NCBI GenBank assembly: GCA_002269645.1
Contig: NIVC01003059.1
Span: 8,500 to 72,499, forward strand
DNA from: Macrostomum lignano
Taxonomy: Eukaryota
Reading direction: 5' to 3'
DNA length: 64,000 nt
Shown one piece after another: positions 1 to 64,000 of the stretch. The first letter of the stretch is position 1. Each line of letters opens with the position of its first letter. Position numbers and translations under genes: made by a program. The notes below the pieces were generated by a model. The model was not told the DNA's origin, ran no database searches, and saw nothing but the letters and a program-made list of their open reading frames with translations.

Positions 1-212
1 GGTTGACTTTGACTTGACTGCAAATCACCACTATAGTTCACTATATACTACGAGTACGAGCGCGGTAAATCCGTCCGCATTACTAATTATATATTACAAT
101 AATTAGAGTATAGACGAGAGGCGGCCCACACAATTGATCCGTACCGTATGGTCCGTATATACATGTAGCTGCAGGTTCAGGTTAATTATGAGCTCAGCTC
201 CTATCAGCCAGT

Positions 213-331
213 GGCAACGGCCATACCACGTTGAAAACACCGGTTCTCGTCTGATCACCGAAGTTAAGCAACGTTGGGTTTGGTTAGTACTTGGATGGGT
301 GACCGCCTGGGAATACCAAATGCTGTTGTCT
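213..331 (+). rRNA. 5S rRNA: 5S rRNA copy 1
   Basis: Matches reference copy. Confidence 0.97.
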
Positions 332-907
332 TTTTTGCCTCTTTAACTGCATGCCGCGCGCTCATCAACTAACTCCAGCTGCTGCATGCATTAATACTTA
401 GGCCCAGGCCCACTAATCCGCCCGCGCCCGCCAACTGGATTGGATGCTGCTTGAATTTTTACCATACGGGCATACGGCATAGGTGTCTGCTGATTCCTTC
501 CTTTCGAGTTCCACTCCACTCTATCAAGTCAAGGGATTCGATTCGCGTTTCATATTTTGTATGCGCACTTTGCATTTGCACGCGGTAACGCTAATGCACT
601 TATGCACTGTGTATTAATAGTTTTACGAGTATCTCCATTTCTCACATGGGAATTTTACTTGATTTATAGCCATCAATCAATCAACTAGGAGGCGCGTTTG
701 TGTGCACACTTTCTAAACATGTCGGCTAAAAGAAAGAAAGAAACTTTTTCGCGCAGCTCTTTTCAAGCTCTAGTGCAAAATAATGCTGCACTAGTCGGCA
801 AAACTTACTTGGAGTAGATAAAGTTCAACAAAATATTTGCCCCTAGGGCTCGAGGCTCAAACGGAGAGCTGTGCACTCAGTGAGAGCCGGTTCCAGCTCG
901 TCTCTTT

Positions 908-1017
908 GCCGTATCGACGGTCTCTTACTGCGAAGACTCTTAATTTTGCATGGTAAGACACCGCGTGGATCCAATTGAGCGATCTACTCAATTTTGACAA
1001 GCCGCGCTACCGCGGCT
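908..1017 (+). ncRNA. SL RNA copy 1 (Sm site reads AATTTTG, one T fewer)
   Basis: Otherwise matches reference; lies in a noisy region. Confidence 0.85.
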
Positions 1018-1861
1018 GCCTAACAAAGCTAAAGACAACATCAATTAATTATAGTTGGTTGATTGTAATTCTGGATTTAGCGTGTCCTACTAATTATTTT
1101 AAACTAAATATTCTATTTACCCGCAAGTTGTAAATTAGTTGTTGCACCATTATAGCATAGCATGATATAGCGCGCATATGCATCGCGGTGTACAGAGGCT
1201 ATACTAGGCTATACTAGATCTCTTCGAGTTGCAATAATCAAATGTAATTTCTTAGATCGCTCTATGCGTGCGGATGTGCATATGTACATGTACAACTTTG
1301 TTGATGGCGCCAACAATGAATTATACTCAGCAACATTGAAAAGTCGCCATCACAGAAGATTCCGTCTGTGGTCGCCACTTTTGAGAGAGTGCAGGTAAAG
1401 TCTCTCTCAATATTTGCGAGCGACGCAACTCAGCTACGCCACGGCAGACTTGAGTTGAGGAATGGAGTGGGGGAGCGGTTGCGAGGTTTGGACGGATCAA
1501 AGCTACCCCGATCAGTTTTTCTGGCATCTTTTATTTAATTCAGAATAGTCCAAGACAAATTGATCACTGGCGCATAGAGTGGCGACTTTTCAATGTTGCT
1601 GAGTATACAGAGTCAAGCTGGACTGTACGCGTTACTGTTTGCGTTGAGCTAGTTAGGTTGACTTTGACTTGACTGCAAATCACCACTATAGTTCACTATA
1701 TACTACGAGCGCGGTAAATCCGTCCGCATTACTAATTATATATTACAATAATTAGAGTATAGACGAGAGGCGGCCCACACAATTGATCCGTACCGTATGG
1801 TCCGTATATACATGTAGCTGCAGGTTCAGGTTAATTATGAGCTCAGCTCCTATCAGCCAGT

Positions 1862-1980
1862 GGCAACGGCCATACCACGTTGAAAACACCGGTTCTCGTC
1901 TGATCACCGAAGTTAAGCAACGTTGGGTTTGGTTAGTACTTGGATGGGTGACCGCCTGGGAATACCAAATGCTGTTGTCT
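1862..1980 (+). rRNA. 5S rRNA: 5S rRNA copy 2
   Basis: Matches reference copy. Confidence 0.97.
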
Positions 1981-2554
1981 TTTTTGCCTCTTTAACTGCA
2001 TGCCGCGCGCTCATCAACTAACTCCAGCTGCTGCATGCATTAATACTTAGGCCCAGGCCCACTAATCCGCCCGCCCGCCAACTGGATTGGATGCTGCTTG
2101 AATTTTTACCATACGGGCATACGGCATAGGTGTCTGCTGATTCCTTCCTTTCGAGTTCCACTCCACTCTATCAAGTCAAGGGATTCGATTCGCGTTTCAT
2201 ATTTTGTATGCGCACTTTGCATTTGCACGCGGTAACGCTAATGCACTTATGCACTGTGTATTAATAGTTTTACGAGTATCTCCATTTCTCACATGGGAAT
2301 TTTACTTGATTTATAGCCATCAATCAATCAACTAGGAGGCGCGTTTGTGTGCACACTTTCTAAACATGTCGGCTAAAAGAAAGAAAGAAACTTTTTCGCG
2401 CAGCTCTTTTCAAGCTCTAGTGCAAAATAATGCTGCACTAGTCGGCAAAACTTACTTGGAGTAGATAAAGTTCAACAAAATAATTTGCCCTAGGGCTCGA
2501 GGCTCAAACGGAGAGCTGTGCACTCAGTGAGAGCCGGTTCCAGCTCGTCTCTTT

Positions 2555-2663
2555 GCCGTATCGACGGTCTCTTACTGCGAAGACTCTTAATTTTGCATGG
2601 TAAGACACCGCGTGGATCCAATTGAGCGATCTACTCAATTTTTGACAAGCCGCGCTAGCGGCT
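2555..2663 (+). ncRNA. SL RNA copy 2 (2-bp loss in terminal hairpin)
   Basis: Otherwise matches reference; lies in a noisy region. Confidence 0.85.
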
Positions 2664-3477
2664 GCCTAACAAAGCTAAAGACAACATCAATTAATTATAG
2701 TTGGTTGATTGTAATTCTGGATTTAGCGTGTCCTACTAATTATTTTAAACTAAATATTCTATTTACCCGCAAGTTGTAAATTAGTTGTTGCACCATTATA
2801 GCATAGCATGATATAGCGCGCATATGCATCGCGGTGTACAGAGGCTATACTAGGCTATACTAGATCTCTTCGAGTTGCAATAATCAAATGTAATTTCTTA
2901 GATCGCTCTATGCGTGCGGATGTGCATATGTATATGTACAACTTTGTTGATGGCGCCAACAATGAATTATACTCAGCAACATTGAAAAGTCGCCATCACA
3001 GAAGATTCCGTCTGTGGTCGCCACTTTTGAGAGAGTGCAGGTAAAGTCTCTCTCAATATTTTGCGAGCGACGACCAACTCAGCTACGCCACGGCAGACTT
3101 GAGTTGAGGAATGGAGTGGGGGAGCGTGTGCGAGGTTTGGACGGATCAAAGCTACCCCGATCAGTTTTTCTGGCATCTTTTATTTCAGAATAGTCCAGAC
3201 AAATTGATCACTGGCGCATAGAGTGCGACTTTCAATGTTGCTGAGTATACAGAGTCAAGCTGGACTGTACGCGTTACTGTTTGCGTTGAGCTAGTTAGGT
3301 TGACTTTGACTTGACTGCAAATCACCACTATAGTTCATATATACTACGAGTACTGCGCGCGTAAATCCGTCCGCATTACTAATATATATTACAATAATTA
3401 GAGTATAGACGAGAGGCGGCCCACACAATTGATCCGTACCGTATGGTCCGTATATACATGTAGCTGCAGGTTCAGGT

Positions 3478-3484
3478 TAATTAT
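3478..3484 (+). promoter_or_regulatory. TATA-like element at -30 of 5S
   Basis: TAATTAT at -30 to -24, a position where upstream AT-rich elements are known for many 5S genes. Function is not shown. Confidence 0.35.
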
Positions 3485-3507
3485 GAGCTCAGCTCCTATC
3501 AGCCAGT

Positions 3508-3626
3508 GGCAACGGCCATACCACGTTGAAAACACCGGTTCTCGTCTGATCACCGAAGTTAAGCAACGTTGGGTTTGGTTAGTACTTGGATGGGTGACCG
3601 CCTGGGAATACCAAATGCTGTTGTCT
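3508..3626 (+). rRNA. 5S rRNA: 5S rRNA, copy 3 (reference copy)
   Basis: 119 nt GGCAACGGCCATACCACGTTGAAAACACCGGTTCTCGTCTGATCACCGAAGTTAAGCAACGTTGGGTTTGGTTAGTACTTGGATGGGTGACCGCCTGGGAATACCAAATGCTGTTGTCT, a typical metazoan 5S. 5' GGCAAC pairs with 3' GTTGTC, and a T6 run follows. Confidence 0.99.
3557..3602 (+). promoter_or_regulatory. 5S internal control region (box A, box C), reference copy
   Basis: AGTTAAGC at +50 and TGGATGGGTGACCGCC at +80, the established positions of the Pol III type 1 promoter. Confidence 0.85.
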
Positions 3627-3631
3627 TTTTT
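3626..3631 (+). terminator. Pol III terminator T6 after 5S (every unit except copy 11)
   Basis: TTTTTT directly after GTTGTC. Confidence 0.9.
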
Positions 3632-4202
3632 GCCTCTTTAACTGCATGCCGCGCGCTCATCAACTAACTCCAGCTGCTGCATGCATTAATACTTAGGCCC
3701 AGGCCCACTAATCCGCCCGCGCCCGCCAACTGGATTGGATGCTGCTTGAATTTTTACCATACGGGCATACGGCATAGGTGTCTGCTGATTCCTTCCTTTC
3801 GAGTTCCACTCCACTCTATCAAGTCAAGGGATTCGATTCGCGTTTCATATTTTGTATGCGCACTTTGCATTTGCACGCGGTAACGCTAATGCACTTATGC
3901 ACTGTGTATTAATAGTTTTACGAGTATCTCCATTTCTCACATGGGAATTTTACTTGATTTATAGCCATCAATCAATCAACTAGGAGGCGCGTTTGTGTGC
4001 ACACTTTCTAAACATGTCGGCTAAAAGAAAGAAAGAAACTTTTTCGCGCAGCTCTTTTCAAGCTCTAGTGCAAAATAATGCTGCACTAGTCGGCAAAACT
4101 TACTTGGAGTAGATAAAGTTCAACAAAATAATTTGCCCTAGGGCTCGAGGCTCAAACGGAGAGCTGTGCACTCAGTGAGAGCCGGTTCCAGCTCGTCTCT
4201 TT

Positions 4203-4313
4203 GCCGTATCGACGGTCTCTTACTGCGAAGACTCTTAATTTTGCATGGTAAGACACCGCGTGGATCCAATTGAGCGATCTACTCAATTTTTGACAAGCCG
4301 CGCTACCGCGGCT
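4203..4313 (+). ncRNA. Spliced-leader (SL) RNA, copy 3 (reference copy)
   Basis: 45-nt leader exon GCCGTATCGACGGTCTCTTACTGCGAAGACTCTTAATTTTGCATG (4203-4247) ending in ATG. Donor GTAAGA at 4248 is complementary to TCTTAC in the exon. 5' hairpin GCCGT/ACGGT; stem AATTGAG/CTCAATT; Sm site AATTTTTG (4285-4292); terminal 7-bp stem AGCCGCG-CTAC-CGCGGCT (4296-4313). This is the flatworm SL architecture. The exact 5' and 3' ends are inferred. Confidence 0.93.
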
Positions 4314-4617
4314 GCCTAACAAAGCTAAAGACAACATCAATTAATTATAGTTGGTTGATTGTAATTCTGGATTTAGCGTGTCCTACTAATTATTTTAAAC
4401 TAAATATTCTATTTACCCGCAAGTTGTAAATTAGTTGTTGCACCATTATAGCATAGCATGATATAGCGCGCATATGCATCGCGGTGTACAGAGGCTATAC
4501 TAGGCTATACTAGATCTCTTCGAGTTGCAATAATCAAATGTAATTTCTTAGATCGCTCTATGCGTGCGGATGTGCATATGTACATGTACAACTTTGTTGA
4601 TGGCGCCAACAATGAAT

Positions 4618-4900
4618 TATACTCAGCAACATTGAAAAGTCGCCATCACAGAAGATTCCGTCTGTGGTCGCCACTTTTGAGAGAGTGCAGGTAAAGTCTC
4701 TCTCAATATTTGCGAGCGACGCAACTCAGCTACGCCACGGCAGACTTGAGTTGAGGAATGGAGTGGGGGAGCGGTGTGCGAGGTTTGGACGGATCAAAGC
4801 TACCCCGATCAGTTTTTCTGGCATCTTTTATTTCAGAATAGTCCAAGACAAATTGATCACTGGCGCATAGAGTGGCGACTTTTCAATGTTGCTGAGTATA
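4618..4900. mobile_element. MITE-like element present in every repeat unit (reference copy; 31 copies, e.g. 1322-1607, 29413-29695)
   Basis: Perfect 28-bp inverted repeat TATACTCAGCAACATTGAAAAGTCGCCA (4618-4645) / TGGCGACTTTTCAATGTTGCTGAGTATA (4873-4900). The ends are compatible with a TA target duplication (Tc1/mariner-like). No coding capacity. Confidence 0.75.
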
Positions 4901-5154
4901 CAGAGTCAAGCTGGACTGTACGCGTTACTGTTTGCGTTGAGCTAGTTAGGTTGACTTTGACTTGACTGCAAATCACCACTATAGTTCACTATATACTACG
5001 AGCGCGGTAAATCCGTCCGCATTACTAATTATATATTACAATAATTAGAGTATAGACGAGAGGCGGCCCACACAATTGATCCGTACCGTATGGTCCGTAT
5101 ATACATGTAGCTGCAGGTTCAGGTTAATTATGAGCTCAGCTCCTATCAGCCAGT

Positions 5155-5273
5155 GGCAACGGCCATACCACGTTGAAAACACCGGTTCTCGTCTGATCAC
5201 CGAAGTTAAGCAACGTTGGGTTTGGTTAGTACTTGGATGGGTGACCGCCTGGGAATACCAAATGCTGTTGTCT
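5155..5273 (+). rRNA. 5S rRNA: 5S rRNA copy 4
   Basis: Matches reference copy. Confidence 0.97.
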
Positions 5274-5849
5274 TTTTTGCCTCTTTAACTGCATGCCGCG
5301 CGCTCATCAACTAACTCCAGCTGCTGCATGCATTAATACTTAGGCCCAGGCCCACTAATCCGCCCGCGCCCGCCAACTGGATTGGATGCTGCTTGAATTT
5401 TTACCATACGGGCATACGGCATAGGTGTCTGCTGATTCCTTCCTTTCGAGTTCCACTCCACTCTATCAAGTCAAGGGATTCGATTCGCGTTTCATATTTT
5501 GTATGCGCACTTTGCATTTGCACGCGGTAACGCTAATGCACTTATGCACTGTGTATTAATAGTTTTACGAGTATCTCCATTTCTCACATGGGAATTTTAC
5601 TTGATTTATAGCCATCAATCAATCAACTAGGAGGCGCGTTTGTGTGCACACTTTCTAAACATGTCGGCTAAAAGAAAGAAAGAAACTTTTTCGCGCAGCT
5701 CTTTTCAAGCTCTAGTGCAAAATAATGCTGCACTAGTCGGCAAAACTTACTTGGAGTAGATAAAGTTCAACAAAATAATTTGCCCTAGGGCTCGAGGCTC
5801 AAACGGAGAGCTGTGCACTCAGTGAGAGCCGGTTCCAGCTCGTCTCTTT

Positions 5850-5960
5850 GCCGTATCGACGGTCTCTTACTGCGAAGACTCTTAATTTTGCATGGTAAGA
5901 CACCGCGTGGATCCAATTGAGCGATCTACTCAATTTTTGACAAGCCGCGCTACCGCGGCT
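5850..5960 (+). ncRNA. SL RNA copy 4
   Basis: Matches reference; overlapping minus-strand ORF translation identical. Confidence 0.9.
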
Positions 5961-6801
5961 GCCTAACAAAGCTAAAGACAACATCAATTAATTATAGTTG
6001 GTTGATTGTAATTCTGGATTTAGCGTGTCCTACTAATTATTTTAAACTAAATATTCTATTTACCCGCAAGTTGTAAATTAGTTGTTGCACCATTATAGCA
6101 TAGCATGATATAGCGCGCATATGCATCGCGGTGTACAGAGGCTATACTAGGCTATACTAGATCTCTTCGAGTTGCAATAATCAAATGTAATTTCTTAGAT
6201 CGCTCTATGCGTGCGGATGTGCATATGTACATGTACAACTTTGTTGATGGCGCCAACAATGAATTATACTCAGCAACATTGAAAAGTCGCCATCACAGAA
6301 GATTCCGTCTGTGGTCGCCACTTTTGAGAGAGTGCAGGTAAAGTCTCTCTCAATATTTGCGAGCGACGCAACTCAGCTACGCCACGGCAGACTTGAGTTG
6401 AGGAATGGAGTGGGGGAGCGGTGTGCGAGGTTTGGACGGATCAAAGCTACCCCGATCAGTTTTTCTGGCATCTTTTATTTCAGAATAGTCCAAGACAAAT
6501 TGATCACTGGCGCATAGAGTGGCGACTTTTCAATGTTGCTGAGTATACAGAGTCAAGCTGGACTGTACGCGTTACTGTTTGCGTTGAGCTAGTTAGGTTG
6601 ACTTTGACTTGACTGCAAATCACCACTATAGTTCACTATATACTACGAGCGCGGTAAATCCGTCCGCATTACTAATTATATATTACAATAATTAGAGTAT
6701 AGACGAGAGGCGGCCCACACAATTGATCCGTACCGTATGGTCCGTATATACATGTAGCTGCAGGTTCAGGTTAATTATGAGCTCAGCTCCTATCAGCCAG
6801 T

Positions 6802-6919
6802 GGCAACGGCCATACCACGTTGAAAACACCGGTTCTCGTCTGATCACCGAAGTTAAGCAACGTTGGTTTGGTTAGTACTTGGATGGGTGACCGCCTGGGA
6901 ATACCAAATGCTGTTGTCT
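6802..6919 (+). rRNA. 5S rRNA: 5S rRNA copy 5 (one G missing in GGG; real or sequencing error)
   Basis: CGTTGGTTTGG versus CGTTGGGTTTGG; lies directly upstream of the LTR insertion. Confidence 0.9.
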
Positions 6920-6967
6920 TTTTTGCCTCTTTAACTGCATGCCGCGCGCTCATCAACTAACTCCAGC

Positions 6968-7253
6968 TGTTTGGGAGGTAGATTAGTAGCATTGATTTTC
7001 TTTCCAATTCCACTGCGTGATTTAATGTACGTGTTTATTATTCAATTTTCTATGTACGCTGATTTAGCCCAGGCCCATCTCACCCACCCCCCTCCACGCT
7101 GGCTGATTCTGACTGACTGCAATAAATATATCATCGAGAGGGCTTATTAGCCCTGTGTACGGTTTACGCTTTTCGTTTTGTTAGCGTCTCGCTTGAGCCT
7201 CAGCTCCAAAATAGTTATTGGCGGACCATCGGTCTTTTCATTTCTATAGTACA
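6968..7253 (+). repeat. 5' LTR (286 bp)
   Basis: TGTTTGGGAGG...CTATAGTACA; AATAAA at 7121-7126. Confidence 0.96.
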
Positions 7254-7256
7254 TTT

Positions 7257-7274
7257 TGGTAGCAGAGCGTGGTT
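7257..7274 (+). other. Primer-binding site, tRNA-iMet type
   Basis: TGGTAGCAGAGCGTGGTT, 3 nt after the LTR. The reverse complement AACCACGCTCTGCTACCA fits the 3' end of metazoan initiator tRNA-Met (...CTCTGCTACCA). Confidence 0.8.
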
Positions 7275-7339
7275 GGACAAGCCTAACTTACCACTGACGT
7301 GGCAAGCAATAGAACCCTACTGTGAAACGAAGGACCAGG

Positions 7340-10300
7340 ATGGACAGTGACGACGCCAATGAGCAGCAGCAGCAGGAAGCCCAAGACGATGCCGGCGCCC
7401 TACGTTTAGAGAAGCTGCGCTTCGAGAAATCCCGAAAAAAAGCAGCGTTCACTCGTTGCAAAAACAAGCTGTCTTGGCTGTTAAAGACGCACGCCTCTGA
7501 TGACGAAGTGCAAGTTGCCTGTGACGCTCTGTCAGACCTGCAAGATCTGGTCAGCGCCATCCAGGAAGAACTGCATGAAGGCTACGCCGACGCCAAGGAC
7601 AACGAGAGGCGACAGCGCCTACTAGACGAAATGGAGGAGACGGAGCGCGACTACCAAGCTGCCATGCAGCGCGTCGAAAGCGCCAGAAACCGGAGATTGC
7701 AGCGCGCCAAAGAAGCTCCTCCTGCCGCGAGCTCAAGCGGTGAGAACGCTGCGGGTGACCAAGAAGAAGCAGCTGGTGAGTTACACAAACTTTCTGGCAG
7801 TGCTGCGTCCAGCAAAGGATCCAACCCGAAGGAGCTTTCAAAGGATTTGTGGAAGATGCTGAAGCGTGTTGAAATCCCAACGTTTAGTGGAGAAAAGCAG
7901 AAGTATGAAAACTGGAAGGCAGCCTTTGTTGCGTGCATCGACAGCGCCCCTGCAACACCAGAATTCAAGTTGCTGCAGCTTAGGCAGTACCTCAGCGGTG
8001 AAGCTTTGAAGGTTATAGAACATCTAGGACACTCTGCTGCGGCATATGAAGCTGCAAAAGAGAGATTAGAGAGAGAATTTGGTGGACAGCGTAGGCAACT
8101 TGCTCTGCACTTGGAAGAGCTGGACAGCTTCCCGATCGTGCGAAATGGAAACGCCAAGGATCTGAAAAGCTTTGCTAATCTACTGGATGTGGCTGTCGTT
8201 AACCTTGAGGATGCGGGTAAAGAGGCAGAGCTTCAAGATGGGATGTTGTATGTGAGGCTGCAGAAAAAGTTGCCTGAGCAGATGGTTGCCAGCTACCGGA
8301 GGTGGATCTTTGAGCAGCGGAAGCCGGAGAGTGTTAGAAATCTGAGAATTTGGGTGCTGCAAGAAGCAGAGTTTCAGACTGAAGCGTCAGAGATTGTGCA
8401 GGGCGTTGCCACCATGCAGCAGGAGCGTCAAAAGCGAGAGCAGCGACCAAAGACTTTCGTTACTACGGACAGTGACAAGAAGGTACAGCGAAAGATTTGC
8501 ATTGTTTGTCAAGGTGATCACGAGCTGTGGTCCTGCAGTGAGTTCAAGGAGCTTCCGGTGGAAAAACGCTGGGACGCGGCGCAGAGCTCGAAGTGTTGTT
8601 TCCGGTGCTTGGGCCAAGGACATCTTGGTAGCCAATGTCGGCGTGGTCGTCGGTGCGGCATCAGCAGCTGCACAAAGTTCCATCATCGCCTGCTTCATGC
8701 AGAAAAAGTGTTGGCCAAGTCTGGTGAAGCGAAGCAGACTGCATCCAAGGACGCTAAATCCGCTTCCAGTTCAGGAAAGACTGGACCGGTGACGCTTCTG
8801 TCGGCTGGTGAAACGGCAATCTCGCTACGAACGGTACCTGTAGTCCTACGGAACGGGTCCCGGAAGCTGAAGGTGAATGCCTTGCTCGACGATGCCAGTA
8901 CCAGGAGCTACGTCAACATCGGGATAGCAGAAGCGCTTGGAGTGCATGGAGCGCTCGAAAAGGTGAAAGTCGGAGTCATCAATGGCCAAACAGAGACCTT
9001 CATGACAGCCCCAGTCTGCTTTAGCTTGGAAAGTCTGGATGGTCAGACCAGCTCAATGATCGTCGCCTTCACCGCTGATCACGTGACTGGGTCCCTCAAA
9101 GGCGTCGACTGGCACGAAGAAGCGCAGCAGTGGCCTCATCTGAGAAATGTGCCGTTTCCGAAGCTGTGTGAGCCTGCAGTAGTGGACTTGCTGATTGGTG
9201 CTGATCACCCGGATCTTCACGTGTCTCTCAAAGAAATCGTCGGACAGCCGCTGGAGCCAAAGGCGCGCCTGACTCCCCTGGGTTGGACGTGCATCGGTCG
9301 CACAGAGCAGGACAATTCTGAGATGCAGAACGCCCATTTTGCTGCCACTTTCTTCAGCTGCGATTCCGAATCTGGTCAGGTGGCTAAGATCCTGCGGCAG
9401 TTTTGGGAGATCGAGAACGTCTCAGAAGGTGCCAATCGAAGTCCGCTGACCGCCGATGAGGAGAGAGCCGTCCAGCAAGCCAAGTCGTCGCTAAAGTACA
9501 CGAAGGGCCGTTACCAGATCGGGATTCCATGGAAAAAGGATCGGCTGGCTCCAGCAGGCACTTTCTCAATGGCCTTGAAGCGACTAAAGAACACCGAACA
9601 GCGGCTGATTAAGGATATGAACGTCTGCAAGCAGTATCAGGAGATCCTTGAAAAGTATGAACAGCAAGGTTATATCCGAAAAGTGTCGCAAGCTGAGACT
9701 GAAGGCCGCTGTTTCCTGCCGCACTTCCCAGTGCTGCGGCCAGACAAGGCTACGACAAAAGTGCGAATAGTCTTTGATGCATCGGCTGCCAGATTGAACG
9801 ACCAGATCCTCCAGGGCCCCAAACTGCAGAGGGATTTGGTTGACGTGCTGCTTCGGTTCCGCCGACACCCGATTGCGATCGCATGCGACGTAGCGGAAAT
9901 GTATCTCCAGATCGAGATGGACCCGAAGGACAGGCCGCTGCACAGTTTCCTTTGGCGGGACGCCGATCCTTCAAAGCAGCCGGATGTCTACGAGTTCAAC
10001 AGAGTGGTGTTCGGCGTCACCAGCTCTCCGTTCTTGGCACAGTTCGTTACCCGCTGCCATGCTGAAAAGTCAAAAGGTGAGCTTCCAGAGGCGGCCGAGA
10101 CAGTACTGCACTCTACCTATATGGATGACAGCCTGGACTCTGCGCCCACCGAGGCAGCCGCCTGCAGGCTGTACGATCAACTCAGTGAGCTCTGGAGGCG
10201 CGCCGGCATGCACGCGCGCAAGTGGGTCTCGAACTCGAGAGCTGTGCTCGATAGAATCCCACCTGAAGACCGTGCAGCAGAAGTTACCTTGGACAGCAAA

Positions 10301-11008
10301 GAACTACCAAGCACCAAGACACTGGGTGTCACGTGGCAGAGTGAGCAGGACGAATTTACCTTTAAAGATGAAAACGAGTCGTGTCAGGTGACCACAAAAA
10401 GAGGTCTGCTGAAGAAGCTAGCGAGCGTCTTCGATCCACTTGGACTGATCTCCCCGTTTGTCGTGCAGGCGAAAATTCTGATGCAGGAGCTTTGGCAGTC
10501 AATCTGGTCAATTCTGAGGGAGACGGACGTCACCGATGAGGAGCTGCTAAGCGCGTTTGCTGGAGCAGAGGCACTTCTGAATTCAAGGCCGCTGACGTAC
10601 CAGACGGCGCATCCGAGTGATGATGTGCCGCTGACGCCGAATCACTTCCTTATCGGGCAAGTCGGCGGGAAGTTTGCACCGGAGGTCGACGCTGCCATCG
10701 CCCGCAGTCCTTCAAGAAGATGGCGTCACGTCCAGCAGCTGGTGTCGCAGATCTGGCGCCGGTGGTTGCGCGAGTGGCTGCCGGGACTCGCACCGCGGAG
10801 CAAGTGGCGCCGCGAGCTGCCTGACCTACAACCTGGAGACGTGGCGCTGCTGGTGAGCCCGGACTCGCCTCGGGGTCACTGGCCGCTGGCTCGCGTGCTG
10901 GAGGTCATGCGCGGTTCGGACGGTCACGTGAGAGTCGCCTCAATCAGAGTCGGTGATCGCACAATGACGAGACCAATAACAAAGTTGTGTCCAATATCTG
11001 CAGGTTAG
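7340..11008 (+). CDS. BEL/Pao Gag-Pol polyprotein (Gag, protease, RT, integrase C-terminal tail); RNase H and integrase core missing
   Basis: First ATG at 7340 (the track starts at GTG 7322). Three Cys-His motifs: CIVCQGDHELWSC, CFRCLGQGHLGSQC, CGISSCTKFHHRLLH. Protease ALLDDAS; RT KVRIVFDAS, DVAEMYLQI, FGVTSSPFLA, YMDD. The sequence ...FDPLGLISPFVVQAKILMQELWQ joins directly to the integrase tail EELLSAFAGAEALLNSRPL...WRRWLREWL...GHWPLARV. Confidence 0.93.
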   Translation: MDSDDANEQQQQEAQDDAGALRLEKLRFEKSRKKAAFTRCKNKLSWLLKTHASDDEVQVACDALSDLQDLVSAIQEELHEGYADAKDNERRQRLLDEMEETERDYQAAMQRVESARNRRLQRAKEAPPAASSSGENAAGDQEEAAGELHKLSGSAASSKGSNPKELSKDLWKMLKRVEIPTFSGEKQKYENWKAAFVACIDSAPATPEFKLLQLRQYLSGEALKVIEHLGHSAAAYEAAKERLEREFGGQRRQLALHLEELDSFPIVRNGNAKDLKSFANLLDVAVVNLEDAGKEAELQDGMLYVRLQKKLPEQMVASYRRWIFEQRKPESVRNLRIWVLQEAEFQTEASEIVQGVATMQQERQKREQRPKTFVTTDSDKKVQRKICIVCQGDHELWSCSEFKELPVEKRWDAAQSSKCCFRCLGQGHLGSQCRRGRRCGISSCTKFHHRLLHAEKVLAKSGEAKQTASKDAKSASSSGKTGPVTLLSAGETAISLRTVPVVLRNGSRKLKVNALLDDASTRSYVNIGIAEALGVHGALEKVKVGVINGQTETFMTAPVCFSLESLDGQTSSMIVAFTADHVTGSLKGVDWHEEAQQWPHLRNVPFPKLCEPAVVDLLIGADHPDLHVSLKEIVGQPLEPKARLTPLGWTCIGRTEQDNSEMQNAHFAATFFSCDSESGQVAKILRQFWEIENVSEGANRSPLTADEERAVQQAKSSLKYTKGRYQIGIPWKKDRLAPAGTFSMALKRLKNTEQRLIKDMNVCKQYQEILEKYEQQGYIRKVSQAETEGRCFLPHFPVLRPDKATTKVRIVFDASAARLNDQILQGPKLQRDLVDVLLRFRRHPIAIACDVAEMYLQIEMDPKDRPLHSFLWRDADPSKQPDVYEFNRVVFGVTSSPFLAQFVTRCHAEKSKGELPEAAETVLHSTYMDDSLDSAPTEAAACRLYDQLSELWRRAGMHARKWVSNSRAVLDRIPPEDRAAEVTLDSKELPSTKTLGVTWQSEQDEFTFKDENESCQVTTKRGLLKKLASVFDPLGLISPFVVQAKILMQELWQSIWSILRETDVTDEELLSAFAGAEALLNSRPLTYQTAHPSDDVPLTPNHFLIGQVGGKFAPEVDAAIARSPSRRWRHVQQLVSQIWRRWLREWLPGLAPRSKWRRELPDLQPGDVALLVSPDSPRGHWPLARVLEVMRGSDGHVRVASIRVGDRTMTRPITKLCPISAG

Positions 11009-11722
11009 TTTGCGAACCTTTGCTAGAGAATTAGACTTTGTCAGGTTTCGCAATTTTTCTGATGAGTTGTTCAATTTTCCTGTTTGTTGCATTGTTCGTA
11101 AAGTCTTCTTTCCCTTTCATGCTAATAGGAATCACCCTGTTTTTGCCGTCTTAACCCAATTTTCGCTTTCAGTGTTCAACGCGATTAACATTCATTATTT
11201 AGCTATTTATTTTCTTGCGTGAATTTTTGCTGAATAGCAGTCGTTACGGTTTAGTGAATTTGTCGGCAAGTTTGTCTTTTGCGTTTTTTGAGTTTTTTAC
11301 GAGCGATGTTTGCATTATTTGAGCTCTACTTAATATTGCTTGATTTTCTGCGCTTAGAAGTACCATAGTTTATGCGCCAGTTCCGACCTTTTGATAGCCC
11401 AATGCTTACAATTGTTGTTTCAGTTTTTGTTTCAGTTGCGTTTGGTGGCGGAAGTCTGCGTTCGTGTTCAATTTTGAAATTTTATATGATAGCTGACGTA
11501 CTTCTGCAAAATTTTCGATTGTCATCTACGATCTGCGTACTTATCTTCACCTTTTTCTCTATTTTTCTACCATTCACAATGTCGCCATCAATGTTTCATG
11601 CAACGTTGTTTTTTTGCTTTTTGAGTTCGATTTTGTATCACGCATCGTTTTCGAATATTTTCCTATTACCGTATTCGTTTTCATTGTTTCATCCCTCGAA
11701 TAGTTTTTGTCATTGTTATGCC

Positions 11723-11735
11723 AAGGTGGGGGGTA
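11723..11735 (+). other. Polypurine tract
   Basis: AAGGTGGGGGGTA immediately before the 3' LTR. Confidence 0.8.
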
Positions 11736-12020
11736 TGTTTGGGAGGTAGATTAGTAGCATTGATTTTCTTTCCAATTCCACTGCGTGATTTAATGTACGT
11801 GTTTATTATTCAATTTTCTATGTACGCTGATTTAGCCCAGGCCCATCTCACCCACCCCCTCCACGCTGGCTGATTCTGACTGACTGCAATAAATATATCA
11901 TCGAGAGGGCTTATTAGCCCTGTGTACGGTTTACGCTTTTCGTTTTGTTAGCGTCTCGCTTGAGCCTCAGCTCCAAAATAGTTATTGGCGGACCATCGGT
12001 CTTTTCATTTCTATAGTACA
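11736..12020 (+). repeat. 3' LTR (285 bp)
   Basis: Matches the 5' LTR by eye except C5 versus C6 in one homopolymer. Confidence 0.96.
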
Positions 12021-12553
12021 CCAGCTGCTGCATGCATTAATACTTAGGCCCAGGCCCACTAATCCGCCCGCGCCCGCCAACTGGATTGGATGCTGCTTGA
12101 ATTTTTACCATACGGGCATACGGCATAGGTGTCTGCTGATTCCTTCCTTTCGAGTTCCACTCCACTCTATCAAGTCAAGGGATTCGATTCGCGTTTCATA
12201 TTTTGTATGCGCACTTTGCATTTGCACGCGGTAACGCTAATGCACTTATGCACTGTGTATTAATAGTTTTACGAGTATCTCCATTTCTCACATGGGAATT
12301 TTACTTGATTTATAGCCATCAATCAATCAACTAGGAGGCGCGTTTGTGTGCACACTTTCTAAACATGTCGGCTAAAAGAAAGAAAGAAACTTTTTCGCGC
12401 AGCTCTTTTCAAGCTCTAGTGCAAAATAATGCTGCACTAGTCGGCAAAACTTACTTGGAGTAGATAAAGTTCAACAAAATAATTTGCCCTAGGGCTCGAG
12501 GCTCAAACGGAGAGCTGTGCACTCAGTGAGAGCCGGTTCCAGCTCGTCTCTTT

Positions 12554-12664
12554 GCCGTATCGACGGTCTCTTACTGCGAAGACTCTTAATTTTGCATGGT
12601 AAGACACCGCGTGGATCCAATTGAGCGATCTACTCAATTTTTGACAAGCCGCGCTACCGCGGCT
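12554..12664 (+). ncRNA. SL RNA copy 5
   Basis: As copy 4. Confidence 0.9.
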
Positions 12665-13505
12665 GCCTAACAAAGCTAAAGACAACATCAATTAATTATA
12701 GTTGGTTGATTGTAATTCTGGATTTAGCGTGTCCTACTAATTATTTTAAACTAAATATTCTATTTACCCGCAAGTTGTAAATTAGTTGTTGCACCATTAT
12801 AGCATAGCATGATATAGCGCGCATATGCATCGCGGTGTACAGAGGCTATACTAGGCTATACTAGATCTCTTCGAGTTGCAATAATCAAATGTAATTTCTT
12901 AGATCGCTCTATGCGTGCGGATGTGCATATGTACATGTACAACTTTGTTGATGGCGCCAACAATGAATTATACTCAGCAACATTGAAAAGTCGCCATCAC
13001 AGAAGATTCCGTCTGTGGTCGCCACTTTTGAGAGAGTGCAGGTAAAGTCTCTCTCAATATTTGCGAGCGACGCAACTCAGCTACGCCACGGCAGACTTGA
13101 GTTGAGGAATGGAGTGGGGGAGCGGTGTGCGAGGTTTGGACGGATCAAAGCTACCCCGATCAGTTTTTCTGGCATCTTTTATTTCAGAATAGTCCAAGAC
13201 AAATTGATCACTGGCGCATAGAGTGGCGACTTTTCAATGTTGCTGAGTATACAGAGTCAAGCTGGACTGTACGCGTTACTGTTTGCGTTGAGCTAGTTAG
13301 GTTGACTTTGACTTGACTGCAAATCACCACTATAGTTCACTATATACTACGAGCGCGGTAAATCCGTCCGCATTACTAATTATATATTACAATAATTAGA
13401 GTATAGACGAGAGGCGGCCCACACAATTGATCCGTACCGTATGGTCCGTATATACATGTAGCTGCAGGTTCAGGTTAATTATGAGCTCAGCTCCTATCAG
13501 CCAGT

Positions 13506-13624
13506 GGCAACGGCCATACCACGTTGAAAACACCGGTTCTCGTCTGATCACCGAAGTTAAGCAACGTTGGGTTTGGTTAGTACTTGGATGGGTGACCGCC
13601 TGGGAATACCAAATGCTGTTGTCT
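13506..13624 (+). rRNA. 5S rRNA: 5S rRNA copy 6
   Basis: Matches reference; overlapping ORF translation identical. Confidence 0.97.
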
Positions 13625-14200
13625 TTTTTGCCTCTTTAACTGCATGCCGCGCGCTCATCAACTAACTCCAGCTGCTGCATGCATTAATACTTAGGCCCAG
13701 GCCCACTAATCCGCCCGCGCCCGCCAACTGGATTGGATGCTGCTTGAATTTTTACCATACGGGCATACGGCATAGGTGTCTGCTGATTCCTTCCTTTCGA
13801 GTTCCACTCCACTCTATCAAGTCAAGGGATTCGATTCGCGTTTCATATTTTGTATGCGCACTTTGCATTTGCACGCGGTAACGCTAATGCACTTATGCAC
13901 TGTGTATTAATAGTTTTACGAGTATCTCCATTTCTCACATGGGAATTTTACTTGATTTATAGCCATCAATCAATCAACTAGGAGGCGCGTTTGTGTGCAC
14001 ACTTTCTAAACATGTCGGCTAAAAGAAAGAAAGAAACTTTTTCGCGCAGCTCTTTTCAAGCTCTAGTGCAAAATAATGCTGCACTAGTCGGCAAAACTTA
14101 CTTGGAGTAGATAAAGTTCAACAAAATAATTTGCCCTAGGGCTCGAGGCTCAAACGGAGAGCTGTGCACTCAGTGAGAGCCGGTTCCAGCTCGTCTCTTT

Positions 14201-14311
14201 GCCGTATCGACGGTCTCTTACTGCGAAGACTCTTAATTTTGCATGGTAAGACACCGCGTGGATCCAATTGAGCGATCTACTCAATTTTTGACAAGCCGCG
14301 CTACCGCGGCT
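14201..14311 (+). ncRNA. SL RNA copy 6
   Basis: As copy 4. Confidence 0.9.
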
Positions 14312-15152
14312 GCCTAACAAAGCTAAAGACAACATCAATTAATTATAGTTGGTTGATTGTAATTCTGGATTTAGCGTGTCCTACTAATTATTTTAAACTA
14401 AATATTCTATTTACCCGCAAGTTGTAAATTAGTTGTTGCACCATTATAGCATAGCATGATATAGCGCGCATATGCATCGCGGTGTACAGAGGCTATACTA
14501 GGCTATACTAGATCTCTTCGAGTTGCAATAATCAAATGTAATTTCTTAGATCGCTCTATGCGTGCGGATGTGCATATGTACATGTACAACTTTGTTGATG
14601 GCGCCAACAATGAATTATACTCAGCAACATTGAAAAGTCGCCATCACAGAAGATTCCGTCTGTGGTCGCCACTTTTGAGAGAGTGCAGGTAAAGTCTCTC
14701 TCAATATTTGCGAGCGACGCAACTCAGCTACGCCACGGCAGACTTGAGTTGAGGAATGGAGTGGGGGAGCGGTGTGCGAGGTTTGGACGGATCAAAGCTA
14801 CCCCGATCAGTTTTTCTGGCATCTTTTATTTCAGAATAGTCCAAGACAAATTGATCACTGGCGCATAGAGTGGCGACTTTTCAATGTTGCTGAGTATACA
14901 GAGTCAAGCTGGACTGTACGCGTTACTGTTTGCGTTGAGCTAGTTAGGTTGACTTTGACTTGACTGCAAATCACCACTATAGTTCACTATATACTACGAG
15001 CGCGGTAAATCCGTCCGCATTACTAATTATATATTACAATAATTAGAGTATAGACGAGAGGCGGCCCACACAATTGATCCGTACCGTATGGTCCGTATAT
15101 ACATGTAGCTGCAGGTTCAGGTTAATTATGAGCTCAGCTCCTATCAGCCAGT

Positions 15153-15271
15153 GGCAACGGCCATACCACGTTGAAAACACCGGTTCTCGTCTGATCACCG
15201 AAGTTAAGCAACGTTGGGTTTGGTTAGTACTTGGATGGGTGACCGCCTGGGAATACCAAATGCTGTTGTCT
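15153..15271 (+). rRNA. 5S rRNA: 5S rRNA copy 7
   Basis: Matches reference; overlapping ORF translation identical. Confidence 0.97.
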
Positions 15272-15847
15272 TTTTTGCCTCTTTAACTGCATGCCGCGCG
15301 CTCATCAACTAACTCCAGCTGCTGCATGCATTAATACTTAGGCCCAGGCCCACTAATCCGCCCGCGCCCGCCAACTGGATTGGATGCTGCTTGAATTTTT
15401 ACCATACGGGCATACGGCATAGGTGTCTGCTGATTCCTTCCTTTCGAGTTCCACTCCACTCTATCAAGTCAAGGGATTCGATTCGCGTTTCATATTTTGT
15501 ATGCGCACTTTGCATTTGCACGCGGTAACGCTAATGCACTTATGCACTGTGTATTAATAGTTTTACGAGTATCTCCATTTCTCACATGGGAATTTTACTT
15601 GATTTATAGCCATCAATCAATCAACTAGGAGGCGCGTTTGTGTGCACACTTTCTAAACATGTCGGCTAAAAGAAAGAAAGAAACTTTTTCGCGCAGCTCT
15701 TTTCAAGCTCTAGTGCAAAATAATGCTGCACTAGTCGGCAAAACTTACTTGGAGTAGATAAAGTTCAACAAAATAATTTGCCCTAGGGCTCGAGGCTCAA
15801 ACGGAGAGCTGTGCACTCAGTGAGAGCCGGTTCCAGCTCGTCTCTTT

Positions 15848-15958
15848 GCCGTATCGACGGTCTCTTACTGCGAAGACTCTTAATTTTGCATGGTAAGACA
15901 CCGCGTGGATCCAATTGAGCGATCTACTCAATTTTTGACAAGCCGCGCTACCGCGGCT
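15848..15958 (+). ncRNA. SL RNA copy 7
   Basis: As copy 4. Confidence 0.9.
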
Positions 15959-16799
15959 GCCTAACAAAGCTAAAGACAACATCAATTAATTATAGTTGGT
16001 TGATTGTAATTCTGGATTTAGCGTGTCCTACTAATTATTTTAAACTAAATATTCTATTTACCCGCAAGTTGTAAATTAGTTGTTGCACCATTATAGCATA
16101 GCATGATATAGCGCGCATATGCATCGCGGTGTACAGAGGCTATACTAGGCTATACTAGATCTCTTCGAGTTGCAATAATCAAATGTAATTTCTTAGATCG
16201 CTCTATGCGTGCGGATGTGCATATGTACATGTACAACTTTGTTGATGGCGCCAACAATGAATTATACTCAGCAACATTGAAAAGTCGCCATCACAGAAGA
16301 TTCCGTCTGTGGTCGCCACTTTTGAGAGAGTGCAGGTAAAGTCTCTCTCAATATTTGCGAGCGACGCAACTCAGCTACGCCACGGCAGACTTGAGTTGAG
16401 GAATGGAGTGGGGGAGCGGTGTGCGAGGTTTGGACGGATCAAAGCTACCCCGATCAGTTTTTCTGGCATCTTTTATTTCAGAATAGTCCAAGACAAATTG
16501 ATCACTGGCGCATAGAGTGGCGACTTTTCAATGTTGCTGAGTATACAGAGTCAAGCTGGACTGTACGCGTTACTGTTTGCGTTGAGCTAGTTAGGTTGAC
16601 TTTGACTTGACTGCAAATCACCACTATAGTTCACTATATACTACGAGCGCGGTAAATCCGTCCGCATTACTAATTATATATTACAATAATTAGAGTATAG
16701 ACGAGAGGCGGCCCACACAATTGATCCGTACCGTATGGTCCGTATATACATGTAGCTGCAGGTTCAGGTTAATTATGAGCTCAGCTCCTATCAGCCAGT

Positions 16800-16918
16800 G
16801 GCAACGGCCATACCACGTTGAAAACACCGGTTCTCGTCTGATCACCGAAGTTAAGCAACGTTGGGTTTGGTTAGTACTTGGATGGGTGACCGCCTGGGAA
16901 TACCAAATGCTGTTGTCT
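16800..16918 (+). rRNA. 5S rRNA: 5S rRNA copy 8
   Basis: Matches reference; overlapping ORF translation identical. Confidence 0.97.
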
Positions 16919-17493
16919 TTTTTGCCTCTTTAACTGCATGCCGCGCGCTCATCAACTAACTCCAGCTGCTGCATGCATTAATACTTAGGCCCAGGCCCAC
17001 TAATCCGCCCGCGCCCGCCAACTGGATTGGATGCTGCTTGAATTTTTACCATACGGGCATACGGCATAGGTGTCTGCTGATTCCTTCCTTTCGAGTTCCA
17101 CTCCACTCTATAAGTCAAGGGATTCGATTCGCGTTTCATATTTTGTATGCGCACTTTGCATTTGCACGCGGTAACGCTAATGCACTTATGCACTGTGTAT
17201 TAATAGTTTTACGAGTATCTCCATTTCTCACATGGGAATTTTACTTGATTTATAGCCATCAATCAATCAACTAGGAGGCGCGTTTGTGTGCACACTTTCT
17301 AAACATGTCGGCTAAAAGAAAGAAAGAAACTTTTTCGCGCAGCTCTTTTCAAGCTCTAGTGCAAAATAATGCTGCACTAGTCGGCAAAACTTACTTGGAG
17401 TAGATAAAGTTCAACAAAATAATTTGCCCTAGGGCTCGAGGCTCAAACGGAGAGCTGTGCACTCAGTGAGAGCCGGTTCCAGCTCGTCTCTTT

Positions 17494-17604
17494 GCCGTAT
17501 CGACGGTCTCTTACTGCGAAGACTCTTAATTTTGCATGGTAAGACACCGCGTGGATCCAATTGAGCGATCTACTCAATTTTTGACAAGCCGCGCTACCGC
17601 GGCT
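17494..17604 (+). ncRNA. SL RNA copy 8
   Basis: As copy 4. Confidence 0.9.
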
Positions 17605-18445
17605 GCCTAACAAAGCTAAAGACAACATCAATTAATTATAGTTGGTTGATTGTAATTCTGGATTTAGCGTGTCCTACTAATTATTTTAAACTAAATATTC
17701 TATTTACCCGCAAGTTGTAAATTAGTTGTTGCACCATTATAGCATAGCATGATATAGCGCGCATATGCATCGCGGTGTACAGAGGCTATACTAGGCTATA
17801 CTAGATCTCTTCGAGTTGCAATAATCAAATGTAATTTCTTAGATCGCTCTATGCGTGCGGATGTGCATATGTACATGTACAACTTTGTTGATGGCGCCAA
17901 CAATGAATTATACTCAGCAACATTGAAAAGTCGCCATCACAGAAGATTCCGTCTGTGGTCGCCACTTTTGAGAGAGTGCAGGTAAAGTCTCTCTCAATAT
18001 TTGCGAGCGACGCAACTCAGCTACGCCACGGCAGACTTGAGTTGAGGAATGGAGTGGGGGAGCGGTGTGCGAGGTTTGGACGGATCAAAGCTACCCCGAT
18101 CAGTTTTTCTGGCATCTTTTATTTCAGAATAGTCCAAGACAAATTGATCACTGGCGCATAGAGTGGCGACTTTTCAATGTTGCTGAGTATACAGAGTCAA
18201 GCTGGACTGTACGCGTTACTGTTTGCGTTGAGCTAGTTAGGTTGACTTTGACTTGACTGCAAATCACCACTATAGTTCACTATATACTACGAGCGCGGTA
18301 AATCCGTCCGCATTACTAATTATATATTACAATAATTAGAGTATAGACGAGAGGCGGCCCACACAATTGATCCGTACCGTATGGTCCGTATATACATGTA
18401 GCTGCAGGTTCAGGTTAATTATGAGCTCAGCTCCTATCAGCCAGT

Positions 18446-18564
18446 GGCAACGGCCATACCACGTTGAAAACACCGGTTCTCGTCTGATCACCGAAGTTAA
18501 GCAACGTTGGGTTTGGTTAGTACTTGGATGGGTGACCGCCTGGGAATACCAAATGCTGTTGTCT
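18446..18564 (+). rRNA. 5S rRNA: 5S rRNA copy 9
   Basis: Matches reference; overlapping ORF translation identical. Confidence 0.97.
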
Positions 18565-19140
18565 TTTTTGCCTCTTTAACTGCATGCCGCGCGCTCATCA
18601 ACTAACTCCAGCTGCTGCATGCATTAATACTTAGGCCCAGGCCCACTAATCCGCCCGCGCCCGCCAACTGGATTGGATGCTGCTTGAATTTTTACCATAC
18701 GGGCATACGGCATAGGTGTCTGCTGATTCCTTCCTTTCGAGTTCCACTCCACTCTATCAAGTCAAGGGATTCGATTCGCGTTTCATATTTTGTATGCGCA
18801 CTTTGCATTTGCACGCGGTAACGCTAATGCACTTATGCACTGTGTATTAATAGTTTTACGAGTATCTCCATTTCTCACATGGGAATTTTACTTGATTTAT
18901 AGCCATCAATCAATCAACTAGGAGGCGCGTTTGTGTGCACACTTTCTAAACATGTCGGCTAAAAGAAAGAAAGAAACTTTTTCGCGCAGCTCTTTTCAAG
19001 CTCTAGTGCAAAATAATGCTGCACTAGTCGGCAAAACTTACTTGGAGTAGATAAAGTTCAACAAAATAATTTGCCCTAGGGCTCGAGGCTCAAACGGAGA
19101 GCTGTGCACTCAGTGAGAGCCGGTTCCAGCTCGTCTCTTT

Positions 19141-19251
19141 GCCGTATCGACGGTCTCTTACTGCGAAGACTCTTAATTTTGCATGGTAAGACACCGCGTG
19201 GATCCAATTGAGCGATCTACTCAATTTTTGACAAGCCGCGCTACCGCGGCT
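19141..19251 (+). ncRNA. SL RNA copy 9
   Basis: As copy 4. Confidence 0.9.
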
Positions 19252-20092
19252 GCCTAACAAAGCTAAAGACAACATCAATTAATTATAGTTGGTTGATTGT
19301 AATTCTGGATTTAGCGTGTCCTACTAATTATTTTAAACTAAATATTCTATTTACCCGCAAGTTGTAAATTAGTTGTTGCACCATTATAGCATAGCATGAT
19401 ATAGCGCGCATATGCATCGCGGTGTACAGAGGCTATACTAGGCTATACTAGATCTCTTCGAGTTGCAATAATCAAATGTAATTTCTTAGATCGCTCTATG
19501 CGTGCGGATGTGCATATGTACATGTACAACTTTGTTGATGGCGCCAACAATGAATTATACTCAGCAACATTGAAAAGTCGCCATCACAGAAGATTCCGTC
19601 TGTGGTCGCCACTTTTGAGAGAGTGCAGGTAAAGTCTCTCTCAATATTTGCGAGCGACGCAACTCAGCTACGCCACGGCAGACTTGAGTTGAGGAATGGA
19701 GTGGGGGAGCGGTGTGCGAGGTTTGGACGGATCAAAGCTACCCCGATCAGTTTTTCTGGCATCTTTTATTTCAGAATAGTCCAAGACAAATTGATCACTG
19801 GCGCATAGAGTGGCGACTTTTCAATGTTGCTGAGTATACAGAGTCAAGCTGGACTGTACGCGTTACTGTTTGCGTTGAGCTAGTTAGGTTGACTTTGACT
19901 TGACTGCAAATCACCACTATAGTTCACTATATACTACGAGCGCGGTAAATCCGTCCGCATTACTAATTATATATTACAATAATTAGAGTATAGACGAGAG
20001 GCGGCCCACACAATTGATCCGTACCGTATGGTCCGTATATACATGTAGCTGCAGGTTCAGGTTAATTATGAGCTCAGCTCCTATCAGCCAGT

Positions 20093-20211
20093 GGCAACGG
20101 CCATACCACGTTGAAAACACCGGTTCTCGTCTGATCACCGAAGTTAAGCAACGTTGGGTTTGGTTAGTACTTGGATGGGTGACCGCCTGGGAATACCAAA
20201 TGCTGTTGTCT
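20093..20211 (+). rRNA. 5S rRNA: 5S rRNA copy 10
   Basis: Matches reference; overlapping ORF translation identical. Confidence 0.97.
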
Positions 20212-20786
20212 TTTTTGCCTCTTTAACTGCATGCCGCGCGCTCATCAACTAACTCCAGCTGCTGCATGCATTAATACTTAGGCCCAGGCCCACTAATCCG
20301 CCCGCGCCCGCCAACTGGATTGGATGCTGCTTGAATTTTTACCATACGGGCATACGGCATAGGTGTCTGCTGATTCCTTCCTTTCGAGTTCCACTCCACT
20401 CTATAAGTCAAGGGATTCGATTCGCGTTTCATATTTTGTATGCGCACTTTGCATTTGCACGCGGTAACGCTAATGCACTTATGCACTGTGTATTAATAGT
20501 TTTACGAGTATCTCCATTTCTCACATGGGAATTTTACTTGATTTATAGCCATCAATCAATCAACTAGGAGGCGCGTTTGTGTGCACACTTTCTAAACATG
20601 TCGGCTAAAAGAAAGAAAGAAACTTTTTCGCGCAGCTCTTTTCAAGCTCTAGTGCAAAATAATGCTGCACTAGTCGGCAAAACTTACTTGGAGTAGATAA
20701 AGTTCAACAAAATAATTTGCCCTAGGGCTCGAGGCTCAAACGGAGAGCTGTGCACTCAGTGAGAGCCGGTTCCAGCTCGTCTCTTT

Positions 20787-20897
20787 GCCGTATCGACGGT
20801 CTCTTACTGCGAAGACTCTTAATTTTGCATGGTAAGACACCGCGTGGATCCAATTGAGCGATCTACTCAATTTTTGACAAGCCGCGCTACCGCGGCT
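20787..20897 (+). ncRNA. SL RNA copy 10
   Basis: As copy 4. Confidence 0.9.
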
Positions 20898-21738
20898 GCC
20901 TAACAAAGCTAAAGACAACATCAATTAATTATAGTTGGTTGATTGTAATTCTGGATTTAGCGTGTCCTACTAATTATTTTAAACTAAATATTCTATTTAC
21001 CCGCAAGTTGTAAATTAGTTGTTGCACCATTATAGCATAGCATGATATAGCGCGCATATGCATCGCGGTGTACAGAGGCTATACTAGGCTATACTAGATC
21101 TCTTCGAGTTGCAATAATCAAATGTAATTTCTTAGATCGCTCTATGCGTGCGGATGTGCATATGTACATGTACAACTTTGTTGATGGCGCCAACAATGAA
21201 TTATACTCAGCAACATTGAAAAGTCGCCATCACAGAAGATTCCGTCTGTGGTCGCCACTTTTGAGAGAGTGCAGGTAAAGTCTCTCTCAATATTTGCGAG
21301 CGACGCAACTCAGCTACGCCACGGCAGACTTGAGTTGAGGAATGGAGTGGGGGAGCGGTGTGCGAGGTTTGGACGGATCAAAGCTACCCCGATCAGTTTT
21401 TCTGGCATCTTTTATTTCAGAATAGTCCAAGACAAATTGATCACTGGCGCATAGAGTGGCGACTTTTCAATGTTGCTGAGTATACAGAGTCAAGCTGGAC
21501 TGTACGCGTTACTGTTTGCGTTGAGCTAGTTAGGTTGACTTTGACTTGACTGCAAATCACCACTATAGTTCACTATATACTACGAGCGCGGTAAATCCGT
21601 CCGCATTACTAATTATATATTACAATAATTAGAGTATAGACGAGAGGCGGCCCACACAATTGATCCGTACCGTATGGTCCGTATATACATGTAGCTGCAG
21701 GTTCAGGTTAATTATGAGCTCAGCTCCTATCAGCCAGT

Positions 21739-21848
21739 GGCAACGGCCATACCACGTTGAAAACACCGGTTCTCGTCTGATCACCGAAGTTAAGCAACGT
21801 TGGGTTTGGTTAGTACTTGGATGGGTGACCGCCTGGGAATACCAAATG
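21739..21848 (+). pseudogene. 5S copy 11, 3'-truncated
   Basis: Ends at +110. A 22-bp deletion (CTGTTGTCTTTTTTGCCTCTTT) removes the 3' strand of helix I and the T6 terminator. Confidence 0.9.
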
Positions 21849-22032
21849 AACTGCATGCCGCGCATGCCGCGCGCTCATCAACTAACTCCAGCTGCTGCAT
21901 GCATTAATACTTAGGCCCAGGCCCACTAATCCGCCCGCGCCCGCCAACTGGATTGGATGCTGCTTGAATTTTTACCATACGGGCATACGGCATAGGTGTC
22001 TGCTGATTCCTTCCTTTCGAGTTCCACTCCAC

Positions 22033-22048
22033 CCATGGTGCAGAAGGA
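22033..22048 (+). repeat. Left TIR of DNA transposon
   Basis: CCATGGTGCAGAAGGA. Confidence 0.92.
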
Positions 22049-22267
22049 TTTCTGTGTACGACGGAAGGCAAATTTCAGTTTTAGCCTGCTGTACGACAGT
22101 ACGACACAAGTGAACTAAGTAATTTTTTTTTGTACGACAAACTACAATGCAGAAACCCACATACTCCCGACCCAGACAAAGAGTAATAATAAGTTGTAAG
22201 TGGTAATAACAAGTTTACAAGTAATTGAAGTAATATTAATTATGAATGATTCAATTAAATGAATTTA

Positions 22268-25200
22268 TCAATTGGCATTATTGTCGCCGTCTTTGGGCTT
22301 CTGCTTCCGACGGCCGATGAATGGCACACGGGAAACAGCTGCTGCGCGCCTCTGCAGCACCTTGCCGATGGCGTCCTTAGTTTTGGCAGCAAAAAACGGA
22401 CTCCAATGTGGACGAATCCCACGGCTTTTGTCGCCTTTAAAAAAAAGTTTCGCAGAGTCGTCGAGAAATTCTTCGCATGCATCGCCGCCCATGGGTGGTA
22501 GCAACCAAGCTAACTTAGCGCGAAGCTGAAGGGTGTCGTTGGTTTGGCCTCCCTGTTGCTGTTGCGACCGCATAGTCGAGTAGAAGCTCTCGACAATCGC
22601 TTCTGGAAGAAAAAGGCGGAAAAATATGTAGATGAAATTCTGATCAAATCTGACTGACTTGCCCAAGGTGACATTAGTTAATTTGTAGATAGCAACTGGA
22701 ATTTGCAACTCACCAGTGCCACCTCGGTGTAGTGCAAAATCAAGTAGTGCACATGTTGCAGGGCCGGCTCGCTGGAAAACGTCTGGGTCGGCATAGAAAG
22801 ACGCATAAACTGCTGCTTCGTCCACCACAACAGATGAAAATTCACCACCTGCTGTCGAACCCGATAGATGCAGCAATAACTGACGTGCCAAAGTGGGTGC
22901 TGCTACTTTTAAATCCGTCAGTGGCCCGTTGATGGAAGGCACCAGCCAGCTACTGCGGCCTTCACCCGTGAAAATGACGTGGCGTATAGTGTCCACAAAG
23001 TTCGCAGCATACCTAAGTTTAGTGGACAAAAAATAAAATTAAATACAATTCGATTTCGTTACATTTTTCTGTAGCAAAGTGGTCTTGAAATATGTGATTT
23101 CCAGCCTCACACTAGTTATAGTACCAGTGCATTTATAGTTTTGATTGTGAAGGAGCTCACCTTCGGGCCATGGGAACTTTCAGATGAGCCAGGTGCTTAT
23201 GCTTGACTGCCTCGGTCACAAGCCGCTTAAAGGCGGGAGCGCACTGGTCTGCAAACTCTTCTGCTGCAACTTCAGGGTCCCTGCATGCAATGGCACGGAT
23301 GATGGCAGCTGCATCGAAGGAGGCACAATCAGAGGTGCTCGGGTCGCAGCAGCGTTGAATGCGAGCAACGAAGCTGCGGTGAAGTGCCCCGGCAAGCTTC
23401 TGTGTATCACGTGCAATGTCCTGAGGAAGGAGGAAGAAGGATGGAGCTGAATAATGAAGCACAAAGGAGAATATGGTAACTTTGGCAGAGTACATAATAT
23501 AATGATTGCACAAGCTTACCTCCATGTCTCGAGCGCGCCACTGATCCTGGTCAGAGGCAGAGCCAGCAACCGGCTTTTTTACTTTGAGCCAGCCGTCCAG
23601 CAGAGTCACGCCATCAAATGTGCCACCAACGTGCAGATTGTCGATGTGCTCATGCAGCGTGGGGTAGTCCTCACTACGAAACTGCTCTGCATGGACATGG
23701 AGGAACTCAGCTACCAATGGCCATAAGGTAGACACTTTCCAGTGGGGCAGCTGAAGATTCTGCGCAATCTCCATAAGAGCTCTGTGCAAGTGTTATGTGT
23801 TTGGAGTAAGTAGGTAATCAAAAAGTTGATCCCATAGTAATTTTACTACCCACAAGGCATATAAATCAACTTACTTGATTGGCGCAAAGAGATCCAGGTA
23901 GCCCAACAAGTCGCACACAAAATCAAATCCGAACATTATGTACGGCTGTGGGTCGTTATCTCTGACTCGTGGTTTCTCGGCTCGAAATGCGGCATGCAGA
24001 TCGCCGTAGCAGCGAAAGATGGTCTGCCATTGGTTCATGGCTGAACTGGTAAAGCGCTGCGAGGCAAATGATGAAATTGCTCCGGCATGGTCCTCGGAAG
24101 CAATCTGTTTTTTTACAAACAAAGAATTTGGAGTAGTTTTATAGCAAACGTATATCTAAAACCCTCGGTAAACTATTCAGTTAGACATTCAGGTTGCATA
24201 CTTACTTCCAAAGCCGAACGGCCACGCCCGTGGCCAAAAAGATGCGGAAACAGGTTTGCCCTGTCAATAAAATCCTGCAACGCCTCTCCGTCGTCACTAT
24301 CGCGCACGTTAGTCACGGCCAGGTTTATAAAGTGGGCCGGGTCCCAGTTAATTGGGATCTCATAGTCGGCTCCGGCCTCCTTCAGCTTCTCAAATATTGC
24401 CGTTTTAAAAGGCGCAGTTTGATATTGCCCGTCGGCAATGACGCCCACAAGACGATCAATGGGCAAATCAAAGTTCGCCAGACCTTGAAAAAGCCGCTGC
24501 ACCAGAACGGGGCCGCTGCCGTCCATCTCTTTGGAATAAACGGCCGGGGCGCCACCTGGGATAGCAACGGCGTCACCAGTCTCGCACCTGTTAGGGGTTA
24601 TCCGTTTTAAGGAGGTAGTAAAAGTAATATTTAAGTGGCGGATACTCCTAATGTACATTACTTTTCCTTCTTCCTCCCTACTTACCTGGCCAACACCATA
24701 ACAGCTTGGTTAGTGATGCGACCTGGTGTGCTTTTGTCGCAAGCAATGGCGTAGCAGGGAGGACATCCGGTGGACGGCAGTGGGGTCTGCAGGAACTCAG
24801 CCGTATACTTGTCAGCGGTGACCTCAAACAACGACCACAACTCCTTGTTAAACTCCCTAGTTGGATGCATAGTGGGTGGTAAATTAACAAATAGCGTACA
24901 AAATAACCATAGCTTAGCTAATGGCATACAGATACAAACCACATAATATGGTACATACCGGCCGTGGCCCCGCTGGCCAACTTCAGCGTCCGACCGATAA
25001 AGCATGCTCACGAACGTCTCATAGTGCTTACTAGCTGACGCTGATTCGATATTGGCAACAGAGCAACGCAAAAGGCGCCGAACAGTTCCTGAGACGCGCT
25101 TCTCTTCAATCTTGCGGTCCGCATACTTCTTCATAGCTTTCACATGGCCGACAGCCTCGATACCAGAGAGATGTTTCACTATCCTATAACGAAGCCGGGA

Positions 25201-26544
25201 GAATGCCTCGCCACACGCAAGGATCTCAGTCATTTCCAGCTTTGTAATGAGCTGCCCTCGTGCAAGCGTGCCCATCGACTTGGGGTTTCTATAAGAAGTT
25301 AGAGAAATGAAAGTTTATAATAAATAAATGGAAAAGGCCAACTGGATTGTCTTATTGCCTGTTAGATAAAAGTACATACAATGGACTTACAAAGTGCTGT
25401 GCCTCTCCGCAACAGTCAACTTTGGCGAGAAGGCCGTGCCTTCCATTAAAACGTTGTAGCACGGGACACAGTATAAAATTGTGTCCTCACCGCAAGGTGC
25501 TGTGGCGAGCATCTCGTTCTCCAGGAGCTCGGCCATGTTGCTAGCCACAATTGGCGGCACTTTTGGTAAGTTTTGTCCCCGAGAGTTTGAGCTGGAGGTA
25601 GCCTGTGACAGCGCCAAGTCCCGAACAACATTTAGTATAATCGGAAGTAGGGCAAGTTGTCGGGCTGCCTCCGCCATTTTAATTTCCAGCCCAGTGACAA
25701 TTGCCAAAAGATCCCGACCTGACGTGCTTGATGATGCTGTAGATGCAGCCTCAGCAGGACTGGGAAGGATAGGTGAAGCATCAGCAAGCTGCCTAACAAA
25801 TGAGCTGGATCTTTGGTCAACGGCGGATGATTCCAGTACTTCAATGTTTACTACCAGATTTGTCTTTGGTCCCTCAGACTGCTGCTGCTCTGCCTCAGGC
25901 TCAGTGGTCATTGGAACTTCAGGACGTTCAGGTGACTCTTCATCACTGGCACTTTCAACCTCCAGCACCTCATGGCTGACCATGGCCTTTGTGATGCGTT
26001 TTTTTACCTGCTTCTCATTCTCATTGGCAGGCCTGGCAGCAATTAGGTCGCGAACATCAGCATGGTCAGGTCTGCAATATGTTAAAATCTTATTGGCTGG
26101 GTCTTCTTTGTGCCAGCGACTCCGATGAGTTTTTCTGCTACTACCATTGTTTCGATAAATGCGGCAGTTGGACAGTGGAAGCCCTCGCTGAAGGCAATCC
26201 ACACAGTAATGTGGGTCACACACAGTTCCGCGAGGCTTCTTAGTTGGTGGCTCTTCAGTTTGTGCAGATGAAGACGCTGCATGAGACAAACTCAGTGGAC
26301 GCTTTGATTTTGCTTGTACTTGCACATTAGCCTGTTGCTGTTGGCGTTGCCGCTGTGCCTGTTGCATGATTGGCATATGGGCCCAAGCACACTCAGCAGC
26401 CTTCGCCTTCTCTACTACTGCCTCTGGCTCTGCCTGGTCAGCCTGGTCCTGGATACTAGCTTGCAAAGCTGCAGCTAGTGGTGTCTCTGTCTCAGACTGA
26501 TTTTCTTCAGAGCCAGAACTTGATGTGCTACTGCTACGAGACAT
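22268..26544 (-). CDS. DDE transposase, 9 exons, 1140 aa (hAT-like, DxxH variant)
   Basis: Hand-spliced with GT-AG introns. Exons: 26544-25391, 25288-24959, 24856-24686, 24587-24206, 24104-23875, 23781-23520, 23420-23161, 23012-22714, 22602-22268. Sum 3423 nt, all phases consistent. Motifs: YAIACDKST (D1), VGVIADGQY (D2), WDPAHFINLAV, SQRFTSS (hAT TRW-like), GGTEAIVESFYSTM (E; hAT S-A-x-x-E-R-x-F-S-like), plus N-terminal CxxC...H motifs. Confidence 0.85.
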
Positions 26545-28585
26545 TATAGAGATTAATTTTGGCACAATAAATCAAAAAGCAAATGCTGAATAGCTGAATT
26601 TAGCTGAAAGACAAGTTAATTTTTTTGGCAATCAGCATTTAATTTAGTATTATTAGTTATGACCAAATCTAATCAATAAGTAAGCATAAACCAAACTAGT
26701 TATCAGTTGAATAAAAATATGGTTTTGTTTACAAAAATTAAATAAATAATTATAATTATACTTATAGAAATTTAGGAAATAAAGATTAGACATTTAGTAA
26801 TAGGATATAATTAATGCACATTTCAATATATTTTGTTTTTTTTATAAAATAATTTCATATACTATACTGTACCATTCTACAATCTAGCTCTACCAAATGT
26901 TCTACTCAACTCTACCAAATATAATCAATTGCATAATTTTATACAACTCAATTACTCAATCTAGTCAACTTACAATACAATACAATAGCAAAATTTGCTA
27001 TGAATTTAGAATTACTAAAAGACTAAAAGTAAAGGTAATAAGATAAATTTATACACTTGTCAATGTCAAGTCAACTTGGAAGTTGTATTTGCTAAAGTTG
27101 CTGCCAAGCACCTGAAGTTTTGTCTCAAATTAGTTGCAGACTTGCAGTAGGCCCTAATTTATATATATTCACTTCTTTTCTTTCATGAAACGAAGCAAAA
27201 CTTGGTGTCTCTTGGCTAGATGGCTATTAGCTACTTCTACTTGTTATTTCGTAAGAAATATTTGTTGGTTTCAAGCCAAGCAATAAGCCATAGCTGTCAA
27301 CTTAATTACTATGTCTTTACTCAATACTCAAGTACTCAACTGTCAACTTCAACTTGTCAAGTAAAGTCAAATTTGACAAATAAAAAATGCATTTAATTAA
27401 TTAATTACTAATTATTAAAAGAAAGTGATAAGATAATTTTATAAACTTGTCTAATGTCAACTCAATTACTGAAATTGTGAAATTACACAACTGACAACTT
27501 GAACTTTTAAAATAAAAACTTGCAACTAAGATTAAGAACAAGAAGTTAAGTTAAGAACTAGAATTAGAACAGAACACTAGAAGTTCTAGAACTAATTTAT
27601 GAAGGTAAAAGTGATAAAATGTTTAAAAAATAAACTTGAAAGAATCACCAGATGTCCAGACAGACACAGACACGAGACACGAGTCAGTCAGTCAGACAGA
27701 CCAGTCAGTCAGTCACTAGTCACTTTCACTAACTCAAAGTCTCAAACAACAAACTGTCACAAGTGTCACTTGACAGTTGACCTTGTCATTTGTCAACAGT
27801 CAAAGTCAATGAGTCAACTGCAACAATGCAACATGCAACTCAACTCAACAGTCTCAACTTAATTAATTACTCAACTTGTTACTCGTACTAACTACTAATA
27901 AATTTACTTGTCAAAGTTGAAAAATTACAAATTGCTAGTTTAAGTTTTGCAACAAATTAAGAAAACTTAAAAGTTACTTTTAGTTGTAGCTTGTAGTATA
28001 GTATATAGTGCTAGTGCAGTGCAGAGTGCATAGCCATAGATTATAGAAAAGTAAAAGTTATAAGGGATAAGACAAAAGACATTAGTCAGATCAGATCTTA
28101 TCTTAGATCACATCACGATCACGAGAGACGAGACTGACCGGAGGACGAGAATTACAAGATCAGATGATTATGAATTAATTCACATTCACAATTCAATTCC
28201 CAGTAACACGATACAACGATACGCATTTCAAAAAAGAAATAAACAAGGTTAAGATTAAAACAACGGATGCACATTTGTGTGGCCTTGAATATAAAAATGT
28301 GAAATTTGGTGCCACATAATAAAAAATTATTATTAAGTATGCCAAGATTATATTTTATTTGTGCCTCGTAAAAAGAACTTTGAATAAATTTAATTTAATT
28401 ATGAAAACGAAATTGTATTTTTAAATGCCTATGCATATAGCTTTCTAGTCAGAGATGTACGACAGTGACAGTGTGGCCAACGACGGTACGACATGTACGA
28501 CAAAGAGCCCTTGCAAAAATGAACGATGTACGACATGTACGACAACCAACCTCAATGTACGACGGAAATTTCCGTCGTACACCCG

Positions 28586-28601
28586 TCCTTCTGCACTATG
28601 G
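28586..28601 (-). repeat. Right TIR of DNA transposon
   Basis: TCCTTCTGCACTATGG, reverse complement CCATAGTGCAGAAGGA. Confidence 0.92.
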
Positions 28602-28997
28602 CACTCCACTCTATCAAGTCAAGGGATTCGATTCGCGTTTCATATTTTGTATGCGCACTTTGCATTTGCACGCGGTAACGCTAATGCACTTATGCACTGT
28701 GTATTAATAGTTTTACGAGTATCTCCATCTCTCACATGGGAATTTTACTTGATTTATAGCCATCAATCAATCAACTAGGAGGCGCGTTTGTGTGCACACT
28801 TTCTAAACATGTCGGCTAAAAGAAAGAAAGAAACTTTTTCGTGCAGCTCTTTTCAAGCTCTAGTGCAAAATAATGCTGCACTAGTCGGCAAAACTTACTT
28901 GGAGTAGATAAAGTTCAACAAAATAATTTGCCCTAGGGCTCGAGGCTCAAACGGAGAGCTGTGCACTCAGTGAGAGCCGGTTCCAGCTCGTCTCTTT

Positions 28998-29108
28998 GCC
29001 GTATCGACGGTCTCTTACTGCGAAGACTCTTAATTTTGCATGGTAAGACACCGCGTGGATCCAATTGAGCGATCTACTCAATTTTTGACAAGCCGCGCTA
29101 CCGCGGCT
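28998..29108 (+). ncRNA. SL RNA copy 11
   Basis: As copy 4. Confidence 0.9.
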
Positions 29109-29949
29109 GCCTAACAAAGCTAAAGACAACATCAATTAATTATAGTTGGTTGATTGTAATTCTGGATTTAGCGTGTCCTACTAATTATTTTAAACTAAAT
29201 ATTCTATTTACCCGCAAGTTGTAAATTAGTTGTTGCACCATTATAGCATAGCATGATATAGCGCGCATATGCATCGCGGTGTACAGAGGCTATACTAGGC
29301 TATACTAGATCTCTTCGAGTTGCAATAATCAAATGTAATTTCTTAGATCGCTCTATGCGTGCGGATGTGCATATGTACATGTACAACTTTGTTGATGGCG
29401 CCAACAATGAATTATACTCAGCAACATTGAAAAGTCGCCATCACAGAAGATTCCGTCTGTGGTCGCCACTTTTGAGAGAGTGCAGGTAAAGTCTCTCTCA
29501 ATATTTGCGAGCGACGCAACTCAGCTACGCCACGGCAGACTTGAGTTGAGGAATGGAGTGGGGGAGCGGTGTGCGAGGTTTGGACGGATCAAAGCTACCC
29601 CGATCAGTTTTTCTGGCATCTTTTATTTCAGAATAGTCCAAGACAAATTGATCACTGGCGCATAGAGTGGCGACTTTTCAATGTTGCTGAGTATACAGAG
29701 TCAAGCTGGACTGTACGCGTTACTGTTTGCGTTGAGCTAGTTAGGTTGACTTTGACTTGACTGCAAATCACCACTATAGTTCACTATATACTACGAGCGC
29801 GGTAAATCCGTCCGCATTACTAATTATATATTACAATAATTAGAGTATAGACGAGAGGCGGCCCACACAATTGATCCGTACCGTATGGTCCGTATATACA
29901 TGTAGCTGCAGGTTCAGGTTAATTATGAGCTCAGCTCCTATCAGCCAGT

Positions 29950-30068
29950 GGCAACGGCCATACCACGTTGAAAACACCGGTTCTCGTCTGATCACCGAAG
30001 TTAAGCAACGTTGGGTTTGGTTAGTACTTGGATGGGTGACCGCCTGGGAATACCAAATGCTGTTGTCT
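29950..30068 (+). rRNA. 5S rRNA: 5S rRNA copy 12
   Basis: Matches reference; overlapping ORF translation identical. Confidence 0.97.
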
Positions 30069-30644
30069 TTTTTGCCTCTTTAACTGCATGCCGCGCGCTC
30101 ATCAACTAACTCCAGCTGCTGCATGCATTAATACTTAGGCCCAGGCCCACTAATCCGCCCGCGCCCGCCAACTGGATTGGATGCTGCTTGAATTTTTACC
30201 ATACGGGCATACGGCATAGGTGTCTGCTGATTCCTTCCTTTCGAGTTCCACTCCACTCTATCAAGTCAAGGGATTCGATTCGCGTTTCATATTTTGTATG
30301 CGCACTTTGCATTTGCACGCGGTAACGCTAATGCACTTATGCACTGTGTATTAATAGTTTTACGAGTATCTCCATTTCTCACATGGGAATTTTACTTGAT
30401 TTATAGCCATCAATCAATCAACTAGGAGGCGCGTTTGTGTGCACACTTTCTAAACATGTCGGCTAAAAGAAAGAAAGAAACTTTTTCGCGCAGCTCTTTT
30501 CAAGCTCTAGTGCAAAATAATGCTGCACTAGTCGGCAAAACTTACTTGGAGTAGATAAAGTTCAACAAAATAATTTGCCCTAGGGCTCGAGGCTCAAACG
30601 GAGAGCTGTGCACTCAGTGAGAGCCGGTTCCAGCTCGTCTCTTT

Positions 30645-30755
30645 GCCGTATCGACGGTCTCTTACTGCGAAGACTCTTAATTTTGCATGGTAAGACACCG
30701 CGTGGATCCAATTGAGCGATCTACTCAATTTTTGACAAGCCGCGCTACCGCGGCT
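30645..30755 (+). ncRNA. SL RNA copy 12
   Basis: As copy 4. Confidence 0.9.
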
Positions 30756-31596
30756 GCCTAACAAAGCTAAAGACAACATCAATTAATTATAGTTGGTTGA
30801 TTGTAATTCTGGATTTAGCGTGTCCTACTAATTATTTTAAACTAAATATTCTATTTACCCGCAAGTTGTAAATTAGTTGTTGCACCATTATAGCATAGCA
30901 TGATATAGCGCGCATATGCATCGCGGTGTACAGAGGCTATACTAGGCTATACTAGATCTCTTCGAGTTGCAATAATCAAATGTAATTTCTTAGATCGCTC
31001 TATGCGTGCGGATGTGCATATGTACATGTACAACTTTGTTGATGGCGCCAACAATGAATTATACTCAGCAACATTGAAAAGTCGCCATCACAGAAGATTC
31101 CGTCTGTGGTCGCCACTTTTGAGAGAGTGCAGGTAAAGTCTCTCTCAATATTTGCGAGCGACGCAACTCAGCTACGCCACGGCAGACTTGAGTTGAGGAA
31201 TGGAGTGGGGGAGCGGTGTGCGAGGTTTGGACGGATCAAAGCTACCCCGATCAGTTTTTCTGGCATCTTTTATTTCAGAATAGTCCAAGACAAATTGATC
31301 ACTGGCGCATAGAGTGGCGACTTTTCAATGTTGCTGAGTATACAGAGTCAAGCTGGACTGTACGCGTTACTGTTTGCGTTGAGCTAGTTAGGTTGACTTT
31401 GACTTGACTGCAAATCACCACTATAGTTCACTATATACTACGAGCGCGGTAAATCCGTCCGCATTACTAATTATATATTACAATAATTAGAGTATAGACG
31501 AGAGGCGGCCCACACAATTGATCCGTACCGTATGGTCCGTATATACATGTAGCTGCAGGTTCAGGTTAATTATGAGCTCAGCTCCTATCAGCCAGT

Positions 31597-31715
31597 GGCA
31601 ACGGCCATACCACGTTGAAAACACCGGTTCTCGTCTGATCACCGAAGTTAAGCAACGTTGGGTTTGGTTAGTACTTGGATGGGTGACCGCCTGGGAATAC
31701 CAAATGCTGTTGTCT
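31597..31715 (+). rRNA. 5S rRNA: 5S rRNA copy 13
   Basis: As copy 12. Confidence 0.97.
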
Positions 31716-32291
31716 TTTTTGCCTCTTTAACTGCATGCCGCGCGCTCATCAACTAACTCCAGCTGCTGCATGCATTAATACTTAGGCCCAGGCCCACTAA
31801 TCCGCCCGCGCCCGCCAACTGGATTGGATGCTGCTTGAATTTTTACCATACGGGCATACGGCATAGGTGTCTGCTGATTCCTTCCTTTCGAGTTCCACTC
31901 CACTCTATCAAGTCAAGGGATTCGATTCGCGTTTCATATTTTGTATGCGCACTTTGCATTTGCACGCGGTAACGCTAATGCACTTATGCACTGTGTATTA
32001 ATAGTTTTACGAGTATCTCCATTTCTCACATGGGAATTTTACTTGATTTATAGCCATCAATCAATCAACTAGGAGGCGCGTTTGTGTGCACACTTTCTAA
32101 ACATGTCGGCTAAAAGAAAGAAAGAAACTTTTTCGCGCAGCTCTTTTCAAGCTCTAGTGCAAAATAATGCTGCACTAGTCGGCAAAACTTACTTGGAGTA
32201 GATAAAGTTCAACAAAATAATTTGCCCTAGGGCTCGAGGCTCAAACGGAGAGCTGTGCACTCAGTGAGAGCCGGTTCCAGCTCGTCTCTTT

Positions 32292-32402
32292 GCCGTATCG
32301 ACGGTCTCTTACTGCGAAGACTCTTAATTTTGCATGGTAAGACACCGCGTGGATCCAATTGAGCGATCTACTCAATTTTTGACAAGCCGCGCTACCGCGG
32401 CT
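32292..32402 (+). ncRNA. SL RNA copy 13
   Basis: As copy 4. Confidence 0.9.
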
Positions 32403-33243
32403 GCCTAACAAAGCTAAAGACAACATCAATTAATTATAGTTGGTTGATTGTAATTCTGGATTTAGCGTGTCCTACTAATTATTTTAAACTAAATATTCTA
32501 TTTACCCGCAAGTTGTAAATTAGTTGTTGCACCATTATAGCATAGCATGATATAGCGCGCATATGCATCGCGGTGTACAGAGGCTATACTAGGCTATACT
32601 AGATCTCTTCGAGTTGCAATAATCAAATGTAATTTCTTAGATCGCTCTATGCGTGCGGATGTGCATATGTACATGTACAACTTTGTTGATGGCGCCAACA
32701 ATGAATTATACTCAGCAACATTGAAAAGTCGCCATCACAGAAGATTCCGTCTGTGGTCGCCACTTTTGAGAGAGTGCAGGTAAAGTCTCTCTCAATATTT
32801 GCGAGCGACGCAACTCAGCTACGCCACGGCAGACTTGAGTTGAGGAATGGAGTGGGGGAGCGGTGTGCGAGGTTTGGACGGATCAAAGCTACCCCGATCA
32901 GTTTTTCTGGCATCTTTTATTTCAGAATAGTCCAAGACAAATTGATCACTGGCGCATAGAGTGGCGACTTTTCAATGTTGCTGAGTATACAGAGTCAAGC
33001 TGGACTGTACGCGTTACTGTTTGCGTTGAGCTAGTTAGGTTGACTTTGACTTGACTGCAAATCACCACTATAGTTCACTATATACTACGAGCGCGGTAAA
33101 TCCGTCCGCATTACTAATTATATATTACAATAATTAGAGTATAGACGAGAGGCGGCCCACACAATTGATCCGTACCGTATGGTCCGTATATACATGTAGC
33201 TGCAGGTTCAGGTTAATTATGAGCTCAGCTCCTATCAGCCAGT

Positions 33244-33362
33244 GGCAACGGCCATACCACGTTGAAAACACCGGTTCTCGTCTGATCACCGAAGTTAAGC
33301 AACGTTGGGTTTGGTTAGTACTTGGATGGGTGACCGCCTGGGAATACCAAATGCTGTTGTCT
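33244..33362 (+). rRNA. 5S rRNA: 5S rRNA copy 14
   Basis: As copy 12. Confidence 0.97.
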
Positions 33363-33938
33363 TTTTTGCCTCTTTAACTGCATGCCGCGCGCTCATCAAC
33401 TAACTCCAGCTGCTGCATGCATTAATACTTAGGCCCAGGCCCACTAATCCGCCCGCGCCCGCCAACTGGATTGGATGCTGCTTGAATTTTTACCATACGG
33501 GCATACGGCATAGGTGTCTGCTGATTCCTTCCTTTCGAGTTCCACTCCACTCTATCAAGTCAAGGGATTCGATTCGCGTTTCATATTTTGTATGCGCACT
33601 TTGCATTTGCACGCGGTAACGCTAATGCACTTATGCACTGTGTATTAATAGTTTTACGAGTATCTCCATTTCTCACATGGGAATTTTACTTGATTTATAG
33701 CCATCAATCAATCAACTAGGAGGCGCGTTTGTGTGCACACTTTCTAAACATGTCGGCTAAAAGAAAGAAAGAAACTTTTTCGCGCAGCTCTTTTCAAGCT
33801 CTAGTGCAAAATAATGCTGCACTAGTCGGCAAAACTTACTTGGAGTAGATAAAGTTCAACAAAATAATTTGCCCTAGGGCTCGAGGCTCAAACGGAGAGC
33901 TGTGCACTCAGTGAGAGCCGGTTCCAGCTCGTCTCTTT

Positions 33939-34049
33939 GCCGTATCGACGGTCTCTTACTGCGAAGACTCTTAATTTTGCATGGTAAGACACCGCGTGGA
34001 TCCAATTGAGCGATCTACTCAATTTTTGACAAGCCGCGCTACCGCGGCT
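33939..34049 (+). ncRNA. SL RNA copy 14
   Basis: As copy 4. Confidence 0.9.
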
Positions 34050-34890
34050 GCCTAACAAAGCTAAAGACAACATCAATTAATTATAGTTGGTTGATTGTAA
34101 TTCTGGATTTAGCGTGTCCTACTAATTATTTTAAACTAAATATTCTATTTACCCGCAAGTTGTAAATTAGTTGTTGCACCATTATAGCATAGCATGATAT
34201 AGCGCGCATATGCATCGCGGTGTACAGAGGCTATACTAGGCTATACTAGATCTCTTCGAGTTGCAATAATCAAATGTAATTTCTTAGATCGCTCTATGCG
34301 TGCGGATGTGCATATGTACATGTACAACTTTGTTGATGGCGCCAACAATGAATTATACTCAGCAACATTGAAAAGTCGCCATCACAGAAGATTCCGTCTG
34401 TGGTCGCCACTTTTGAGAGAGTGCAGGTAAAGTCTCTCTCAATATTTGCGAGCGACGCAACTCAGCTACGCCACGGCAGACTTGAGTTGAGGAATGGAGT
34501 GGGGGAGCGGTGTGCGAGGTTTGGACGGATCAAAGCTACCCCGATCAGTTTTTCTGGCATCTTTTATTTCAGAATAGTCCAAGACAAATTGATCACTGGC
34601 GCATAGAGTGGCGACTTTTCAATGTTGCTGAGTATACAGAGTCAAGCTGGACTGTACGCGTTACTGTTTGCGTTGAGCTAGTTAGGTTGACTTTGACTTG
34701 ACTGCAAATCACCACTATAGTTCACTATATACTACGAGCGCGGTAAATCCGTCCGCATTACTAATTATATATTACAATAATTAGAGTATAGACGAGAGGC
34801 GGCCCACACAATTGATCCGTACCGTATGGTCCGTATATACATGTAGCTGCAGGTTCAGGTTAATTATGAGCTCAGCTCCTATCAGCCAGT

Positions 34891-35009
34891 GGCAACGGCC
34901 ATACCACGTTGAAAACACCGGTTCTCGTCTGATCACCGAAGTTAAGCAACGTTGGGTTTGGTTAGTACTTGGATGGGTGACCGCCTGGGAATACCAAATG
35001 CTGTTGTCT
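34891..35009 (+). rRNA. 5S rRNA: 5S rRNA copy 15
   Basis: As copy 12. Confidence 0.97.
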
Positions 35010-35585
35010 TTTTTGCCTCTTTAACTGCATGCCGCGCGCTCATCAACTAACTCCAGCTGCTGCATGCATTAATACTTAGGCCCAGGCCCACTAATCCGCC
35101 CGCGCCCGCCAACTGGATTGGATGCTGCTTGAATTTTTACCATACGGGCATACGGCATAGGTGTCTGCTGATTCCTTCCTTTCGAGTTCCACTCCACTCT
35201 ATCAAGTCAAGGGATTCGATTCGCGTTTCATATTTTGTATGCGCACTTTGCATTTGCACGCGGTAACGCTAATGCACTTATGCACTGTGTATTAATAGTT
35301 TTACGAGTATCTCCATTTCTCACATGGGAATTTTACTTGATTTATAGCCATCAATCAATCAACTAGGAGGCGCGTTTGTGTGCACACTTTCTAAACATGT
35401 CGGCTAAAAGAAAGAAAGAAACTTTTTCGCGCAGCTCTTTTCAAGCTCTAGTGCAAAATAATGCTGCACTAGTCGGCAAAACTTACTTGGAGTAGATAAA
35501 GTTCAACAAAATAATTTGCCCTAGGGCTCGAGGCTCAAACGGAGAGCTGTGCACTCAGTGAGAGCCGGTTCCAGCTCGTCTCTTT

Positions 35586-35696
35586 GCCGTATCGACGGTC
35601 TCTTACTGCGAAGACTCTTAATTTTGCATGGTAAGACACCGCGTGGATCCAATTGAGCGATCTACTCAATTTTTGACAAGCCGCGCTACCGCGGCT
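35586..35696 (+). ncRNA. SL RNA copy 15
   Basis: As copy 4. Confidence 0.9.
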
Positions 35697-36537
35697 GCCT
35701 AACAAAGCTAAAGACAACATCAATTAATTATAGTTGGTTGATTGTAATTCTGGATTTAGCGTGTCCTACTAATTATTTTAAACTAAATATTCTATTTACC
35801 CGCAAGTTGTAAATTAGTTGTTGCACCATTATAGCATAGCATGATATAGCGCGCATATGCATCGCGGTGTACAGAGGCTATACTAGGCTATACTAGATCT
35901 CTTCGAGTTGCAATAATCAAATGTAATTTCTTAGATCGCTCTATGCGTGCGGATGTGCATATGTACATGTACAACTTTGTTGATGGCGCCAACAATGAAT
36001 TATACTCAGCAACATTGAAAAGTCGCCATCACAGAAGATTCCGTCTGTGGTCGCCACTTTTGAGAGAGTGCAGGTAAAGTCTCTCTCAATATTTGCGAGC
36101 GACGCAACTCAGCTACGCCACGGCAGACTTGAGTTGAGGAATGGAGTGGGGGAGCGGTGTGCGAGGTTTGGACGGATCAAAGCTACCCCGATCAGTTTTT
36201 CTGGCATCTTTTATTTCAGAATAGTCCAAGACAAATTGATCACTGGCGCATAGAGTGGCGACTTTTCAATGTTGCTGAGTATACAGAGTCAAGCTGGACT
36301 GTACGCGTTACTGTTTGCGTTGAGCTAGTTAGGTTGACTTTGACTTGACTGCAAATCACCACTATAGTTCACTATATACTACGAGCGCGGTAAATCCGTC
36401 CGCATTACTAATTATATATTACAATAATTAGAGTATAGACGAGAGGCGGCCCACACAATTGATCCGTACCGTATGGTCCGTATATACATGTAGCTGCAGG
36501 TTCAGGTTAATTATGAGCTCAGCTCCTATCAGCCAGT

Positions 36538-36656
36538 GGCAACGGCCATACCACGTTGAAAACACCGGTTCTCGTCTGATCACCGAAGTTAAGCAACGTT
36601 GGGTTTGGTTAGTACTTGGATGGGTGACCGCCTGGGAATACCAAATGCTGTTGTCT
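36538..36656 (+). rRNA. 5S rRNA: 5S rRNA copy 16
   Basis: As copy 12. Confidence 0.97.
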
Positions 36657-37232
36657 TTTTTGCCTCTTTAACTGCATGCCGCGCGCTCATCAACTAACTC
36701 CAGCTGCTGCATGCATTAATACTTAGGCCCAGGCCCACTAATCCGCCCGCGCCCGCCAACTGGATTGGATGCTGCTTGAATTTTTACCATACGGGCATAC
36801 GGCATAGGTGTCTGCTGATTCCTTCCTTTCGAGTTCCACTCCACTCTATCAAGTCAAGGGATTCGATTCGCGTTTCATATTTTGTATGCGCACTTTGCAT
36901 TTGCACGCGGTAACGCTAATGCACTTATGCACTGTGTATTAATAGTTTTACGAGTATCTCCATTTCTCACATGGGAATTTTACTTGATTTATAGCCATCA
37001 ATCAATCAACTAGGAGGCGCGTTTGTGTGCACACTTTCTAAACATGTCGGCTAAAAGAAAGAAAGAAACTTTTTCGCGCAGCTCTTTTCAAGCTCTAGTG
37101 CAAAATAATGCTGCACTAGTCGGCAAAACTTACTTGGAGTAGATAAAGTTCAACAAAATAATTTGCCCTAGGGCTCGAGGCTCAAACGGAGAGCTGTGCA
37201 CTCAGTGAGAGCCGGTTCCAGCTCGTCTCTTT

Positions 37233-37343
37233 GCCGTATCGACGGTCTCTTACTGCGAAGACTCTTAATTTTGCATGGTAAGACACCGCGTGGATCCAAT
37301 TGAGCGATCTACTCAATTTTTGACAAGCCGCGCTACCGCGGCT
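37233..37343 (+). ncRNA. SL RNA copy 16
   Basis: As copy 4. Confidence 0.9.
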
Positions 37344-38184
37344 GCCTAACAAAGCTAAAGACAACATCAATTAATTATAGTTGGTTGATTGTAATTCTGG
37401 ATTTAGCGTGTCCTACTAATTATTTTAAACTAAATATTCTATTTACCCGCAAGTTGTAAATTAGTTGTTGCACCATTATAGCATAGCATGATATAGCGCG
37501 CATATGCATCGCGGTGTACAGAGGCTATACTAGGCTATACTAGATCTCTTCGAGTTGCAATAATCAAATGTAATTTCTTAGATCGCTCTATGCGTGCGGA
37601 TGTGCATATGTACATGTACAACTTTGTTGATGGCGCCAACAATGAATTATACTCAGCAACATTGAAAAGTCGCCATCACAGAAGATTCCGTCTGTGGTCG
37701 CCACTTTTGAGAGAGTGCAGGTAAAGTCTCTCTCAATATTTGCGAGCGACGCAACTCAGCTACGCCACGGCAGACTTGAGTTGAGGAATGGAGTGGGGGA
37801 GCGGTGTGCGAGGTTTGGACGGATCAAAGCTACCCCGATCAGTTTTTCTGGCATCTTTTATTTCAGAATAGTCCAAGACAAATTGATCACTGGCGCATAG
37901 AGTGGCGACTTTTCAATGTTGCTGAGTATACAGAGTCAAGCTGGACTGTACGCGTTACTGTTTGCGTTGAGCTAGTTAGGTTGACTTTGACTTGACTGCA
38001 AATCACCACTATAGTTCACTATATACTACGAGCGCGGTAAATCCGTCCGCATTACTAATTATATATTACAATAATTAGAGTATAGACGAGAGGCGGCCCA
38101 CACAATTGATCCGTACCGTATGGTCCGTATATACATGTAGCTGCAGGTTCAGGTTAATTATGAGCTCAGCTCCTATCAGCCAGT

Positions 38185-38303
38185 GGCAACGGCCATACCA
38201 CGTTGAAAACACCGGTTCTCGTCTGATCACCGAAGTTAAGCAACGTTGGGTTTGGTTAGTACTTGGATGGGTGACCGCCTGGGAATACCAAATGCTGTTG
38301 TCT
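38185..38303 (+). rRNA. 5S rRNA: 5S rRNA copy 17
   Basis: As copy 12. Confidence 0.97.
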
Positions 38304-38879
38304 TTTTTGCCTCTTTAACTGCATGCCGCGCGCTCATCAACTAACTCCAGCTGCTGCATGCATTAATACTTAGGCCCAGGCCCACTAATCCGCCCGCGCC
38401 CGCCAACTGGATTGGATGCTGCTTGAATTTTTACCATACGGGCATACGGCATAGGTGTCTGCTGATTCCTTCCTTTCGAGTTCCACTCCACTCTATCAAG
38501 TCAAGGGATTCGATTCGCGTTTCATATTTTGTATGCGCACTTTGCATTTGCACGCGGTAACGCTAATGCACTTATGCACTGTGTATTAATAGTTTTACGA
38601 GTATCTCCATTTCTCACATGGGAATTTTACTTGATTTATAGCCATCAATCAATCAACTAGGAGGCGCGTTTGTGTGCACACTTTCTAAACATGTCGGCTA
38701 AAAGAAAGAAAGAAACTTTTTCGCGCAGCTCTTTTCAAGCTCTAGTGCAAAATAATGCTGCACTAGTCGGCAAAACTTACTTGGAGTAGATAAAGTTCAA
38801 CAAAATAATTTGCCCTAGGGCTCGAGGCTCAAACGGAGAGCTGTGCACTCAGTGAGAGCCGGTTCCAGCTCGTCTCTTT

Positions 38880-38990
38880 GCCGTATCGACGGTCTCTTAC
38901 TGCGAAGACTCTTAATTTTGCATGGTAAGACACCGCGTGGATCCAATTGAGCGATCTACTCAATTTTTGACAAGCCGCGCTACCGCGGCT
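38880..38990 (+). ncRNA. SL RNA copy 17
   Basis: As copy 4. Confidence 0.9.
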
Positions 38991-39831
38991 GCCTAACAAA
39001 GCTAAAGACAACATCAATTAATTATAGTTGGTTGATTGTAATTCTGGATTTAGCGTGTCCTACTAATTATTTTAAACTAAATATTCTATTTACCCGCAAG
39101 TTGTAAATTAGTTGTTGCACCATTATAGCATAGCATGATATAGCGCGCATATGCATCGCGGTGTACAGAGGCTATACTAGGCTATACTAGATCTCTTCGA
39201 GTTGCAATAATCAAATGTAATTTCTTAGATCGCTCTATGCGTGCGGATGTGCATATGTACATGTACAACTTTGTTGATGGCGCCAACAATGAATTATACT
39301 CAGCAACATTGAAAAGTCGCCATCACAGAAGATTCCGTCTGTGGTCGCCACTTTTGAGAGAGTGCAGGTAAAGTCTCTCTCAATATTTGCGAGCGACGCA
39401 ACTCAGCTACGCCACGGCAGACTTGAGTTGAGGAATGGAGTGGGGGAGCGGTGTGCGAGGTTTGGACGGATCAAAGCTACCCCGATCAGTTTTTCTGGCA
39501 TCTTTTATTTCAGAATAGTCCAAGACAAATTGATCACTGGCGCATAGAGTGGCGACTTTTCAATGTTGCTGAGTATACAGAGTCAAGCTGGACTGTACGC
39601 GTTACTGTTTGCGTTGAGCTAGTTAGGTTGACTTTGACTTGACTGCAAATCACCACTATAGTTCACTATATACTACGAGCGCGGTAAATCCGTCCGCATT
39701 ACTAATTATATATTACAATAATTAGAGTATAGACGAGAGGCGGCCCACACAATTGATCCGTACCGTATGGTCCGTATATACATGTAGCTGCAGGTTCAGG
39801 TTAATTATGAGCTCAGCTCCTATCAGCCAGT

Positions 39832-39950
39832 GGCAACGGCCATACCACGTTGAAAACACCGGTTCTCGTCTGATCACCGAAGTTAAGCAACGTTGGGTTT
39901 GGTTAGTACTTGGATGGGTGACCGCCTGGGAATACCAAATGCTGTTGTCT
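39832..39950 (+). rRNA. 5S rRNA: 5S rRNA copy 18
   Basis: As copy 12. Confidence 0.97.
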
Positions 39951-40526
39951 TTTTTGCCTCTTTAACTGCATGCCGCGCGCTCATCAACTAACTCCAGCTG
40001 CTGCATGCATTAATACTTAGGCCCAGGCCCACTAATCCGCCCGCGCCCGCCAACTGGATTGGATGCTGCTTGAATTTTTACCATACGGGCATACGGCATA
40101 GGTGTCTGCTGATTCCTTCCTTTCGAGTTCCACTCCACTCTATCAAGTCAAGGGATTCGATTCGCGTTTCATATTTTGTATGCGCACTTTGCATTTGCAC
40201 GCGGTAACGCTAATGCACTTATGCACTGTGTATTAATAGTTTTACGAGTATCTCCATTTCTCACATGGGAATTTTACTTGATTTATAGCCATCAATCAAT
40301 CAACTAGGAGGCGCGTTTGTGTGCACACTTTCTAAACATGTCGGCTAAAAGAAAGAAAGAAACTTTTTCGCGCAGCTCTTTTCAAGCTCTAGTGCAAAAT
40401 AATGCTGCACTAGTCGGCAAAACTTACTTGGAGTAGATAAAGTTCAACAAAATAATTTGCCCTAGGGCTCGAGGCTCAAACGGAGAGCTGTGCACTCAGT
40501 GAGAGCCGGTTCCAGCTCGTCTCTTT

Positions 40527-40637
40527 GCCGTATCGACGGTCTCTTACTGCGAAGACTCTTAATTTTGCATGGTAAGACACCGCGTGGATCCAATTGAGCG
40601 ATCTACTCAATTTTTGACAAGCCGCGCTACCGCGGCT
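40527..40637 (+). ncRNA. SL RNA copy 18
   Basis: As copy 4. Confidence 0.9.
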
Positions 40638-41478
40638 GCCTAACAAAGCTAAAGACAACATCAATTAATTATAGTTGGTTGATTGTAATTCTGGATTTAG
40701 CGTGTCCTACTAATTATTTTAAACTAAATATTCTATTTACCCGCAAGTTGTAAATTAGTTGTTGCACCATTATAGCATAGCATGATATAGCGCGCATATG
40801 CATCGCGGTGTACAGAGGCTATACTAGGCTATACTAGATCTCTTCGAGTTGCAATAATCAAATGTAATTTCTTAGATCGCTCTATGCGTGCGGATGTGCA
40901 TATGTACATGTACAACTTTGTTGATGGCGCCAACAATGAATTATACTCAGCAACATTGAAAAGTCGCCATCACAGAAGATTCCGTCTGTGGTCGCCACTT
41001 TTGAGAGAGTGCAGGTAAAGTCTCTCTCAATATTTGCGAGCGACGCAACTCAGCTACGCCACGGCAGACTTGAGTTGAGGAATGGAGTGGGGGAGCGGTG
41101 TGCGAGGTTTGGACGGATCAAAGCTACCCCGATCAGTTTTTCTGGCATCTTTTATTTCAGAATAGTCCAAGACAAATTGATCACTGGCGCATAGAGTGGC
41201 GACTTTTCAATGTTGCTGAGTATACAGAGTCAAGCTGGACTGTACGCGTTACTGTTTGCGTTGAGCTAGTTAGGTTGACTTTGACTTGACTGCAAATCAC
41301 CACTATAGTTCACTATATACTACGAGCGCGGTAAATCCGTCCGCATTACTAATTATATATTACAATAATTAGAGTATAGACGAGAGGCGGCCCACACAAT
41401 TGATCCGTACCGTATGGTCCGTATATACATGTAGCTGCAGGTTCAGGTTAATTATGAGCTCAGCTCCTATCAGCCAGT

Positions 41479-41597
41479 GGCAACGGCCATACCACGTTGA
41501 AAACACCGGTTCTCGTCTGATCACCGAAGTTAAGCAACGTTGGGTTTGGTTAGTACTTGGATGGGTGACCGCCTGGGAATACCAAATGCTGTTGTCT
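41479..41597 (+). rRNA. 5S rRNA: 5S rRNA copy 19
   Basis: As copy 12. Confidence 0.97.
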
Positions 41598-42173
41598 TTT
41601 TTGCCTCTTTAACTGCATGCCGCGCGCTCATCAACTAACTCCAGCTGCTGCATGCATTAATACTTAGGCCCAGGCCCACTAATCCGCCCGCGCCCGCCAA
41701 CTGGATTGGATGCTGCTTGAATTTTTACCATACGGGCATACGGCATAGGTGTCTGCTGATTCCTTCCTTTCGAGTTCCACTCCACTCTATCAAGTCAAGG
41801 GATTCGATTCGCGTTTCATATTTTGTATGCGCACTTTGCATTTGCACGCGGTAACGCTAATGCACTTATGCACTGTGTATTAATAGTTTTACGAGTATCT
41901 CCATTTCTCACATGGGAATTTTACTTGATTTATAGCCATCAATCAATCAACTAGGAGGCGCGTTTGTGTGCACACTTTCTAAACATGTCGGCTAAAAGAA
42001 AGAAAGAAACTTTTTCGCGCAGCTCTTTTCAAGCTCTAGTGCAAAATAATGCTGCACTAGTCGGCAAAACTTACTTGGAGTAGATAAAGTTCAACAAAAT
42101 AATTTGCCCTAGGGCTCGAGGCTCAAACGGAGAGCTGTGCACTCAGTGAGAGCCGGTTCCAGCTCGTCTCTTT

Positions 42174-42284
42174 GCCGTATCGACGGTCTCTTACTGCGAA
42201 GACTCTTAATTTTGCATGGTAAGACACCGCGTGGATCCAATTGAGCGATCTACTCAATTTTTGACAAGCCGCGCTACCGCGGCT
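42174..42284 (+). ncRNA. SL RNA copy 19
   Basis: As copy 4. Confidence 0.9.
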
Positions 42285-43125
42285 GCCTAACAAAGCTAAA
42301 GACAACATCAATTAATTATAGTTGGTTGATTGTAATTCTGGATTTAGCGTGTCCTACTAATTATTTTAAACTAAATATTCTATTTACCCGCAAGTTGTAA
42401 ATTAGTTGTTGCACCATTATAGCATAGCATGATATAGCGCGCATATGCATCGCGGTGTACAGAGGCTATACTAGGCTATACTAGATCTCTTCGAGTTGCA
42501 ATAATCAAATGTAATTTCTTAGATCGCTCTATGCGTGCGGATGTGCATATGTACATGTACAACTTTGTTGATGGCGCCAACAATGAATTATACTCAGCAA
42601 CATTGAAAAGTCGCCATCACAGAAGATTCCGTCTGTGGTCGCCACTTTTGAGAGAGTGCAGGTAAAGTCTCTCTCAATATTTGCGAGCGACGCAACTCAG
42701 CTACGCCACGGCAGACTTGAGTTGAGGAATGGAGTGGGGGAGCGGTGTGCGAGGTTTGGACGGATCAAAGCTACCCCGATCAGTTTTTCTGGCATCTTTT
42801 ATTTCAGAATAGTCCAAGACAAATTGATCACTGGCGCATAGAGTGGCGACTTTTCAATGTTGCTGAGTATACAGAGTCAAGCTGGACTGTACGCGTTACT
42901 GTTTGCGTTGAGCTAGTTAGGTTGACTTTGACTTGACTGCAAATCACCACTATAGTTCACTATATACTACGAGCGCGGTAAATCCGTCCGCATTACTAAT
43001 TATATATTACAATAATTAGAGTATAGACGAGAGGCGGCCCACACAATTGATCCGTACCGTATGGTCCGTATATACATGTAGCTGCAGGTTCAGGTTAATT
43101 ATGAGCTCAGCTCCTATCAGCCAGT

Positions 43126-43244
43126 GGCAACGGCCATACCACGTTGAAAACACCGGTTCTCGTCTGATCACCGAAGTTAAGCAACGTTGGGTTTGGTTAG
43201 TACTTGGATGGGTGACCGCCTGGGAATACCAAATGCTGTTGTCT
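43126..43244 (+). rRNA. 5S rRNA: 5S rRNA copy 20
   Basis: As copy 12. Confidence 0.97.
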
Positions 43245-43820
43245 TTTTTGCCTCTTTAACTGCATGCCGCGCGCTCATCAACTAACTCCAGCTGCTGCAT
43301 GCATTAATACTTAGGCCCAGGCCCACTAATCCGCCCGCGCCCGCCAACTGGATTGGATGCTGCTTGAATTTTTACCATACGGGCATACGGCATAGGTGTC
43401 TGCTGATTCCTTCCTTTCGAGTTCCACTCCACTCTATCAAGTCAAGGGATTCGATTCGCGTTTCATATTTTGTATGCGCACTTTGCATTTGCACGCGGTA
43501 ACGCTAATGCACTTATGCACTGTGTATTAATAGTTTTACGAGTATCTCCATTTCTCACATGGGAATTTTACTTGATTTATAGCCATCAATCAATCAACTA
43601 GGAGGCGCGTTTGTGTGCACACTTTCTAAACATGTCGGCTAAAAGAAAGAAAGAAACTTTTTCGCGCAGCTCTTTTCAAGCTCTAGTGCAAAATAATGCT
43701 GCACTAGTCGGCAAAACTTACTTGGAGTAGATAAAGTTCAACAAAATAATTTGCCCTAGGGCTCGAGGCTCAAACGGAGAGCTGTGCACTCAGTGAGAGC
43801 CGGTTCCAGCTCGTCTCTTT

Positions 43821-43931
43821 GCCGTATCGACGGTCTCTTACTGCGAAGACTCTTAATTTTGCATGGTAAGACACCGCGTGGATCCAATTGAGCGATCTAC
43901 TCAATTTTTGACAAGCCGCGCTACCGCGGCT
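43821..43931 (+). ncRNA. SL RNA copy 20
   Basis: As copy 4. Confidence 0.9.
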
Positions 43932-44772
43932 GCCTAACAAAGCTAAAGACAACATCAATTAATTATAGTTGGTTGATTGTAATTCTGGATTTAGCGTGTC
44001 CTACTAATTATTTTAAACTAAATATTCTATTTACCCGCAAGTTGTAAATTAGTTGTTGCACCATTATAGCATAGCATGATATAGCGCGCATATGCATCGC
44101 GGTGTACAGAGGCTATACTAGGCTATACTAGATCTCTTCGAGTTGCAATAATCAAATGTAATTTCTTAGATCGCTCTATGCGTGCGGATGTGCATATGTA
44201 CATGTACAACTTTGTTGATGGCGCCAACAATGAATTATACTCAGCAACATTGAAAAGTCGCCATCACAGAAGATTCCGTCTGTGGTCGCCACTTTTGAGA
44301 GAGTGCAGGTAAAGTCTCTCTCAATATTTGCGAGCGACGCAACTCAGCTACGCCACGGCAGACTTGAGTTGAGGAATGGAGTGGGGGAGCGGTGTGCGAG
44401 GTTTGGACGGATCAAAGCTACCCCGATCAGTTTTTCTGGCATCTTTTATTTCAGAATAGTCCAAGACAAATTGATCACTGGCGCATAGAGTGGCGACTTT
44501 TCAATGTTGCTGAGTATACAGAGTCAAGCTGGACTGTACGCGTTACTGTTTGCGTTGAGCTAGTTAGGTTGACTTTGACTTGACTGCAAATCACCACTAT
44601 AGTTCACTATATACTACGAGCGCGGTAAATCCGTCCGCATTACTAATTATATATTACAATAATTAGAGTATAGACGAGAGGCGGCCCACACAATTGATCC
44701 GTACCGTATGGTCCGTATATACATGTAGCTGCAGGTTCAGGTTAATTATGAGCTCAGCTCCTATCAGCCAGT

Positions 44773-44891
44773 GGCAACGGCCATACCACGTTGAAAACAC
44801 CGGTTCTCGTCTGATCACCGAAGTTAAGCAACGTTGGGTTTGGTTAGTACTTGGATGGGTGACCGCCTGGGAATACCAAATGCTGTTGTCT
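44773..44891 (+). rRNA. 5S rRNA: 5S rRNA copy 21
   Basis: As copy 12. Confidence 0.97.
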
Positions 44892-45467
44892 TTTTTGCCT
44901 CTTTAACTGCATGCCGCGCGCTCATCAACTAACTCCAGCTGCTGCATGCATTAATACTTAGGCCCAGGCCCACTAATCCGCCCGCGCCCGCCAACTGGAT
45001 TGGATGCTGCTTGAATTTTTACCATACGGGCATACGGCATAGGTGTCTGCTGATTCCTTCCTTTCGAGTTCCACTCCACTCTATCAAGTCAAGGGATTCG
45101 ATTCGCGTTTCATATTTTGTATGCGCACTTTGCATTTGCACGCGGTAACGCTAATGCACTTATGCACTGTGTATTAATAGTTTTACGAGTATCTCCATTT
45201 CTCACATGGGAATTTTACTTGATTTATAGCCATCAATCAATCAACTAGGAGGCGCGTTTGTGTGCACACTTTCTAAACATGTCGGCTAAAAGAAAGAAAG
45301 AAACTTTTTCGCGCAGCTCTTTTCAAGCTCTAGTGCAAAATAATGCTGCACTAGTCGGCAAAACTTACTTGGAGTAGATAAAGTTCAACAAAATAATTTG
45401 CCCTAGGGCTCGAGGCTCAAACGGAGAGCTGTGCACTCAGTGAGAGCCGGTTCCAGCTCGTCTCTTT

Positions 45468-45578
45468 GCCGTATCGACGGTCTCTTACTGCGAAGACTCT
45501 TAATTTTGCATGGTAAGACACCGCGTGGATCCAATTGAGCGATCTACTCAATTTTTGACAAGCCGCGCTACCGCGGCT
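45468..45578 (+). ncRNA. SL RNA copy 21
   Basis: As copy 4. Confidence 0.9.
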
Positions 45579-46419
45579 GCCTAACAAAGCTAAAGACAAC
45601 ATCAATTAATTATAGTTGGTTGATTGTAATTCTGGATTTAGCGTGTCCTACTAATTATTTTAAACTAAATATTCTATTTACCCGCAAGTTGTAAATTAGT
45701 TGTTGCACCATTATAGCATAGCATGATATAGCGCGCATATGCATCGCGGTGTACAGAGGCTATACTAGGCTATACTAGATCTCTTCGAGTTGCAATAATC
45801 AAATGTAATTTCTTAGATCGCTCTATGCGTGCGGATGTGCATATGTACATGTACAACTTTGTTGATGGCGCCAACAATGAATTATACTCAGCAACATTGA
45901 AAAGTCGCCATCACAGAAGATTCCGTCTGTGGTCGCCACTTTTGAGAGAGTGCAGGTAAAGTCTCTCTCAATATTTGCGAGCGACGCAACTCAGCTACGC
46001 CACGGCAGACTTGAGTTGAGGAATGGAGTGGGGGAGCGGTGTGCGAGGTTTGGACGGATCAAAGCTACCCCGATCAGTTTTTCTGGCATCTTTTATTTCA
46101 GAATAGTCCAAGACAAATTGATCACTGGCGCATAGAGTGGCGACTTTTCAATGTTGCTGAGTATACAGAGTCAAGCTGGACTGTACGCGTTACTGTTTGC
46201 GTTGAGCTAGTTAGGTTGACTTTGACTTGACTGCAAATCACCACTATAGTTCACTATATACTACGAGCGCGGTAAATCCGTCCGCATTACTAATTATATA
46301 TTACAATAATTAGAGTATAGACGAGAGGCGGCCCACACAATTGATCCGTACCGTATGGTCCGTATATACATGTAGCTGCAGGTTCAGGTTAATTATGAGC
46401 TCAGCTCCTATCAGCCAGT

Positions 46420-46538
46420 GGCAACGGCCATACCACGTTGAAAACACCGGTTCTCGTCTGATCACCGAAGTTAAGCAACGTTGGGTTTGGTTAGTACTTG
46501 GATGGGTGACCGCCTGGGAATACCAAATGCTGTTGTCT
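46420..46538 (+). rRNA. 5S rRNA: 5S rRNA copy 22
   Basis: As copy 12. Confidence 0.97.
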
Positions 46539-47114
46539 TTTTTGCCTCTTTAACTGCATGCCGCGCGCTCATCAACTAACTCCAGCTGCTGCATGCATTA
46601 ATACTTAGGCCCAGGCCCACTAATCCGCCCGCGCCCGCCAACTGGATTGGATGCTGCTTGAATTTTTACCATACGGGCATACGGCATAGGTGTCTGCTGA
46701 TTCCTTCCTTTCGAGTTCCACTCCACTCTATCAAGTCAAGGGATTCGATTCGCGTTTCATATTTTGTATGCGCACTTTGCATTTGCACGCGGTAACGCTA
46801 ATGCACTTATGCACTGTGTATTAATAGTTTTACGAGTATCTCCATTTCTCACATGGGAATTTTACTTGATTTATAGCCATCAATCAATCAACTAGGAGGC
46901 GCGTTTGTGTGCACACTTTCTAAACATGTCGGCTAAAAGAAAGAAAGAAACTTTTTCGCGCAGCTCTTTTCAAGCTCTAGTGCAAAATAATGCTGCACTA
47001 GTCGGCAAAACTTACTTGGAGTAGATAAAGTTCAACAAAATAATTTGCCCTAGGGCTCGAGGCTCAAACGGAGAGCTGTGCACTCAGTGAGAGCCGGTTC
47101 CAGCTCGTCTCTTT

Positions 47115-47225
47115 GCCGTATCGACGGTCTCTTACTGCGAAGACTCTTAATTTTGCATGGTAAGACACCGCGTGGATCCAATTGAGCGATCTACTCAATT
47201 TTTGACAAGCCGCGCTACCGCGGCT
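47115..47225 (+). ncRNA. SL RNA copy 22
   Basis: As copy 4. Confidence 0.9.
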
Positions 47226-48066
47226 GCCTAACAAAGCTAAAGACAACATCAATTAATTATAGTTGGTTGATTGTAATTCTGGATTTAGCGTGTCCTACTA
47301 ATTATTTTAAACTAAATATTCTATTTACCCGCAAGTTGTAAATTAGTTGTTGCACCATTATAGCATAGCATGATATAGCGCGCATATGCATCGCGGTGTA
47401 CAGAGGCTATACTAGGCTATACTAGATCTCTTCGAGTTGCAATAATCAAATGTAATTTCTTAGATCGCTCTATGCGTGCGGATGTGCATATGTACATGTA
47501 CAACTTTGTTGATGGCGCCAACAATGAATTATACTCAGCAACATTGAAAAGTCGCCATCACAGAAGATTCCGTCTGTGGTCGCCACTTTTGAGAGAGTGC
47601 AGGTAAAGTCTCTCTCAATATTTGCGAGCGACGCAACTCAGCTACGCCACGGCAGACTTGAGTTGAGGAATGGAGTGGGGGAGCGGTGTGCGAGGTTTGG
47701 ACGGATCAAAGCTACCCCGATCAGTTTTTCTGGCATCTTTTATTTCAGAATAGTCCAAGACAAATTGATCACTGGCGCATAGAGTGGCGACTTTTCAATG
47801 TTGCTGAGTATACAGAGTCAAGCTGGACTGTACGCGTTACTGTTTGCGTTGAGCTAGTTAGGTTGACTTTGACTTGACTGCAAATCACCACTATAGTTCA
47901 CTATATACTACGAGCGCGGTAAATCCGTCCGCATTACTAATTATATATTACAATAATTAGAGTATAGACGAGAGGCGGCCCACACAATTGATCCGTACCG
48001 TATGGTCCGTATATACATGTAGCTGCAGGTTCAGGTTAATTATGAGCTCAGCTCCTATCAGCCAGT

Positions 48067-48185
48067 GGCAACGGCCATACCACGTTGAAAACACCGGTTC
48101 TCGTCTGATCACCGAAGTTAAGCAACGTTGGGTTTGGTTAGTACTTGGATGGGTGACCGCCTGGGAATACCAAATGCTGTTGTCT
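48067..48185 (+). rRNA. 5S rRNA: 5S rRNA copy 23
   Basis: As copy 12. Confidence 0.97.
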
Positions 48186-48761
48186 TTTTTGCCTCTTTAA
48201 CTGCATGCCGCGCGCTCATCAACTAACTCCAGCTGCTGCATGCATTAATACTTAGGCCCAGGCCCACTAATCCGCCCGCGCCCGCCAACTGGATTGGATG
48301 CTGCTTGAATTTTTACCATACGGGCATACGGCATAGGTGTCTGCTGATTCCTTCCTTTCGAGTTCCACTCCACTCTATCAAGTCAAGGGATTCGATTCGC
48401 GTTTCATATTTTGTATGCGCACTTTGCATTTGCACGCGGTAACGCTAATGCACTTATGCACTGTGTATTAATAGTTTTACGAGTATCTCCATTTCTCACA
48501 TGGGAATTTTACTTGATTTATAGCCATCAATCAATCAACTAGGAGGCGCGTTTGTGTGCACACTTTCTAAACATGTCGGCTAAAAGAAAGAAAGAAACTT
48601 TTTCGCGCAGCTCTTTTCAAGCTCTAGTGCAAAATAATGCTGCACTAGTCGGCAAAACTTACTTGGAGTAGATAAAGTTCAACAAAATAATTTGCCCTAG
48701 GGCTCGAGGCTCAAACGGAGAGCTGTGCACTCAGTGAGAGCCGGTTCCAGCTCGTCTCTTT

Positions 48762-48872
48762 GCCGTATCGACGGTCTCTTACTGCGAAGACTCTTAATTT
48801 TGCATGGTAAGACACCGCGTGGATCCAATTGAGCGATCTACTCAATTTTTGACAAGCCGCGCTACCGCGGCT
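48762..48872 (+). ncRNA. SL RNA copy 23
   Basis: As copy 4. Confidence 0.9.
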
Positions 48873-49713
48873 GCCTAACAAAGCTAAAGACAACATCAAT
48901 TAATTATAGTTGGTTGATTGTAATTCTGGATTTAGCGTGTCCTACTAATTATTTTAAACTAAATATTCTATTTACCCGCAAGTTGTAAATTAGTTGTTGC
49001 ACCATTATAGCATAGCATGATATAGCGCGCATATGCATCGCGGTGTACAGAGGCTATACTAGGCTATACTAGATCTCTTCGAGTTGCAATAATCAAATGT
49101 AATTTCTTAGATCGCTCTATGCGTGCGGATGTGCATATGTACATGTACAACTTTGTTGATGGCGCCAACAATGAATTATACTCAGCAACATTGAAAAGTC
49201 GCCATCACAGAAGATTCCGTCTGTGGTCGCCACTTTTGAGAGAGTGCAGGTAAAGTCTCTCTCAATATTTGCGAGCGACGCAACTCAGCTACGCCACGGC
49301 AGACTTGAGTTGAGGAATGGAGTGGGGGAGCGGTGTGCGAGGTTTGGACGGATCAAAGCTACCCCGATCAGTTTTTCTGGCATCTTTTATTTCAGAATAG
49401 TCCAAGACAAATTGATCACTGGCGCATAGAGTGGCGACTTTTCAATGTTGCTGAGTATACAGAGTCAAGCTGGACTGTACGCGTTACTGTTTGCGTTGAG
49501 CTAGTTAGGTTGACTTTGACTTGACTGCAAATCACCACTATAGTTCACTATATACTACGAGCGCGGTAAATCCGTCCGCATTACTAATTATATATTACAA
49601 TAATTAGAGTATAGACGAGAGGCGGCCCACACAATTGATCCGTACCGTATGGTCCGTATATACATGTAGCTGCAGGTTCAGGTTAATTATGAGCTCAGCT
49701 CCTATCAGCCAGT

Positions 49714-49832
49714 GGCAACGGCCATACCACGTTGAAAACACCGGTTCTCGTCTGATCACCGAAGTTAAGCAACGTTGGGTTTGGTTAGTACTTGGATGGG
49801 TGACCGCCTGGGAATACCAAATGCTGTTGTCT
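49714..49832 (+). rRNA. 5S rRNA: 5S rRNA copy 24
   Basis: As copy 12. Confidence 0.97.
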
Positions 49833-50408
49833 TTTTTGCCTCTTTAACTGCATGCCGCGCGCTCATCAACTAACTCCAGCTGCTGCATGCATTAATACTT
49901 AGGCCCAGGCCCACTAATCCGCCCGCGCCCGCCAACTGGATTGGATGCTGCTTGAATTTTTACCATACGGGCATACGGCATAGGTGTCTGCTGATTCCTT
50001 CCTTTCGAGTTCCACTCCACTCTATCAAGTCAAGGGATTCGATTCGCGTTTCATATTTTGTATGCGCACTTTGCATTTGCACGCGGTAACGCTAATGCAC
50101 TTATGCACTGTGTATTAATAGTTTTACGAGTATCTCCATTTCTCACATGGGAATTTTACTTGATTTATAGCCATCAATCAATCAACTAGGAGGCGCGTTT
50201 GTGTGCACACTTTCTAAACATGTCGGCTAAAAGAAAGAAAGAAACTTTTTCGCGCAGCTCTTTTCAAGCTCTAGTGCAAAATAATGCTGCACTAGTCGGC
50301 AAAACTTACTTGGAGTAGATAAAGTTCAACAAAATAATTTGCCCTAGGGCTCGAGGCTCAAACGGAGAGCTGTGCACTCAGTGAGAGCCGGTTCCAGCTC
50401 GTCTCTTT

Positions 50409-50519
50409 GCCGTATCGACGGTCTCTTACTGCGAAGACTCTTAATTTTGCATGGTAAGACACCGCGTGGATCCAATTGAGCGATCTACTCAATTTTTGAC
50501 AAGCCGCGCTACCGCGGCT
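50409..50519 (+). ncRNA. SL RNA copy 24
   Basis: As copy 4. Confidence 0.9.
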
Positions 50520-51360
50520 GCCTAACAAAGCTAAAGACAACATCAATTAATTATAGTTGGTTGATTGTAATTCTGGATTTAGCGTGTCCTACTAATTATT
50601 TTAAACTAAATATTCTATTTACCCGCAAGTTGTAAATTAGTTGTTGCACCATTATAGCATAGCATGATATAGCGCGCATATGCATCGCGGTGTACAGAGG
50701 CTATACTAGGCTATACTAGATCTCTTCGAGTTGCAATAATCAAATGTAATTTCTTAGATCGCTCTATGCGTGCGGATGTGCATATGTACATGTACAACTT
50801 TGTTGATGGCGCCAACAATGAATTATACTCAGCAACATTGAAAAGTCGCCATCACAGAAGATTCCGTCTGTGGTCGCCACTTTTGAGAGAGTGCAGGTAA
50901 AGTCTCTCTCAATATTTGCGAGCGACGCAACTCAGCTACGCCACGGCAGACTTGAGTTGAGGAATGGAGTGGGGGAGCGGTGTGCGAGGTTTGGACGGAT
51001 CAAAGCTACCCCGATCAGTTTTTCTGGCATCTTTTATTTCAGAATAGTCCAAGACAAATTGATCACTGGCGCATAGAGTGGCGACTTTTCAATGTTGCTG
51101 AGTATACAGAGTCAAGCTGGACTGTACGCGTTACTGTTTGCGTTGAGCTAGTTAGGTTGACTTTGACTTGACTGCAAATCACCACTATAGTTCACTATAT
51201 ACTACGAGCGCGGTAAATCCGTCCGCATTACTAATTATATATTACAATAATTAGAGTATAGACGAGAGGCGGCCCACACAATTGATCCGTACCGTATGGT
51301 CCGTATATACATGTAGCTGCAGGTTCAGGTTAATTATGAGCTCAGCTCCTATCAGCCAGT

Positions 51361-51479
51361 GGCAACGGCCATACCACGTTGAAAACACCGGTTCTCGTCT
51401 GATCACCGAAGTTAAGCAACGTTGGGTTTGGTTAGTACTTGGATGGGTGACCGCCTGGGAATACCAAATGCTGTTGTCT
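51361..51479 (+). rRNA. 5S rRNA: 5S rRNA copy 25
   Basis: As copy 12. Confidence 0.97.
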
Positions 51480-52055
51480 TTTTTGCCTCTTTAACTGCAT
51501 GCCGCGCGCTCATCAACTAACTCCAGCTGCTGCATGCATTAATACTTAGGCCCAGGCCCACTAATCCGCCCGCGCCCGCCAACTGGATTGGATGCTGCTT
51601 GAATTTTTACCATACGGGCATACGGCATAGGTGTCTGCTGATTCCTTCCTTTCGAGTTCCACTCCACTCTATCAAGTCAAGGGATTCGATTCGCGTTTCA
51701 TATTTTGTATGCGCACTTTGCATTTGCACGCGGTAACGCTAATGCACTTATGCACTGTGTATTAATAGTTTTACGAGTATCTCCATTTCTCACATGGGAA
51801 TTTTACTTGATTTATAGCCATCAATCAATCAACTAGGAGGCGCGTTTGTGTGCACACTTTCTAAACATGTCGGCTAAAAGAAAGAAAGAAACTTTTTCGC
51901 GCAGCTCTTTTCAAGCTCTAGTGCAAAATAATGCTGCACTAGTCGGCAAAACTTACTTGGAGTAGATAAAGTTCAACAAAATAATTTGCCCTAGGGCTCG
52001 AGGCTCAAACGGAGAGCTGTGCACTCAGTGAGAGCCGGTTCCAGCTCGTCTCTTT

Positions 52056-52166
52056 GCCGTATCGACGGTCTCTTACTGCGAAGACTCTTAATTTTGCATG
52101 GTAAGACACCGCGTGGATCCAATTGAGCGATCTACTCAATTTTTGACAAGCCGCGCTACCGCGGCT
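52056..52166 (+). ncRNA. SL RNA copy 25
   Basis: As copy 4. Confidence 0.9.
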
Positions 52167-53007
52167 GCCTAACAAAGCTAAAGACAACATCAATTAATTA
52201 TAGTTGGTTGATTGTAATTCTGGATTTAGCGTGTCCTACTAATTATTTTAAACTAAATATTCTATTTACCCGCAAGTTGTAAATTAGTTGTTGCACCATT
52301 ATAGCATAGCATGATATAGCGCGCATATGCATCGCGGTGTACAGAGGCTATACTAGGCTATACTAGATCTCTTCGAGTTGCAATAATCAAATGTAATTTC
52401 TTAGATCGCTCTATGCGTGCGGATGTGCATATGTACATGTACAACTTTGTTGATGGCGCCAACAATGAATTATACTCAGCAACATTGAAAAGTCGCCATC
52501 ACAGAAGATTCCGTCTGTGGTCGCCACTTTTGAGAGAGTGCAGGTAAAGTCTCTCTCAATATTTGCGAGCGACGCAACTCAGCTACGCCACGGCAGACTT
52601 GAGTTGAGGAATGGAGTGGGGGAGCGGTGTGCGAGGTTTGGACGGATCAAAGCTACCCCGATCAGTTTTTCTGGCATCTTTTATTTCAGAATAGTCCAAG
52701 ACAAATTGATCACTGGCGCATAGAGTGGCGACTTTTCAATGTTGCTGAGTATACAGAGTCAAGCTGGACTGTACGCGTTACTGTTTGCGTTGAGCTAGTT
52801 AGGTTGACTTTGACTTGACTGCAAATCACCACTATAGTTCACTATATACTACGAGCGCGGTAAATCCGTCCGCATTACTAATTATATATTACAATAATTA
52901 GAGTATAGACGAGAGGCGGCCCACACAATTGATCCGTACCGTATGGTCCGTATATACATGTAGCTGCAGGTTCAGGTTAATTATGAGCTCAGCTCCTATC
53001 AGCCAGT

Positions 53008-53126
53008 GGCAACGGCCATACCACGTTGAAAACACCGGTTCTCGTCTGATCACCGAAGTTAAGCAACGTTGGGTTTGGTTAGTACTTGGATGGGTGACCG
53101 CCTGGGAATACCAAATGCTGTTGTCT
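53008..53126 (+). rRNA. 5S rRNA: 5S rRNA copy 26
   Basis: As copy 12. Confidence 0.97.
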
Positions 53127-53702
53127 TTTTTGCCTCTTTAACTGCATGCCGCGCGCTCATCAACTAACTCCAGCTGCTGCATGCATTAATACTTAGGCCC
53201 AGGCCCACTAATCCGCCCGCGCCCGCCAACTGGATTGGATGCTGCTTGAATTTTTACCATACGGGCATACGGCATAGGTGTCTGCTGATTCCTTCCTTTC
53301 GAGTTCCACTCCACTCTATCAAGTCAAGGGATTCGATTCGCGTTTCATATTTTGTATGCGCACTTTGCATTTGCACGCGGTAACGCTAATGCACTTATGC
53401 ACTGTGTATTAATAGTTTTACGAGTATCTCCATTTCTCACATGGGAATTTTACTTGATTTATAGCCATCAATCAATCAACTAGGAGGCGCGTTTGTGTGC
53501 ACACTTTCTAAACATGTCGGCTAAAAGAAAGAAAGAAACTTTTTCGCGCAGCTCTTTTCAAGCTCTAGTGCAAAATAATGCTGCACTAGTCGGCAAAACT
53601 TACTTGGAGTAGATAAAGTTCAACAAAATAATTTGCCCTAGGGCTCGAGGCTCAAACGGAGAGCTGTGCACTCAGTGAGAGCCGGTTCCAGCTCGTCTCT
53701 TT

Positions 53703-53813
53703 GCCGTATCGACGGTCTCTTACTGCGAAGACTCTTAATTTTGCATGGTAAGACACCGCGTGGATCCAATTGAGCGATCTACTCAATTTTTGACAAGCCG
53801 CGCTACCGCGGCT
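53703..53813 (+). ncRNA. SL RNA copy 26
   Basis: As copy 4. Confidence 0.9.
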
Positions 53814-54654
53814 GCCTAACAAAGCTAAAGACAACATCAATTAATTATAGTTGGTTGATTGTAATTCTGGATTTAGCGTGTCCTACTAATTATTTTAAAC
53901 TAAATATTCTATTTACCCGCAAGTTGTAAATTAGTTGTTGCACCATTATAGCATAGCATGATATAGCGCGCATATGCATCGCGGTGTACAGAGGCTATAC
54001 TAGGCTATACTAGATCTCTTCGAGTTGCAATAATCAAATGTAATTTCTTAGATCGCTCTATGCGTGCGGATGTGCATATGTACATGTACAACTTTGTTGA
54101 TGGCGCCAACAATGAATTATACTCAGCAACATTGAAAAGTCGCCATCACAGAAGATTCCGTCTGTGGTCGCCACTTTTGAGAGAGTGCAGGTAAAGTCTC
54201 TCTCAATATTTGCGAGCGACGCAACTCAGCTACGCCACGGCAGACTTGAGTTGAGGAATGGAGTGGGGGAGCGGTGTGCGAGGTTTGGACGGATCAAAGC
54301 TACCCCGATCAGTTTTTCTGGCATCTTTTATTTCAGAATAGTCCAAGACAAATTGATCACTGGCGCATAGAGTGGCGACTTTTCAATGTTGCTGAGTATA
54401 CAGAGTCAAGCTGGACTGTACGCGTTACTGTTTGCGTTGAGCTAGTTAGGTTGACTTTGACTTGACTGCAAATCACCACTATAGTTCACTATATACTACG
54501 AGCGCGGTAAATCCGTCCGCATTACTAATTATATATTACAATAATTAGAGTATAGACGAGAGGCGGCCCACACAATTGATCCGTACCGTATGGTCCGTAT
54601 ATACATGTAGCTGCAGGTTCAGGTTAATTATGAGCTCAGCTCCTATCAGCCAGT

Positions 54655-54773
54655 GGCAACGGCCATACCACGTTGAAAACACCGGTTCTCGTCTGATCAC
54701 CGAAGTTAAGCAACGTTGGGTTTGGTTAGTACTTGGATGGGTGACCGCCTGGGAATACCAAATGCTGTTGTCT
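54655..54773 (+). rRNA. 5S rRNA: 5S rRNA copy 27
   Basis: As copy 12. Confidence 0.97.
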
Positions 54774-55349
54774 TTTTTGCCTCTTTAACTGCATGCCGCG
54801 CGCTCATCAACTAACTCCAGCTGCTGCATGCATTAATACTTAGGCCCAGGCCCACTAATCCGCCCGCGCCCGCCAACTGGATTGGATGCTGCTTGAATTT
54901 TTACCATACGGGCATACGGCATAGGTGTCTGCTGATTCCTTCCTTTCGAGTTCCACTCCACTCTATCAAGTCAAGGGATTCGATTCGCGTTTCATATTTT
55001 GTATGCGCACTTTGCATTTGCACGCGGTAACGCTAATGCACTTATGCACTGTGTATTAATAGTTTTACGAGTATCTCCATTTCTCACATGGGAATTTTAC
55101 TTGATTTATAGCCATCAATCAATCAACTAGGAGGCGCGTTTGTGTGCACACTTTCTAAACATGTCGGCTAAAAGAAAGAAAGAAACTTTTTCGCGCAGCT
55201 CTTTTCAAGCTCTAGTGCAAAATAATGCTGCACTAGTCGGCAAAACTTACTTGGAGTAGATAAAGTTCAACAAAATAATTTGCCCTAGGGCTCGAGGCTC
55301 AAACGGAGAGCTGTGCACTCAGTGAGAGCCGGTTCCAGCTCGTCTCTTT

Positions 55350-55460
55350 GCCGTATCGACGGTCTCTTACTGCGAAGACTCTTAATTTTGCATGGTAAGA
55401 CACCGCGTGGATCCAATTGAGCGATCTACTCAATTTTTGACAAGCCGCGCTACCGCGGCT
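55350..55460 (+). ncRNA. SL RNA copy 27
   Basis: As copy 4. Confidence 0.9.
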
Positions 55461-56301
55461 GCCTAACAAAGCTAAAGACAACATCAATTAATTATAGTTG
55501 GTTGATTGTAATTCTGGATTTAGCGTGTCCTACTAATTATTTTAAACTAAATATTCTATTTACCCGCAAGTTGTAAATTAGTTGTTGCACCATTATAGCA
55601 TAGCATGATATAGCGCGCATATGCATCGCGGTGTACAGAGGCTATACTAGGCTATACTAGATCTCTTCGAGTTGCAATAATCAAATGTAATTTCTTAGAT
55701 CGCTCTATGCGTGCGGATGTGCATATGTACATGTACAACTTTGTTGATGGCGCCAACAATGAATTATACTCAGCAACATTGAAAAGTCGCCATCACAGAA
55801 GATTCCGTCTGTGGTCGCCACTTTTGAGAGAGTGCAGGTAAAGTCTCTCTCAATATTTGCGAGCGACGCAACTCAGCTACGCCACGGCAGACTTGAGTTG
55901 AGGAATGGAGTGGGGGAGCGGTGTGCGAGGTTTGGACGGATCAAAGCTACCCCGATCAGTTTTTCTGGCATCTTTTATTTCAGAATAGTCCAAGACAAAT
56001 TGATCACTGGCGCATAGAGTGGCGACTTTTCAATGTTGCTGAGTATACAGAGTCAAGCTGGACTGTACGCGTTACTGTTTGCGTTGAGCTAGTTAGGTTG
56101 ACTTTGACTTGACTGCAAATCACCACTATAGTTCACTATATACTACGAGCGCGGTAAATCCGTCCGCATTACTAATTATATATTACAATAATTAGAGTAT
56201 AGACGAGAGGCGGCCCACACAATTGATCCGTACCGTATGGTCCGTATATACATGTAGCTGCAGGTTCAGGTTAATTATGAGCTCAGCTCCTATCAGCCAG
56301 T

Positions 56302-56420
56302 GGCAACGGCCATACCACGTTGAAAACACCGGTTCTCGTCTGATCACCGAAGTTAAGCAACGTTGGGTTTGGTTAGTACTTGGATGGGTGACCGCCTGGG
56401 AATACCAAATGCTGTTGTCT
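56302..56420 (+). rRNA. 5S rRNA: 5S rRNA copy 28
   Basis: As copy 12. Confidence 0.97.
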
Positions 56421-56996
56421 TTTTTGCCTCTTTAACTGCATGCCGCGCGCTCATCAACTAACTCCAGCTGCTGCATGCATTAATACTTAGGCCCAGGCCC
56501 ACTAATCCGCCCGCGCCCGCCAACTGGATTGGATGCTGCTTGAATTTTTACCATACGGGCATACGGCATAGGTGTCTGCTGATTCCTTCCTTTCGAGTTC
56601 CACTCCACTCTATCAAGTCAAGGGATTCGATTCGCGTTTCATATTTTGTATGCGCACTTTGCATTTGCACGCGGTAACGCTAATGCACTTATGCACTGTG
56701 TATTAATAGTTTTACGAGTATCTCCATTTCTCACATGGGAATTTTACTTGATTTATAGCCATCAATCAATCAACTAGGAGGCGCGTTTGTGTGCACACTT
56801 TCTAAACATGTCGGCTAAAAGAAAGAAAGAAACTTTTTCGCGCAGCTCTTTTCAAGCTCTAGTGCAAAATAATGCTGCACTAGTCGGCAAAACTTACTTG
56901 GAGTAGATAAAGTTCAACAAAATAATTTGCCCTAGGGCTCGAGGCTCAAACGGAGAGCTGTGCACTCAGTGAGAGCCGGTTCCAGCTCGTCTCTTT

Positions 56997-57107
56997 GCCG
57001 TATCGACGGTCTCTTACTGCGAAGACTCTTAATTTTGCATGGTAAGACACCGCGTGGATCCAATTGAGCGATCTACTCAATTTTTGACAAGCCGCGCTAC
57101 CGCGGCT
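56997..57107 (+). ncRNA. SL RNA copy 28
   Basis: As copy 4. Confidence 0.9.
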
Positions 57108-57948
57108 GCCTAACAAAGCTAAAGACAACATCAATTAATTATAGTTGGTTGATTGTAATTCTGGATTTAGCGTGTCCTACTAATTATTTTAAACTAAATA
57201 TTCTATTTACCCGCAAGTTGTAAATTAGTTGTTGCACCATTATAGCATAGCATGATATAGCGCGCATATGCATCGCGGTGTACAGAGGCTATACTAGGCT
57301 ATACTAGATCTCTTCGAGTTGCAATAATCAAATGTAATTTCTTAGATCGCTCTATGCGTGCGGATGTGCATATGTACATGTACAACTTTGTTGATGGCGC
57401 CAACAATGAATTATACTCAGCAACATTGAAAAGTCGCCATCACAGAAGATTCCGTCTGTGGTCGCCACTTTTGAGAGAGTGCAGGTAAAGTCTCTCTCAA
57501 TATTTGCGAGCGACGCAACTCAGCTACGCCACGGCAGACTTGAGTTGAGGAATGGAGTGGGGGAGCGGTGTGCGAGGTTTGGACGGATCAAAGCTACCCC
57601 GATCAGTTTTTCTGGCATCTTTTATTTCAGAATAGTCCAAGACAAATTGATCACTGGCGCATAGAGTGGCGACTTTTCAATGTTGCTGAGTATACAGAGT
57701 CAAGCTGGACTGTACGCGTTACTGTTTGCGTTGAGCTAGTTAGGTTGACTTTGACTTGACTGCAAATCACCACTATAGTTCACTATATACTACGAGCGCG
57801 GTAAATCCGTCCGCATTACTAATTATATATTACAATAATTAGAGTATAGACGAGAGGCGGCCCACACAATTGATCCGTACCGTATGGTCCGTATATACAT
57901 GTAGCTGCAGGTTCAGGTTAATTATGAGCTCAGCTCCTATCAGCCAGT

Positions 57949-58067
57949 GGCAACGGCCATACCACGTTGAAAACACCGGTTCTCGTCTGATCACCGAAGT
58001 TAAGCAACGTTGGGTTTGGTTAGTACTTGGATGGGTGACCGCCTGGGAATACCAAATGCTGTTGTCT
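57949..58067 (+). rRNA. 5S rRNA: 5S rRNA copy 29
   Basis: As copy 12. Confidence 0.97.
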
Positions 58068-58643
58068 TTTTTGCCTCTTTAACTGCATGCCGCGCGCTCA
58101 TCAACTAACTCCAGCTGCTGCATGCATTAATACTTAGGCCCAGGCCCACTAATCCGCCCGCGCCCGCCAACTGGATTGGATGCTGCTTGAATTTTTACCA
58201 TACGGGCATACGGCATAGGTGTCTGCTGATTCCTTCCTTTCGAGTTCCACTCCACTCTATCAAGTCAAGGGATTCGATTCGCGTTTCATATTTTGTATGC
58301 GCACTTTGCATTTGCACGCGGTAACGCTAATGCACTTATGCACTGTGTATTAATAGTTTTACGAGTATCTCCATTTCTCACATGGGAATTTTACTTGATT
58401 TATAGCCATCAATCAATCAACTAGGAGGCGCGTTTGTGTGCACACTTTCTAAACATGTCGGCTAAAAGAAAGAAAGAAACTTTTTCGCGCAGCTCTTTTC
58501 AAGCTCTAGTGCAAAATAATGCTGCACTAGTCGGCAAAACTTACTTGGAGTAGATAAAGTTCAACAAAATAATTTGCCCTAGGGCTCGAGGCTCAAACGG
58601 AGAGCTGTGCACTCAGTGAGAGCCGGTTCCAGCTCGTCTCTTT

Positions 58644-58754
58644 GCCGTATCGACGGTCTCTTACTGCGAAGACTCTTAATTTTGCATGGTAAGACACCGC
58701 GTGGATCCAATTGAGCGATCTACTCAATTTTTGACAAGCCGCGCTACCGCGGCT
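58644..58754 (+). ncRNA. SL RNA copy 29
   Basis: As copy 4. Confidence 0.9.
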
Positions 58755-59595
58755 GCCTAACAAAGCTAAAGACAACATCAATTAATTATAGTTGGTTGAT
58801 TGTAATTCTGGATTTAGCGTGTCCTACTAATTATTTTAAACTAAATATTCTATTTACCCGCAAGTTGTAAATTAGTTGTTGCACCATTATAGCATAGCAT
58901 GATATAGCGCGCATATGCATCGCGGTGTACAGAGGCTATACTAGGCTATACTAGATCTCTTCGAGTTGCAATAATCAAATGTAATTTCTTAGATCGCTCT
59001 ATGCGTGCGGATGTGCATATGTACATGTACAACTTTGTTGATGGCGCCAACAATGAATTATACTCAGCAACATTGAAAAGTCGCCATCACAGAAGATTCC
59101 GTCTGTGGTCGCCACTTTTGAGAGAGTGCAGGTAAAGTCTCTCTCAATATTTGCGAGCGACGCAACTCAGCTACGCCACGGCAGACTTGAGTTGAGGAAT
59201 GGAGTGGGGGAGCGGTGTGCGAGGTTTGGACGGATCAAAGCTACCCCGATCAGTTTTTCTGGCATCTTTTATTTCAGAATAGTCCAAGACAAATTGATCA
59301 CTGGCGCATAGAGTGGCGACTTTTCAATGTTGCTGAGTATACAGAGTCAAGCTGGACTGTACGCGTTACTGTTTGCGTTGAGCTAGTTAGGTTGACTTTG
59401 ACTTGACTGCAAATCACCACTATAGTTCACTATATACTACGAGCGCGGTAAATCCGTCCGCATTACTAATTATATATTACAATAATTAGAGTATAGACGA
59501 GAGGCGGCCCACACAATTGATCCGTACCGTATGGTCCGTATATACATGTAGCTGCAGGTTCAGGTTAATTATGAGCTCAGCTCCTATCAGCCAGT

Positions 59596-59714
59596 GGCAA
59601 CGGCCATACCACGTTGAAAACACCGGTTCTCGTCTGATCACCGAAGTTAAGCAACGTTGGGTTTGGTTAGTACTTGGATGGGTGACCGCCTGGGAATACC
59701 AAATGCTGTTGTCT
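59596..59714 (+). rRNA. 5S rRNA: 5S rRNA copy 30
   Basis: As copy 12. Confidence 0.97.
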
Positions 59715-60290
59715 TTTTTGCCTCTTTAACTGCATGCCGCGCGCTCATCAACTAACTCCAGCTGCTGCATGCATTAATACTTAGGCCCAGGCCCACTAAT
59801 CCGCCCGCGCCCGCCAACTGGATTGGATGCTGCTTGAATTTTTACCATACGGGCATACGGCATAGGTGTCTGCTGATTCCTTCCTTTCGAGTTCCACTCC
59901 ACTCTATCAAGTCAAGGGATTCGATTCGCGTTTCATATTTTGTATGCGCACTTTGCATTTGCACGCGGTAACGCTAATGCACTTATGCACTGTGTATTAA
60001 TAGTTTTACGAGTATCTCCATTTCTCACATGGGAATTTTACTTGATTTATAGCCATCAATCAATCAACTAGGAGGCGCGTTTGTGTGCACACTTTCTAAA
60101 CATGTCGGCTAAAAGAAAGAAAGAAACTTTTTCGCGCAGCTCTTTTCAAGCTCTAGTGCAAAATAATGCTGCACTAGTCGGCAAAACTTACTTGGAGTAG
60201 ATAAAGTTCAACAAAATAATTTGCCCTAGGGCTCGAGGCTCAAACGGAGAGCTGTGCACTCAGTGAGAGCCGGTTCCAGCTCGTCTCTTT

Positions 60291-60401
60291 GCCGTATCGA
60301 CGGTCTCTTACTGCGAAGACTCTTAATTTTGCATGGTAAGACACCGCGTGGATCCAATTGAGCGATCTACTCAATTTTTGACAAGCCGCGCTACCGCGGC
60401 T
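60291..60401 (+). ncRNA. SL RNA copy 30
   Basis: As copy 4. Confidence 0.9.
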
Positions 60402-61242
60402 GCCTAACAAAGCTAAAGACAACATCAATTAATTATAGTTGGTTGATTGTAATTCTGGATTTAGCGTGTCCTACTAATTATTTTAAACTAAATATTCTAT
60501 TTACCCGCAAGTTGTAAATTAGTTGTTGCACCATTATAGCATAGCATGATATAGCGCGCATATGCATCGCGGTGTACAGAGGCTATACTAGGCTATACTA
60601 GATCTCTTCGAGTTGCAATAATCAAATGTAATTTCTTAGATCGCTCTATGCGTGCGGATGTGCATATGTACATGTACAACTTTGTTGATGGCGCCAACAA
60701 TGAATTATACTCAGCAACATTGAAAAGTCGCCATCACAGAAGATTCCGTCTGTGGTCGCCACTTTTGAGAGAGTGCAGGTAAAGTCTCTCTCAATATTTG
60801 CGAGCGACGCAACTCAGCTACGCCACGGCAGACTTGAGTTGAGGAATGGAGTGGGGGAGCGGTGTGCGAGGTTTGGACGGATCAAAGCTACCCCGATCAG
60901 TTTTTCTGGCATCTTTTATTTCAGAATAGTCCAAGACAAATTGATCACTGGCGCATAGAGTGGCGACTTTTCAATGTTGCTGAGTATACAGAGTCAAGCT
61001 GGACTGTACGCGTTACTGTTTGCGTTGAGCTAGTTAGGTTGACTTTGACTTGACTGCAAATCACCACTATAGTTCACTATATACTACGAGCGCGGTAAAT
61101 CCGTCCGCATTACTAATTATATATTACAATAATTAGAGTATAGACGAGAGGCGGCCCACACAATTGATCCGTACCGTATGGTCCGTATATACATGTAGCT
61201 GCAGGTTCAGGTTAATTATGAGCTCAGCTCCTATCAGCCAGT

Positions 61243-61361
61243 GGCAACGGCCATACCACGTTGAAAACACCGGTTCTCGTCTGATCACCGAAGTTAAGCA
61301 ACGTTGGGTTTGGTTAGTACTTGGATGGGTGACCGCCTGGGAATACCAAATGCTGTTGTCT
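61243..61361 (+). rRNA. 5S rRNA: 5S rRNA copy 31
   Basis: As copy 12. Confidence 0.97.
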
Positions 61362-61937
61362 TTTTTGCCTCTTTAACTGCATGCCGCGCGCTCATCAACT
61401 AACTCCAGCTGCTGCATGCATTAATACTTAGGCCCAGGCCCACTAATCCGCCCGCGCCCGCCAACTGGATTGGATGCTGCTTGAATTTTTACCATACGGG
61501 CATACGGCATAGGTGTCTGCTGATTCCTTCCTTTCGAGTTCCACTCCACTCTATCAAGTCAAGGGATTCGATTCGCGTTTCATATTTTGTATGCGCACTT
61601 TGCATTTGCACGCGGTAACGCTAATGCACTTATGCACTGTGTATTAATAGTTTTACGAGTATCTCCATTTCTCACATGGGAATTTTACTTGATTTATAGC
61701 CATCAATCAATCAACTAGGAGGCGCGTTTGTGTGCACACTTTCTAAACATGTCGGCTAAAAGAAAGAAAGAAACTTTTTCGCGCAGCTCTTTTCAAGCTC
61801 TAGTGCAAAATAATGCTGCACTAGTCGGCAAAACTTACTTGGAGTAGATAAAGTTCAACAAAATAATTTGCCCTAGGGCTCGAGGCTCAAACGGAGAGCT
61901 GTGCACTCAGTGAGAGCCGGTTCCAGCTCGTCTCTTT

Positions 61938-62048
61938 GCCGTATCGACGGTCTCTTACTGCGAAGACTCTTAATTTTGCATGGTAAGACACCGCGTGGAT
62001 CCAATTGAGCGATCTACTCAATTTTTGACAAGCCGCGCTACCGCGGCT
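61938..62048 (+). ncRNA. SL RNA copy 31
   Basis: As copy 4. Confidence 0.9.
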
Positions 62049-62889
62049 GCCTAACAAAGCTAAAGACAACATCAATTAATTATAGTTGGTTGATTGTAAT
62101 TCTGGATTTAGCGTGTCCTACTAATTATTTTAAACTAAATATTCTATTTACCCGCAAGTTGTAAATTAGTTGTTGCACCATTATAGCATAGCATGATATA
62201 GCGCGCATATGCATCGCGGTGTACAGAGGCTATACTAGGCTATACTAGATCTCTTCGAGTTGCAATAATCAAATGTAATTTCTTAGATCGCTCTATGCGT
62301 GCGGATGTGCATATGTACATGTACAACTTTGTTGATGGCGCCAACAATGAATTATACTCAGCAACATTGAAAAGTCGCCATCACAGAAGATTCCGTCTGT
62401 GGTCGCCACTTTTGAGAGAGTGCAGGTAAAGTCTCTCTCAATATTTGCGAGCGACGCAACTCAGCTACGCCACGGCAGACTTGAGTTGAGGAATGGAGTG
62501 GGGGAGCGGTGTGCGAGGTTTGGACGGATCAAAGCTACCCCGATCAGTTTTTCTGGCATCTTTTATTTCAGAATAGTCCAAGACAAATTGATCACTGGCG
62601 CATAGAGTGGCGACTTTTCAATGTTGCTGAGTATACAGAGTCAAGCTGGACTGTACGCGTTACTGTTTGCGTTGAGCTAGTTAGGTTGACTTTGACTTGA
62701 CTGCAAATCACCACTATAGTTCACTATATACTACGAGCGCGGTAAATCCGTCCGCATTACTAATTATATATTACAATAATTAGAGTATAGACGAGAGGCG
62801 GCCCACACAATTGATCCGTACCGTATGGTCCGTATATACATGTAGCTGCAGGTTCAGGTTAATTATGAGCTCAGCTCCTATCAGCCAGT

Positions 62890-63008
62890 GGCAACGGCCA
62901 TACCACGTTGAAAACACCGGTTCTCGTCTGATCACCGAAGTTAAGCAACGTTGGGTTTGGTTAGTACTTGGATGGGTGACCGCCTGGGAATACCAAATGC
63001 TGTTGTCT
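62890..63008 (+). rRNA. 5S rRNA: 5S rRNA copy 32
   Basis: As copy 12. Confidence 0.97.
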
Positions 63009-63583
63009 TTTTTGCCTCTTTAACTGCATGCCGCGCGCTCATCAACTAACTCCAGCTGCTGCATGCATTAATACTTAGGCCCAGGCCCACTAATCCGCCC
63101 GCGCCCGCCAACTGGATTGGATGCTGCTTGAATTTTTACCATACGGGCATACGGCATAGGTGTCTGCTGATTCCTTCCTTTCGAGTTCCACTCCACTCTA
63201 TAAGTCAAGGGATTCGATTCGCGTTTCATATTTTGTATGCGCACTTTGCATTTGCACGCGGTAACGCTAATGCACTTATGCACTGTGTATTAATAGTTTT
63301 ACGAGTATCTCCATTTCTCACATGGGAATTTTACTTGATTTATAGCCATCAATCAATCAACTAGGAGGCGCGTTTGTGTGCACACTTTCTAAACATGTCG
63401 GCTAAAAGAAAGAAAGAAACTTTTTCGCGCAGCTCTTTTCAAGCTCTAGTGCAAAATAATGCTGCACTAGTCGGCAAAACTTACTTGGAGTAGATAAAGT
63501 TCAACAAAATAATTTGCCCTAGGGCTCGAGGCTCAAACGGAGAGCTGTGCACTCAGTGAGAGCCGGTTCCAGCTCGTCTCTTT

Positions 63584-63694
63584 GCCGTATCGACGGTCTC
63601 TTACTGCGAAGACTCTTAATTTTGCATGGTAAGACACCGCGTGGATCCAATTGAGCGATCTACTCAATTTTTGACAAGCCGCGCTACCGCGGCT
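63584..63694 (+). ncRNA. SL RNA copy 32
   Basis: As copy 4. Confidence 0.9.
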
Positions 63695-64000
63695 GCCTAA
63701 CAAAGCTAAAGACAACATCAATTAATTATAGTTGGTTGATTGTAATTCTGGATTTAGCGTGTCCTACTAATTATTTTAAACTAAATATTCTATTTACCCG
63801 CAAGTTGTAAATTAGTTGTTGCACCATTATAGCATAGCAATGATATAGCGCGCATATGCATCGCGGTGTACGAGGCTATAATAGGCTATACTAGATCTCT
63901 TCGAGTTGCAATAATCAAATGTAATTTCTTAGATCGCTCTATGCGTGCGGATGTGCATATGTACATGTACAACTTTGTTGATGGCGCCAACAATGAATTA

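Follow-up and report, generated by a model that had tools for sequence, protein, structure and literature searches.

The window analyzed here, the whole stretch of 64,000 nucleotides from Macrostomum lignano, consists of one head-to-tail array of linked 5S rRNA and spliced leader (SL) type RNA genes that runs off both of its ends. In the window, 32 5S genes were identified with Rfam model RF00001, all on the plus strand, and exact matches to a 40-nt core of the SL-type gene also number 32, follow one another at 1646 to 1648 bp, and lie on the plus strand only; each unit of the tandem repeat thus contains one 5S gene and one SL-type gene. The period of the array, which was derived from the spacing of the exact matches and from a BLAST search of the unit at positions 3508 to 5154 against the window, is 1647 bp, with individual spacings of 1646 to 1649 bp. 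In the same BLAST search, most units are 100% identical to this reference unit across the full 1647 bp, and differences consisting of indels only are clustered at the edges of the window (positions 1 to 3507 and 62890 to 64000). Because the units are nearly identical, the array itself is uninformative on selection. A search of the unit against Rfam at E-values of up to 10 matched no RNA family beyond 5S, and ARAGORN predicted zero tRNAs. An earlier note on this DNA had described the two genes as coamplified 1:1 in a 1647-bp unit, and both this description and its account of the single unit (a 576-bp spacing, an exon running to ATG, a GTAAGA donor, an Sm site, and a terminal hairpin) proved right in every particular. 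The features are listed in Table 1.

Table 1. Coordinates of the features of the 5S-SL array, given as positions in the window
Feature	Position	Strand	Basis
Tandem 5S-SL array	1..64000	+	Rfam hits, exact-match spacing, BLAST
Reference repeat unit, 1647 bp, 44% GC	3508..5154	+	Sequence, BLAST
5S rRNA gene, 119 nt	3508..3626	+	RF00001, 116.5 bits, E 5e-25, full-length model
SL-type exon GCCGTATCGACGGTCTCTTACTGCGAAGACTCTTAATTTTGCATG, 45 nt, ATG at its end	4203..4247	+	Sequence, comparison with canonical SL
5' splice donor GTAAGA	4248..4253	+	Sequence comparison with canonical SL RNA
Stem-loop I (predicted), exon nt 11-28 paired with nt 37-56, donor included	4213..4258	+	MFE and centroid folds
Hairpin II (predicted), GAUCC/GGAUC core, enlarged loop and additional outer pairs relative to canonical	4260..4282	+	Folds
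Sm-binding-type site AATTTTTGA (RNA AAUUUUUGA)	4285..4293	+	Sequence, folds
Hairpin III (predicted), GC-rich 7-bp stem, CUAC loop	4296..4313	+	Folds
3' flank motifs CCTAACAAA (4315-4323) and TAAAGACAA (4326-4334)	4315..4334	+	Motif comparison with contig L004
MITE-like element, 26-28-bp terminal inverted repeats (4618-4645, 4873-4900), TA-flanked	4618..4900		BLAST inverted hits, sequence
BEL/Pao LTR retrotransposon	6968..12020	+	BLAST, LTRs, 5-bp target-site duplication CCAGC
DNA transposon, 16-bp terminal inverted repeats, 8-bp target-site duplication CACTCCAC	22033..28601	-	Sequence, protein match

The window belongs to the 5S rDNA cluster of M. lignano. Zadesenets et al. obtained a 1645-bp fragment of M. 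lignano 5S rDNA with outward-facing 5S primers, and these published primers match 32 of the 32 units exactly, with an in silico product of 1642 to 1645 bp. FISH in M. lignano revealed a single large 5S cluster (Zadesenets et al.); the spacer of the repeat, which these authors termed nontranscribed, served as their FISH probe. From the letters of the sequence, the earlier note had proposed a flatworm-type genome, and the product of the 5S primers, together with the identity of a transposon protein described below, confirms that the species is Macrostomum lignano.

Thirty of the 5S copies score 116.5 bits over model positions 1 to 120. The two others are damaged (109.1 and 95.5 bits) and are exactly those of the two units interrupted by transposons; every copy lies above the RF00001 gathering threshold of 38 bits. 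A run of six T residues at positions 3626 to 3631 ends the 5S gene, is found after all 30 identical copies, and is the predicted Pol III terminator of the gene.

On the same strand, the SL-type exon follows the 5S gene at a distance of 576 nt, and the gene that it opens is roughly 115 nt long. The first 11 nucleotides of its intron are identical to those of the canonical SL RNA of Macrostomum. Folded alone, the RNA of positions 4203 to 4316 takes the shape of three hairpins with a dG of -37.6 kcal/mol, which corresponds to a z-score of -2.96 relative to shuffled sequences. The arrangement by which SL RNAs are recognized, i.e., a short exon followed by a GU donor that is paired to the exon in stem-loop I, is present in the predicted folds, in which the GU of the donor has a pairing probability of 0.98 to 1.0. 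The same is true of a single-stranded Sm-type site between the 3' hairpins: AAUUUUUGA fits the consensus RAU4-6GR and is unpaired between hairpins II and III in both the MFE and the centroid folds. In hairpin III, the outer four base pairs are as in the canonical RNA, and the inner three are new and fully complementary. The SL-type region matched no Rfam family even at E-values of up to 10, the nematode SL1 and SL2 families (RF00198 and RF00199) included, as would be expected, since SL RNAs cannot be aligned between phyla.

The leader of M. lignano mRNAs is GCCGTAAAGACGGTCTCTTACTGCGAAGACTCAATTTATTGCATG (Ustyantsev and Berezikov 2021), and the leader of M. cliftonense and M. hystrix is identical to it (Wiberg et al. 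2023, Supplementary Table 3). The exon in the window is not this canonical leader, with which it shares 38 of 45 positions. In the overall interpretation of the earlier note, coamplification in a flatworm stands, but its assumption that the 45-mer is the main spliced leader of the species does not, given that the exon differs from the published one at 7 of 45 positions. The differences are found only at positions 7, 8, 33 to 36, and 38, and all seven are confined to the 5' tail and the apical loop of stem-loop I. Positions 9 to 32 and 39 to 56 are identical to the canonical sequence, and every base pair of stem-loop I but one lies inside these segments; the sole exception is position 38, which is paired in the window fold only. 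The 3' portion of the variant exon reads ...GAAGACTCTTAATTTTGCATG, and its canonical counterpart is GAAGACTCAATTTATTGCATG.

Canonical genes and leaders were sought by scanning public collections with a 21-mer common to the variant and canonical forms. Two genomic contexts were recovered. A metagenome contig (L003) bears a canonical gene (exon identity, 45 of 45) that is followed by a protein-coding gene, and a eukaryotic contaminant in a bacterial metagenome-assembled genome (L004) bears a U1 snRNA gene (151.7 bits) and, 306 bp downstream of it, a canonical gene; no 5S gene is present on either contig. Two metatranscriptome contigs (L001 and L002) are mRNAs that start with the canonical leader, so that the leader on the recovered trans-spliced mRNA contigs is canonical in two of two and variant in none of two. 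The variant exon string has zero occurrences in the searchable literature. A search of a protein collection for the translated leader peptide returned 0 candidates and had no power, as the words shared with the canonical leader also returned none.

When the unit was compared with L003 by BLAST, the RNA region alone matched (77 nt, 89.6% identity, E 4e-22), and the flanks were unaligned. The SL-type gene is thus homologous to an SL RNA with a leader proven on mRNAs, and the conservation of the RNA between unalignable flanks suggests an old split after which the RNA was kept. The comparison set of SL RNAs comprised three sequences only (the window, L003, and L004), whose separate folds have a common three-hairpin layout in which an unpaired Sm site separates hairpins II and III. 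The folds were compared separately because the RNAalifold consensus on a MAFFT alignment mispaired hairpins II and III owing to indels. The canonical Macrostomum SL RNA gene and the gene in the window have in common a 45-nt exon that runs to AUG, the donor GUAAGACACCG, a layout of three hairpins, and an Sm-type site rich in U, and the motifs in their 3' flanks are similar. In the window, on the other hand, hairpin II has a larger loop and hairpin III is longer, and the Sm sites, although they occupy the same place, differ: AAUUUUUGA in the window resembles the consensus more closely than does the canonical AUUUUUAG. The genes also differ in context and number: the window gene lies inside the 5S repeat and has at least 32 copies, whereas canonical genes are dispersed, next to a protein-coding gene (L003) or U1 (L004), and 8 copies are reported. 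Since the canonical genes are without 5S in both recovered contexts, the 5S-linked gene is separate from them; judged by its sequence, it is a diverged paralog and not the canonical SL gene. Ustyantsev and Berezikov (2021) described an M. lignano SL RNA gene of 109 nt in eight copies and kept BLAST matches only where the identity to the canonical leader was 100%, a rule by which the variant array would have escaped their search.

Similarity to other small-RNA genes reaches beyond the RNA itself. In the 3' flank, CCTAACAAA occurs once in the unit, right after hairpin III, and once in L004, right after the U1 gene, while TAAAGACAA occurs once in the unit and once in L004, 12 nt past SL hairpin III in both. 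These motifs are a candidate snRNA-type signal for 3'-end formation. An origin of the SL-type gene as a retrocopy was ruled out, since the 3'-flank 9-mers, into which the similarity extends, would be lacking in a retrocopy of the mature RNA. Runs of four and five T residues inside the SL-type RNA, the lack of a TATA box at -30, and the U1-like 3'-flank motifs indicate that it is probably a Pol II gene of the snRNA type and not a Pol III gene, in agreement with the earlier note. Upstream, no promoter element common to the canonical genes was significant: the best block (18 of 35 positions) was reached by 359 of 2000 shuffles. This putative promoter block, TACT..AGTAG..AACAAAA at about -100 and common to L003, was rejected as being at chance level, and it is not kept in L004.

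Three kinds of mobile elements are found in the array. The MITE-like element is present in every unit, and a related inverted-repeat start, TATACTCAGCAA, is found in L003. The two others, a BEL/Pao retrotransposon and a DNA transposon, interrupt one unit each. The BEL/Pao element, which is inserted into the spacer on the 3' side of a 5S gene, has LTRs of about 286 bp that are identical save for a 1-bp indel and a pol ORF with an internal deletion; the best database hits of its gag-pol are only about 50% identical. The multiexon gene of the DNA transposon corresponds to UniProt A0A1I8FS65 of M. lignano, with exons identical over 385 of 385 and 211 of 211 residues; the concatenated ORFs are 75% identical to the M. 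lignano protein, a figure that is lowered by translated introns. Only two relatives of this protein were found among 5.8 billion proteins, both of them from M. lignano, and it belongs to no Pfam family. The element may be called hAT-like only in the sense of its 8-bp duplication and short inverted repeats, from which this putative label is taken. Site-specific targeting of the 5S or SL-type genes by both transposons was ruled out by their differing spacer positions and ordinary target-site duplications.

The retention of the donor-site helix, the three hairpins, a consensus Sm site, and 3'-flank motifs resembling those of U1 and the canonical gene argues for a working gene of the snRNA type, and we consider it reasonably likely that the 5S-linked paralog is a functional Sm-class gene that could donate the variant leader. 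In the mechanism that we propose, the steps of which follow what is established for 5S and SL genes, each 1647-bp repeat would act as two independent small-RNA genes on one strand. Pol III would transcribe the 5S gene from the promoter inside it and would stop at the T6 run; Pol II would make a separate transcript of the SL-type gene, and this RNA would be capped, would bind Sm proteins, and would donate the variant 45-nt leader ending in AUG in trans-splicing. Within the shared repeat, unequal crossing-over and gene conversion would homogenize the 5S and SL-type genes together, and this coresidence would tie the copy number of the SL-type gene to that of 5S, with a 1:1 dosage and near-identical copies. 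Transcription of the 5S-linked gene, assembly of Sm proteins on its RNA, and trans-splicing are inferred steps of this scheme.

Whether the RNA reaches messages in practice is a more tentative matter, and we think it rather doubtful that the variant leader is really used on mRNAs. With similar caution, it is conceivable that M. lignano, perhaps together with the rest of its genus, has a second leader that is encoded only in the 5S array and is placed on a subset of mRNAs, which may be defined, for example, by certain operon positions, cell types, or stages. The surveys of M. lignano, M. cliftonense, and M. hystrix each reconstructed one leader, which is different from the variant, and if the 32 or more copies were fully active, SL discovery based on k-mers should have caught the variant. 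As these surveys saw the canonical leader alone, the variant probably contributes little, or only under certain conditions.

The absence of the variant from the leaders of three Macrostomum species and from the recovered mRNAs is also what would be seen if the gene were a silent hitchhiker, i.e., an old SL copy that was trapped in the 5S spacer, lost its promoter, and has since been homogenized passively with 5S; its intact look would then reflect little decay before fixation. We regard this explanation as serious, if on the unlikely side. It is consistent with the nonsignificant upstream similarity to canonical genes, with the view of the authors who amplified the repeat that the spacer is nontranscribed, and with the MITE, whose own fixation in every unit shows that neutral passengers do fix in this array. 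A passively carried copy, however, would not be expected to retain every functional element of the RNA region while its flanks have diverged beyond alignment. Seven of seven exon changes avoid the conserved helix segments, the changes in the hairpins are compensated, the Sm site is nearer to the consensus than the canonical one, and the 3'-flank motifs, which lie outside the RNA, are conserved.

Main SL loci typically have copy numbers such as the one found here, at least 32, and with the complete anatomy of the gene this could suggest that the 45-mer is the principal leader of an unsurveyed Macrostomum-like species, with the 5S-linked array as its main SL locus; this is very improbable, however, as the transposon exons match an M. 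lignano protein with 100% identity across 596 residues, the repeat has the size of the M. lignano PCR product, and the leader of M. lignano is known, different, and invariant in three species. An assembly artifact, in which misassembly of long reads or overpolishing created the perfect repeats or the juxtaposition of 5S and SL, would fit the 100% identity of most units and the edge-clustered indels, which resemble read errors, but is hardly credible in view of the independent genomic PCR product of about 1645 bp, which fits the unit and must include the SL gene, the two transposons, which lie at different spacer positions and have clean target-site duplications, and the one large 5S cluster observed by FISH.

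The linkage in M. lignano joins a recurrent type of organization. Linkage of 5S and SL genes is described in the literature and in reviews for nematodes, kinetoplastids, euglenids, and dinoflagellates, and the SL1-5S rDNA repeat of Caenorhabditis has about 110 copies in C. elegans and about 65 in C. briggsae. As in M. lignano, the SL RNA and 5S genes of Caenorhabditis share one short tandem repeat that is nearly monomorphic and locked at 1:1. In Caenorhabditis, however, it is the major leader, SL1, whose gene is linked to 5S, and the SL2-type variants are dispersed. The arrangement is reversed in M. lignano, where the variant is linked to 5S and the canonical gene is elsewhere; the exon of the linked gene differs from the sole reported leader and does not supply the main one. 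The M. lignano unit measures 1.65 kb and has both genes on the same strand. The C. elegans 5S-SL1 unit is 1 kb long, and its genes are on opposite strands. Dinoflagellates resemble M. lignano in that 5S-linked and SL-only contexts, with differing gene sequences, coexist in one genome, but they are an unrelated lineage with a 22-nt leader, and their exon is conserved across contexts, whereas that of M. lignano differs at 7 of 45 positions.

Among flatworms, the SL genes of trematodes and cestodes also form homogenized tandem repeats that undergo concerted evolution (the repeat of Schistosoma mansoni is 595 bp), but their units contain the SL gene only, with no 5S described. A survey from 2025 of the SL loci of parasitic flatworms makes no mention of 5S, and our search of the full-text literature found no record of a 5S-SL linkage in Macrostomum or in any other flatworm; the novelty that the earlier note had tentatively suggested for this lineage withstood this check. 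What is new in the arrangement is that the linked gene is a variant and not the gene of the main leader.

If the gene is silent, the array provides an example of how passengers become fixed in rDNA arrays. If it is active, M. lignano has two classes of SL RNA, the number of its SL genes has been underestimated (8 reported versus at least 32), and annotation of trans-splicing by the canonical leader alone misses some trans-spliced genes. A recent survey concluded that parasitic flatworms have no SL specialization, and a diverged paralog locked to 5S in a basal, free-living flatworm would be an obvious case on which to test that conclusion. Should the second leader prove true, M. lignano, which is amenable to transgenesis, would offer a tractable case of SL specialization in a flatworm, of which none is known, with the dosage of an SL RNA coupled to that of 5S.

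The MITE-like element is fixed in all units of the array, and its insertion therefore predates the last homogenization of the array. An element with inverted repeats beginning TATACTCAGCAA, as in the MITE-like element of the array, was also observed at positions 1137 to 1427 of L003, a metagenome contig that holds a canonical SL RNA gene. The features of the window, and those of the contig L004, are listed in the table.

Features of the array and of the U1-bearing contig
Sequence	Feature	Positions	Strand	Description
Window	MITE-like element, ~283 bp	4618-4900		Equivalent place in every unit; terminal inverted repeats of 26-28 bp, TA flanks
Window	Non-consensus 5S gene	6802-6919		One of only two in the window
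Window	BEL/Pao LTR retrotransposon	6968-12020		Spacer insertion, on the 3' side of a 5S gene
Window	Non-consensus 5S gene	21740-21859		One of only two in the window
Window	DNA transposon	22033-28601	Gene on minus	16-bp terminal inverted repeats; 8-bp duplication CACTCCAC
L004 (JAGQZA010000190.1)	U1 snRNA gene	1121-1283	Same as SL RNA gene
L004 (JAGQZA010000190.1)	Canonical Macrostomum-type SL RNA gene	1589-1697	Same as U1 gene

The LTRs of the BEL/Pao element are approximately 286 bp long and differ from each other by a single 1-bp indel; this near-identity suggests that the element inserted very recently. Its termini are TG...CA, and it is flanked by a 5-bp target-site duplication (CCAGC). 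The gag-pol ORF encodes 1228 amino acids and lacks the RNase H/integrase core; it is thus internally deleted. The closest database proteins are at most approximately 50% identical to the gag-pol product, and no M. lignano protein is found among these nearest matches. The gene inside the DNA transposon has introns, and its exons are 100% identical to M. lignano A0A1I8FS65, which is named "SET domain-containing protein" in UniProt. No domain was detectable in this protein by a Pfam search, and its only relatives among 5.8 billion proteins are two sequences, both from M. lignano. The protein appears to represent a lineage-restricted transposase family that carries a host-gene annotation.

The two non-consensus 5S genes are those of the two transposon-bearing units: one has a 1-nt deletion, and the other is missing ~10 nt at its end as well as the T-run terminator. 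These units may have escaped homogenization or be under relaxed selection. The units at the edges of the window (1-3507 and 62890-64000) depart from the consensus almost solely by small indels, with up to 13 gap openings and 0 or 1 mismatches per unit; through one of these indels the first SL copy lacks one T of the Sm site, and through another the last copy has a deletion in hairpin III. This pattern resembles errors in a long-read consensus and not genuine variation.

Macrostomum-type sequences are also present in JGI environmental data sets (L001 and L002 in Ga0316592, L003 in Ga0302322). The metatranscriptome contigs L001 and L002 are trans-spliced mRNAs, each starting with the canonical leader, and encode one isocitrate-dehydrogenase-like protein and one CCHC zinc-finger protein. 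In L003, the genomic SL RNA gene adjoins what is, by eye, a possible Na/K-ATPase beta-subunit-like coding sequence. L004 is a eukaryotic contaminant of a "Flavobacteriaceae" MAG, and TTAGGG-like repeats are seen at approximately positions 270 to 340. The SL RNA gene of this contig lies 306 bp downstream of the U1 snRNA gene, an arrangement that would be an SL-U1 linkage in a Macrostomum-like worm.
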